Positions 1-64,000 of a stretch of DNA of 64,000 bases are shown piece after piece. Origin of the DNA: Anthoceros angustus (taxonomy: Eukaryota; Plantae; Anthocerotophyta); contig VJWM01000221.1 in the NCBI GenBank assembly GCA_010909165.1, positions 237,530 through 301,529 on the forward strand. The letters are read 5' to 3'. The translations under genes were made by a program, and so were the position numbers. A model generated the notes under the pieces. The model worked only from the letters and a program-made list of their open reading frames with translations, was not told the origin of the DNA and searched no databases. Within the stretch, counting starts at the first letter, position 1, and each line of letters starts with the position of its first letter.

Positions 1-644
1 GTATGTGTGCAGCTCTTCCCAAGTACTCCCCCAAGTTATCCCAAAAGAAGAGTGACCACCCCTACCTGTCTTAAGAGACCCCCGAAAGCCTATCTTAACG
101 ATCGCAGGAAGATATGGTACGACTTGCCCAATTATCTGCACTTTAATCAAGTTCCGCAGTGCTGCTAGGCCTGAGAGTAGACAGGACCATAAAGCTTCCC
201 TTGGTTCAAGTCATATGTATCAGCTTGTGTTGGAGCTTTATCCACGGGCCTTCATTTTCAGGACTCCCTGAAATGAATGCGTCAAGCTTTAATAGAGATG
301 GTTTTCGTGTAACTGGATATTTCTGTGCGTAAGACGTGCACGACGGTTTCGGCGGCCTGGTGGCTCGGATTGACGAACCCAAATGCTTCATGGCTTGCAA
401 AGCAAATGTCGCAGTAGGGCCGGAGGAAACCAGGCAGCGAAATGTGAACCCCCATGTCCACAGCATCTTAATTGGAAGCCCTACTTCAAAACTGGACTTA
501 CGTGAAGCTACCAGGAGTGACTTGAGACTCAGGAAGACATATCGTCGTTACCTGAAGGGGAGTATCACTGCTCACCACTGCAAGCACAAGAAAAACTACA
601 CCGCCTACCAAGCCAAAACTGTGTGACCCCCGAAGAGGATCAAG

Positions 645-2226
645 TTAATCTGCCTTCCGCCGAGACTGTTTGGATTTCGTGGGCTTGGGAGTTGTCAGAT
701 ACTTGTGCACATAGAAGTTTCCGAAAAGGACCAGCAAGGAGATCATGTAGTAGAACAGAATCTGCATCTCAGCAATATGTAATGCCGTTGTCAGATAAGT
801 AGAACGATAGCGGAAGTTATCAGTCATCGGTCCTCAACATCCAAAGCATTGCGAGAAGGAGAGCAAAGAGATACACACCTGCAGCAAAAATTTGGGATAT
901 GGCGCTTCGATCACGTGGAGATCATACCAAGCTTGGATCATGTTTACGACAAATTGGGTCATCTGAAGCTGAGTGAGATACCTGAAAATTGAAAGAGGCG
1001 ATTAGACTACCGAGCACTTTGCTTTAAAGCACAAGAAACAAAAACAAGTGAACTTACTTTCCCCAGAACAAGTACTTGCGCCGAGCCTTCTCGTTGTTTC
1101 GCAGAAGGGCAGAGACCATGTAATAAAAGTACATGAAAACGTGTACCCCCGAATTTAGTGCAGCGGAGAAATATGCTGCCAAACAGACAAGCGAAACACT
1201 TTGTTTAGATCCTTCACATGACTAAAACAGCACTTGGTTATACTACGGCCAGTAAGACCTACCATCACCACCGGGGGCGTGATGGGCAATAACCCACCAA
1301 ATGACCGAAATGGAATAGTGATGGTAAACATGAAGCACTGTAATCTGGCGGACATTCCGCTTAAAAATCATAATAATCTGCAGCACAACGGAAGCGAGCT
1401 TGTTCATCTGTCGTCCCTACTTCGAATTTAAATGCAGCCACAATCCATCAACGGTTGGCACATGGAAAACGTTCAGATCTGTAACAAGGTTGAAGGTTAC
1501 CGTATCTGCGAACTCGATGTACTTCGACATATAGAAAAGATAGACGAGACGTGCCATCTGTCAGTTGAACAGGTCAGTCGATGGTCGGGACTACAGTCGA
1601 AAAACTACTAGGAGGCTCACTGTAAATGATCCAAGGACATTGCACTCTGGAGCATCATGCAAGCAGTGCTGTGATCCAAGGAGGGCATCCCTCCAGGTTT
1701 CAGAAAGCAATTCAAAGCCAGTAGAAGACTTACCGGGACTTCCTGTGGCTTGTACGGATTTCCCCAGAGAAGATATCTGTAGACGCCATAGCCAGCCATC
1801 AAGACTCAAATAGGCCAAAACGCTCGTCCCCATTTGCTTTCAGCCACCGGCGGAACACCAAAAGCTAGGGAAAGAAGTCACTCACTTATTTCTTACAGCC
1901 TCATACACAATGCCGACGCACATGTACAGGCTCAGGCCGAAGCAGAAGAGGTTGTGCACCAACACCCATCCCCTCAACAACAGAGGCTCGCTTGCCCTCG
2001 GTTTCAAACCCCGCGCCTTGATGTGCCAAAGGCCCAATAGCACAAACGAAATATACAGAGAAGATCCGACGATCACAGGCACGGGGCTGTCGACTGCTGG
2101 CAATCCCTTGGTGGGAGCAGCAGGAGTGAGCTCCACACCGAATGCAGTTTGGAGACCCCATCGCACTGCTGGTGTCAGCACATCGTCCAAGACCTGGTAG
2201 GCAGAGTGGTACGCTTCAACGGCCAT
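645..2226 (-). CDS. ELO: Delta-6-type polyunsaturated fatty acid elongase (GNS1/SUR4/ELO family), 7 exons, ~297 aa
   Basis: Exons 2226-1886, 1776-1734, 1557-1501, 1377-1263, 1175-1058, 981-879 and 761-645 all have GT-AG ends and join in frame (894 nt). Motifs LFYMSKYIEFADT, LHVYHH, NSGVHVFMYFYY, YLTQLQM and ILFYYMISLL closely resemble the Physcomitrium PSE1 elongase as recalled. Confidence 0.93.
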
Positions 2227-4739
2227 TCTCAGACCCCGGAGCATGCAAGGAGATCTCCAACTGAGCAGAGTGCCCGACACACCAGCTAGTTAGCTTGAGA
2301 GAGAATGCACAGCAACAGTGCTATCTACGCACACAGGACGTCACACAAAACAATCTCATTCAACGAAGAACCGCACCGATATGAGCATGTACACAGACAG
2401 CAATACACACAAGGCCTAGCAGATCACGACATACGGCAAAGCTTGTCCTCGGCACGACAGGGGCAGTCAACAAGAGGCAGAACAAAAAATCCCGCGAAAG
2501 CAATAGACCTATCAATTCCCGACAAGTCATCTTGACAATGTCTGACAATGCGCCCTCACTTTCCATCGGGGTAACACTGACATGGATTTCACGACACAGC
2601 TCTTTCCTGACAGATTCCCAGGCCTTCCAGCTTCAGCGACAGACGACAGGCCTCAAATCAAACACAAGAACGATCTAGCAATGAACAGAAAGAGCGCAAA
2701 TCTGCAACCTCCCGGCTCCGTGAAAGCGCGCTGTTTTCAGAAATGCGAGCTTAATTAGGTCAGGAGCAGCTTCCTCCCAGACTGCTTTGCTCGCAGCCAG
2801 TGATCACCGCATGCTGCCATCACACGCCAAGCACGATTCATGAAACCACGCATGCATTTCCAGGAAGCTCACCTGAGATCCTTCTTGCACGTTGAGGAAT
2901 TTTCGTGTCCCTCGGCCAGCAATGGCAGGCTACTGTGTGACCGCTGCAAGGATTATTCCATTGCCATTTGTGGAAAACAGTAGCCACTATTCCTGACTGA
3001 CCTCAAGGTTTCACCGCATGCAATTTCCGAGCTCAAGCCGCCATTGGTGCGCGCATGGAATGCCCTAAGGCCACGTGGCGGCACAAGCCCCTTCCTCCTG
3101 TCAGCCTGAGTCCTGGAATCACATACCCTGTCCGGCGGGAGGGCTTTTTAGCAGATTCATGGTCTGAAGGGTACCTTACACCTATGAGTCTACAAGTACA
3201 TAAATGTAGAATCCGCTGCCTAGATGTGAGTGGAGAAAAGCATAGAGGACTTTTGGACCACGTACAGGAACATTGTATCTCATCCTACAAGGAGTTCTAA
3301 TGTCAGGAAAACAAAAATGCTGCCCTTTTTCTTTCTTTCCACCAAATGATCTAACAAACATAGATTGGTGCACTTTTATGGAAAAGGGGATAGACCAGAT
3401 GTTAAAAATGGCATCCAGCTGCACTCCGGCTGTCATAATGTTGGCATATATTTATTATATCAATTTAATGATAATATATTATAATAATATTTTTATAATA
3501 ATTATGATATTTTATTTATTTTTGAGCATTTAATTAAATTACTGGAATATAATATCTTTAGGAAGACCTTCAAGAGTGAGAGTAAGACGGAGGAACTATA
3601 AGCGCTTATGACGTCGTGATAAGGGAAATGAAAGGACCTGCATATTAAAACCATTTAGTCAATTTTAATCATCTACTAATTTATCTTGACATTTAAAAAG
3701 ATCGAAACGTATAAATATGCAGAGATGGGAAGTTCCATCTACATCGGGGCAATGAGGAACAACCCTCTAGAGGGCCCAGGCCAAGGGGACTAGGCACCCC
3801 GAATATCTACTCTCAAGCTACCGCTCCCAATATGCCACAGATCTAGAAGTATGGATACTCGTTGTAAGAAGTATTTAAAAAGATTTAAAAATTGAAGTAA
3901 TTTTGTCGGTGTTGATATTGGTACTCCATCAACTCCCTCAGCATAAACATGATGAGCAGGAAGTCAATTTGATGCATAGGCTGGCAGAAAGTGCAAATTT
4001 TCATACATAAGGATTTTATTTCATCATCATGCAATATATCCATCATGCAATATATCCATCGTGTTATGGGAAAGGATTTACAAATGATGTGTCTTATAAT
4101 GGAGTATGATGTACAGGACATACACAAAATTTGATCGCATGGGTTCCCGTCATGTGCTAAAACCTAAACATAGCATTCCAATTGCAGGCGGGCCACCAAT
4201 TTATTTCTCTCGCCCTTGAAATGCATCGGGCGATGGCTAAGGATTTTGATACATTTATCAAGTCCTGCGCCAATACTTATCATACCTGCAGGTCCCTTTC
4301 CTAGGCTTCGTTCATCCAGCAGGTCTCAATTCCCTTCAACATGCCCTTTCCACAGCGATCATCCACGGTGACAACAAGTGATGCATCCTTCTCTTTCTAT
4401 GTTTGTTTGTAGGTTGCTTACTCTTCCAGCGCAATTAGTGACTTCTAGTAGAAAGCTTAGCTGCTCCTTTTCACTACGACCCTCAGGTCTGCCTTGGTTA
4501 TCCTGTGACGGGATGGGCTGTTCCCATCAAATTTTTTCCCAATTAAAAACTCTTAAGTAAAAAAAACAGTATTGATATAAAATCCTTCGTTCCACCCCAC
4601 ATCCAAATTTCCCGATCTTGCAAGCAGAATTGGCGAACAACTAACTTCTGCTGCAGCTCTCCCGTGCGGAGCACACATCGGGAATTCATCGGGAATTATA
4701 TTCCCGCTCGAAAGACAAACCTTGATGCTCCAATCCTTC

Positions 4740-4900
4740 CCTTCGGATTCACCATAACGCATTGCGGTGGGACAATCTATCAAGCACCTGCTATGCATCT
4801 GCGGCTTCCGCACTTAGCATACATACTAACCGAGTGTTCCCAACAAAAGCATCCGATTACGAACCCTTGCCTCACAGTATCAGCAAGTAGCATGCCTGTC
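4740..4900 (-). pseudogene. Degenerate PPR (S-motif) remnant
   Basis: The reverse strand reads FVGNT/VSMYAKCGS across a frameshift, followed by stops. Boundaries are approximate. Confidence 0.55.
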
Positions 4901-5015
4901 CTCTACCCAAGTCTTCTAGCCTGATGCTTATAAGTAAGCTGGCAGATGTGCAGCTGTTGGGTTGGGGAACTTCCCCTAGCACCCGCGCATAGCAGGAAAG
5001 AGCTACCCTGAAGTG

Positions 5016-8000
5016 ATGGCTCTCCGGGAAAACTTCGTTGGGACAAAAAACAAATGCAGCTCGCCTCCATGTCTTCCACACTTGACCTGTGAGCAGACAA
5101 CAAGGTCACCCAAATCCTGTAAGACTCCAGTCCATGTTTGGCTGGATGAGCATGCACTGCCTTCAGCAAGGGTTCTTTGTGCATTCCAGCAACAGGAGCT
5201 TGTAGGTACGGATGGAAGGGATATGGCCACCGTCTTTCAAGCTCCCAACCACCGGGTTCAGGTGAGGAGGGCTGTCAGTTCTAAAGAACGGGGTCGGGCT
5301 GCTGCTCCCAGAGGCGCTTTGCAAGATGGTAGCAGATTGGGTGACGAGCATGCCTGGATGGCACCAATCTCGCAGCATACAAAGTCTGGGCAAAAGAGGA
5401 AGGCCACGAAACTGTATGAAGGGATGCGGAAGGATGGCGTGAAAATGACGCCACATGCTTTTGTGGCTCTGTTGCAAGCATGCAATGGCTTGCAGGATTT
5501 GAGCATCGCTAAGCAAATTCATGCTGATGTAGTAAGAAATGGATTTGAGAACGATTTGTATGTGGGCACCATGCTTGTGAATGCGTACGGCAAATGTGGG
5601 AGCCTGGAGAATGCTCGGCAGGTGTTTGAGAGACTGCCTCATCGTGATGTAGTTTCCTGGACTGCCATGATCTTGGGGTATGCCCAGAAGGAGAAGGGTG
5701 AAGAGGCCCTGCAGTTGTATGGACGAATGCAACAGGAAGGAGTGGTGCCGAATGACCGCACGTATGTTGGTGTGCTGAAGGCATGTAGTACCATTATGGA
5801 GGTGCGGGAGAGACATGGTGGTGATGCCATGCTTGTGAGATCACAGTGTCTGCAAACCGTGAGAGCCGTCCATGCAGATGCTAGGAAGAGAAAGCTCGAG
5901 TTAAACGTGTTTGTAGGGAATAAGCTAGTGGATGCATATTCAAAATGTGGGAGCCTGGTGGATGCTAGACGGGTGTTTGACAACATGCCTGTACACACTG
6001 TGGTTTCCTGGAGTGCCATGATCTTGGGGTACGCCCAGATGGAGATGGGCGAAGAGGCTTTGCAATTGTATACACGGATGCTACAGGAGGGCTTCGTCCC
6101 GAACGACCGAACATATGTTGGTGCACTTAAGGCTTGCAGTTCCCTTGCAGAACGTGTGGTCATGAATGGTGTTCATAGCAAGCGTTCTAGGAAACAATGC
6201 TTGGAAACTGTGAGGACTATTCATGCAGATGCTCAGAAGGAGAAGTTCGACTCAAACATGTTTGTTGGGAATATGCTCGTGGATGCCTATGCAAATGTGG
6301 AGCCTGGAGGATGCTCGACAGGTGTTCGACAAAATGACTCACCGTGATACAATTTCATGGAATTCGATCATCCTAGGGTACTCCCAGATGGAAAGGGGGG
6401 AAGAAGCTTTACAGTTGTACTCGCAGATGAGACAAGAAGGTGTGGTACCAAATGACCGAACATATGTTGCTGCACTTAAGGCTTGCAGTACTACTGCAGA
6501 GTTAGGAGATTTGGATGGCGGTGATGGATTAGCCATGAAGAAGCAATGCCTGAAACTGTGACAGCCATCCATGCAGACGTCACGAGAGGAAAGTTTGAGT
6601 TGGATATATTTGTTGGCACAATGCTTGTGGATGCGTATGCTAAATGTGGAGCCTGGTGGATGCTAGACGGGTGTTTGACAACATGCCTGTACACACTGTG
6701 GTTTCCTGGAGTGCCATGATCTTGGGGTACGCCCAGATGGAGATGGGCGAAGAGGCTTTGCAATTGTATACACGGATGCTACAGGAGGGCTTCGTCCCGA
6801 ACGACCGAACATATGTTGGTGCACTTAAGGCTTGCAGTTCCCTTGCAGAACGTGTGGTCATGAATGGTGTTCATAGCAAGCGTTCTAGGAAACAATGCTT
6901 GGAAACTGTGAGGACTATTCATGCAGATGCTCAGAAGGAGAAGTTCGACTCAAACATGTTTGTTGGGAATATGCTCGTGGATGCCTATGCAAAATGTGGG
7001 AGCCTGGAGGATGCTCGACAGGTGTTCGACAAAATGACTCACCGTGATACAATTTCATGGAATTCGATCATCCTAGGGTACTCCCAGATGGAAAGGGGGG
7101 AAGAAGCTTTACAGTTGTACTCGCAGATGAGACAAGAAGGTGTGGTACCAAATGACCGAACATATGTTGCTGCACTTAAGGCTTGCAGTACTACTGCAGA
7201 GTTAGGAGATTTGGATGGCGGTGATGGATTAGCCATGAAGAAGCAATGCCTGGAAACTGTGACAGCCATCCATGCAGACGTCACGAGAGGAAAGTTTGAG
7301 TTGGATATATTTGTTGGCACAATGCTTGTGGATGCGTATGCTAAATGTGGGAGCTTGGAGAATGCCAGGCAGGTGTTTGAGGAAATGCCTCGACGTGATG
7401 TGGTTTCTTGGACTGCCATGATCTTGGGGTACGCCCAGCTGGATAAGGGTGAAGAGGCCTTGCACTTATATACACGGATGCAAAAAGAAGGGGTGGCACC
7501 AAATGATCGAACATATGTTGGTGCACTCAATGCTTGTGGTAGTGTGGCTGGATTGGAGAGGGGGAAGGAGATCCATGAGCAGATGTTAAAAGCTGGCCTG
7601 GAGCTGGACTCCTACATGCTCAATAGTCTGATTGACATGTATGGGAAATGTTCCAGCATGGTGGATGCGCAAAAAGTGTTTGACGCAATTCCAAGTAGAG
7701 ATGTCGTTGCATGGAATGCATTGATCTCTGGATATGCCCGTCAAGGAGAGAGTGATATTGTGTTCAACTTGTTTAGAAGGTTACAGGAGGAAGGCGTACA
7801 GGCAAACGACATAACATTACTGGCTGTTCTCAATGTCTGCAGTCATGTTGGTCTAGTGCTCAGAGCCCAGAAGTATTTCGAAGCTATGAAAAGCGAGTAC
7901 GACATCACTCCAACAATCCAACACTACAATTGTATGGTCGACCTTCTTGGCCGTGCCGGCCGAGTCGATGAGGCAATGGAAATGGTGAAGAGGATGCCTT

Positions 8001-8419
8001 TCGAGCCTGACACTACTCTCTGGAAAAGTGTGTTAGGAGCTTGCCAAAAGTGGGGAAATGTTGAGATTGGGAAACAGGCATTTGAATGTGCAGTGAGAGT
8101 CGATAAATTTGATCCTGCACCATATGTATTGATGTCAAACATCTACACTGCTGCTCACATGCCAGATGAGGCACAAAAGATTCATGGAGCGAGACTGAAA
8201 TCGCGAGTATGGAAGGAACCAGGACGGAGCTGGTGGGTGGACTTGAGCGGAACAACGCATGTATTTGTGGTGGGGGATCGAGAACATCCTGACACCCAAG
8301 ATGTTTACGCAAAGTTGGGGGATCTGATGGCTTGTCTGAAGACAGAAGGATATGTATGTCACCTTGACCCTCTGGTGCAAGGGATGCAAGAGGAGGAGAT
8401 GGAGGAAGCTGTGCGATGA
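5016..8419 (+). CDS. PLS-class PPR protein (PPR1) with E domain, WW-type PG box and truncated DYW (E+); frameshifted as assembled by an internal duplication
   Basis: ORFs 5013-6347, 6223-6561 and 6644-8419 carry repeated VVSWTAMILGYAQ, PNDRTY and LVDAYAKCGSL motifs, then HYNCMVDLLGRAG and KEPGRSWWVD. Likely an organellar RNA-editing specificity factor. Confidence 0.9.
5951..7350 (+). repeat. Near-identical tandem duplication inside PPR1 (5951-6648, 698 bp; 6649-7350, 702 bp)
   Basis: The copies differ only by four single-base deletions in homopolymer runs, all in the first copy. The intact unit is 234 codons. Confidence 0.9.
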
Positions 8420-8545
8420 TTCAATGAGAAGGTGGGTAGTGCCTTTGCAGCTAGCCCCAAGGACATCAGATGTGTGGTGGCTCGTTAAAACCTTCGCTGT
8501 ATACAGTCTTACATGTAAGATCTTTCGCCCATGTCGCGTGTTGGT
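8420..8545 (+). pseudogene. Decayed DYW deaminase remnant downstream of the PPR1 stop
   Basis: In-frame read-through gives EEAVR*FNEKVGSAF...AR*NLRCIQSYM*, which aligns to the DYW consensus EEALxxHSEKLAIAF...VKNLRxCxDC with the Zn ligands lost. Confidence 0.55.
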
Positions 8546-8887
8546 CCTGCATTTGTGAACACCTGCAAATCTACCGTTGGTTCTGATTTCAAGGTTTCTG
8601 GCACTTACAGTCCGCAGAGCAGCCGGAGCCGGCGGACCTGGATGATCCTGCCAGCGTTGCCGCTGTCTCTCTCTGCAGGGCCTCCTCTGAATGGTGAATC
8701 AAACAGTCACAGTTTCTGTACTTCGAAAGTGATGCCTGTTTGCTTGTTTACATTTCTTCTGTTTTCACAGATTGAATTCACGTACAGTTTGTCCTGAAGA
8801 CATGGCAACTCGCTTCTTCTGGAGGGAACACGGGTACTTGTCAAGGTCTGTCCGCCGATGCTGAATGAGGTCGTACAAAACCAAGCT

Positions 8888-9072
8888 CGTCGCAGCCCGG
8901 CCAGCACTGAGGAAGGGAAGTGCTGCCTTGGACAGGGACGAGCGGCGGGGCTTGGATTTGTTCACAGTAATGCCCTCTTTCTGCTTGGCTTTGCCTTGCC
9001 TTGCCTTGCCTTGCCTTAATGTAGGATTAGATTGTGGATCTAACCTCTTGGATGGACAGTTTCATCGCAGTA
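8888..9072 (+). repeat. Diverged duplicate of the 2OG-oxygenase exon 1 3' part and intron 1 (copy of 9538-9718), including the (CCTTG)n microsatellite
   Basis: Direct alignment by eye from cgtcgcagccc to tttcatcgcagta. Confidence 0.85.
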
Positions 9073-9074
9073 CC

Positions 9075-9528
9075 TTTCCATCTTCTTCAACATCTCGAAG
9101 TAGCTGCAAAACCTGCTCCACCAATCCGGTCCCCTCAGTTCATCAATTTGGCCGCAACAGGCACAGCCGTCGGTCTGCTTCCCCTGCCAATTGGTAACCC
9201 AACAATTCACAACTCCGAGATGTATCCAAGACCATCTGCCACAGGGCTGGCTTAGATCTGGAAGGTGGAAACAGAAACTAATCGGTCATCTCACAAAGTA
9301 AAGCAAAAGACGTGAAGACTAGCTTGGTCCTCCTTGGTTCCTCGCAGATTAGGTCTGCGGTACTTCACCTTCCCTCAACGCTTACACCTTGACGAGATGG
9401 CAAGCTTCTCTGGATCTCTGGGTCTCTTTTAGATTCCTGTCAGTAGATCGGGGTCGTACACACCGCATTCCAGAGCAGAGGCTCGATGTCGAGGCAGGGT
9501 AAGGCTCAGGCAGGAGAGGCGGAAGTAG
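9075..9528. promoter_or_regulatory. Bidirectional promoter copy 1 (inverted homolog of 19283-19752); upstream of the 2OG oxygenase, with a stub of the FYVE4 start at 9093 on the minus strand
   Basis: Aligns in reverse complement with 19283-19752. The minus-strand ATG TTG AAG AAG ATG at 9093 matches the FYVE4 start ATG TTG GAG AAG ATA. Confidence 0.8.
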
Positions 9529-10447
9529 AGGCAAGCACGTCGCAGCCCTGGCCAGCTCTGAGGAAGGGAAATGCTGCCTTGCGCAGGAACGAGTTGCGGG
9601 GCTTGGATTTGTTCACTGTAATACCCTCTTTCTGCTTTGCCTTGCCTTGCCTTGCCTTGCCTTGATGTAGAATTGGATTGTGGATCTGACCTCTTGGCTC
9701 GAGCTTTTCATCGCAGTAACGGAATTGAGAGCATTCCTGTATTGCAGGTCCCCATGTTCCTGTCCACGAAGGAGTGTGAAGGCTTTGTGGAGTGTGCCGA
9801 GACACTTGGGTTTGAGCTTCAGGGCAGCGGGGGGCCTGCCAGAGGAGAGGCCTTCAGAGACAACGGCCGTGTGTCTCTGCAGAGTCCTATATTGGCAGAG
9901 AGGATCTGGGAAGCTGGGCTGGCATCCATGTTTGAGGACATAAGAGTGAGAGGCAGGAGAGCGGTGGGTCTGAACCCCAACATCCGGTTCTACAGGTGAG
10001 TGCGAGGTGGTGTTTGTGCCGTGGCCTGCGGGCTGCTGCTGCTGCATCCTGAAGCCACGCCATGCAGATATGTGGCAGGTCAGAGGTTCGGGAAGCACGT
10101 TGATGAGAGTGTGGCACTTGGTGGAGGACGTGCTACGGAGTACACTCTTCTGGTATACCTGTCAGGAGGGGAATCGAAGTCCAGAAAGGATGCATTGGTT
10201 GGAGGGGAGACAGTTTTCTATGACAGGAGACGCGTGGTTGCGGAGGTGAGTGATAGCCATCATCTTGCATGCTTCTGTGCTGTTTGTGGAACAGGGCTGC
10301 TGAGGGCTGGAGAGTTTTCTGCAGGTGGCTCCAGAGGCCGGCATGGCTCTGTTCCACCTCCATGGAGCCAAGTGTATGTTGCACGAAGCGAAGGTTGTTT
10401 CCAGAGGTGCGAAGTACGTGTTGCGTTCTGATGTAGTTTTTCACTAG
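9486..10447 (+). CDS. 2-oxoglutarate/Fe(II)-dependent oxygenase (prolyl-4-hydroxylase-like fold), 4 exons, 226 aa
   Basis: Exons 9486-9617, 9748-9995, 10068-10245 and 10325-10447 join in frame. Motifs LNPNIRFYRY, HVD (HxD), GGETVF, MLHE and KYVLRSDV are present. Confidence 0.9.
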
Positions 10448-11269
10448 GCCTGCTCTCAAGTCTTGTAGTGAAAGAACGTCAGCGAGTCACACATCTCTTG
10501 CAACCCCGGCTTCGGACACTAGGCGGGATTCCGCCCAGGGCAGGGCATTTGCACCTCCTTCAGCTGAGCAACAAACCAATATGAAGTAACCTCCGTTGTC
10601 TACAGCACTCTCATGTGCACCTCGTTTCAAAGCAACCAAAGAAATGAGAAGACCTGCACTGCCCACATCACTCCTGGAACTCTCTGACTCCTCACTTCTA
10701 CGCTTTACCATACCAATGACTTGCTGCCTTGTGTGATACAAAGTCTTGGGGAAGCACGTCTTTCTCAAGCTGTCCTGACCACAACGCTCCTCAGACCACT
10801 GGTGGCATTGGCTGTGCCCGGAAAGAATCTGTCTTTGACTCCTCGTTACAGACTCCGATTGCGCTTGGGCCTAGGGTCTTTTAAGTGGAGAGCTTATGCA
10901 AGGAGGCCTTGTTTGCTTTCTTCCACATGGATTAGCAGGGGAGGAGAAATTTTTACTACCCAATAACTCTGCTCAATCAAGTTAGATGCGGCAAGCGGCG
11001 ACAATGCCTGAGACGTTGCTAGCACCTAAGTAGCTACAAAGCTTTGAACACGTCCATCAAAGGAAGCTGACAAACTGAATTAGGACTAAAGAAGGGAGGC
11101 CGACAACCTGAATAGGACTCAAGAAGAGGGCAAGTATTAAAAGGGATATATATTATTGAGGGAAAAAATGATGGACAAAAACTCATCCAACAAGGACAAT
11201 CAAAAGGTGTGACTAAGTTCCTTACTTAAAGTTATCTACTACTCCGAACTCTTTACCTAAAGTTATCTA

Positions 11270-11857
11270 CTGTTCCCAAAACATCATATAGAGGAAGAAC
11301 AAATGATAGAACATCATTTGCAGGAAAAACAAACGGCAAGAACATCATTTGCAGGAAGAATAAATGGCAGAACATCATATGTAGGAAGAACAAATGGTCT
11401 ACAAACTATGAAGTGCAAACTAAGAAGGAAGAACATCATATGCAGGAAGAACGAATGGTATGTTTAAGTGAAAAGGAGCAACTAAGCTCTTTCCCTAACA
11501 TTACTTATTGCTCCGAGAACATCATATGGGGGAACAACAAATGGCTTGCACTACAGAGGAAGAGGAGGAAGAACAAATGGTCTGTATAAGTGAAAAGGAA
11601 CAACTAAGCTCCTTACCTAACATTAACTATTGCTCCGAGAACATCATATGGGGGAACAACAATTGGTTTGCAAACTACAGAGGAAGAGGAACAATAAATG
11701 GTCTGTTTAAGTGAAAAGGAGCAACTAAGCTCCTTACCAGAGCATAAAAGGGCAAATATCAATAGTAGACTAGTGCGATGGTCTGTTTAAGTGAAAAGGA
11801 GCAACTAAGCTCCTTACCAGAGCATAAGAGGGCAAATATCAATAGTAGACTAGTGCA
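11270..11857 (+). repeat. Nested tandem repeat array (~30-bp units, then ~120-bp units, then ~79-bp units)
   Basis: Recurrent GAACATCATATG..GGAAGAACAAATGG and TAAGTGAAAAGGAGCAACTAAGCTC motifs. The last two ~79-bp units are almost identical. Confidence 0.85.
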
Positions 11858-12463
11858 TGCATAGGATGGACTTTCCCACCAATTTTTCCCCCTCAATAAA
11901 ATCCTCTCCTTCTAGTGCACTGACATCCCAGTATGATATCACATATATCATTCGAGAAAGCCCCAAACACTCGTACCAGGATCGAATCTACCCAGGGCAA
12001 GGTGGAAGCCAATCAAATGAGAATCACTTGACGAAGATGACAGAACAAGACGAAGATCTGTACCTGTTAGCCACCTCAAGACATGCCAAAGACTGAACAC
12101 CACATTTACGGTGGATTCAGGGACGTCAGACACATGGAGTACAGTACATGGCGCATATTCGTCACCTACCCCTCAATCAAAGGCAGCCCTGAGAAGGTGT
12201 ACGATGGAAAGATTCACAACGTCGCCCGCCAAGCTCAGGGCTCGATGACTTGCTTCCACTCCGTGTTTTGGCCGTTTCCTTTTGAAAGCCAGCTACCCAC
12301 AGGCTGTATACCATGGGAAGGCTTGAATTCAACTGGAAATGCAATTTGGGTTGGGGGGCTGCCAGTGGTTGCTGCTGGCAGTGTTGGGGGTGTTAATGTT
12401 CTCAGCTCCGCCGCAGACTTGCCAGCCAGTCTTGCAATCAAGGGGAAACGTACTTGAATCAAA

Positions 12464-13450
12464 ATGTATTTGGTGGAGGACAAAGGAGGGGCCATAGCCC
12501 TCATGTTTGCAGCTCTGCTGATCTCGGGAACATGCCCGGCTGTGATCAACCTGCTGGAAAGAAGAGGCAGGCTTCTGCAACACACTTACCTGGATTACTG
12601 CATCTCAAATTACCTGACGGGCATTGTGATCGCTCTCACCCTTGGACAGCTTGGGCCCGAAACTCCCCGTAGGCCCAACTTTTTCACACAGCTCAAGCAG
12701 GTTTGATGCTCTAGCACGTTTGATCCTCTGTGGGAATTGCCATGGCTGGGGGCGTGGTGCTCTGTCTTGGGAACTTAGCGACACAGTATGGCTGGCCTTT
12801 TGTAGGGCTGTCGCTCGGCCAGCTCACTGGAGCATGCCTCTCGGCAGTCATCAGTAAGACATACAGACTTGATCCTTCTCCTGTTCAAGCACATCGTACT
12901 TCATCTCAGTGCTCCTCGTAAAAGTCTGCAAGTTGCGCCTGCAGGCACCACTTTGAACCCGGAAGACCAACGAGCAGTGAAGGTGCAGGGAGTGAACCCG
13001 TTTCTAGGGCTGGGGATCATCCTCTTCGCGGCCTGTGCTGTGCCTGCTTCTCCCCTGCTTTCAACCTGGCCACCAACGATCAGTGGCACACCTTGAAGGA
13101 TGGGGTACCGCATCTCCAGGTCTACACCGCCTACTTCTGGTTCTCCACAGCCTTCTTCGTCCTAGCCATCGTCCTAAACCTGTGGTTCCTGTACAACCCT
13201 ATGCTGGGCTTGCCCAAGTCCTCCTTCTCAGCCTATCTGAGAGACTGGAAAGGCCGCCCCTGGGCCCTCTTCGCAGGAGTGCTCTCGGCTTTGGCAACGG
13301 CTTCCAGTTCATGGCAGGGCTACGCTGCAGCAGATGCTGTGCAGGTAGGTGACAGTCCCATTATCCTGTTTACCACACCTACGTCAAAATCACACAGGAA
13401 AGCTGTCTTGGCATGTTCATGTGAAGTGTACACCCGCTTGGTGGTGACAT
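12464..13450 (+). pseudogene. Ureide permease pseudogene (tandem copy of 14132-15782; duplicated unit starts near 11830)
   Basis: Exon 1 is intact. The exon 2 acceptor is deleted, ~370 bp spanning exon 3 to the start of exon 4 is deleted, there are small indels, and the last exon is missing. Confidence 0.88.
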
Positions 13451-14131
13451 TGTTGGTCACAGCGTGGTCCATCAAAGGAAGCCGACAAACTGAAGAGGAC
13501 GAAGAGGGCAAATATCAATACCAGACTAGTACACTGACATCCCAATATGGTATCACAGATATCATTCGGAAGAATGCCGCCAACGCTTGTGCTACGACCG
13601 AGGCTACCGAGGGCAAGGTGGAAGCCAATCACATGAGAGAATCACCAACAAGGATGAAAGAAACGACGAAGATCTGTACCTGTTAGCCACCTCAGGACAT
13701 GCCAAGGACTGAATACCACATGGACTCTGGATTAATAACTCAGGGACGTCAGACACACACAGTACATGGCTTAAGCGCATATTGGTCACCTACCACTCAA
13801 TCAAAGGCAGCCCAGAGAAGGTGTACGATGGCATGCATGATTCACAAGCTCAGGGCTCGATTGCAGCGCGAGAAATTCGTGGGCGTGACTTGCTTTGACT
13901 CTCTGTTTTGGCCGTTTGCTTTTGAAAAGGGACTTCGTTGCTGGCATTGTACTTTGCAACCTACCCACAGGCTGCATTCCAAGGGAAGGCTTGAATTCAA
14001 ATGGAAATGCAATTTGGATTGGGGGGCTGCCAGTGGTTGCTGCTGGCAGTGCTGAGGGTGTTAACGTTCTCAGCTCTGCCGCAGACTTGCCAGCCAGTCT
14101 TGCAATCAAGGGGAAACGTACTTGAATCAAA

Positions 14132-15782
14132 ATGTATTTGGTGGAGGACAAAGGAGGGGCCATAGCCCTCATGTTTGCAGCTCTGCTGTTCTTGGGAACA
14201 TGGACGGCTGTGATCAACCTGCTGGAACGAAGAGGCAGGCTTCTGCAACATACTTACCTGGACTACTGCATCTCCAATTACCTGACGGGCATTGTGATTG
14301 CTCTCACCCTTGGACAGCTTGGGCCCGAAACTCCCCGTAGGCCCAACTTTTTCACACAGCTCAAGCAGGTTTGATGCTCTACACTCTTCCCATCAAGTGC
14401 TGCACGAGGACCCCTCCTTGCAGCAGCTGAGAGAAGTGCCTCTGAAGTCTGAGGACCATGTCAGCTCACAAGGTGTACTTCGAGAATTGTAGGACAATGG
14501 ATCCTCTGTGGGAATTGCCATGGCTGGGGGCGTGGTGCTTTGTCTTGGGAACTTAGCGACACAGTATGGCTGGCCTTTTGTAGGGCTGTCGCTCGGCCAG
14601 CTCACTGGAGCATGCCTCTCGGCAGTCATCAGTAAGACATACAGACTTGATCGTTCTCCTGTTCAAGCACTTCGCACTTCATCTCAGTGCTCCTTGTAAA
14701 AGTCTGCAAGTTGCGCCTGCAGGCACCACTTTGAACTACTTTCTGGACGATCGCCTCAACAGAGCTGAGGTGCTGTTTCCTGGCCTTGGATGCTTCGTGG
14801 TTGCAGCGTGGCTTGGGGTCTTCCTGCATGCCTCCAACAGAGCAGACATCGTTGCCAAGACCAAGCTGCAAGCCTTTGATAGCAGGTATGCATATGCATT
14901 GAATGTCACGATCGGTCAATGACATCAGTAGATGCAAGTTTTGAACTGTCCTGACCTGTCCAGTTAACCAACAGCGTCGAAGAAGAGGAGAAGGCCACGA
15001 ATTCTTCCATCCCAGCATCGAAAGCGTTAGACATCGAGTCAGACAACAAGCAAGACCCCAAAGCCCAGGGTTCCGCTGGAACCAGAGAGTACCTGCTGCA
15101 GCTGGAAGACCAACGAGCAGTGAAGGTGCAGGGAGTGAACCAGTTTCTAGGGCTGGGGATCATCCTCTTCGCAGGCCTGTGCTGTGCCTTCTTCTCCCCT
15201 GCTTTCAACCTGGCCACCAACGATCAGTGGCACACCTTGAAGGATGGAGTACCGCATCTCCAGGTCTACACCGCCTACTTCTGGTTCTCCACAGCCTTCT
15301 TCGTCCTAGCCATCGTCCTAAACCTGTGGTTCCTGTACAACCCTATGCTGGGCTTGCCCAAGTCCTCCTTCTCAGCCTATCTGAGAGACTCGAAAGGCCG
15401 CCCCTGGGCCCTCTTCGCAGGAGTGCTCTGCGGCTTTGGCAATGGTTTCCAGTTCATGGCAGGTCAAGCTGCTGGCTACGCTGCAGCAGATGCTGTGCAG
15501 GTAGGTGACAGTCCCATTATCCTGTTTACCACACCTACGTCAAAATCACACAGGAAAGCTGTCCTGGCATGTTCATGTGAACTGTACACCAGCTTGGTGG
15601 TGACATGACTGTTCACACTGTTGCAGGCCTTACCGTTGGTGAGCACCGTCTGGGCAGTCCTTTTCTTCGGTGAGTACCACAGATCTTCGCGTAGGACATA
15701 CCTGCTCCTGGGAGGGATGATTTTCATGTTTGCCGCTGCTGTGGGGGTTCTTATGGCTTCTTCTACACACAGGAAGAATTAG
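14132..15782 (+). CDS. UPS: Ureide permease, 5 exons, ~406 aa
   Basis: Exons 14132-14368, 14493-14631, 14723-14885, 14975-15500 and 15627-15782 join in frame. Family motifs MYLVEDKGGAI, QHTYLDY, TTLNYFLDDRLNRAE, FNLATNDQW and GQAAGYAAADAVQALPLVS are present. Confidence 0.93.
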
Positions 15783-16866
15783 CCTTTGTCCTATGCTGTA
15801 GTATATAATCTCTCCGAAATGGTCTCGGGCTGCCTGCCTTATACGTGAAAAGATGGGAATGATCCCTCACAACATAACCTGTATCAAGAACATTAGCTAA
15901 GCACTACCATCACAGAAACACATGAAAGCATGCAAGTGCCGAGTTCTACTAAGCACCAACTCCAGGAGTGGGAGTGCTTGCGATAGGCCTCATATCCTGC
16001 CTTCAAAATGTTACCAAGCTGTCACATAAGGTGTTTTCTGATCGCCATTCCAGAGATTCAATGCGCAGAGGTCAGGTTCCTAGCATTCCAGGCTCACCAA
16101 GCTTCCACTGGAAAGCCAGCCAAGCTTCCCTTCCAGAGAACGAAGTGTACGCATCTTATCCGACGCCGGATGAGATCTCATACCGTTCCTTGCGAGCAAA
16201 GATAGCAGCGATCCTGGAAGGAAATCCAATGTTTTGGGGCAAGCCAATTTCACGTGTGCGAGGGCTATGAGCGGGAGGCCCGGGACTCTAACGCTGAGGG
16301 ACTTCAATCAAAGCCTACTAGTCCGAGGCACCGAACGATGAGCGGGAGGTCAGGGACTCGAACGCTGAAGGACTTCAAAGGGCAACTATGTAGATCCTGG
16401 CCACTGGGTATAAAGAGCAAGGGTCTGCAGTTCTGAAGGTGCCGATTATCTTATCATATTGCACTGAACAAAGGTGAACTATAAATTCTCTGTCTCCACA
16501 TTCTCCTTGGGAAGTTTCTGTCTCCTCTTTGATGCACAGGTGGGAAAAGCGAGCTGCTGGAAAACTTCTCAAACTGCCGAAACTAAGCTAGACAAGCTGG
16601 CACCAGAGCTCAATTTGCTCTGAGCTATGGCGGAAGACGACTGGTAAGTGAAATGCTGTGAATCCCTACTCGTCACGGATGGCTTTTGTGCAGGGTTGGA
16701 GGAGTCTGATGTACCTTTCGGCACTTGATCGTTGCACATTAGAGGCACCAGATTGGAAGCTGGATGCAACCCTGAACGGGGTTTGAATTTCTGGGTTGTG
16801 AAGATTTCGCAACAAATTTCTCCCAAGAATTTGATTGGTTTTACAAGTTGTTGAACGTATCTCCGA

Positions 16867-19071
16867 TCAAGTGTCGTGCATAGTGCTTGAGTCAAGGTAT
16901 CCTTGTTGCTCCAATTGGACTAGAAGATGTCTCAGCTTGGAGAAAATATTTTTGCTTTCAGGATGTTCTCGGTCCCCCACCACAAACACATGCGATGTTC
17001 CACTCATGTCCATCCACTGGCTGCGCCCTGGTTCCTTCCGTGCTCCCGACTTCATTCTGGCCGCCTGAATCTTCTTCGCCTCCTTTGGCATGTGAGCAGC
17101 CGTGAAGATGTTCGACATCAAAACATAAACTGCAGCATCACTTTTGTCCACCCTGAGTGCACATTCGAATGCTTGTCGTCCAAGTTCAACATTTTCCCAC
17201 TTTTGACAAGCACCCAGAATGCATTTCCATACTGTGCTGTCAGGCTCAAAAGGCATCATCTTCACCAGACCCATTGCCCGATCGACTTGGCCTGCACGGC
17301 CGAGTAGATCAACCATGCAACTGTAGTGTTGGAGTGTTGGACTGACGCCATAGTCTCTACTCATGGCTGAAAAGTAAATGTGGCCACTGTCGACGAGACC
17401 CACGTGATTGCAAACATTCAGAACAGCAAGAAATGTGACGTCGTTCGGGTGCACACCCTCCTGCTGCATTCTTTCAAATAAGTTGAAGACAACATCGCTC
17501 TCACCCTGCCGGGCATATCCCGAAATCAGTGCATTCCATGTAACGTGATCTTTGCTTGGCATTGCATCGAACACCCGTTGTGCATCCAGCATGCTGGAAC
17601 ATTTGCTGTACATGTCAATCAAGCTATTGCTCATAAAGCAGTCTGGATCTATTCCTGATTGTAGGATCTGGGAATGGACTTCCTTCCCCGTCTCCAGTCC
17701 TGCCATACTACTACAAGCGTTGAGTGCACCGACGTATGTTCGATCGTTTGGTATCACCCCTTCACGTTGCATCCGTCTATACAACTGCAAAGCCTCTTCA
17801 CCCTTGTCCATCCGTGCATATCCAACGATCATGGCAGTCCAAGAAACTACATCACGTTGTACCATTGTCTCAAACACCTGCCTGGCAGTTTCCAAGCTTC
17901 CACATTTTGCATACGCGTCCACCAACATAGTCCCTACAAATACATCTAACTCAAGCTGCTTTCCCCTGACATCTGCGTGGATGCTTGAGACGGTATCCAG
18001 GCAACGTCTTCTCTCAAGCAAACTGTCACCTTCTGCCGTCTCTATCAACTCTGCAATGCTGCTGCAAGCTTTGAGTACACCAACATACGTCCGGTCATCG
18101 GGCACCACACCTTCCTGTCTCATCCTTTTATAGAGTACCAAAGCCTCTTCTCCCTGTTCCATCTGGGAATACCTTAAAATCATGGAATTCCAAGACACCA
18201 CATCCCGATGAGGAATGCCCTCAAACACTTGCCTAGCGTTCTCCAAATCTCCACATCTCGCATACGCATCCACCAGCATTGTGCCTACAAACATATCACT
18301 CTCCAACTTCTTCTGCTTAACATCTGCATGGATGGAGGCCACCGTTTCCAGGCATTGTTCCTTCGTACGGCTGTCAATCGAACTGCAAGCCTTGAGGATG
18401 CACACATACGTTCGGGCATTGGGGACCACCCCTTCCTGTTGCATCCGTGCATACAACCTGAAAGCTTCTTGAGCATTCTCCTTGTGGGCGTACGCTGAGA
18501 TCATGGCAGTCCAGGGCACCACATCACGACGAGGCAGGTTTTCGAACACCCGCCTAGCATTCTCCACGCTCCCACACTTTGCATAGGCATCCACCAGCAT
18601 GGTGCCCACATATGAATCTGCATCCCATCCACATTTCACCGCCTCTGCATGAATCTGCTTCACTCCCTGCAAGTCCTGAATTCTGCTGCAGTCCTTCAAA
18701 AGATGGACAAATGTGCTGGAGGTCAATTCCACTCCCTCTTCTCGCATTGCCTCAAGTATCTTGACAGGATGTCTGTCCTGCTGCTCAGAGCGTTTGAGAC
18801 GTTGGGCCTTCCAGAAATCCACTCCTTCTTGCTCGCGTGCACCATCCATTGGGCTGCCTCTTTCTGCAGTCCCTCTGCCAGCTCTGATGCATAGCGCAGC
18901 GCTCCACGCAGCCTGACAGTGTGGCCCGCATTTTGCAGCAGCAGCCCTCCTGTGGAACAGGAAAACTGCCTCCCTGGCGCTCTTGTGGGTGAAATCTTGG
19001 GACGTGAGATAGAGCTGATCACAAACCATCCGACCTGTGAGCTCTTCATCCAGAGAGCAGTGTACAGACAC
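16867..19071 (-). CDS. PLS-class PPR protein (PPR2) with E domain and truncated E+, 734 aa, intronless
   Basis: Continuous ORF of P-L-S triplets. Ends KEPGRSQWMD...HVFVVGDREHP...QQGYLDSSTMHDT, with no DYW catalytic motifs. Confidence 0.92.
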   Translation of the reverse strand: MSVHCSLDEELTGRMVCDQLYLTSQDFTHKSAREAVFLFHRRAAAAKCGPHCQAAWSAALCIRAGRGTAERGSPMDGAREQEGVDFWKAQRLKRSEQQDRHPVKILEAMREEGVELTSSTFVHLLKDCSRIQDLQGVKQIHAEAVKCGWDADSYVGTMLVDAYAKCGSVENARRVFENLPRRDVVPWTAMISAYAHKENAQEAFRLYARMQQEGVVPNARTYVCILKACSSIDSRTKEQCLETVASIHADVKQKKLESDMFVGTMLVDAYARCGDLENARQVFEGIPHRDVVSWNSMILRYSQMEQGEEALVLYKRMRQEGVVPDDRTYVGVLKACSSIAELIETAEGDSLLERRRCLDTVSSIHADVRGKQLELDVFVGTMLVDAYAKCGSLETARQVFETMVQRDVVSWTAMIVGYARMDKGEEALQLYRRMQREGVIPNDRTYVGALNACSSMAGLETGKEVHSQILQSGIDPDCFMSNSLIDMYSKCSSMLDAQRVFDAMPSKDHVTWNALISGYARQGESDVVFNLFERMQQEGVHPNDVTFLAVLNVCNHVGLVDSGHIYFSAMSRDYGVSPTLQHYSCMVDLLGRAGQVDRAMGLVKMMPFEPDSTVWKCILGACQKWENVELGRQAFECALRVDKSDAAVYVLMSNIFTAAHMPKEAKKIQAARMKSGARKEPGRSQWMDMSGTSHVFVVGDREHPESKNIFSKLRHLLVQLEQQGYLDSSTMHDT

Positions 19072-19263
19072 TCGAGCGCCCTCTCAGCTGCAGGGAGCGT
19101 GGTAGGAGACGGACATGTCTACTCTGAGGGTGGGAATTTCATAATGCGATAACATGAGCTTATCACAAGGAACAGCATGGTATCAGCTCAAGCTTCTTCC
19201 TGTTCCTGAGCAATTGCTGTACAAAATGCCACACATATTGAGCTGACAGTGGAGCTTACAAAG

Positions 19264-19326
19264 CTATGTCGATTCACCCAGTTCTGCTTCTGCTTCTCCT
19301 GCCCGAGTCTGGCCCTGCCTCGACAT
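19264..19326 (-). other. Relic N-terminus of the 2OG oxygenase, now a 20-aa upstream ORF in front of PPR2
   Basis: Encodes MSRQGQTRAGEAEAELGEST*, compared with the 2OG gene start MSRQGKAQAGEAEVEAST. Confidence 0.7.
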
Positions 19327-19752
19327 CGGGCCTCTGCTTTGGAATGTGGTGTCTACGACCCCGATCTCCTGACCGGCATCTAAAATAGATACCCAGAAAA
19401 GCTGAGGTCCAGAGTACATACATAGCTTGCGTTCCAGTCAAGGTGGAAGCGTCGAGGAAGGTGAAATACATAGATACCGCAGACCTAACCTGCGAGGAAT
19501 AAAGCAAGTCTTCACGTCTCTTTGCTTTGCTCTGTTTTGTTTTGTGTGACCGATTTGTGACCTTCCAGATCGGGGCCAGTCCGGTTGCAGATGGTGTTGG
19601 ACGAATATAGGGGTCGTCAATTGTGGAGGCTATCAATTGGCAGGGGAAGCGGACAGCCGTCTGTGTCTATTGCAGCCAGATTGTTGAGCTGAGGGGACCG
19701 GATCCGGTGAAGCAGGTCTGTAAAGCTACTTCGAGATGTTGGAGAAGATAGG
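19283..19752. promoter_or_regulatory. Bidirectional promoter copy 2 (inverted homolog of 9075-9528), between PPR2 and FYVE4
   Basis: Reverse-complement similarity to 9075-9528 over the whole length. The two ATGs (19326 minus, 19736 plus) are ~410 bp apart. Confidence 0.8.
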
Positions 19753-22700
19753 ATTGCCAGCCAAGCCAGCTGCAAGGGGTTCCAGTTGGGTGCTGGACGC
19801 TTCCCACTGCCAGGGCTGCTCTGCTGCCTTCACGGTCTTCAATCGGAAAGTACGTTTTGCCTCTTGGTCTTCTCCTTCTCTTCTTGGACGAGGATTGCAA
19901 TTGCTTGGATCCTGTCCTGGGTGCTGGAAGCTGCACGGTGGATGAATGTGTTCCTTCGCCGAAATTAGCATGCTGGATTTCGTGTCTTGCATTGTTTGCG
20001 CTTGTTTAGGCCTAGATGGTTTGGAATTCGTCATGGGTTCCAGAGGGTGACGTCAATGTGGCTTTAGCACCATTGTCGCAGATGTGGAGGGATATTTTGT
20101 GGGAACTGCTCAAACCACAGGTTGATATTGCGTGGGCAAGGAGACCATCCTGTGCGGGCCTGTGAGCAGTGCAGGAAACTTGAGGAAGCTGCTCGAATTG
20201 AATCTCGGCCCTGGTTGAAAAACAAGGTTAATAGAGGTGAGAGCCTCGATTTCAGCAATTTCTTGGCTCTCCATTTGCGTGTGTGCTTCCATTCGGCGTT
20301 CAGATTTACTGAGTTGCTGCTGACTGATGTAGGGGGTTCAAAATCAGCCGGTAGTGCAGACACAGATGCACTCTTGAAACAGTTGCTTGGTGGTAGTTCT
20401 GAGCCGGATGACCTGAGTGTTGAGAAGTTGTTGGAAGAGCATTTTCCATCAAGCTCTGGTCGCTCTGATGGCGTGGATGACAAGCGTAAGCAAGGCCATT
20501 CTCCAGGTGCATCCGTGGAAGGGTATGTGGGCGCTCCAGCTGAGCCTGTGTCTCCTGAGAAACTTCATCAGCAGGCACAAGAGGAGAAGAAGAGATACAC
20601 ACAGCTGAAGAAGGATGGGAAGGGTGAGGAGGCTTTGAAAGCTTTTAAGCGGTCGAAGGAGCTCGACCGCCAGGCAGAAGCGCTGGAACTTGCTTTGAGG
20701 AAAAGTAAGCGAAAGGCACCCCTTGTGCTTCCTCCTGATGATCCCAAGCAGGAAAAGGTGGTGGACGGAGGAGTGTCATCCAAAGATTCTGGCGTGAAGC
20801 CTCCTGGACTGGCAGGCAGGAGAGCCAGCAGCATGACTGCCGTTGGTCAAAGTGATGATCTTCTCAGTGCATTGAAGGAGCTAGGCTGGGATGACTCCGA
20901 TCTTTCAGAGAAAAAAGGTAAACCTGTTGGAAAAGGTGACGTTGACAGTGACCTTGCAGCCATACTTGAAACTGCAGAGGATGCACCTAGAGCTTCAGGT
21001 GAAAAGAAAGTTACAAATAAACCTGGTGATGGAGAAGTTAAAATGCAAATATTGGGACACAAGCGACGAGCTGTGGCTTTGAAGAAAGAAGGGAAGATGG
21101 CTGAAGCAAAAGAAGAACTGAAGAAGGCCAAGATTCTGGAAAGACAACAAGAAGAGGCTGCCCTTATGGGGGAAGACGATGGAAGTGAGGAGGAAGATGA
21201 GTTGACCATACTCATGCGCAGTTTAGAGAAGGAGGCCAACACTGGCAAGTCTAGGAATACAATTCCTACGGATGCAGTTCTGGATTTCAACATGTTGTCC
21301 TCCTTGAATGAGGATGACGATGATACCCATGTGGATGTATCAGATGCTGACTTAAATGATCCAGCTATGGTGGATGCACTGAGAGCCATGGGCTGGGCAG
21401 AGGAGGCTGATGCCATGCAGAGGTCCTCGGCTCCAGACGCTGGTCTACAGCATCTCCACTCTGCCATATCTAGGGAGCAGGAGCTGCAAAAGCAGATTTT
21501 GGCACAAAAGAAACGAGCTTTGGCTTTAAGGCGAGAAGGGAAGGGGGAAGAAGCTCGAGAAGAGCTTAAGCGAGCAAAGTTGCTGGAACAGGAACTGCAG
21601 GAGTTGAAGAATAGCTCTGTTTCTGCTGCACGTGAGCCACAACCTGCTACCCGGCCTGTTGCCCTTTCCAAGGACTCTGCTCGTGGTGGGCGAACTATTA
21701 CTCCGGCAGTTCCCGGCTTAGATACCATACTAAGCAGTGATGATGCGGATGTTGATGTGACAGAAGATGACATGCAGGATCCAGATCTCATCAGTGCCCT
21801 TCGTGCTATGGGCTTTGCTGATGAGCTTCCCTCAACGAAACCTCTGATGGCTGCTGCTCGTCCTAGTCGCCAGGACACAGCCGCATTGCAGCAAGAAATA
21901 CTTGCGATAAAGAGATCTGCCTTAGCACTCAAACGTGAAGGCAAGGTTCTAGAAGCCAAAGAGCAACTCTTGCGCTCAAGAGCTTTGGAGGAAACACTTG
22001 CTGAACAGCAGAGTAAACTCAAAGCAGTAGAGGAATTGCCAAGTATCAAAGGTCGCTATGAGGTACCCACAACCAGTGGAAAGGTGTCCATAAGAAGACA
22101 GCCAATTGAGCAAATGACCCTCGATCTCTCAAGTGGAGGTGAGGAGCCAGAAGGAGAGGAAGTGGAAGCTGATGTAGAAGAGTCCGATTACATGGATCCA
22201 GATATTGTAGCAGCTCTGCACCACATGGGCTGGGAGGAGGATACGTCTCAGCCCCAGGAACTCAGCAAGGAGACCCAGACTCTTCCCACTCAGGCTCTTG
22301 ATGAACCTGTGACAAGCTTAGATACTCATCAGCATCCTCCTACTAAAAAGACCGGATCTGAGCTCCAAAAAGAGTTGTTGGGCCTTAAAAGGCGTGCTCT
22401 GGCGTTAAAGCGGGAAGGTAGATTGGAAGAGGCAAATGAAGAGCTTAGGCAGGCGAGGGTACTCGAGAAGCAGTTTGAGGAAATGCAAGTTGTGGAATCC
22501 TCAGGGAAGGGCAAGCGTCCACCTCAACAATTCTCACAACAACCCGCTTTGCAACCCTCAATGTTTGATGACCGGAATCAGGATAATGTTCAAGTCACAG
22601 ATGAGGATATGCTGGACCCGCAACTCATGGCAGCCCTTCAAAATATGGGCTGGAAGGAAGAGACACGTGCACCAGGGGAACCCAGTCATGACACTGGAAG

Positions 22701-25619
22701 AAAGGAGTCTGAATCTGCAGGTATCAGCGGTAGTAATGTATCTTGGGGTGGGAAAGATGTCCAGGTTTCGGGACTGGGTGTTTCTACTGATGGGGGTAAA
22801 CCACAGTCTGGGAACGATACCGCACAGATCAAGGGAAAGGGTGCTTGGAAGGAAGACGACCCTTTCAGTGGTGAGTACGGGGAGATAGGAGAATCAGTAG
22901 ACTTAGCACCTCCATTGTTTGATCATCCTCTTCAGAATATAGGGAACTTTTTGAAGTCGGTCTTGCCAACATCTCGCCCATTTCCTACCAAGGGAGCCCC
23001 TCTGGATCTTCTTACTGGTGATTTATGGGAGCCACCACTGGCTCAGAAAGTTGCAGTTCAACCGCCAGCAAAACGAGTGGCAGCAAATGATGAAGGAAGA
23101 AGTTGAAGATTTGCTTGATCCAGATTTAATGGCTGCGCTTGCAGGCCTTGGAATCACAGACGTGAAGAAAACCAAGCCAGCACCCAAGATCAGGTAAAAG
23201 CGGTAGACAATGTGCAAAGGAAGATCCCTTCTGTTCCCAAACCACAGGCAGAGGTTGCAGTGGGGAAGATGGATCTTTCTGGCAGGAACAATGACCATAA
23301 ATCTTTGCCAGTAAATACTGGACCAGGTGCCAGCCAAGGTGCTATTGTCGGCAATTCAGCTGCAGGTTTGCAGCAAGAGATTTTGGCACACAAAAGGAAG
23401 GCACTGGCACTAAAGCGAGAGGGCAAGCGAGCGGAGGCAACGGATGCACTCAAGCAAGCCAAACTGCTAGAGCTGCAGCTGGAGCGACTGAACCTTGGTG
23501 AAGCTGGAAATTCGAAATCTGCGAACCCAACAGCAACTTCACAAGAGAAGCGACAAGAGCATCAACCCAGCTCATCTGCACCAATTGCACCCTCAGTGCA
23601 GGCATCCAGGGTGCCTGAACAAGTAGTGGCACCTCCGTCCCAGCCTTCAAGATCTGAAAAGGTGGCACCAGCCCTCAGCAAGGAGACCCAGACTCTTCCC
23701 ACTCAGGCTCTTGATGAACCTGTGACAAGCTTAGATACTCATCAGCATCCTCCTACTAAAAAGACCGGATCTGAGCTCCAAAAAGAGTTGTTGGGCCTTA
23801 AAAGGCGTGCTCTGGCGTTAAAGCGGGAAGGTAGATTGGAAGAGGCAAATGAAGAGCTTAGGCAGGCGAGGGTACTCGAGAAGCAGTTTGAGGAAATGCA
23901 AGTTGTGGAATCCTCAGGGAAGGGCAAGCGTCCACCTCAACAATTCTCACAACAACCCGCTTTGCAACCCTCAATGTTTGATGACCGGAATCAGGATAAT
24001 GTTCAAGTCACAGATGAGGATATGCTGGACCCGCAACTCATGGCAGCCCTTCAAAATATGGGCTGGAAGGAAGAGACACGTGCACCAGGGGAACCCAGTC
24101 ATGACACTGGAAGAAAGGAGTCTGAATCTGCAGGTATCAGCGGTAGTAATGTATCTTGGGGTGGGAAAGATGTCCAGGTTTCGGGACTGGGTGTTTCTAC
24201 TGATGGGGGTAAACCACAGTCTGGGAACGATACCGCACAGATCAAGGGAAAGGGTGCTTGGAAGGAAGACGACCCTTTCAGTGGTGAGTACGGGGAGATA
24301 GGAGAATCAGTAGACTTAGCACCTCCATTGTTTGATCATCCTCTTCAGAATATAGGGAACTTTTTGAAGTCGGTCTTGCCAACATCTCGCCCATTTCCTA
24401 CCAAGGGAGCCCCTCTGGATCTTCTTACTGGTGATTTATGGGAGCCACCACTGGCTCAGAAAGTTGCAGTTCAACCGCCAGCAAAACGAGTGGCAGCAAA
24501 TGATGAAGGGGAAGAAGTTGAAGATTTGCTTGATCCAGATTTAATGGCTGCGCTTGCAGGCCTTGGAATCACAGACGTGAAGAAAAACCAAGCCAGCACC
24601 CAAGATCAGGTAAAAGCGGTAGACAATGTGCAAAGGAAGATCCCTTCTGTTCCCAAACCACAGGCAGAGGTTGCAGTGGGGAAGATGGATCTTTCTGGCA
24701 GGAACAATGACCATAAATCTTTGCCAGTAAATACTGGACCAGGTGCCAGCCAAGGTGCTATTGTCGGCAATTCAGCTGCAGGTTTGCAGCAAGAGATTTT
24801 GGCACACAAAAGGAAGGCACTGGCACTAAAGCGAGAGGGCAAGCGAGCGGAGGCAACGGATGCACTCAAGCAAGCCAAACTGCTAGAGCTGCAGCTGGAG
24901 CGACTGAACCTTGGTGAAGCTGGAAATTGAAATCTGCAACAGCAACTTCACAAGAGAAGCGACAAGAGCATCAACCCAGCTCATCTGCACCAATTGCACC
25001 CTCAGTGCAGGCATCCAGGGTGCCTGAACAAGTAGTGGCACCTCCGTCCCAGCCTTCAAGATCTGAAAAGGTGGCACCAGCCCTCAGCAAAGAGCAGAAG
25101 CAGCAGCAAATTCGGCAGGGAAAAGACCGTATGAAGCTGCAGCAGGAATCTCTTGCTCACAAGCGCAAGGCTCTTGGGCTTCGGCGAGAGGGCAAGGCAG
25201 AGGAAGCAGAGGCGGAGTTTGAGTTAGCAAAGGCTCTGGAGGAGCAGATGAAGGAACTGGAGCCAGAGAAAGCAGATGCCCATGAGGTAGGTGAGGTGGA
25301 GAACATCTTCGATCCTCAGCTAATGGCTGCTCTGGCAGGGCTGGGCTTGACAGACGCAGCCAAGCCAGAGGCTAAAAGCCAACCAACCAACCAACCACCG
25401 GCAGCTCGACCTCTCACGGCCCCATCTGCTCCAGGCCCTGTGTCTGCCCAAGTGCAGAAATCGACCATCTCAAGAACACAAACTCTCGAGGACAAAATCA
25501 AGTCCGAAAAGGTGAGAGCTGTGCAGTTGAAGCGTGCTGGAAAGCCAGCAGAGGCCATGGACGCGCTTCGGGAAGCAAAGAAGCTGGAAAAACAGCTCTT
25601 GGCTCTCACGTCTCAGTAA
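19736..25619 (+). CDS. FYVE4: FYVE-domain protein with multiple DM14-like helical repeats (FYVE4/At1g61690-like ESCRT-III-associated protein); frameshifted as assembled
   Basis: Exon 1 (19736-19849) reads MLEKIGLPAKP..WVLDASHCQGC, and the exon from 20068 reads HHCRRCGGIFCGNC..CEQC. There is a probable 96-nt intron at 20237-20332. Eight distinct LxxEILAxKRxALALKREGK repeats alternate with DPxLxAALxxLG motifs. Confidence 0.88.
22261..25082 (+). repeat. Near-identical tandem duplication inside FYVE4 (22261-23673, 1413 bp; 23674-25082, 1409 bp)
   Basis: The copies are identical except 3 homopolymer bases missing in copy A (~23096, ~23170) and 7 bases missing in copy B (~24927-24937). The consensus unit is 1416 bp (472 codons). 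Confidence 0.9.
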
Positions 25620-25624
25620 CATCA

Positions 25625-25790
25625 ATCTGTAACATGTATGCTGGATCTGTAACATGCATGCTGGATCTGTAACATGTATGCTGGATCTGTAACACGTATG
25701 CTGGATCTGTAACATGTATGCTGGATCTGTAACATGTGTGCTGGATCTGTAACATGTGTGCTGGATCTGTAACATGTATGCTGGATATGT
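25625..25790 (+). repeat. 20-bp minisatellite (AACATGTATGCTGGATCTGT) x8, just 3' of the FYVE4 stop
   Basis: Head-to-tail units start at 25631 and recur every 20 bp, with no spacers. Confidence 0.95.
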
Positions 25791-26881
25791 TTGTATATCT
25801 ATTGAAATCACATCTGCATCTCTGTGACCTAGCCTGGAAAATGGCCTCCAAATGCTTATTTTTTTACCGCTTGTGGACAATGGAGTGTAGTGGTTGTAGG
25901 CAAGCCGCTGCCGTTCAGGTGGGTCCTGTCATAGGGACCAGGTGAGAGACGTGCTTATCGCCAACCACCCCACCAACTTCGGTAGAAATGTAGCTGCACC
26001 TGTCTCAATCGAGAACGCAATTTGCGTGCCGTACGCTGTGCTCGCCCCTTGCTGGCTGCAGCAGCACCCTTGTTGAGATCGCCCGGCTCGCCATAACCGG
26101 GAGACGAAGCATAAGAAGATAATCTAAGAACATATACTATCTGATGGTAGGCCCTATATAGGTCTGCACCCATGTACGACAGACCAAAGCCAGTGTCGAC
26201 ATGCTTCTCTGGCCTTTCTGGAACTCCGCGTGACGTTGCAATCTTGGCGGCAGTTTTCACGCTGGCTGATCAATCCGCGGCTTGAAGGTGCGCTTGTGAT
26301 TGTTGCCTGCGCGTCGGTGAAGAATCTTCTGGAGGCTTGTGGCGTCTTTGGCTTGCCGTGCATGCCGCCTGCTGCCATGGTGGAATGGTTTGAAATTCTC
26401 GTTGGACTTAGAGGTGGAGGCGCATGGCGGGGGTTTGATGTGTAGCATTCCTGTACGTCTGTCTTTGCCTGATCTTTGTGCGCTTCTTTTGCATGTTACT
26501 CTATTAGACATGTTGATGATGCATTTGGAAAACGCTGTTGTGCCGTTGAAGAGGGGGGCTGCTGAGCGCATGCAATTTCGTGCAAGTCTGAGTTTCGGTT
26601 GCTGAAAGCTCATTGTGAAGTGGAGTGGAATGAATTCCAGCTGTTGAGAGGTGGAAATAGATCTGGAGAGAAGAAGTATTGCAGCTGATGAGCAGCTGCT
26701 GACGTGCAGTCAGGTCCTTCTGGTTGTTGTGCAGATTGGCGGGATTTTCTGTGAGTGACGGGCGGTGGATTGTGGATGCTAGCGCGTTTGCGCATGTGAG
26801 CGGAATTTATGTCATCTACAACCCGGGTCGTGCTAAGCAGGCTTTGCAAGAGAGACACGGAGGATTTTGCAGGTGGCAGCC

Positions 26882-28146
26882 ATGACTGCCAGGAGACGTG
26901 AATCTGACATGGTTACCGAGGGCAGAAATAGTGAGAGTGATGCGTTGGTGGAGGACCAGGCTGCGCACCGGGGTGGATTGGAAGGCACGGCGCAGATATT
27001 GTGGAAGAAGGTTAAGCGCAGCTATCATCTGGTTGAGTTTCATGCTCTGCCAGACTACCTAAGGGATAACGACTACATTCTGAAGTATTACAGGGCAGAT
27101 TGGCCTCTGAAGCAAACGCTCCTCAGCGTCTTCACTCTACATAATGAGACGATCAACATCTGGACGTGAGTCTTGCTCCTGGTTTTATCCTGTCATATCT
27201 TCGACTCTTCGTACATGACTTACGTGTTTCTCTTGTTCTGGTGCAGGCACTTAATGGGATTCTTTCTCTTTTTGTTCCTAACCATCTATGCCGTTCCACA
27301 AGTGGTGGATTTGCAAGGGTTCCATCTGAAAGAGTTGCTCGCCAACTGTCTCCCTGAAAGCTTTTCCACATCCAATCGAACGAGCCAGTGTTTGCTGGTA
27401 AGGGTTATTGCAGCGTATATCTGAATGTGCATATGGCCTCTTGCTCTTGTGTTTCCTTGTAGATCTTACTGCTTGTGTCACTGCAGACGACTATGAAGCA
27501 CGAGGTTGCAAATATGGTGGTTCCATTTTTAAACAAGCCTATAGCTCGCTGGCCTTTCTACATATTCCTTATTGGAGCTATGTTCTGCCTCTTGTCCAGT
27601 GCTATTTTTCATCTCCTTTCGTGCCACTCTGCACGACTATCATATTTTATGGTGCGGCTAGATTATGCTGGCATCTCTTCATTAATTGCAGCCTCTTTCT
27701 TCCCCCCAGTTTATTATGGGTTCTTTTGTGAGCCACATTTACAACTTCTGTACCTCAGTGCTATATCCGTTCTTGGAATTGTAACCATGGCAGTGTCTCT
27801 GATTCCGGCATTTCAGACTCCGCAATACAGACATATCCGTGCTGGTCTTTTCTTCGGAATGGGAGTATCTGGAGTGGTTCCTTGTGTGCATAAGCTCTTG
27901 CTCTATGGGAATGACCCTATTGCCATGACTACGACGGCGTACGAGGTTCTGATGGGTCTTCTGTATGGATTGGGTGCTCTTCTGTATGCAGCTCGAATTC
28001 CCGAGCGATGGAAACCTGGTCTGTTTGACCTTGCCGGCCATAGCCACCAAATCTTCCATGTGTTGGTCGTTGCCGGTGCTTTCACCCATTACAGAACTGG
28101 ACTCCTCTATCTGAAATGGCGAGATGTCGCTGGCTGCATGGCCTGA
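26882..28146 (+). CDS. HHP: Heptahelical PAQR/hemolysin-III family membrane protein (adiponectin-receptor-like), 3 exons
   Basis: Exons 26882-27165, 27247-27397 and 27463 (or 27487)-28146. Motifs LPDYLRDNDYIL, HNETINIWTHL, RLDYAGI, ARIPERWKPGLFD and GHSHQIFH are present. Confidence 0.92.
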
Positions 28147-28737
28147 GATTTATTTTTTGCTCCCTTCCAGAGCAGATCCCTCGGAACAGGGCTTGGTTAA
28201 GGGTAAAAACTTGTGCCTGCTTGGAAAGTCCGATGTCGGCATTGTGTTCTCTAGACAACTAGGTGACAAAAATCATGGTCATCGACCAGGACAATTCAAC
28301 ATTGCTTTATATGTTCCTTGCGTCCCGTGAACCCCGTCCGACCCCGTCCGACCCCGTCCCAAACGATTCAACTCCTGATTGAATCCTCAATTCTGCTGCA
28401 GCGCAGTCTGTAAAAGTAGCAAAACGACGTGTAGACTATAGGGCATGTACGTAGAAAGCGACAAGGTGAACAATGAAAAGATGTTGTTCCAGATGGAACG
28501 TCTGAAACGCTCACATGAGTATTGTTTTGTAAGACTCCTTATAAATAACATTTTTCCATTCAGTCAGCTCACTTCCAACCCTGTTCTCACGTTGAGGATA
28601 CATTCCTCCTCTTCATAGCAGCGAGCTCTGGTATGCCCGCTGTTGCAATGTCAAAGCTCACAAAACAGGCACATCGAAGAGAATGAGGAAGTATTAAGTC
28701 CAGTGTTTGAGGAGGATATTTCCCGTCCCGTCTTCAC

Positions 28738-30066
28738 CTACAATATATAAATGATGTTCAGATAAATGGCCATGTAGAAGGCGATGGATATGACAGCAAA
28801 TATGTGCTGCCAGAGTAGGATTGCAGCTGCCTCCTTCTCTGCAAAGCCCCGCAAGGTTGCCATGGCTCCTACAAGGATAGCACTGGGCATTGTATGCTGT
28901 AGGAGGAGAACGAACATAAACATGGAATCACCGTGAGGCACAAAGCCAAGCTTGTCTGCAGCTAGCACCACCACAATACCCACTGGTGGCAGCACGAACA
29001 AGCGCGTGAAACAAATGCCAATAGTTGTCCTTAACCCAAGTGAAGAAGTACTGGGTCCATCAGCAAAGGTGCCCCCCATCACAAGCATGATGCAGGGGAC
29101 CATTGCCCCTGCCACGATGGATAGACTGTCCGTGAAAAAGTTTAGAGGAGCATCTTCTCCGAAGAGGAAGGAGCTCAGATGTGGGAATATGCCAATGATC
29201 ATAGCCAACAGAGAAGCCACGATAGGAGGCTGAAGCATGTGTTGCAGAGGAGTTCTTTCGGCCACAATGCGCATCTTCTTCACCACCTGGGGTTCACCTA
29301 TGCATAAGACCTGTGCCCTTGGACTCCCACCATTCATGTGGTCTTCTCCATCAGCTGCTACGTCGAATTCAGCAGAAAACACTCGTGAAATAAGAGGCGT
29401 CTTGCTGTCCTCTACCTCGGCGTCTTTCACCCCGGGCCACTCTGCCTCCAGGAGAGGTGTTTTTGTCACACCATCTGATGAATCCGCATGCACTGCCTCG
29501 GATGACACAAACTCGTAGTAGTCCTCAGGGGGCTCCATCATATGGTACACAAACGTGTAAATGATGATAACAGCCACCCACTGCGAGAAAGCCACATACG
29601 CTACACCTGCTGTCTTACAATGTTCCCCGAAGGGATTCGTTATTCCACAGATGGATCCAACAATTGCAAGAGGCAGGTTTCCAGTGTTTCCGATGCCAGT
29701 CATTATAATGGTGAACTTGAAGAACTGCGGTGGGGGCCGGCATATGACAGCCACTAGATAACCAAACAAACAGCCAATAACAGAGCTCAAAACTACATTT
29801 ACAGGGATGAACCACCAGTCCAACATATTCTGCATGGTAACCAGTGCTCCCAACTCGGAAAAGATCAGGCAGGGTAGGAACAGAACAAACACAAGCTTGC
29901 TCAGCAGTTTGTAAGCTTCTGCGTTCAAAATGTTAAACCGGGGAAGGGCCAGCAGATACCCCACCAGACAGATAGTTACCACCTTGAGAACTGGAACAAC
30001 GGCAAGCTCCACAACTTGCGCCTGATTCACCTTCCCTGACCCTACAATCACCTGCAGGTTTTCCAT
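28738..30066 (-). CDS. PILS: PIN-LIKES auxin transport facilitator (PILS2/6-type), intronless, ~442 aa
   Basis: Motifs KLVFVLFLPCLIF, WWFIPVNV, GNTGNLPLAIV, VAYVAFSQW and FVLLLQHTMPSAI. The likely start is MENLQ at 30066, not the upstream ORF-finder start. Confidence 0.9.
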   Translation of the reverse strand: MENLQVIVGSGKVNQAQVVELAVVPVLKVVTICLVGYLLALPRFNILNAEAYKLLSKLVFVLFLPCLIFSELGALVTMQNMLDWWFIPVNVVLSSVIGCLFGYLVAVICRPPPQFFKFTIIMTGIGNTGNLPLAIVGSICGITNPFGEHCKTAGVAYVAFSQWVAVIIIYTFVYHMMEPPEDYYEFVSSEAVHADSSDGVTKTPLLEAEWPGVKDAEVEDSKTPLISRVFSAEFDVAADGEDHMNGGSPRAQVLCIGEPQVVKKMRIVAERTPLQHMLQPPIVASLLAMIIGIFPHLSSFLFGEDAPLNFFTDSLSIVAGAMVPCIMLVMGGTFADGPSTSSLGLRTTIGICFTRLFVLPPVGIVVVLAADKLGFVPHGDSMFMFVLLLQHTMPSAILVGAMATLRGFAEKEAAAILLWQHIFAVISIAFYMAIYLNIIYIL

Positions 30067-31444
30067 CTCAAACCTCCCGCACGCACACACAGAACAGGCT
30101 GTATGGAAGGCTGTCAATAAACAGCGATTGTGCCAAGTTGTTGCTTTCGTATACAACAATCCTCCCTTGCAATCTGTTGTTAGATTATCAGCACCAACTC
30201 CCCGAGGAATGAGGCATACCGAATCCTGCCAGAACCCAACAGTTACACACCTGGGTCTGGTTGGGCGGCTGCAAATAGATACTTCCGTGAACAGCACAGA
30301 TAACACAGCAAGAGTTGTGGATGAGCTAGAACCGACCCACTACTTGTTTTGCAAGTAGCACCTCACGCTTCCAAGAAGTACGAATCCCCCACGAATAGCC
30401 CTTCTCACCCTCCTAACCCACATCACACACACCAGCCTGCTCGCAGAGCCTCCTCACACGCCTACCACCACAGCAGATTCCCAAGCATAAGCTCGCCTGA
30501 CCATGTTCTTCGCTGCTACTTCCCTGTCTGCCCACAACCCAATTCGCTCTCAAATTGGCTGTCCCAGCAGGCCATCCAACATATCCCGACTCAGAACAAC
30601 AGAGCTCGACAAAAGCATCCCCTCCACTCGCACAGTGCCCCCTAAAGCATCAAGTGACTGCTTCCCACATGAACATCCTCACCCAAACTTTGCTCCATCA
30701 ACACCGCAGCTCCATCGCCCACCATCACTTTACGGGCCCGCACATGCACAACATTCGCCCACATTTTTCGCTACTGTTGGCGGAGGTGAGCAGGTTCCAC
30801 ACTGATCTGTCGCCACTGTTTTCACATGGAGAAAAGTTTTATCCATGAATGATTTTTGCGAATTCCTTATCCTGTTAGAAAACAATCGATGCTTCACTCG
30901 GGCAAATCATCCATTACATTCATATGTACCCCGTCCGGCCCAACTGGTCACATCCGTCTCACCCCCTCCGCCCTCGTGCTTGCAAGTGGATGAGAAGCTC
31001 CAGTGACAAAGCCTGGATGCAGAAAGAAGGCCTCGTGCTGAAAAGAAGGAATATTGAAAGGTGGTCTGGTGCCTGGGGCCTGGGTCGGCGGGGACGCAGA
31101 TTTCAAGGACATCGTTCATGGACCACGTTTTACTCGACTTGTAGCGAACCAGGTCAGATTCCACTTGTAGTGGCTGGAGATGGTGACAAACTCGAGCGTG
31201 AAGTGCACATGGTTACGGCACCCACAACGTAGAGAGGGAACTTAGAGAGTGTATGTAGTCTTGAGAAAACCTAGAGAGGGTATGTAGTCCAGAGAGAACT
31301 TACTGGATGTGCCCACGACCCACATCCCACACTCGGTACTTCTCAGGGAGGCGAATTTCGCAACTCCAGGAAACGTGAATTTGTATCAAGTTTGTACAGT
31401 AAGGAACTTGGAAATTGCAACTTGCAACAGGTTTGCATGCGAGA

Positions 31445-32860
31445 TCATGACCAGTCGATGTAGCGAATGGAGCCTCGGCGCATCCAGAGCTGGTAGCACA
31501 GCATGAAGAATGCGTCCATGGGCTCGGAAGGATTATGCCATGCAAGGTGCACTGCAAAATCTGCTCCTGACTGTTGCATCTCCTCGTACTCCTGGGGGGT
31601 GATGGCTTGTAGCAAGTTCTTCAGTTCCTGTGCTTGCTTGGGGTGTACGATGACAGCGAACTTCTGCCAATTGGCGATGTCTTGGAATGGCATGTCGTAG
31701 AGAAGGTGGTCAGTGATGAGCACAGGGACGCATCCGGATTGGAGCATTTCCAGGAGCCCAATGTCTTCACCTTGGCTTAGAGTAGCGAAGCAGAACCTGC
31801 TGGACAGCATGGCTTCCCGGCAAGAATTCTCATCCCAAGTCTCGACGAAGAGAAAGTCTGCATCGTCCTTCCATGCCTTGTATACCTGTTGCATGAGGTC
31901 CTCTGTCTCCTCCAAGTCCTCGGTCTCCAGGTCCCCGGCGTAGTAGGCCAATGTGGGTCTTCCACTAATTCCCCTTAACGGCGCCTGCATGGCAGCAGGA
32001 GCAGGGCTGGCGAGAGGCATGGTGATGTCCTTGTGTGGGTAGAAATTCGGGTGGCCTCCTTTTGGAAATGGGAAGCAATCTATCCAGACTGAGTTCTTCT
32101 TGAGCTCCAAGAAATTCCTGGATGTGTCCGGGGGGAAATCGTGACATGCAATGAGAGCATGATCCGCTCCCAGGGATCGGTTCCAGTAGGGATAGCTCGT
32201 TCGCAGCACCTGGATGTAGTCTTTGAGATGCTGACCCAACCTCTCAGAGCCTATTGCCGGACTCCGCCATAGAGAGTGCACAGAAATTGGAAGCATGAAG
32301 AACGTCGCCTCTTCCGGGTACAGCGTGACAAAACCGCTCTCTGAAAGCCTGCTGAAGAAGAAGTCTTCTATCCTGTGAGATCCGCTCGATGCTGCTTCGA
32401 AGCTGTAGTTGCCAGATTCACCAGATGGGTAGATGAAGACCTTGAATTCGCCCAACATCACATCGTAATTTGTCGACCAGATGTCGAAGGAGTGGTATAA
32501 CTTGCTCCTCCTCCTCTCCCCTCTTTGTGCGGCCATGAGCTCCCGGCTGTGCGATTTGGAGGTGGAGGCTTGAAGGTTGTTGTCTGCATTCATAAAAGTT
32601 CTCAAAGTGGAAATTGAAGGTGAGATCAACAGCGCTTGTGAGACATGGATCCTGATCAAGGCAGCAGACATACAAGCAGCTACAAGCAACGCCAGAATTC
32701 GAAGCACCCAGCTCCAGCTCCGCACGCAAGCCACAGCCATGACAGGATGTGGAGTGACTGGTGAAGCCGCTGGACTGAATGTTTTTTGTCGGATAACCAG
32801 TCCGAACTGCTGGCGGCAGGCATGCATGCAGTTGCTTTTTGCAGTTGAGCTAATGGCCAA
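31445..32860 (-). CDS. Exostosin-like glycosyltransferase family 47, intronless
   Basis: N-terminal signal anchor, then FKVFIY, YPYWNRSLGADH..ACHD, KDITMP, SSRFC and GCVPV..D...MPF. The start could be 32860 or 32740. Confidence 0.88.
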   Translation of the reverse strand: MAISSTAKSNCMHACRQQFGLVIRQKTFSPAASPVTPHPVMAVACVRSWSWVLRILALLVAACMSAALIRIHVSQALLISPSISTLRTFMNADNNLQASTSKSHSRELMAAQRGERRRSKLYHSFDIWSTNYDVMLGEFKVFIYPSGESGNYSFEAASSGSHRIEDFFFSRLSESGFVTLYPEEATFFMLPISVHSLWRSPAIGSERLGQHLKDYIQVLRTSYPYWNRSLGADHALIACHDFPPDTSRNFLELKKNSVWIDCFPFPKGGHPNFYPHKDITMPLASPAPAAMQAPLRGISGRPTLAYYAGDLETEDLEETEDLMQQVYKAWKDDADFLFVETWDENSCREAMLSSRFCFATLSQGEDIGLLEMLQSGCVPVLITDHLLYDMPFQDIANWQKFAVIVHPKQAQELKNLLQAITPQEYEEMQQSGADFAVHLAWHNPSEPMDAFFMLCYQLWMRRGSIRYIDWS

Positions 32861-33236
32861 AGCCTTCGAACACCTCGAAACACATCAAGGACGAAGGGAA
32901 GCTTAAGGTAGTCCGGTCGGCAGAGGAATTCGACAAAAATTGAGCTTGGAGAAGTTTCAGGCAAGCTTTTTCAGCCCACAAGAGAAAACGTGCTTGTTCA
33001 GCTCGAACATGACGAGCAGGGCTACAAATTGTGTCAGCCAGTTGGTCCTTCCACCAAGGTAAAACAGCTGAAGGAGGAGACACAGAAGAATTGCAATGTT
33101 CACGACAATCCATGGCTGACGAACGCCAAGATTCCCATCTAGGTTCGCACCTCCTACCGAGTCTAGCGATTGGTAGCTTTCGATACATACACATATAACC
33201 TAATTTCGTCACCTACTGTCCTCTCAGGCATGAAGA

Positions 33237-33686
33237 TCAAGCATCAGGAATGGGCTTGAGCCGGGCCAGCCTTCGCACCCTATCTCGATCGGTTTGCTCC
33301 AGCAGTCCTTGGGCGACAATCTCATCAAGGCATAGGCAGATCTTGCCATACTTGTCCAGGAAGGAGCGCTCGCTGGGAGCTGCCTTGTTGCAGACATCCT
33401 TCACCACGGCAACCACAGTGTTGAGGACCTGCACTAGGGCTAGCTCGTCGTAGTCATCCTTCCCCACGGCGTACATGCAAACTTCCCCCACCAAGGTGTA
33501 CACGATGTACACGGCCTTGTGAGATGCCACAAACAGCTCCTCCTCTCTGGCAACGTTCTTGAGATTCTCTGCCCCCAGCTTCAGCAAGAAGGACCTCCAG
33601 TGCACTCCCTCCTCCGGCGGAAGGCCGTGGAAACGTTCCAGTAACACATTTCCAGCTCTGTTAGCAAAGAGCAGACACAGGATCAT
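33237..33686 (-). CDS. LOLITA: Longin/sigma-adaptin-like subunit of the TPLATE/TSET complex (LOLITA/TSPOON), 149 aa
   Basis: MILCLLFANRAGNVLLERFHG..HWRSFLLKLGAENLK..GKDDYDELAL..FLDKYGKICLCLDEIV closely matches At1g15370 as recalled. Confidence 0.85.
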   Translation of the reverse strand: MILCLLFANRAGNVLLERFHGLPPEEGVHWRSFLLKLGAENLKNVAREEELFVASHKAVYIVYTLVGEVCMYAVGKDDYDELALVQVLNTVVAVVKDVCNKAAPSERSFLDKYGKICLCLDEIVAQGLLEQTDRDRVRRLARLKPIPDA

Positions 33687-33993
33687 GGCCGCTTGTGTGT
33701 CCTGACTGATGCGCTCCGAAGACAACCTGCAACTCCACCTCCGAGTAGGCGGGCGCCGCTTTAGTTCCAACCTGTGTAGGGCAGCTGTTGCTGTGCATAC
33801 GTGTGTACCAGGGGACTGATGTTACAACTAGCCCACAATGAAGAGCTGATTCCGCTGATTCCTTGTGGAGAGGCGATGCATCGTGCGCCCTAGTGTTTTT
33901 GACGCTGGCTTCTCGGAAGGGAAGATGGAAGAGAAGCATGTAACCAGATTTGGAGATGACCCACTTACGATACCGAGTTCCTGTCCGATTGGG

Positions 33994-36519
33994 TTAGGGA
34001 CTTCCGTGGTTCGCTTCGGTCACCGTTACTTTGTGCATGCAGCTTATGGTTGAAGAGTTCGGCTGGAGACCTTCCTGCTGCATCTGATCGAACAGCCTGG
34101 CAGCTTCGTCCTGAAAGCCTTGCTGAGCGTACGCAGCTATCATGGCATTCCATGAAATTACACTGCGCCGAGGCATGTTTTCAAACTCCTGCCGAGCATC
34201 CCCGATTCTGCCACATTTGGCATACATGTCCAGCAGTGCTGTGCGGAGAACAACAGTCAGCTCCAAGCCACTTTTCAGCAGTTGAGAGTGCACTTGCCTG
34301 CCTTTGTCTAACGAGGCCACACTAGCACATGCTTTCAGGGTTGAAGAGTATGTAGCTGCATTCGGTCTGACATTCTCCTGCAACATCTGCTCGAAAAGCT
34401 TGATGGCTTCCTTGCCACAACCTTGCAAGGTGTATCCTGCTATCATTGAAGTCCACGAGACCACATCCCGGCTTGGCATTTCATCAAAAACCCGCTGGGC
34501 ATCTTCTATCTGCCTGCACTTTGCATACATGTCTATCAGAGCATTTCCTAGAGAAAGGTCAGACTGCAGCTTATTCTGGATTATATCGGCATGAACTCTC
34601 CTGCCCACTTGCAGAGATCCTGTGTCCGCACAAGCGTTGAGGACACTGGCCAAAATTCGTGCATTGGGTTTGATCCTTTCATCTTCCAGGTCCTCGTAGA
34701 GCTGAATGGCTTCCTTAGCTCGACCATGCTCAGTGTAGCCTGAAGTCATCGCATACCATGACAGCACATCCCGCTGGACCATGTTATCGAAAACCTGCCG
34801 GGCTTCGTTCAAGCTCCCACAACGTGAGTACATGTACAGAAGAGAGTTACCTATCAGCGGATAGCAATCTAGACCAAGTAGTCTGACTTTGTTGTGGATC
34901 TCCTTGCCAGCTTCCAGTGCTCGTACATCAGCACATGCTTTGAGAACACTGGCGAAGGTGTCTTCCTCCACCTCAACTGCATCCTGCTTCATCTGTTCAT
35001 AGAGCCGCAAGGCTTCCTTTGCCCGACCATGCTGAACACTTCCTGAAATCATGGCATTCCAAGACACTCTATCTTTGTGGGGCATTTGATTGAACACCTT
35101 TTGAGCGTCCTCTATGCTCCCACATTCGGTGTACATATCCATGAGGGCTGTTCCAACCATTAAATCCGACTCCAACCCAGCAACCTTCACATGAGAGTGC
35201 ACTTGTCTGCCTTCATCTAGAGCTGAAACACTTCCACAGGCTTTCAAAACACAGGCAAACGTTGTCTTATCTGGGTCAAAATTCTCTTGCTGCATAAGTT
35301 GGTACAGCTTGATGCCTTCCCACCCAAGCTTGTTCTTCCAACATCCATTTATCATTGCATTCCACGACACCACATCGCGTCTCGACATGCCTTCAAAAAC
35401 CTGCCGAGCATCCTCCATGCTTCCACACTTTGCATACATGTCCACCAGGGTGTTCTGCACAGCCAGATCACTGTCCAATCCAAGCTTGTTTACATCAGTA
35501 TGCACTCGCCTGCCTGTTGCTAATGCAGGGACACTCCCGCAGGCTTTCAAGATGCACACAAAAGTAACCTGATTCGGCCGCACCTTCTCCTCTTGCATCT
35601 GCTTGTACAGCTTGATGGCTTCCAACCCAAGATCGCGCGATGCATATCCTGATATGATAGCAGTCCAAGCCACCACATCTCGTTCTGACATGCTCTCAAA
35701 TGATTCACGAGCCTCAGTCATGCTGCCACACTTGGCATACATGTCAACCAAAGCACTCCCCACAAACAAGTTCGACTCCAAGCCATGCTCCACTATCTGG
35801 GAGTGAACTCGCCTGCCCTCCACAACGTCCCCTGAACCAGCACATGCCCTCAGGACGTAAACAAAAAGCACAGCATGTGGCTTCAAACCCTGTTTCATCA
35901 TCTTATCAAAAAGCTTCAATGCCTCTCGAAAGTTCCCTATATCGACATACCCTCTGATCAGCGAAGCCCACGAGTACGTGTTCTGTTTGTGCATCTTCCC
36001 GAACACATCCCTGGCCTCTCCCATCCTCCCAGAGCTCGCATACAGCCTGACCAGGTTCCCCCCAAGATAAAGGTCCGACTCCCACCCACATCTCACAATG
36101 TGCTGATGCACCTGTCTCCCTTCTGTCAATGCTTCCTTCTCAATGCAAGTTTGAAGCAGGGCGGCGTAGTTCTGCTTGCTTTCGAGAACATTGCCGTCCT
36201 GCTTGAACTCGACCCACAATGCCTCCCGTGCAATTGGATTATCTGCAAGCCATCAAAAACTCATGTTTGGGACCTCCGCACATGCAAGACATCAAAAACT
36301 GATGTTTGGGACCTCCACACATGCCAGCCATGAAGCTATCGACATTCTGATGCGACCCAAGCACTCACCAACATAGGTTTGAGATTTGCCAGCTCCTGCT
36401 GAGCCCCGCAAGCTGGAGAGAGGTGCATACCATAGTCTTCTAGGGGTCCGGGGACTGCATTGGATTTGCCTTCGCCATACTAGTACCAGTTGCCTGCCAA
36501 AAGGCCCATTAATCGTCAT
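33994..36519 (-). CDS. PLS-class PPR protein (PPR3) without E/DYW domains, 2 exons, ~799 aa
   Basis: Exon 1 (36519-36369) encodes an Arg-rich targeting-peptide-like sequence and ends at a GTGAGT donor. A CAG acceptor leads into exon 2 (36242-33994), in frame. Canonical-length P-L-S triplets end right after a P motif. Confidence 0.85.
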
Positions 36520-36855
36520 CTCCTTCTCCTTCCCTCCACCATTCGTGCAGCAAGCCGTGAATCCAGCCAACACTGAGCATCTGCTCAGCTTCGATTCCTT
36601 TGCGAAGCAGGAAGACCAACTGCTGTTCCTCCTCTCACGACCCTTCGTGCTCCGGCCTGCAATTGAATTAGGCGAGGACTGCAGTTTCACCAGCGATTTT
36701 CACCTCAAGAGACCCAGTCTTTTGGTCTCCACTAATGACTTCTAAGTCGTTTCAATGGAATGGCGTCCATACATATGTACACAGATGCACATGGCTGCAA
36801 TACCACCACCCCGCACACGAGCGCAAGGAAGTGAGATCGTCTTGAGGAAAATATT

Positions 36856-36903
36856 AACCCATATTGTCTATGAAAAGACTGTGTTCAAGCTTGGGGTATA
36901 TTA
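36856..36903 (+). promoter_or_regulatory. snRNA promoter: USE-like AACCCATATTG plus TATA box
   Basis: 8/11 match to the plant USE consensus RTCCCACATCG at about -70, and TATATTAA at about -30 from the U2 start. The spacing fits Pol II snRNA genes. Confidence 0.6.
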
Positions 36904-36927
36904 AGTGGACCGGGCCTTCAGTGAGGT

Positions 36928-37121
36928 ATACCTTTCTCGGCCTTTTGGCTAAGATCAAGTGTAGTATCTGTTCTTATCAGTTTAATATCTGATACGTGGA
37001 TCATCGATCCACATGATATTAATCTAATTTCTCTCTGGGGCGGGCCACACGGGTAGCTTGCTGCCTTGGCTCCGCGCGCGTCGCTCTGGTATTGCACTAT
37101 TTCCACTGCCTGGCGCACCCA
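36928..37121 (+). ncRNA. U2: U2 spliceosomal snRNA
   Basis: Begins ATACCTTTCTCGGCCTTTTGGCTAAGATCAAGTGTAGTATCTGTTCTTATCAGTTTAATATCTGATA, including the GUAGUA branch-recognition site. Stem III and the loop IV AUUGCAC are present; ~194 nt. Confidence 0.96.
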
Positions 37122-37389
37122 CCCCCTCACAAACAAAAACCAAAACGGATTGCCTTAGAATAGCCGCGGTAACGGCAAAGGATTCCGACATGGAGGGCCA
37201 CAGAAAAAGGTCATTCATGGCAATCCATATAAAATGAGAGCGGTGTATGCGGATACGTAGTACCGAAGGTCTGCCAGCAAAGGTCTACCTTGGAAAGTGA
37301 ACATTTTCAAAGCTGAGGTGGTGCAAATTGGTTGGTAGTCAAGAGGCTTGTTTAGGGAACTCCTGAAAGCTGAAAACAGAAACAGGGTT

Positions 37390-37925
37390 GGTTCTCCCGG
37401 AATCATGGATTGAGGTTCTCCCGGAATGATGGATTGAGGCAGTCATGCCCCTGGGATGCAAACTCGTAGTCATGAGGCTTGTGTAGGGAGCTCTTGAAAC
37501 TCGCTTCACGCCTGCCTATGAGATCCGACAAAAGGGCCCCATCCTGAAACGTGTCAACAACTGCTCCTTGAAACCACTAATCTCGCCATAGCCGAATTGA
37601 TGCTTTGTATTAGGGGCAACAGAGAATGGCAACCTACTCGCGATCTTATACAGTTGCTCCTTGAAACCACTAATCTCGCCATAGGGGCGACAGTGAAGGA
37701 TCCGCAGGAGCATGGCTACCTACTCGCGATCTTATTGAACGAGTGACTAAGCCCTAGCTCTCGTTTTTCCCAAAGCTCAAAACATCCCAGGATGTAATCC
37801 AATTCCGAGTCTCAATTTCCGGGTGTCCTTTACAAAAGAACTAAGCCCCAGCTCTTGTTTTTCCCAAAGTTCAAAACATCCAGGACGTAATCCAATTCGG
37901 AGTCTCAGTTTCCAGGTGTCCTTTA
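37390..37925. repeat. Cluster of short direct duplications (~25 bp x2, ~95-bp-spaced motif pair, ~93 bp x2)
   Basis: ggttctcccggaat(c/g)atggattga x2; ctccttgaaaccactaatctcgccatag x2; ctaagccc...gtgtccttta x2. Confidence 0.75.
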
Positions 37926-38001
37926 GAAAAATTGCAAAAACGAAATGGCAAGTCCTGCTCCATCCAAATATACGATACATTGTATATGCAATGGGAAGGT
38001 C

Positions 38002-38082
38002 ATGTTCAATCTACATCTAAATAGTCTAAGTGACTATTTCATAAGACAAGACACTCAGACTATTTAGATGTAGATTGGACAT
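38002..38082. other. Inverted repeat/hairpin with 31-bp arms (29/31 match) and a 19-nt loop
   Basis: ATGTTCAATCTACATCTAAATAGTCTAAGTG pairs with CACTCAGACTATTTAGATGTAGATTGGACAT. Confidence 0.85.
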
Positions 38083-40145
38083 AAATTCATATCCGTGCTT
38101 CTCCCCTCTTACTATGAGGTACTACTGCATACTCTGTAGTAAGTTCTAAACAAGAAAAAAGCATATAGTTCCATTGGGCAGTGGATCAAGCTTTTATTCC
38201 AAAGATCATAAGCTTAACATCGATTATAATGACTCTAATATTGAAGATTATTGAATATTTTGACTAGATCCTATTAGGTCTTCCCTTGACTTAAAGAGGT
38301 CACATTTTCTACAACTGAGTAAACATGCAAGGTTAGTAAATGGCTGTGGGTTCACACATACTCTTTTCATCTCATTGCCTGGCTCTGGCAATACACTTGG
38401 ACAAATGTAAATAGACGAAGGTGCAAGGATTGCCATGCAGATGTACGTCAAAGGTTCAAGCAACATATCGGAATAGCATCAACTGCAGCTAAACACTCTT
38501 CAATGTTCAATGTTGAAACGCCAACACTCTTGCATAGGGGAACAATGCTTCAATATAGATGCAAAGGGAGGGTGCTAGCTTTGATGCCAAGAGGATGGAT
38601 TGATGACCTAGCTTGATGGCCTAAACAATGGGCATAGGAACACAAGCTCTTGGCCTGCTCCTGTACGAATTGCCATTGAGTATAGAATAGAATACTGTTT
38701 TTATAGGATGGCCAAGGCATCCTCACACACCTGTAACTAATTGTAACTTCCTTCAAACCTTCGTCCACACTTCCCCATAGCAATCTCAGAATGCTCTTGG
38801 ATGCTCGACTCATATGCTCAGGCATTCATGGCTAGCTGAGACTAAAAAAAACAATTTAAGAAACCATGGACTAACATTCCTTATATAATATAAAATTTTT
38901 AAAATATTAAATTATTACCTCTTTTGTACTTAATATTTTATACTCTTTTTAAAAATAATTATATACCATTAATTATTGGATACTTAGTTTGGATGCTATG
39001 CATACATGTTTGGTACCTATTCCGTAAACTATACATGGTATGGTCTACCTAATTGGGAATATAAATGGGAACTCTCCCTTTTATGGGATATTGGACCTCG
39101 ACTGTCTTCAATGTGCCATAAGTACTCCTACCATATCTAAAAGGAGTGTGCCAATAAAGTTATTGTGGTGAAGATACAGTCCACCCCTTCTAATTGAGAC
39201 GGGTTCGGAGTGCCTTTAGAGGTCCCATTAAGGGAGGTGTCTCGATTACATTTTAATATTTAAAAATAATAAAATATTATAAAGTTAAAAATAAAAATAC
39301 CCAAAAAAAAAGAAAATTTGAATTTTGATTGATAAGTTTCACTAAAAATAACTTTTATCACTTCTCTATATAGTTGTTTGAAAGCTAGCACTCTCTCTAA
39401 GCAGCATAAAAAAACCTCTACCTATCATAAAGAAAAAAGCTTAGTTTAAAGAGTCTTCAATCACACCTAAAAGTCTATTGTGCTCTGAAATAATCGATTC
39501 TTTTTCAAAAAAAACTTTTTTAGTAAAAAAAATTAAAAATTCCATTTAGAGAGGTGAAACTAACATGAATGTATGTTTCAAAATATCCCAATTAGTATTT
39601 AGGAAAAAGTTCTATTTGTTACATTGTAAACTAAAGGGAGTAGGATGGGAGGTCCCATTTAGAGAGGAATCCCATTCCTGGAGTTCCCAATTAGGGGGGG
39701 GGCCGACTGTATTGAAGTTTTTGAAATTGTATCATGTTGTAGAGAAGCATGCTAATGATCATTGTAACCACACAACCAGGTCGGGAAGTATTTAGTAATT
39801 ATTTTGAATGAGATCTAAATTGTTTTTCTCATTTTTTAGATTTTTGAATATTTGATAGTAGGTAGGTATGTATATTAAAAAATTGTGAAAAATCTTATGG
39901 AGCGTGGAGCTGCTCTTATATGTTCCCGATTGTTACGGAGGGTAGACTGGCATACCTACCATGTCCTAGTGACAGACGAAGAGTTGAGAGGCAAGAATTT
40001 TGTGGGAGCTGCGGGAGCTCACCAATGGAAACTAGGGTTTGAGAAATAGCTTCGCTGTTTCTCAAAACACCTAGGTTACACTCCTCAGGTCTCTCAAAGC
40101 ACTACTGGTTAATCAGAGCAACCGGCTTGGAGAGACTCCGGAAAG

Positions 40146-41930
40146 ATGGAAACTCCGGGGGGCAAGCGCCACCATCGAGATGGCCAGAGTCACCGAAAGA
40201 AGAAGCGGAGGATTGATGTGAAGATGGAGTACGTTCAACCGTTAGGCGGGCGTACCGGGCCGTTTGTTGGCTACTTCCCCACGGGATTTGATCCAGCCAC
40301 GGCGACCATGGCCGAGGGGAGAGGAGAAGATGTGCCTCCATTAACAGAATTGGTTGCGTTTCAGAATAGCCAGAAGTTTAAGCAGCGGCAGCATCAGCTG
40401 GTTGCCAGGGCAAACGGGAGTGTAGATTTTGTGGGGACGAACTACACTGGTGAAGCTGCTATCTGGCATCCCTGCAGCTATGCACTTGGGGTGTTCAACA
40501 AGGATGAGGGGACGCTGAAGCTGGTGCCGATTGCTGGAGAAAAGGTTTGCTTTTTGTTTCTGCTTCTTTCAGAGGATGAATGCTTGAGGGAGTAGGGGAT
40601 ATGAATCTGGTTTGCAAAGTAATGGCCATCCGTTCAGGTGCAGGTGGCAAGTTTATGTCTAATTGCTTGTGGCATTAGGTTCTCAGAATGGAGCCAAGAG
40701 TGAAAGGCGTGCTGTATGGGCATACCGAAGCCGATGAAGTGAACGAGGCAGACATGACCCCTGAGATGAGGAAGCTTCAGATGGAAAGGTTGACACACAC
40801 TCTTGGCAGTCAGCGCTCAAAATTAAAGGTATGTTCTTCTGGTCTCAGCCCTTTCATCTGTAGAGAGCTAGCAGTTCGGTTCACTGTTGGTGGTCCTGTG
40901 TTTGAAATCTGACTATGGTGATCTTTTTTTGCATCGTGGTTTGCAGACTGAACGACGTGTCAGGGGCTTGATTAAGGAGTCGGCTTTAGGAGAGTTTACG
41001 GCTGAAATGGAGAACTTTATCCACTCTGCTGGACGGAATGCCGAGCTGGTCACCAGGGAGGAAGCATTGGCAAAGGCAAATGCAGAGATAGTTAGGAATA
41101 TCCCACCTCATAACCTTGCGGCCACATCTGTTGTGAACGCCTATCCTGTTGATGAGCTTATCTCTCTCGTGGAGTGGGATAGCTTGGAGACTAAAGAATT
41201 GAAGAAGGCTGCTGCAAAGCCTGCCAAAGAAGAAGTATTGCGGAGGCAAAACGACTATCCAAATTTTGTGCTCAACCGGCTTCGCCGTCTTCGCGTGCAG
41301 GTGTGTGGTTTTTGGCTTTTGCTTTGGTTCATTCAACTCTGTTCTGTTTGTATTGGAGAGGTTTTGGAAGTCTATCGGTCCTTCAGGTGCAGACCACTGA
41401 AGCTTTTGTGTCTGGGCATCCAGGGGGATGTTGACGGTAATGACAGACGCGCTCACCTCTTGGTGTACATCAAGCACCTTCTGTCTTTCTTTTCTGCACC
41501 CCGCCATCTTTTCAGCAGGAGGGGCGGACGAGGTGATTTGGGGGATGTGGAGGGGGCTCTGCGTATTCCCAGTGCTGTTGTAGCAAAGTTCTTCAAGCTC
41601 TTCACGGACACTGATGCTGTCAAGGGTGGTAGTACTCAGTCCAAGGAGCAAAAGAACCTACTGATCAGTTACATCCTTGTTCTTGGGTTAACCGTGGATG
41701 ACTTTGTCTCAGATCCGCATGATCTGGCTGTTGAGCTCAAAATGACCGTGAACCAGCTGAAGCCTTACTATGTGGAGTTGGGGTGCAAGATGGAACAGCA
41801 GAAGGCAGCTGATAGGGCAGGTGTACCTGTGGACCCGCATTCAGGACGAGGGAAGTTCAGGGTAACTTTGCCTATCCCGCTGAAATTCCCTTTGCTGACC
41901 CCAAAGATAAAGAGAGGCAGGGGGAGGTAG
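40146..41930 (+). CDS. RPA49: RNA polymerase I subunit A49/PAF53-like, 4 exons, ~469 aa
   Basis: Exons 40146-40544, 40679-40828, 40947-41300 and 41424-41930 join in frame. Motifs PFVGYFPTGFDP, VDFVGTNY, YALGVFNK, NIPPHNL.A...AYP and LISYILVL are present. Confidence 0.82.
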
Positions 41931-41969
41931 CAGACGTAATGAGCACGCGCCTGTCTCACGACATGTAAT

Positions 41970-42561
41970 GATATATCCCACAACGCCCTGGAGGGTGAGC
42001 TTTTGCTACAACGTAAGAGGTTGGACTTGGGCAGCAACTTGCTAAATGCCTGCCTGCCGCCTAGTCTCGGCAGCTTGAGTGACTTGGTCTGTCTGGACAT
42101 CCTAAGGAGCCGAGAGGTCTGAAGCTGGGTACTGCGCACCTCTGGAGTGAGCGAACTTGACAGGTATTCATGAGGGTTGAGGAACCTTTGAAAGATACCT
42201 TTGCACGCGGGCCAACTCGACCGAAGGCTGTCTACGCAGCCTCCGAGTTTTTCAAAGAAATTCGATTGGAGTATATGGCCCGACTCTGGAATGAGCACAG
42301 ACCGGTATACTCTGCTAAAACTGTGTGCAGTCACCAACAATGTGGTTGTGGGCCGACGAGTTTATGATCTCAGTATCCAACACACAAGTCACATTCCTTC
42401 GTGGGGAACCATGGCTTGCGGATGTATGCATGTGGACCAGAGTCGGTAAACCAGATGTCTTCACTTGGTTCTCCATCAACTCTGCGTCTGCGAATTTTGG
42501 GAAACCCAATGAGGCTGTAAAACTGTGCCATGAGGTGCGTAGCTCGGGTGTGTGCAAGTGA
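41970..42561 (+). pseudogene. Degenerate remnants: plant-type LRR (41970-42121) followed by a PPR motif (~42440-42560)
   Basis: DISHNALEGELL..LDLGSNLLNACLPPSLGSLSDLVCLDIL fits the LxxLDLSxNxLxGxIP consensus. DVFTWFSINSASANFGKPNEAVKLCHEVRSSGV fits a P motif. Stops interrupt both. Confidence 0.55.
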
Positions 42562-43251
42562 GGCGTGTGCACCAGGGCAGGTAGCTGCACTTGCAGATTG
42601 TGTGCAAGCAGTTGCTTACCGATTTGAAAGATGTATCACCTTCTCCGGACCAGCAGCTATGGGGCTGCTCTGCAACGGCAGCTTTGGAGGCTGCTCTACA
42701 ACGGCAGCTTTGGAGTCCTCTCTGCAACGGGAGTTTTGTGGCTTCTCTGGGAAAAGCAACTATCGGGGCTGCAGTTAGAATTTCAGAGTTAACCAATATG
42801 TCTGGAATCGGACAGGGTGTCCGCGGTGCTTGCAAGTTTTTATTCGTAAGTTTCGTTCTCGCTGGGCCGTTTTTTCATGGTCTGACGTTCTGCTTCTTCG
42901 TCGGCCTTCTGCTTCTGCTTGCCTTCCCGAGGCGCTGGTGTCTTACATCATGGCAGGCAGCTGCACTCAGAGTCATGCTTCCCTGAAAACCATGTACCAC
43001 ACCTTGCCCACAAAGCACAGGGCTCTGCTTCCCGTAGTGAGGAGCCATGGCCGACCGTTTTGACATCTGCGGTGGCTTATGTCTGCCCGCGATCAGTCTC
43101 CTGGCTGGGAAACCGCGCTTCCTCCTCCCTGCGGCTTTCGCTCACCAGGACCGGGAAGGCTACATTCGTCATGGGCTCCAAAATGTTACGAGCTCCCCAC
43201 CATCTCCTTCCAACACTCCGTCCTGCCTTCACCTGCTGAGAATCCACCGTA

Positions 43252-46200
43252 GTGCCACCCATAACATTGCTGTCGGGTCATCGGAACGCAAGAGTCCTCA
43301 GTGGACAGAGGAAGAGAAGCCGCTACCACTACGCAGTATATACAATGCTTTCTGTTGTTCCTGGTTATGAGACAGACCATGGGTGGCCGCTTATCATGAA
43401 GGGCAGCCTGGAGAATGCTAGCGGGACTTCACATTGGATGATAGGGGGTACGAAAAATGTTGTTGGGCCCATCAGAGCTGGCAGAGGGAGCGTTCTCAGT
43501 GATTTACATCAACAAGGGGAGGATTCTTGGGCTGTGCTAATCTCGGGGTATGCCAAGTCCGGGCAAGCTAGACAGGCTCTGGAAATCTACGAGGAAATGC
43601 GGCAAGATGGAGTTGAGGCAAAGCCACACACCCTTGTGGATTTGTTGAAGGCATGCACTAGCTTGCTGGACCTGAAACGTGTCAAGCGGATTCACGCAGA
43701 CGTGGTAAGAAGTGGTCTGGAGGCAGATTTGTATGTGTGCACGATGCTTGTAAATACTTATGCAAAATGTGGAAGTGTGGAGAACGCTAGGCGGGTGTTT
43801 GAGGAAATGCCCCATCGGGATGTGGTTTCCTGGAATGCCATGATAATGGGCTATTCCCAGATGGGGAAGAGTGAAGAGGCTTTGAAGCTGTATACAAGGA
43901 TGCAACAGGACGGTGTGGTCCCCACTGACAGAACATATGTTGGGGCACTAAAGGCTTGCAGTAACATAGCGGAATCGAGGGAGGAAAACGGTGGTGATGT
44001 GACAATTGTTAGAGAAAGATGCCTGGAGACTGTGAGGGCAATTCACGGTGCGGTTCAAAAGGGTAAGTTTGAATCGAATGTGTTTGTGGGGAACATGCTA
44101 GTGGATGCGTATTGCAAATGTGGGAGCCTTGAGGATGCTAAACTGGTGTTTGAAAGAATGCCTGCTCGTTCTGTCGTTTCCTGGACTGCGATGATTTTTG
44201 GGTATGCCCAGATGGAACAGGGTGAAGAGGCTTTGAAACTGTACAGACGGATGAGAGAGGAAGATGTGGTTCCCGACGACCGAGCATATGTCAGCGCACT
44301 CAAGGCTTGCAGTAGCATTGCCGAATTGTGGGAAAACAATGGCAATGATGGACTATTGAGAAGACAATGCCTGGAAACTGTAAGATCCATTCACACTGAT
44401 ATTCGGAGGGGGAAGTTAGAGTTGAATGTGTTTGTGGGGAACATGCTGGTAGATGCGTATGCAAAATGTGGGAGCTTGCAGGATGCAAGGCAGGTGTTTG
44501 AGAAGATGCCACATCGTGATGTGGTTTCATGGAACGCTCTGATCTTGGGGTACTCCCATACAGACGAGGCTGAGGAGGCTGAGGAGGCTTTGCAGTTGTA
44601 CACGCGCATGCGACAAGAAGGTGCTATTCCTAACAACCGGACGTATGTTGGTGCACTGAAAGCTTGCATTGTCATAGCAGGATCGGGAAATGGGGTTGTT
44701 AAAGAAAAATGCATGGAAACTTTGACAGCGATACACGCAGACCTTGGCAAGGAGAAGAGTGCACTAGACAAGTTCGTGGGGACAATGCTGGTGGATGCAT
44801 ATGCAAAATGTGGGAGTCTGGCCAATGCTAGGTGGGTATTTGATAAAATGCCTCACCGCGATGTAGTGGTGTGGACCGCCATGATTTTGGGATGTGCACA
44901 GATGGAGAAGGGTGAAGAGGCTTTACAGCTGTTTAATCAGATGCAAAAGGAAGCGGTGATCCCAAATGAGCGAACATATCTTGGTGCACTCATGGCTTGC
45001 AGTAGCATTGCAGAACGTGAGGATACCGATGGCACTGTCAGAACACTTGTTAAACAAAAGTGTTTAAGAACAGTGAAAGCCATCCATACAGATGTCGAGA
45101 GGGCGGGGTTTGAGTCGAACCGGTTCTTGGGGAACATGCTAGTGGATGCTTACTCCAAATGTGGGAGTCTGCAGGATGCCAGGCGAGTTTTTGAAAAAAT
45201 GCCTCAACGTGACGTGGTTTCATGGAATTCCATGATCCTGGGCTATGCCCAGATGGAGAAGGGTGAAGAGGCTTTGCACTTATTTACACAAATGAAACAG
45301 GAGGGCGTCATCCCAAACGACCGAACATACGTAGCTGCTCTCAACGCCTGCGGAAGTGTGGCAGGTCTGGAGAAGGGAAAGGAAATTCATGCCCAGATTT
45401 TAAAAGCTGGCTTGGACGCTGGCTCCTTCATGTCCAACAGTTTGATAGACATGTATGGCAAATGCTCTAGCATGGTGGATGCCCGGCAGTTGTTTGAACT
45501 GATGCCCGTCAAAGATATCGTGGCATGGAATTCCTTGATAGGTGGGTATGCCAGACAGGGAGAAAGTGAAGCTGTCTTCGAGCTGTTTGACAGGATGAGG
45601 CAGGAGGGTGTAGAGCCGAACGAGATCACGTTTGTGGGTGTCCTTATTGTATGCAGTCATGTGGGTCTAGTGGACAGGGGCCAGCAGTACTTCGAGGCTA
45701 TGAGCAAAGAATTCGGCCTCACTCCTACTATCCAACACTACAACTGCATGGTGGATCTGCTTGGCCGTGCAGGCCAGGTGTACAAAGCCATGGAGACAGT
45801 GATGATGATGCCTGTCCAATGTGACAGTGCAGTCTGGAAATGTGTCCTGGGAGCTTGTCAAAAATGGGCAAACGTCGAGCTTGGAAGGCAGGCATTCGAA
45901 TGTGCTACCAGGTTGAATGCAAGTGATGCTGCACCCTATCTTCTAATGTCAAACATATATGCTGCGGCTCACATGCCGGAGGAGGCAAGCAAGGTTCAGG
46001 CCATGAGAGTGAACTCACGAGCAAGGAAGGAACCCGGACGCAGTTGGTGGATGGATATGTGCGGAAATGCACACGTGTTCGTAGTCGGGGATCAAATCTC
46101 ATCAAACCAACCGAGACATGTATGCTCAGTCGGGACAACTTCTGTTGAGGTAGAGGAAGAAGAGATGCGAGTCGCAAAATTCTCTTCGTGTTATAGGAGA

Positions 46201-46326
46201 AGAAGAAGCTTAACACGCTTGTGCTGCCATATTCATACAATAATGGACTTACCCTTCAGTCAAGGAGGAATCCCTTCTGGTTCTCGACTGGCCCTTCCTA
46301 ACTCATCCATGTTCTTGGACCCATAA
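43252..46326 (+). CDS. PLS-class PPR protein (PPR4) with E domain and WW-type PG box, no DYW
   Basis: 1024-aa ORF of P-L-S triplets with KEPGRSWWMD. The true start is uncertain. The C-terminus after VVGDQ is probably frameshifted, with an alternative stop at 46151-46153. Confidence 0.88.
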   Translation: MPPITLLSGHRNARVLSGQRKRSRYHYAVYTMLSVVPGYETDHGWPLIMKGSLENASGTSHWMIGGTKNVVGPIRAGRGSVLSDLHQQGEDSWAVLISGYAKSGQARQALEIYEEMRQDGVEAKPHTLVDLLKACTSLLDLKRVKRIHADVVRSGLEADLYVCTMLVNTYAKCGSVENARRVFEEMPHRDVVSWNAMIMGYSQMGKSEEALKLYTRMQQDGVVPTDRTYVGALKACSNIAESREENGGDVTIVRERCLETVRAIHGAVQKGKFESNVFVGNMLVDAYCKCGSLEDAKLVFERMPARSVVSWTAMIFGYAQMEQGEEALKLYRRMREEDVVPDDRAYVSALKACSSIAELWENNGNDGLLRRQCLETVRSIHTDIRRGKLELNVFVGNMLVDAYAKCGSLQDARQVFEKMPHRDVVSWNALILGYSHTDEAEEAEEALQLYTRMRQEGAIPNNRTYVGALKACIVIAGSGNGVVKEKCMETLTAIHADLGKEKSALDKFVGTMLVDAYAKCGSLANARWVFDKMPHRDVVVWTAMILGCAQMEKGEEALQLFNQMQKEAVIPNERTYLGALMACSSIAEREDTDGTVRTLVKQKCLRTVKAIHTDVERAGFESNRFLGNMLVDAYSKCGSLQDARRVFEKMPQRDVVSWNSMILGYAQMEKGEEALHLFTQMKQEGVIPNDRTYVAALNACGSVAGLEKGKEIHAQILKAGLDAGSFMSNSLIDMYGKCSSMVDARQLFELMPVKDIVAWNSLIGGYARQGESEAVFELFDRMRQEGVEPNEITFVGVLIVCSHVGLVDRGQQYFEAMSKEFGLTPTIQHYNCMVDLLGRAGQVYKAMETVMMMPVQCDSAVWKCVLGACQKWANVELGRQAFECATRLNASDAAPYLLMSNIYAAAHMPEEASKVQAMRVNSRARKEPGRSWWMDMCGNAHVFVVGDQISSNQPRHVCSVGTTSVEVEEEEMRVAKFSSCYRRRRSLTRLCCHIHTIMDLPFSQGGIPSGSRLALPNSSMFLDP

Positions 46327-46438
46327 CGTGTTTCATTTTTTCATTGTCATTGTTTATATCAAAAGTAGATGCCGAGATTCTTATTTGATGCAATCAATAC
46401 CTATATCTGCAATATTAGAATTGGTATTTAATAATGCT

Positions 46439-46490
46439 AAAAATGGTTCATATCTCCAATTCCTTTGACAAGGAATTTGGAGATATGAAC
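46439..46490 (-). terminator. 20-bp-stem hairpin (46446-46490) followed on the minus strand by TTTTT (46439-46443), directly 3' of the tRNA-like element
   Basis: GTTCATATCTCCAATTCCTT-TGAC-AAGGAATTTGGAGATATGAAC (one bulged base). The A5 run on the plus strand is T5 on the minus strand. Confidence 0.65.
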
Positions 46491-46492
46491 AT

Positions 46493-46564
46493 TGTGGCTG
46501 CTGGGAGTTGAGCCCAGACTATCACGGTTGCAACCAAGAATTCTTACCATTAAACTACAGCCAC
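46493..46564 (-). tRNA. tRNA-His-derived tRNA-like element; anticodon position reads GCA and the anticodon stem is broken (probable non-decoding or pseudo-tRNA)
   Basis: The minus strand reads GTGGCTGTAGTTTAATGGTAAGAATTCTTGGTTGCAACCGTGATAGTCTGGGCTCAACTCCCAGCAGCCACA. It has a perfect acceptor stem (GTGGCTG/CAGCCAC) and T stem (CTGGG/CCCAG), with a backbone matching plant cytosolic tRNA-His(GTG) as recalled. Confidence 0.8.
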
Positions 46565-47574
46565 TTATATATAAATATTGCAGACTCAACAAATTACTAT
46601 GTGTTAAACTACTAGGTGAGCTGCTTCAGTAAGTAGGTATAGGTGTAGGTGTTGGCGTGTTGGGTATCAAGTCCATGAGAAGAAAAATTCCTTCCAAGTG
46701 GAAGGAATGTACTTCTTCTTCTTCTGAAAATTAATGATTCTCACTGAGTATGATATAATTATATGGTTTAAGATTGGATATATATATGTATACTTCATAT
46801 ATATGAGATAAAAATTATAATTTCTAAAAGACCATCTTATGGTATTTTCTTAGATGAGATATGGAAATTTTAATTGTGAATTAATTTTATGAGTGAGACA
46901 TGAATTTTTAAAATCGTGAATCGTCCTTGAGGCTTGATTCCCCTCCGCTTGCCGTGGTGCATTGCTTCTGAGTCCATGCATCCTGTGATTCTTGGTAATC
47001 TAGGTCGAATCGCGATGACTCGCACGGCCAGTGACGGCCTTACCTTGATGCAACAGGCAGACCCTCACAAGTTGTCAATCTCAGCGATACAGCCTAATAA
47101 CGTTACACAACACGGTCATGGCAACAGAGGGCAGCGAGCCAGCAGCAGAGGTTTGCTGGAATGGTGCGGTGGTGACAGTCACGAGAGTGGCGTGCACACC
47201 TAGAGGCTTGTTGTACGCACTGGAGCAAATCATGGCACAAGCACACCACTTGTTGGTGGATGACGACTGGCTGTTGTGGAGAAGCAGAACGAAGGCAGGT
47301 GATTTGAGAAGGACCGCATCGCATCGTCATGTGTAAGCGGGACGCAGGAATAATGCAGGACTGGTACAAACTTTAGGGTTTCCAGACTGGATTGTGAGGC
47401 TCGTGTTAGAGTCCGGCTTGCCCTGTCGGGCGCCAGGATGAACAGGTTCAACGAACGAACGAACGCAGGCGGCAGTGACCCGAGGTGCAACCAGGCCTGT
47501 AAAGCCCTAGTCACAGATGCAACCAGGCTGGGAACGCCGCAACCTCATTGGCCTCACAGGATTACCGTCAGTGC

Positions 47575-47617
47575 ATGAACCTAGCCACGCCGGGATGGTG
47601 GAAGACAACGTATATAC
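47575..47617 (+). promoter_or_regulatory. LHCII gene proximal promoter: TATA box (47611-47616) and ATGAACCT, an EIL/SLIM1-type AYGWAYCT match (47575-47582)
   Basis: Motifs read directly from the sequence. Short motif, so low specificity. Confidence 0.4.
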
Positions 47618-47710
47618 AGGCGTCCAAGTGTGCCTTCCTGCAGCAGCTGACTTGTCTCGTCTTGCTCACTCCAAGCTACACCTCCCGTAGTGCTACCAGC
47701 GGCAGCAGCC

Positions 47711-49038
47711 ATGACGGCCGTTTCCGCCTCCATTAGCAGCTCCACCTTCGCCGGCCAGTCCGTGCTCAAGGGCGTTAGCGAGCTTTCCAGGAAGGTTAAT
47801 GGCGGCAAGGCCGTCGAGTCAAGGATTACTATGAGGAGGACAGCCAGCTCCAAGCCCGACAGCATCTGGTAGCCGTGATTTCTTGCCCCTCAATTTGCTG
47901 CAGCTGTGCAAGATTATGTAGTCTTTCGATGCAATGCAGAGCAACGCATTTGCCCTGTTCATTCATTCTAAGAGCTAGTTGCCTCCGCGCAATGGATTCT
48001 CTACTTTGTTTGCATTCATTCGACATTTCCAAGTGCTTGTTTGCCACCGTGCAGTAGATTTTCCCCTCTTCTTGCTCTGGTTAAAGTTTTCTAAGTGCTG
48101 ATTGCCTAGGCCTCCGCGCACTGGATTCTCTCTTTTCCTTCGACCGTTCTAAGTGTCTGTAGCCGGTTGCACTCTGCAATGAGTTTCCTCCTTGGCTGCG
48201 TTAGACTCTATTCCATTCAAGTGCTGTTCTCCTCAGTGAGCTGCATCTGTCATCCCTCTCAGCTGGAATTTTGGATGCAAGCGTCCAGACTCTATTCATT
48301 CTTGGATGCATCGAGCTGGATTTGAGAGCAAGCTTATTCCCGGATGCAATGTGATCTAAATCAAGAAACACGGATTGTGCTTGCAGGTACGGCCCAGACA
48401 GGCCCAAGTACTTGGGCCCGTTCTCTGGCGAGCCCCCGAGCTATCTGAAGGGAGAGTTCCCCGGCGACTACGGCTGGGACACTGCCGGTCTGTCGGCTGA
48501 CCCCGAGACCTTCGCCAGGAACAGGGAGCTGGAGGTGATCCACTCCCGCTGGGCCCTTTTGGGAACACTGGGAATCGTGACCCCTGAGATTCTGGCGCTC
48601 AACGGGGTGCCGATCCAGGAGCCGGTGTGGTTCAAGGCAGGCGCTGTCATCTTCTCCGAGGAGGGGCTCAACTACCTGGGCAACCCGGCTTTGATTCACG
48701 CGCAGAGCATTCTGGCGGTGCTGGCTGCCCAGGTGATTCTCATCGGCGCCGTGGAGGGTTACCGCATTGCAGGCGGCCCCTTGGGCGAGGTGACCGACCC
48801 TCTCTACCCCGGAGGCGCCTTCGACCCTCTGGGCCTGGCCGACGACCCCGATGTCTTCGCCGAGCTGAAGGTGAAGGAGATCAAGAACGGCAGGCTGGCG
48901 CAGTTCTCTGCTTTCGGATTCTTTGTGCAGGCCATTGTGACTGGCAAGGGCCCCATCGAAAACCTGCTTGACCACCTTGCCGACCCCGCCAACAACAATG
49001 CTTGGGCCTATGCTACCAAGTTCGTGCCCGGGAACTAG
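47711..49038 (+). CDS. LHCB2: Major light-harvesting chlorophyll a/b-binding protein (LHCII, Lhcb2-type), 2 exons, 269 aa; mature protein lacks Met and Cys
   Basis: Exons 47711-47868 and 48387-49038. Transit peptide, then [49 protein letters not shown] and [13 protein letters not shown]. The single intron falls in the SIW codon, as in Lhcb2-type genes. Subtype assignment is tentative. Confidence 0.93.
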
Positions 49039-49654
49039 AGTGTTCCGTCCACAGACTGTAGGCGGGCGTCTGGCTTCTACTCAACTCGATGGAAGCAAGC
49101 ATCTTGTGAATCACGACTTGTCCGCCCTTCTGATTTCAGGACAGAGCGTGTAGTTTAGCCTTCTGTACAGTATCTCTCGACAGTTGAGTAATGTACCAGA
49201 TCTGGTTGTGGTTTGAATCATCAAGGTAACTCACACTTGAAAAGCTGTGACGCATCCACACAACATTTCTAGCAACTGTTCGTCCACGTCTTGTGCATCC
49301 ATTTCGTGTTCTCAAGCTTCCGCAACAGTCGCGTCCCACGTTGGAAAGTTTCCGAAATTTCAGACAACATGTTACTCTACACAATATTATTAAGTTGACA
49401 ACTTGTCGTAAACTTTTCCAGGTCAGAAACGGGGTTCAGGCTTTCCTGTTTACAGTTCAGGAATAGAAACATTATGACTGAAGTGAAATCAGATCATACG
49501 AACTCACAGAGTAATGGGTGCCCTTTACTTACAAAACTATCTTTCACAAATGTTATGGATGAAGCACTATTTTCTGGAGCACTATTTAAAGCACACGATG
49601 GAGTGAACTGTGGGATCTATGGTGATTCTATCCCTTCACCTGGTCCAAGAGCTT

Positions 49655-50380
49655 TACCTGATGACATCGCCAAGTTTTACAAAGGCAATAAGATTGCATT
49701 TGCCATCTTATTCTTTGGTATGGATGAAGCCACGGTGACTGACGTTGAGTTCCTTCCTACAACATCAGATGTCTAGACACAGTTGAAAGAAACTTATCAA
49801 GTTCATAACATCCTCACACTAGTTGCTATGTGGAAACGAATACTATGGGCTGAGAATGAAGGGAGAGGACAACATTGCAGCTCACATAAGCAAGTTTTGC
49901 TATCTGAAGGCAAGGTAAGCCATGGTGGCAAGCAAGCTCGAAGACATTGATGTTGTTGCTTAGCTCCTCTGTAGTCTTCCACCTTTCTATCAGCAGTTCG
50001 TTTCCAATTAGAACTCTTCCTTGCGAGCATCTTATGATTAAATCGAGAAAAACACCAACTCGACCCTTAATGAGCTCATTGGAACCCTACTTCAAGAGGA
50101 GCATAGTACTCATTCTAGTGGCATCGGAAGGGTGCGCCGAGAAGGTTCTCGTTGCATCAAAGGGAAAAGCGTTTGGATAGGGAAGAGAGAAGGGAAGAAG
50201 AAGAAAAATCAAGAAGAAGAAGAGAAGAAGAAGAAGAAAAATCAAAAGCCACAAAAGAGTTATGAAAGGGTGTTTGAAGCAAACTCGACCTTCCCAAGTC
50301 GAAATAATGTGGAGAGTGCGCAAAAAGCAAAGCGCCGACGCAATTGTCAATGTCTAGCAATGAAGCTTCGCGTGATAGTC
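49655..50380 (+). mobile_element. Degenerate Ty1/copia gag (UBN2-like) remnant, copy 1
   Basis: Frameshifted translation KIAFAIL..DVWTQLKETY..MKEGE..LLCSLPPFYQQFVS..TLNELIGTLLQEE, followed by an (AAG)n Lys/Glu tract. Confidence 0.7.
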
Positions 50381-50951
50381 AAGCTTAATATTACCGTGAC
50401 CATAAATTATAGATAGAACAAAGGGTCTCGCGTTAGAACTCACAAGATAGGAAGGTACAAAAAGGGACCGTCACGCTTCACAATATACAAAACCTTAAAG
50501 ATCTCATATTATTTCATATATAAAACTACCAATTTATTTTACTATCCAGTTGATTTTATTTTTCCAAAATGAACCCACATGATCCAGATTTTTCCTTTTT
50601 AGTGAGACTTGGAGTGACCATAAATATAGAGAATGCATACTATATATGTGTGTTGAGAATATAAATAAAGGACATACTATATATGTGTGCTATACTAGGC
50701 TATATTTATGAATGCAAGTCGATATACATTGACGTTTTAAGCTTGCAAGTTTTACAAGTTCCTTTGATGTCTTAAGACCATGTGCCAAAGCCATAGCGGT
50801 TGTATTAAGCACCACTGTGCGCCAAAGGCATAGATCGTCAAGCTCCCTCTCTTGTAGTATCCAAGAGAAGCAAAGAGCACCTTGAGGAGGCTGCACATGC
50901 TTACCTTCTTTTCATAATCTTATTTAGTGTTTTATCTACCTTTGATTCAAG

Positions 50952-52184
50952 ATGGAAGGCAACCATAGGGAAGATGTATTGGTGAGTGAAATTGATAACC
51001 AATCCGGCGTGGAGTGGAGTGAGACTTATGAAGAAGCCACATATGAACAACCATGGAGTGCATCTTATGAAGAAACCACGGATGACCAACCATGGAGTGA
51101 TGAACAACCATGGAGTGCAACCTATAAAGAAACCACGGATGACCAACCATGGAGTGATGAACAACCATGGGATGCAACTAATGAAGAAGCTACCCATGGA
51201 GAACCATGGCACGAAACTCGTGAAGAAGCCACCAATGGACAACCGTGGAGTGATGCGCAAGCCTCAAGACAATGACGCATGGGAAGAAGCTTATGTGCAA
51301 GATGATGAAGACAACTTTGCACATGTAACTTATGAAGGTCGATGGCCATCGCATTCCACGTATCGTCTATGCAATCTTATTACGGAAATTTGCATGATGC
51401 AAAGGTTGAGGCATTAAGGATGGACAAGTGGCTCCTAGCCTACATCCATGGCGACAAAACGGAGTTCCCATATTTTGGAGAGTGGGAAAAATCCACTAAT
51501 GAAATTTTGAAGGATCTCAGAAACGATCTTTCCTTCTTTGGGAAGTCTCGGCCGGTACCATAGAGATTTTAAAAGTGAAAACCTTTTATAACATAGCTGA
51601 AAACACTTGCTGCATACTTGTGATTGACCCACTTCGGGAAAAATTGAAACAATTTGATGCAAGTGACATCGGTTCGGACGCATTGAGCAATGGGCCATTC
51701 ACTTACAAACAACCTTTCACAACAGATGTTATGGATGAAGCACTACCTTTGGGAGCACTATTTGAAGAACACGATGAAGTGGAACCACAGGATCCTCCAG
51801 GAGTTATCGTCACACGTCCACTACAATACTAGTTATCCTTGGTTTGAAGTAACGCATCTTCCGACGAGCGAGGAAGACAATGCGAGGACAACTTGTCAAG
51901 TTGCATTTCGTTCTTTGGATGGCCAAAGAGTTCAACGCTTTTTGTTGTCCGATCCTTCATCACATTTATGGTTGTTTTGTTTGAAGCAAGTGCAAATGAA
52001 GTGGTTGTTTCACAAATCCAATGAGGAGTTTTATTTTAGTACTCCAAGTAGAGATGGTGTTGCAAGCATCTATGCCTTAGATGCACTCTCCTCAAAAACC
52101 ATAGGAGAAGCCGGTGTAGCAAATTGTGTGCTCACCATGAAATACAAAAAGGAACACCATCAATCAATTGCACTTATTTTGTGA
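50952..52184 (+). pseudogene. Intronless, frameshifted UAS+UBX (PUX7/UBXN7-like) gene with an N-terminal acidic Trp-Ser repeat
   Basis: WSxxxxEExTxxQP and WSDEQP repeats; YYGNLHDAK..DKWLL (UAS-like); TCQVAFRSLDGQRVQRFLLSDP..LWLFC..TIGEAGVANCVLTM (UBX-like). Confidence 0.6.
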
Positions 52185-53114
52185 TATCTTTGTTAGAAGT
52201 AGGGGAATTAGTTTAACCTACCAGTGATTACTTTTTAATATTTAGGTTAATCGTGACGGTCATTACAACACCGCGTTACATGTATTTAAGATAATTTTGT
52301 CATCGATTTTAATTAATTTCATCTTGCTTTGTTGTGCAATTTTGCTTAGAGCTTCCGCTCATAAATTAATATGGTATGAGAGCACTAGGTGCTCAATGTA
52401 TGGATGTTGTGGTAGCTTCATGATATTCTACTTGCATTTCAAACCTATAGCATCCTTGGACCACATGGCCGCTAGGGCGCATTCCTCCGCTGATAATTCA
52501 AATGTGACTAGCTACCATTTACTGATGGCGGAGGGCAGTGCCGCGTTGATGTGAAATTTTGGTCCACCGGTGTTGTTGACCATCTTAGAACACAGTGAGC
52601 TTGATCAACTCCTACAAAGCGGATGTTCAAGCAACAACTTGAACTAAGGAGCCGAGGAGATCGTACCAATGCAAATCACAATCCACGAATTGCTCTTGTT
52701 CTTCTCCCGTGAATGTCCTTGCAATCATGGTATAGCAGCCCATGATCGAAGCTTGAGAGAATCAAAGATTGGAATCATCTAGCAATCTCGTCGGACAAGC
52801 TCAATTCAGTCGAGGATTTGATGATGAGGGTCTCCAATCGTGTAAAGAATTACCTAGAGTCGGAAGACTCAAGAAATTCAAGCTACGATTGATGAATTGA
52901 CGATTTCCTTTGAGCACTTCATCAAGCCTTGGACAACTTGCAGCAAAATCAGCAAGGGACCCAATCTCAACAATGTACTGCCCCTCATGCCCTCTCATAA
53001 TCGGCATGCATGGGTGTAGCTTTGTAGAATCTTGCAGTTGTGGCGCTTCCGGCCGGGATTACAACAATTTTGTTGGACATTTACAATTGCAGCATATTGC
53101 TGGGTGAAGGTGCC

Positions 53115-53515
53115 ATGGGATCTTGTGGCGGTTGGTGAAAGATGCCACTGGGCGGTGCCCTAATTGTTATTTTCTAAGCGGCACCTATTCACAACCCTTG
53201 AGTTCTCCTTTCTTTAGAAACCCTAAAAATAACAATGAAACGTTATTAGTTAATGTGGAAGGATGTTAGTTAGTGCCCTTCACATCACTATAGCTTTTGC
53301 AACTTCACCTCTAGGCACATGGGATCTTGTGGCGGTTGGTGAAAAGATGCCACCGGATGGTGCCCTAATTGTTATTTTCTAGGCACCTATTCACAACCCT
53401 TGAGTTATCCTTTCTTCATAACACTAAAAATAACAATGAAACGTTATAGTTAATGTGGAAGGATGTTAGTTAGTGCCTTCACATCACTATAGCTTTTGCA
53501 ACTTCATGGGCACAT
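53115..53515 (+). repeat. ~200-bp tandem repeat x2 upstream of the gag remnant
   Basis: catgggatcttgtggcggttggtgaaa...gcttttgcaacttca occurs twice. Confidence 0.85.
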
Positions 53516-53689
53516 GGTATTTCTAGTTTGGTCACATGCATCGCTATTAGTGGCTTATCTTCCTGATATAGATGGGGATGAGGATACGAAGGCAAAATTT
53601 CTAAAATCCCTCTCAACTAACTTTCCAGCCTACATTCCCCCAGTGCCCGTGGTTATTTCTAACATGACTACCCAAGTCACGGATCCTAT

Positions 53690-54549
53690 GGTGGGGCTTT
53701 ACGGAAAAAGACATATTTGATGGCAAATCAGCCGTATGAGAGTTGGAGGCTAGAATGAAGGGTTTTCTAGATGCTACACATGTCCGGGAATTTGTAGATG
53801 GTTCTATCCTCCACCGCCCAAGAGCTTTCTGGGATGACATCGCCAAGTTTTACAAAGGCAATAAGATTGCATTTGCCATCCTACTCTTTGGTATGGATGA
53901 AGCCACGGTGGTGAGGTTGAGTTCCTTCATCTGACAAATGTATGGACATAGTTGAAAGAAACTTATCAAGTTCATAACATCCTCACACTAGTTGCTACCG
54001 GAAAGCGAATACTAGTGAGAATGAAGGAGGGACAACATTGCAGCTCACATAAGCAAGTTTTGCTATCTCAAGGCAAGGTTAGCCATGGTGGCAAGCAAGC
54101 TCAAGACATTGATGTTGTTGCTTAGCTCCTCCGTAGTCTTCCACCTTTCTATCGTCGTTTCCAATTAGAACTCTTCCTTGCGAGCATCTGTTCGCATTCG
54201 TCGAGAAAAACACCAACTCTGACCCTTAATGAGCTCATTGGAACCCTACTTCAAGAGGAGCATAGTACTCATTCTAGTGGCATCGGAAGGGTGCACACTA
54301 AGAAGGTTCTCATTGCATCAAAGGGAAAAGCGTTTGGATAGGGAAGAGAGAAGGGGAAGAAGAAGAAAAATCAAGAAGAAGACGAAGAAGAAGAAGAAGA
54401 AGAAGAAAAATCAAAAAGCCACAAAAAGATTTATGAAAGGGTGTTTGAAGCAAACTCGACCTTCCCAAGTCGAAATAATGTGGAGAGTGCGCAAAAAAGC
54501 AAAGCAGCGCTTCTGACCGCAATTGTCAATGTCTAGCGAATGAAGCTTC
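53690..54549 (+). mobile_element. Degenerate Ty1/copia gag remnant, copy 2 (more complete; its unit continues at 60819 after the nested insertion)
   Basis: FDGK..ELEARMKGFLDA..EFVDGS (DUF4219-like). 53845-54549 matches 49690-50380, and the sequence after 60818 matches 50382 onward. Confidence 0.75.
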
Positions 54550-54554
54550 CACGT

Positions 54555-57500
54555 TGATCGGTTTGTAAGCTGATAAGCGTACAAGATAAACTTTCATCAA
54601 ATAAAGAATGAATACAAAAATGTGTTTGTAATGTGCCTTTTATACTTGACTTAATAACGCTTCACTTAACCCTAACTAGCATTGCTTAACTATAGGTTTG
54701 GTTTGTATCCAACACTCCCTCTAAAGCACCTATTAGGTAAGTGATGTATGCATAACGGAGGTTCACATTGCTCGGATCACCCTTAGCGTTCCTTGTCAAT
54801 TTTCGCGCTGCTCCGGTAAAACCCGAACCCTCGAACGGGGCATTCGCTACCATAGTCTTGCTTATGCATCATCTTCCTTGGCCTCCCACCACGTCTTGAC
54901 CACCACGCTCGCTCGCCTCAACGCCATGAGGACTCGCGGTGGAAGAGACACCGATGGCGTGAGGCCATGTGTGCGTGAGAACGTGGCAAGGAGAAGGAGG
55001 CAGCACCAGGAACAAGGGCTAGCGTTGCGGGACCAGAATGGGTCGCCTGCAACTTAGGAGGAACTTGTCGAGATTAAATAGCTTCCGGTGGTAGGGACAT
55101 ACCAGGCGGAGCTTTGGCGGAAGGACCCCAGACAGCCATTTCCGCTTCTCGAATCGCAGCTCCCTTGCGGCTAAGTTGAGGGCTGCCACGAGCAGATTGT
55201 GGAGCTCGAGTCACGGCATTTCTTTGGGATCCGTTACTGTGATGAGCCGCAAGATGTGAAACCTTGTAAGAGCCCGGCCGGGATGATTTAATCCTAAGGT
55301 TAGCTTCATCCATCCGTCATCCTTGTGAGTGTGCATACGCTGTAAGTGACCTAACGTGTATCCTAGACTCCCTCTGATGAGCTTGCTGTGTGCAGTTACG
55401 TGTGCAGGCAGGTGAACTGCTAGACACTCCACACCACACCTAGGGAACTTCAGGGTTCCCGCCCCCTCCCACCAGATAAGTCCTATGACCCATCCTTGAA
55501 GTAGGCAGAGTAATCGGCTAACCCAAGACCCTCAAGATGCTGATAGTGCTTGTGTTTTGGCAAGCCCTTTGTGAGGATGTCACGCCACGTTGTCCTCTGT
55601 ATGGACGTAGTCCACTTTAACCACACCTCTCTCGACCACATCAGCGTGGTGATCTGAATTTCAATATGTTTAGTACGTGCATGAAATCTAGGATTTGCCA
55701 CTAATGCAGTGACATATTGTCACAATGTAACTTTGTAGGTGCCATCTTCTGGTCAAGGTCCTTGAGGAAGCTGCGCTCCCACTCTCCTTCAAGCATCTGT
55801 AAGTGATTTGTACTCCCTCTGTGGAGGAGAGTGCTATGGATGTTTGCTTTTACAAGACCCGGTTGGCGAAGAGAGGAAGAAGCGAGGTTGAGAGACTCTT
55901 TCTGGAATCACTATCGGATGCCCAGTCAGCGTCCGTGAATCCTTCCAGGGTAAGCATTTTACAGCCACTGCTTCTGTAGAATAAGCCTATCATATGTGTT
56001 CCTTTCAAATATCTGAACACACGCTTGATCGCAACTGATGGGCTTTTCAGTCGCTCGAAGCGTGAGACGGTGCTAACGGCATATTGGATATCTGGCCTGG
56101 TCCAGTTTGCAACAAATATGAGACTGCCCACAGCGTGCCTATAGGGAATAGCAGACATGTCTTTGATCTCTCCCTCTGACTGCGGACACTACTCACTGGT
56201 AAGCTTCATTCCTGTCGCATATGGAGTGGACGCAGGCCTGGCTTGATCCATTTTAAACTTACGCAGGATTTCTCCTATGTACTTGTGTTGATGGATTATT
56301 AGAGACCTTCTGTCGACCCTAAATGTCATATTCCAGTGATCGAGCTCCCGATATCCTTCATGTCATATCGGGTCCTCGATATCCTTAACGCCACTTGACC
56401 CTTATTGTTGCGAAATTACGTCGTCCACGTACAAGGCCGAACAAAATCAGCACCTCGACTAAGGCGATATCGTTGGAGTGCGTGCTTTGAACAAAACCAA
56501 TCTCAAGTAAGTAAATGTGAATGGTAATATACCATACCCTTCCACTTTGTTTTAGCCATATATGCATTTCGTGAGTTTTAGGACTTTGCCAGATAACGCT
56601 TGTCCCGGTATCCTCAGTCGCATCATATAAATCTCTTCATCAAGTGCTCGTGAGGAAGGTGTACACGTCCATTTCTTTGTAGATCCAAGTCAAGCTCGGC
56701 CCCAAAGCAAGTATGATCCTAATGGATCGTGCACAGCGAGAAGGTCTCGTAATCCAAGCCTTCAACTGTGAAGCCTCTTGCTACAAGTCTAGCTTTGTAT
56801 CTAGCAATTTCCCCTTTGCATTTAATTTTAGCTTGAACACCCACTTACAAGATATCGGCTTTCTCCTTGTGGCGGATCCGTGAGGACCCAAGTCTCGTTT
56901 TAATAAGAGATTGATATTCGCCTCGATGGCCACCTTCCACTTGAGACTGTCGGGGCATGAGATGGCCTCTTTGTAGGAGCGAGGCTCAAGAGCCGGTAAA
57001 ATGTCGACCATAGCTCCAAAAGTCCTCCAGTCAATAGAGGCATATGGAGGCTCCTTCCATCCCTCAGGAGGAGGTCTGTGCCTAGTGGAATGGCGAAGTT
57101 CAGGTTCGGGTTCTGCCACATGCTCAAGTTGCGCAAGTTCGGGAGGAGCTGGACGGTCAGGCAAGTCAATATCATCCGCTGCATGTTCAGCTGGGACAAC
57201 ATTGTCAGAATTTTCACTATGGCTATCATCTGACTCTGATGCGTCTTCCCCCCCTGATGCGAGATCCTCTGGAGCGGCAGGAGCCATGGGTGGCACAGCA
57301 GGTACAGCAGGAGGCTCAGCATCATCTTGGGGATACGAGGACATCAGTCGCCGTCCACGGTTCGAACTCCTTCGAGCGGAAGAGCGTCAAGAGGGGATGC
57401 GAGCAGTTGGGACGGCTCGATAAAAGTAACACTACGGGCAAGGGTATCAGAGGAGCATCATATAACTTATAAGCCTTGGGTGTTCACATCCAGAAAGAGG

Positions 57501-60500
57501 AAAGCACAGGCCTGTTGTCCAATTTCTTCCGCTTCTGTGGGATATAAGCATAGGCCTTGGAACCCAGCGAAGATGAAGGAGACTAGGCTTACGCCTCCAG
57601 AAGACTTCAAAAGGAGTCTTGCCAGGGACAGAGCTGGTAAGCACTCTGTTGAGGATATAGGTGGCGGTGACGATGGCCTCCGCCCAGAAGTCCTGAGGTA
57701 AGCTAGCCCACAAGAGCATGCTGCGAGTCATTGAGAGCAAAGTCTGATTTTTACGCTCAGCAACTCCGTTCTGTTGTTGGGTGTAGGGCACGATCAGCTG
57801 GCGCTGGATTCCATGCTCCTGGAGAAATGCGTCGAAAGCAGTGTTCACAAACTCAGTACCATTATCCGTGCGAAGTACCTTGAGGAGACAGCCGGACTGC
57901 CTCTGCACCACAGGTAACCATTCCCGGAAATAGCCTAGAGTGTCACTCTTAAGATGCATAGGATAAGTCCACGAATATCTGCTGAAGTCATCTGTAATTG
58001 TTAGATAATAGAGGGCACCACCCAGTGAGGGCTGGTGAATTTTTCCAGAGATATATCGCATGGACTAACTCCAACACTGTTGCTCTATGTGCATTCTTGA
58101 ACGGAGCTCCAGCTTGAGAATACAAGACTCAAACGGAAGATCCTTAAAGCGGGATGGCAAGGGTTCTCGGTGGCGGAAAGCTTGGACATGTCTATGAGCT
58201 TGTGCCGATTAGCATGCCCTAAACGCCATGCCACAAAGATGCCACTGGGAATTCAAAAGAGCTGCTCTGTAGAATAGGCTGGAGGCGAACCGCAGACAAG
58301 CTGCTGGATCATGCATACTCCCTTGAAGACACAGTTGTTGGATGGCCCACCTTGTAGAAGCAGCCCTCATCAACCCGCATCTCATATAGGCGGGGCATGA
58401 GTTTGCTCAACGACAACAGTTCTTGGCCATATCACGGGACAAAAGTACACCATGGACGGTCGAACCATCATCAAGGAGGAAAGTACAGTGCCATGACCCT
58501 CAACTCATGAGCTAGTATCACTCCGCTCATCCCCAAGCAACACCTTGTCTTTCATGTTACATAATGTTAAAGTTGAAAAAAGGTGCTTGTCATTGCGAGA
58601 TGTGTGGTAGCACCGGAGTCCAGGTACCAACATCCAGCATCATGCAAAGAGCTTGCGAGGCAAACGGTAAGAATCTTTACTGTGCCTTTGGGGCTTTCTC
58701 CCTTTTCCTTGACTGCAACGTGTGCTGACTGCTTTGAGACTTTCTGTGGGTCGCCGGCCTTCTTCTTCCGGCACTCACGAGCCCAATGGCCAGCCACACC
58801 ACACCAGTTGCAATTCCCAGTTCGAGGGAGGCGAACGGAAGATGAATCTCGACCTCCGGCTTGCCTTCCAGTGCTGGTCCGAATTTCTGACAAGGACTTT
58901 GTCACCTTTGGTTTTATGTCCTCCTGCGAGTTAATACGGCCTGTTCTTCCCGAAACAGGGCACTGATGATCTCCTCTACTGTGATGGAGGGAGGAGCACC
59001 GCCCGAGTCGGATAGGGGCATTGAAGCTCTTGATAAAGGTTTGATATGAGGGTGGCGGGGAGGTTAACTGTGCTACCTCAACTTCATCAGTGGTGGATCC
59101 AAAAGCCTTCATTTGGGCTCGCAGCTGCCTAAATTTTGTGACATGAGGAGCAACCCTCTCACCTTCACGCAAACGAAGTGAGTAGAATTCCATGCGCACA
59201 ACATTGTAAGCATGCATGTTTTGGACATCATATGTGGCTACGAGTTGATCCCAAATTCCCTTCCCAGTAGTGTGGTACTCTACATCAGGTACGAGGACTT
59301 CATCTAGACCATGGACTAGTAATAGCTATGGAATTTAACCGATTCCATTTTTCTATATCGTGAGGCGGGGTGGCATTGGGATCGGGTTTGCATATGTCCC
59401 ATCTACCACTTCCCATACCCTCGCCAATCAAGGTGGTTTTCATGCGGACCTTCCAGACGGAAACTTGGTCCCATTAAACCGATCCTTCTCCTTTAATTCG
59501 AGGTATATGTGGGATTCGTGAGTACCCATCCCAAGTGCAAGGTAAAGGCGGAAGGATGCTTTCTTTCTAGAGACTAGAGCTCTTGATAAGAGTGAGACAG
59601 GCTAACACACACTCGTGATTATGATCGAGTTAGTTGATGGCCTTCAAACTCTTATGCTGAGAATTTGTGGGCCTTACTCGTTACTAACCTAGGCGATGCG
59701 AGGGAGGCCTGGGTCTTGGTTTGGGTCCAGGATGATCATGTGGGCTGCTCCAGCCCCGCCTCGTCGCCTCCCGGCATCGCAAGGGTTAATCAACGCAAAG
59801 TAGAAGCCAATGCGAAATGGGGTTAGAAACCCTAACTAGTGAAAACCAAACGTAGAATCTTGTTCCCTAATCGCGTGTGTCCTTCTCATGTGGCAAGGCA
59901 CACAGGTGTAGGCGGCTGCGGAAGGCTTGAAGAGTCGCAAAGAGGTGCACATTGGAGTGGCGGCGGAAATCCTTCACACCGCTGTTGGCAATGTGACACC
60001 GTTTCGATTCTCCTTGGCGTTTCAACTTTCTGCGGAAGCTTCACAAGGCGATTCTTGGCGCTGGGGCCAAGGATGCACTCAACGACACTTTGAAATTCAA
60101 TTGGTTCATCATCTCCGCAAGGCGTGATGTCAATCTTCAGTCATGTTCAAATTGTTAATCCTCCGCCGAATCTGTCCTGTCTTGAACATCGTGTTTCAAA
60201 GATTCTGCCGTGATAGCAGGTAAGTGTTCTCTCAACTCTCGTGGCCACTGCCCGGTGATTGAAGGGCAACCCTTGATCTTGCTTTGCCTTGAGATTGATC
60301 TCTTGTCCTGTTGTCTGCAGTTGGAGGGAATTGTCTCAACTCGAGTTTCCGGTCTTCAGAACAAATCTGGATTTTGGGCTCTCGATGACGTGCCTAAACA
60401 AAGCGTCATGTCGGATTTTGGATAGGGAAATTTAAATGTCTAGGCGGTTTGGACCGAATGTCTATTGGCAAGATCTCTAAGCGAGGCGCGGGTAATCCCA

Positions 60501-60813
60501 TCGTCCAACAATGTGTCCACGGTAGGTAGGTAGGATTTTACGGGCAAGAGCCCTCAAATCGCCACGCACTCTCCTGCGGTTGCCTCCCCTGATTACCCGA
60601 TCTCGGCATTTTCTAGGGATCTATATGGTAGATCAAGCATGGCTCTGATACCATGATCGGTTTGTAAGCTGATAAGCGTACAAGATAAACTTTCATCAAA
60701 TAAAGAATGAATACAAAAATGTGTTTGTTATGTGCCTTTTATACTTGACTTAATAAAGCTTCACTTAACCCTAACTAGCATTGCTTAACTATAGGTTTGC
60801 TTTGTATCCAACA
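54555..60813 (-). mobile_element. Full-length Ty1/copia LTR retrotransposon (6259 bp), internal ORFs frameshifted
   Basis: 160-bp TG..CA LTRs at 54555-54714 and 60654-60813 (157/160 identical). CACGT target-site duplication at 54550-54554 and 60814-60818. iMet PBS TGGTATCAGAGCC at 60641-60653 and PPT at 54715-54722. Gag CNWCGVAGHWAREC, protease WYLDSGAT, integrase LRTDNGTEF/QQNGVAERKN, RT EPRSYKEA and RNase H FTDADWA..HARTKHI. Confidence 0.96.
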
Positions 60814-61764
60814 CACGTGATAGTCAAGCTTAATATTACCGTGACCATAAATTATAGATAGAACAAAGGGTCTCACGCGTTAGAACTCACAAGATAGGAA
60901 GGTACAAAAGGGACAAATCACGCTTAACGTGTACAAAACCTTAAAGATCTCATATTATTTCATATATAAAACTACCAATTTATTTTACTATCCAGTTGAT
61001 TTTATTTTTCCAAAATGAACCCACATGATCCAGTTTTTCCTTTTTAGTGAGACTTGGGTGACCATAAATATAGAGAATGCATACTATATATGTGTGTTGA
61101 GAATATAAATAAAGGACATACTATATATGTGTGCTATACTAGGCTATATTTATGAATGCAAGTCGATATACATTGACGTTTTAAGCTTGCACAAGTTCCT
61201 TTGATGTCTTAAGACCATGTGCCAAAGCCATAGCGTTGTATTAAGCAAACGCACGCCACAAAGGCATAGATCGTCAAGCTCCCTCTCTTGTAGTATCCAA
61301 GAGAAGCAAAGAGCGACACCTTGAGGAGGCGCGCATGCTTACCTTCTTTTCATAATCTTATTTAGTGTTTCTGGTCTACCTTTGATTCAAGATGGAAGGC
61401 AACCATAGGGAAGATGTATTGGTGAGTGAAATTGATAACGCGGACCACATCTGGCTTGACCTCCGACGGACCTTTGGTCTAAGGGATTGCACACATGTAA
61501 TGTCGCCAAAATGACCTTATTGCTAACCTCCCTATCCTCTACTCCCACCGAAAAAAAACAAGACTAAAACAGTCGCTGTGGAGTACGGACATCGGATTTT
61601 GGCACCTACACCTCTCCAAGTCCGCTATTTCAAGTGAGTATTCAACTTGACTTCAACAAATCTCATCGATCTGCCGACAGCTATCATCCACATATTGGGA
61701 TCAAAATGAGCAAGCTTTGATCCTTAGCTTGCTTTGTAAGTAGAGGCGATCCTCATCACTACGT

Positions 61765-63520
61765 TTGTAGCCTTGAGATTGATCTCTTGTCCACTGTTAT
61801 GCAGTTGAGGCAGAATTGTCTCAACTGTGGATTTCCGGTCTTCAGAACAATCTGGATTTTGGGCTCTCGATGACAGTGCCTAAACAAAGCGTCTGTCAGG
61901 TTGGATAGGGAAATTTAGGTATAGGCGGTTTGGACGAATGTCTATTGGCAAGATCTCTAAGCGAGGCGCGGGTAATCCGCTCGTCACAGTCGACAATGTC
62001 ACGGTAGGTAGGTAGGATTTTGGGCAAGAGCCTCAAATCGCTCACGCACTCCTGCGGTTGCCTCCCTTACGGTGATTACCCGATCTCGGCATTTTCTAGG
62101 GATCTATATGGTAGATCAAGCATGGCTCGATACCATGATCGGTTTAATGGTGATAAGCGTACAAGATAAACTTTCATCAAATAAAGAATGAATACAAAAT
62201 GTGTTGAGATGTGCCTTTTATACTTGACTTAATAAAGCTTCCCTAACTAGCATTGCTTAACTATAGGTTTGCTTTGTATCCAACACACGTGATAGTCAAG
62301 CTTAATATTACGTGACCATAAATTATAGATAGAACAAAGGGTCTGGCGTTAGAACTCACAAGATAGGAAGGTACAAAAGGGACCGTCACGCTTCTGTATT
62401 TGTACAAAACCTTAAAGATCTCATATTATTTCATATATAAAACTACCAATTTATTTTACTATCCAGTTGATTTTATTTTTCCAAAATGAACCCACATGAT
62501 CCAGATTTTTCCTTTTTAGTGAGACTTGGAGTGACCATAAATATAGAGAATGCATATATATGTGTGTTGAGAATATAAATAAAGGACATACTATATATGT
62601 GTGCTATACTAGGCTATATTTATGAATGCAAGTCGATATACATTGATTTTAAGCTTGCAAGCGCAAGTTCCTTTGATGTCTTAAGACCATGTGCCAAAGC
62701 CATAGCGTTGTATTAAGCAAACCACGCACGCCACAAAGGCATAGATCGTCAAGCTCCCTCTCTTGTAGTATCCAAGAGAAGCAAAGAGCGACACCTTGAG
62801 GGCATGCTTACCTTCTTTTCATAATCTTATTTAGTTTTTACCTACCTTTGATTCAAGATGGAAGGCAACCATAGGGAAGATGTATTGGTGAGTGAAATTG
62901 ATAACCAATCCGTGGAGTGGAGTGAGACTTATGAAGAAGCCACATATGAACAACCATGGAGTGCATCTTATGAAGAAACCACGGATGACCAACCATGGAG
63001 TGATGAACAACCATGGAGTGCAACCTATAAAGAAACCACGGATGACCAACCATGGAGTGATGAACAACCATGGGATGCAACTAATGAAGAAGCTACCCAT
63101 GGAGAACCATGGCACGAAACTCGTGAAGAAGCCACCAATGGACAACCGTGGAGTGATGCGCAAGCCTCGACAATGACGCATGGGAAGAAGCTTATGTGCA
63201 AGATGATGAAGACAACTTGCACATGTAACTTATGAAGGTCGATGGCCATCGCATTCCACGTATCGTCTATGCAATCTTATTACGGAAATTTGCATGATGC
63301 AAAGGTTGAGGCATTAAGGATGGACAAGTGGCTCCTAGCCTACATCCATGGCGACAAACGGAGTTCCATATTTTGGAGAGTGGGAAAAATCCACTAATGA
63401 AATTTTGAAGGATCTAAACGATCTTTCCTTCTTTGGGAAGTCTCACGGTACCATAGAGATTTTAAAAGTGAAAACCTTTTATAACATAGCTGAAAACACT
63501 TGCTGCATACTTGTGATACC
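61765..63520. repeat. Indel-rich redundant copy of the copia 5' end (leader, PBS, LTR, CACGT) plus flank and the Trp-Ser-repeat/UAS gene
   Basis: Repeats 60280-61440 and 50380-51630 with many 1-5 bp indels, including the identical insertion junction. Confidence 0.85.
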
Positions 63521-64000
63521 ACTCTCCACAGTGCCTATTTCAAACCATAAAGGTTTCTTATAACGCACACCGATTCTCTTTGCCCTTCTCAACAAAACCT
63601 TTGTTGTCAGACAAGCGCCCTCTTGAGGTCACCATGCAAGAATGCCGTTTGACATCCATCCGCATAAGTTCCATAGCAACCAAAGCAAGAACACATCGCA
63701 GTTATCATTTGACCATGTGAGAAAATCTCATCAAAGTCAATGCCTAGTTGTTGCTTGAAACACTTAGCAACCAATCGTAGTACTTTGGTTTGCCATCAAG
63801 GGTATGACCTTCATCTTGTACACCCATTTGTACAGAGTGCTCTTATCTCAGCAACCAACTCCAAGTTTTGCCTTATGCAAATACGAGAGGACTATATGGC
63901 CTTCTCTTACTTTGTTACTCATTGACACGGCCTCTTTGTGAAGAGGGTTCTCCAACTGTCAAAGATTACATAATCCGTAGATGGATCACCGCCGAGGGCG
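63520..64000 (-). mobile_element. Reverse transcriptase fragment of a second Ty1/copia family
   Basis: Frameshifted RLVAK.FKQQLGIDFDEIFS, MDVK.AFLHGDL, GFVEKGKENRVC and LYGLK motifs. Confidence 0.8.

What the first reader, a model, noticed from the sequence alone, without database searches (positions are those of the whole stretch)
47711..49038. Sulfur-free LHCII: candidate sulfur-sparing antenna isoform in a land plant
Seen in sequence: the mature protein after ITM/RRT contains no Met or Cys codon. The only sulfur residues in the precursor are the initiator Met and the Met at the transit-peptide junction. All conserved LHCII sulfur positions are replaced by multi-base codon changes: RWAM to RWAL (CTT), ALGC to TLGI (ATC), VILM to VILI (ATC), and RLAMFSM to RLAQFSA (CAG, GCT). 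Chlorophyll ligands (E65, H68, Q131, E139, E180, N183, Q197, H212 equivalents) and the RRT phosphosite are kept, the ORF is intact and codon usage is GC3-rich. These changes cannot be homopolymer errors. Established: the sulfur-poor cpc3 phycocyanin of Calothrix/Fremyella and Chlamydomonas LHCBM9 are induced under sulfur starvation. Inference: this gene is a convergent sulfur-economy LHCII. I do not know of one described in embryophytes. The GSQIF to GAVIF and AIW to AVL changes may also alter the Chl b/neoxanthin region.
Basis: partly seen in the sequence, partly recalled or inferred. Interest (0 to 1): 0.9.

Follow-up and report, generated by a model that had tools for sequence, protein, structure and literature searches.

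The report
Sulfur-free light-harvesting antenna gene in a hornwort
This plant, probably a hornwort, has a working gene for its main light-harvesting antenna protein that contains no sulfur once processed. The same sulfur-free version occurs in liverworts and peat mosses, so it is probably an old sulfur-saving spare antenna that no paper I could find describes in land plants.

Summary
A two-exon gene (47711-47868 and 48387-49038) encodes a 269-aa LHCII precursor. Its only Met residues are M1 and M41, which sits at the inferred transit-peptide cut, and it has no Cys. All chlorophyll ligands and the WYGPDR trimer motif are kept.

The gene is real. RNA contigs from the same species match it exactly and run into the spliced junction. 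Transcripts of three related species carry the spliced junction itself and differ by 26 synonymous changes to 1 non-synonymous. Canonical paralogues with Met73 and Cys79 are expressed in the same RNA sample, so sulfur loss is specific to this isoform.

It is not a one-off. Sulfur-free orthologues exist in the hornwort Nothoceros (94% identical), the liverwort Calypogeia and Sphagnum, and Riccia has one Met. Together they form a clade outside the canonical land-plant LHCII clade, even after all sulfur-bearing columns are removed. Sulfur-free LHCII in Coccomyxa is a separate origin (AU p = 5e-5). No vascular-plant member was retrieved.

Sulfur sparing, as described for Chlamydomonas LHCBM9 (which still has 4 S atoms), is the best reading, but its induction by sulfur starvation is untested. 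No paper found describes such a protein in land plants. Another note from this scan reports a sulfur-free RbcS elsewhere in the same genome; I did not check it.

The parts
47658..47710 (+). 5' UTR, at least as far upstream as the RNA contig reaches
   Evidence: An exact-match RNA contig of the same species covers 47658-47871 with 0 differences (record 1). There is no ATG upstream of 47711 within it.
47711..47868 (+). Exon 1 coding part: transit peptide (M1 to M41) and the mature N-terminus [12 protein letters not shown]
   Evidence: Translation. tblastn of the protein back to the window. RNA contig at word depth 283.
47831..47833 (+). Met41 codon at the inferred transit-peptide cleavage site (ITM|RRT). 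It is the last sulfur residue of the precursor.
   Evidence: The cleavage site is inferred by homology with Lhcb1/2 precursors and was not shown here.
47869..48386 (+). Single intron (GT..AG, 518 nt) splitting the Trp codon (TG|G) just before YGPDR
   Evidence: The joint 47867/48386 appears in RNA contigs of three related species. In the same-species run, a loose end at 47871 continues into exon 2. The same intron position occurs in Calypogeia, Sphagnum and Riccia orthologues and in canonical bryophyte paralogues.
48387..49038 (+). Exon 2: the LHCII core (three membrane helices, all chlorophyll ligands) and the stop codon
   Evidence: Pfam Chloroa_b-bind, E = 1.6e-46. Full-length matches to solved LHCII chains, E = 1e-121 to 1e-124. 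Exact RNA contigs cover 48460-48675 and 48661-49176.
48556..48558 (+). Leu73 codon (CTT) where canonical land-plant LHCII has Met73
   Evidence: Related species carry CTC here, which is still Leu.
48574..48576 (+). Ile79 codon (ATC) where canonical LHCII has Cys79
48742..48744 (+). Ile135 codon (ATC) where nearly all other LHCII have Met135
48901..48903 (+). Gln188 codon (CAG) where other LHCII have Met188
   Evidence: The same M188Q recurs in liverwort, Mesotaenium and Coccomyxa sulfur-free proteins.
48910..48912 (+). Ala191 codon (GCT) where canonical LHCII has Met191 (Cys in many chlorophytes)
49039..49176 (+). 3' UTR, as far as the RNA contig reaches
   Evidence: Exact-match RNA contig 48661-49176 (record 8).

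Best explanation
Shown. This is an intact, spliced, transcribed nuclear gene for a major-LHCII-type chlorophyll a/b protein whose mature part has no Met or Cys. It belongs to an old low-sulfur LHCII clade found in hornworts, liverworts and Sphagnum. That clade is distinct from the canonical Met/Cys-bearing LHCII paralogues expressed in the same species. The organism is probably an Anthoceros-type hornwort, which is an inference.

Inferred. The protein folds, binds the usual pigments and forms trimers like ordinary LHCII, because every ligand and the trimer motif are kept. Because it costs no sulfur, the plant can keep building or replacing its most abundant membrane protein when sulfate is scarce. 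The Met and Cys of degraded canonical LHCII are then freed for proteins that cannot do without them. This is the logic described for Chlamydomonas LHCBM9 and its Parachlorella homologue, taken here to zero sulfur and reached independently.
For: - Sequence: 0 Met/Cys after M41, with all ligands kept.
- Transcription and splicing: exact RNA contigs from the same species, and the junction in three related species.
- Purifying selection: 26 synonymous to 1 non-synonymous among the listed differences in congeners, and 94% identity to Nothoceros.
- Isoform-specific: canonical paralogues reading ...RWA-MLGTLGCIFP at word depth up to about 9850 in the same RNA run, against about 300 for this gene. Nothoceros canonical paralogues have 5-6 sulfur residues.
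- Conserved clade: supported at 94/81 after removing 10 sulfur-bearing columns, with the hornwort + liverwort node at 99/91*. A hornwort-only origin is rejected at p = 5e-4.
- Repeated evolution: the sulfur-free state needs at least 7 changes on the tree, and the same M188Q/L and M135L/I substitutions recur.
- Selective depletion: Met falls from 4.06 to 0.56 and Cys from 1.94 to 0, while Tyr barely changes (8.41 to 8.56) and His is unchanged.
- Precedent: LHCBM9 has 4 S atoms against 6-7 in other LHCBMs (PMC4344250). LHCBM9 and the Parachlorella homologue rise more than 1000-fold under sulfur deprivation (PMC4724957).
- Unchecked lead: another note of this scan reports a sulfur-free RbcS in the same genome.
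Against: - No expression data under sulfur limitation could be obtained.
- The gene is already expressed at a low but clear level in what are presumably standard cultures. It could therefore be a constitutive minor isoform.
- Three of the eight compared positions (L73, I79, L128) are shared with ordinary algal LHCBM proteins that still carry 2-3 sulfur residues. Part of the 'depletion' is thus inherited rather than selected.
- The survey of sulfur counts is biased, because the database queries were themselves sulfur-free proteins.
- Upstream motif counts (SURE, EIL-type) do not separate low-sulfur from canonical genes.
- No member was retrieved from Marchantia or Physcomitrium. If the role were essential, this absence would need explaining.
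Confidence: 0.5

Rival explanations
1. Oxidation-proof or photoprotective stress antenna. Met and Cys are the residues most easily oxidised by singlet oxygen and peroxide. Under this reading they were removed so that the antenna survives high light, desiccation and rehydration, or other oxidative stress. Sulfur saving would be only a side effect.
For: - The canonical Trp at position 128 is also absent (Trp 5 against 5.9).
- LHCBM9 has been proposed to act as a quencher or protective subunit under stress (cited in PMC4344250).
- Bryophytes are poikilohydric (background knowledge).
Against: - L128 is also the state of ordinary algal LHCBM proteins, so the Trp 'loss' is probably not derived.
- Tyr and His, which are also oxidisable, are essentially unchanged.
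- In vitro, LHCBM9 was not quenched, and its authors favoured low sulfur cost as the reason for its induction (PMC4344250).
Confidence: 0.2
2. A constitutive minor LHCII isoform with its own structural place, for example a particular trimer position or a partner in a PSII or PSI supercomplex. It would be a retained algal-type ('LI-type') paralogue. The absence of sulfur would be a by-product of that ancestry plus a few neutral changes, without nutritional meaning.
For: - Basal expression in four species without any known sulfur treatment.
- The clade groups with members that keep two Met (P0020 and P0055, pattern LIMMN) and with Riccia, which has one Met.
- Many chlorophyte LHCBM proteins have only 2-3 sulfur residues.
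Against: - Met135 and Met188 are invariant in all 32 canonical rows, yet both were replaced several times independently and together, by the same few residues.
- In the survey, zero sulfur is far commoner than one (17 against 2). That is not what drift from 2-3 would give, although the sampling is biased.
Confidence: 0.25
3. Not a functional gene: a pseudogene, a contaminant or an assembly artefact.
For: Other notes on this genome mention frame-breaking assembly errors elsewhere.
Against: - The reading frame is intact with canonical GT..AG splicing.
- RNA contigs of the same species match exactly.
- Congeners differ by 26 synonymous to 1 non-synonymous change.
- Orthologues in other bryophyte genomes share the same intron position.
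- The gene sits among ordinary plant genes, including PPR, GT47 and a PIN/PILS-like carrier.
Confidence: 0.02

Closest known systems
Chlamydomonas reinhardtii LHCBM9 and its Parachlorella kessleri homologue LHCB1 1779_t
   Same: Each is a major-LHCII paralogue with fewer sulfur residues than its sister paralogues in the same organism. It coexists with canonical isoforms that are expressed far more strongly in replete conditions. The proposed role is sulfur sparing (PMC4344250, PMC4724957).
   Different: - LHCBM9 still has 4 S atoms, and its two conserved Met were suggested to be essential (PMC4344250). The hornwort protein has none.
- The hornwort protein is a streptophyte gene. Chlorophyte sulfur-free LHCII (Coccomyxa) does not group with it (AU p = 5e-5) and has a different intron structure.
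- LHCBM9 itself was not in my data set.
- Induction by sulfur starvation is shown for the algal genes and untested here.
Canonical land-plant LHCII: Lhcb1/Lhcb2/Lhcb3 of seed plants and the LHCBM genes of bryophytes (solved structures such as 1rwt, 2bhw, 8c29)
   Same: - About 82-85% identical over the whole core, matching solved chains end to end.
- Same chlorophyll ligands, trimer motif and basic N-terminus with Thr3.
- Same single-intron position as the canonical bryophyte genes.
   Different: - It lies outside the canonical clade, which is supported at 98/93*.
- It has L73, I79, I135, Q188 and A191 in place of M, C, M, M, M.
- It has L128 in place of W, and GAVIF in place of GSQIF or GAQIF.
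Sulfur-free LHCII of Coccomyxa viridis and C. subellipsoidea, [Myrmecia] bisecta and Mesotaenium endlicherianum (database proteins; I found no paper on them)
   Same: The same five-position solution, L-I-L-Q/L-A/N/V, with zero Met/Cys in the core. Coccomyxa P0107 is 85% identical to the Calypogeia orthologue.
   Different: - Coccomyxa proteins nest among trebouxiophyte LHCBM (99/91*), and the gene has many introns.
- [Myrmecia] bisecta was not placed in the tree.
- Mesotaenium sits unresolved just outside the land-plant clade. It could be either a relative of the bryophyte clade or another independent case.
   Same: The same principle of elemental sparing: an abundant protein is replaced by a paralogue that lacks the scarce element.
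   Different: These are unrelated protein families. No such isoform of a land-plant photosynthetic antenna appeared in the literature I searched.

Membership tests
Major LHCII (Lhcb1-3 / LHCBM) of the LHC superfamily | Chlorophyll a/b-binding domain (Pfam PF00504) spanning the three-helix core | tested here: met
   E = 1.6e-46, covering profile positions 1-162 of 162.
Major LHCII (Lhcb1-3 / LHCBM) of the LHC superfamily | Chlorophyll ligands E65, H68, Q131, E139, E180, N183, Q197 and H212, and the helix-bridging Arg70 and Arg185 | tested here: met
   All present at the positions that align to spinach 1rwt.
Major LHCII (Lhcb1-3 / LHCBM) of the LHC superfamily | N-terminal trimerisation motif WYGPDR | tested here: met
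   [14 protein letters not shown], spanning the exon junction.
Major LHCII (Lhcb1-3 / LHCBM) of the LHC superfamily | Pigment binding, trimer formation and location in thylakoids | not testable with these tools
   Requires reconstitution or proteomics.
Canonical land-plant LHCII clade (seed-plant Lhcb1/Lhcb2 with the ordinary bryophyte and fern LHCII) | Falls inside that clade in a phylogeny | tested here: not met
   The canonical clade of 26 rows (98/93*) excludes it. It lies in a sister clade of 11 low-sulfur rows (94/81) in a tree built without the sulfur-bearing columns.
Sulfur-sparing antenna isoform (functional class of LHCBM9) | Markedly fewer sulfur residues than the paralogues of the same organism | tested here: met
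   0 here, against paralogues carrying M73 and C79 in the same RNA run. Nothoceros has 0 against 5-6.
Sulfur-sparing antenna isoform (functional class of LHCBM9) | Induced, or preferentially kept, under sulfur deprivation | not testable with these tools
   No run with 'sulf' in its library words was listed.
Sulfur-sparing antenna isoform (functional class of LHCBM9) | Common descent with the chlorophyte low-sulfur or sulfur-free LHCII | tested here: not met
   One clade for all sulfur-free proteins is rejected at p-AU = 5.4e-5. The Coccomyxa gene structure differs. LHCBM9 itself was not in the data set.

The most novel reading that the evidence does not exclude
Bryophytes keep an ancient, dedicated sulfur-free set of their most abundant photosynthetic proteins: this LHCII, and possibly the sulfur-free RbcS noted elsewhere in the same genome. 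The set would be switched on when sulfate is scarce. Such a nutritional programme would date from before the three bryophyte lineages split, possibly from before crown land plants, and would have been lost in vascular plants. It would also show that LHCII needs no Met or Cys at all to function.
Probability: 0.25. Interest if true: 0.8.

Novelty: new variant of a known kind. Interest (0 to 1): 0.66.

Why it matters
LHCII is the most abundant membrane protein of plants, so its sulfur content is a real item in a plant's sulfur budget.

- A conserved, naturally sulfur-free LHCII shows that none of the five near-invariant Met/Cys positions is needed for the fold or the ligands. This runs against the suggestion that the two Met kept in LHCBM9 are essential (PMC4344250).
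- It gives a ready-made template for sulfur-free or oxidation-resistant antenna engineering.
- If the gene responds to sulfate, it would be the first elemental-sparing antenna isoform in land plants. It would also be a clear case of convergent evolution with green algae, testable in the transformable hornwort Anthoceros agrestis and in Sphagnum, which lives in nutrient-poor bogs.
- Its apparent absence from vascular plants would bear on how nutrient economy changed once roots evolved.

Tried and rejected
- Other LHC genes in the window: tblastn found only this one.
- Upstream motifs: I counted SURE (GAGAC), EIL/TEBS, G-box and GATA motifs in 1 kb upstream of four low-sulfur and two canonical genes. 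Nothing separated the groups.
- Sulfur-treated RNA runs: none was listed. The first call to the run finder failed as busy.
- Neighbouring genes: PPR, RNA polymerase I A49, GT47, a PIN/PILS-like carrier and copia fragments. None has a link to sulfur.
- Intron position as a marker of the low-sulfur clade: rejected, because canonical bryophyte paralogues share it.
- A single origin for all sulfur-free LHCII: rejected by the AU test.
- A recent hornwort-specific duplication: rejected.
- Timing of the duplication relative to the bryophyte/vascular-plant split: unresolved. A bryophyte-specific duplication is not rejected, at p = 0.0595.
- Taxonomy of the environmental members P0017 and P0020: the contigs are about 1 kb metatranscript pieces with no taxon given.
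- Literature: seven searches found no description of a sulfur-free LHCII in bryophytes.
- The antisense ORF at 48361-48975 (204 aa) is taken to be a by-product of the high GC3 of the sense gene.

Full report
**1. The observation**

The region holds a two-exon gene on the + strand. Exon 1 is 47711-47868, followed by a 518-nt GT..AG intron (47869-48386), and exon 2 is 48387-49038. The joined CDS is 810 nt and encodes 269 aa.

Met occurs only at positions 1 and 41, and Cys not at all. M41 lies in ...SRITM|[17 protein letters not shown], where Lhcb1/2 precursors are cut. That cleavage site is inferred by homology. If it holds, the 228-aa mature protein has no sulfur atom.

The protein has a full Chloroa_b-bind domain (E = 1.6e-46). 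It matches solved LHCII chains end to end at E = 1e-121 to 1e-124.

Alignment to spinach 1rwt sets exon-2 residue i equal to Lhcb1 residue i+16. In that numbering the protein has L73, I79, I135, Q188 and A191, where canonical LHCII has M, C, M, M, M. All chlorophyll ligands, the two bridging Arg, Y112 and WYGPDR are kept.

GC3 is 0.81.

**2. It is a live gene, and the trait is isoform-specific**

- One RNA run (X1) holds half of the sampled words of the stretch. It gives contigs identical to the window over 47658-47871, 48460-48675 and 48661-49176, at word depth about 283-332. A loose end at the exon 1 boundary continues into exon 2.
- Contigs of three related organisms show the 47867/48386 joint directly.
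- Of the 27 differences listed inside the CDS for those relatives, 26 are synonymous and 1 is not. The Leu73 codon changes CTT to CTC and stays Leu. Only the best-supported 40 of 75 differences were listed, so this is a sample.
- In the same X1 run, other contigs overlap the conserved parts and then diverge into ...ATG CTC GGA ACA CTC GGC TGC..., which reads M-L-G-T-L-G-C. Their word depths reach about 9850.
- So the species expresses canonical paralogues with Met73 and Cys79, apparently far more strongly. Word depth is a poor measure of expression, as the tool itself warns.

**3. Relatives**

The nearest protein (94% identity) comes from the hornwort Nothoceros aenigmaticus and is also sulfur-free after its transit peptide. 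This, the many PPR genes in the window and the 48% GC suggest an Anthoceros-type hornwort. That is an inference.

Other members:
- The liverwort Calypogeia fissa: sulfur-free.
- Several Sphagnum proteins: sulfur-free.
- Riccia fluitans: one Met.
- Two environmental sequences: two Met each.

Nothoceros, Calypogeia, Sphagnum and Riccia all also have canonical paralogues with 4-8 sulfur residues.

Across all 261 proteins retrieved, 25 are sulfur-free over the core. They come from hornworts, liverworts, Sphagnum, the zygnematophyte Mesotaenium, the trebouxiophytes Coccomyxa (two species) and [Myrmecia] bisecta, and environmental sequences. None is from a vascular plant, Marchantia or Physcomitrium, and 187 have the M-C-M-M-M pattern.

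Absence from those groups is tentative. Each search lists only its best 120 hits, and the queries were themselves sulfur-free.

**4. Phylogeny**

I built a maximum-likelihood tree of 71 cores, first with all columns. I then rebuilt it after removing the 10 columns that ever hold Met or Cys. Both give the same picture.

- Land-plant LHCII (99/96*) splits into two clades.
- The low-sulfur clade has 11 rows (94/81). Window + Nothoceros is supported at 100/84*, and adding Calypogeia and Riccia gives 99/91*. An environmental sequence, the two-Met pair and Sphagnum join further out.
- The canonical clade has 26 rows (98/93*). It holds the ordinary LHCII of hornworts, liverworts, Sphagnum, ferns, seed plants and Netrium.
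- Coccomyxa sulfur-free proteins nest among trebouxiophyte LHCBM (99/91*).

AU tests:

| Hypothesis tested | p-AU |
|---|---|
| Hornwort-only clade | 5e-4 (rejected) |
| One clade for all sulfur-free proteins | 5e-5 (rejected) |
| All bryophyte rows as one clade | 0.005 (rejected) |
| Bryophyte-specific duplication | 0.0595 (not rejected) |

The sulfur-free state needs at least seven changes on the tree.

The clade therefore predates the split of the three bryophyte lineages. Whether it predates crown land plants is open.

Gene structure agrees with this picture. Low-sulfur and canonical bryophyte genes share the single intron before YGPDR, whereas the Coccomyxa gene has many introns.

**5. 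What changed, and from what**

The state table shows two recurrent types at positions 73 and 79: M/C and L/I. Both occur in chlorophytes and streptophytes.

Ordinary L/I-type algal LHCBM proteins still carry M135, M188 and C, M or N at 191, giving 2-3 sulfur residues. Sulfur-free proteins are L/I-type with L or I at 135, Q or L at 188, and A, N, T or V at 191.

So part of the difference from flowering-plant LHCII is probably old. The decisive steps are the losses of M135 and M188, which are invariant in all 32 canonical rows. These losses happened repeatedly and with the same few residues.

Depletion is selective:

| Residue | Canonical clade | Low-sulfur clade |
|---|---|---|
| Met | 4.06 | 0.56 |
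| Cys | 1.94 | 0 |
| Tyr | 8.41 | 8.56 |
| His | 3 | 3 |
| Trp | 5.9 | 5 |

The one-Trp difference reflects L128, which is also the algal state.

**6. Mechanism**

Best reading (confidence about 0.5): a fully functional trimeric LHCII subunit that costs no sulfur. It would be used to maintain the antenna when sulfate is limiting, while the sulfur of canonical LHCII is recycled.

The precedent is LHCBM9. It has 4 S atoms against 6-7 in other LHCBMs, and its authors favour low sulfur cost as the reason for its induction (PMC4344250). LHCBM9 and its Parachlorella homologue rise more than 1000-fold under sulfur deprivation while the other LHCBMs fall (PMC4724957).

Rival readings:
- An oxidation-resistant stress antenna (0.2).
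- A constitutive minor isoform whose lack of sulfur is incidental (0.25).
- An artefact or pseudogene (0.02), which the RNA and selection evidence excludes.

The step from 'sulfur-free and conserved' to 'used for sulfur sparing' is inferred, not shown. No sulfur-treated RNA run was listed, and upstream motif counts were uninformative.

**7. Novelty**

Seven full-text searches found no description of a sulfur-free or sulfur-sparing LHCII in bryophytes or any land plant. The library lacks most subscription journals, so this is not proof of absence.

The concept is known from green algae. The complete absence of sulfur, the old bryophyte-wide clade and the independent origin are new as far as I can tell. 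I therefore class it as a new variant of a known kind.

Another note of this scan reports a sulfur-free RbcS elsewhere in the same genome (s1-278022). I could not check it. If true, it would suggest a coordinated programme.

Noticed in passing
another piece of the same genome (scan note s1-278022): An earlier first-reader note reports a Rubisco small subunit with no Cys or Met in the mature protein. Together with this LHCII, it would point to a wider sulfur-sparing set of abundant chloroplast proteins.
   Followed up: no
window 46493-46564 (-): Rfam scores this as a tRNA (46.8 bits), but ARAGORN calls it tRNA-??? with an odd two-base anticodon reading. It lies about 1.1 kb upstream of the LHCII gene and is also the subject of scan note s1-316673.
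   Followed up: partly
window 36928-37123 (+): A full-length U2 spliceosomal snRNA gene (160.5 bits, model positions 1-192).
   Followed up: no
window 43252-46326 (+) and 33994-36219 (-): Two long intron-free PPR genes. The first has an E motif and so is RNA-editing type. This fits a hornwort genome rich in editing factors.
   Followed up: no
window 28738-30306 (-), 31445-32860 (-), 40887-41930 (+): ORFs with Pfam matches to Mem_trans (PIN/PILS-like auxin carrier), the exostosin GT47 glycosyltransferase and RNA polymerase I subunit A49.
   Followed up: no
window 56781-59217 (-): Fragments of a copia-type LTR retroelement (integrase core and gag matches).
   Followed up: no
P0226 (Mesotaenium endlicherianum), P0107 / P0195 (Coccomyxa), P0206 ([Myrmecia] bisecta): Fully sulfur-free LHCII proteins also exist in a zygnematophyte and in several trebouxiophyte algae, with the same M188Q/L and M135L changes. 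I found no paper describing these either.
   Followed up: partly
P0044 (Netrium digitus) with P0083 / P0102 (Nothoceros) in the tree: A zygnematophyte LHCII groups tightly (100/97*) with hornwort canonical paralogues. This could be real or could reflect cross-contamination between transcriptome assemblies. It affects how the age of the duplication is read.
   Followed up: no
window 48361-48975 (-): A 204-aa ORF lies antisense to exon 2. It is most likely a by-product of the GC3-rich sense frame and not a gene.
   Followed up: no
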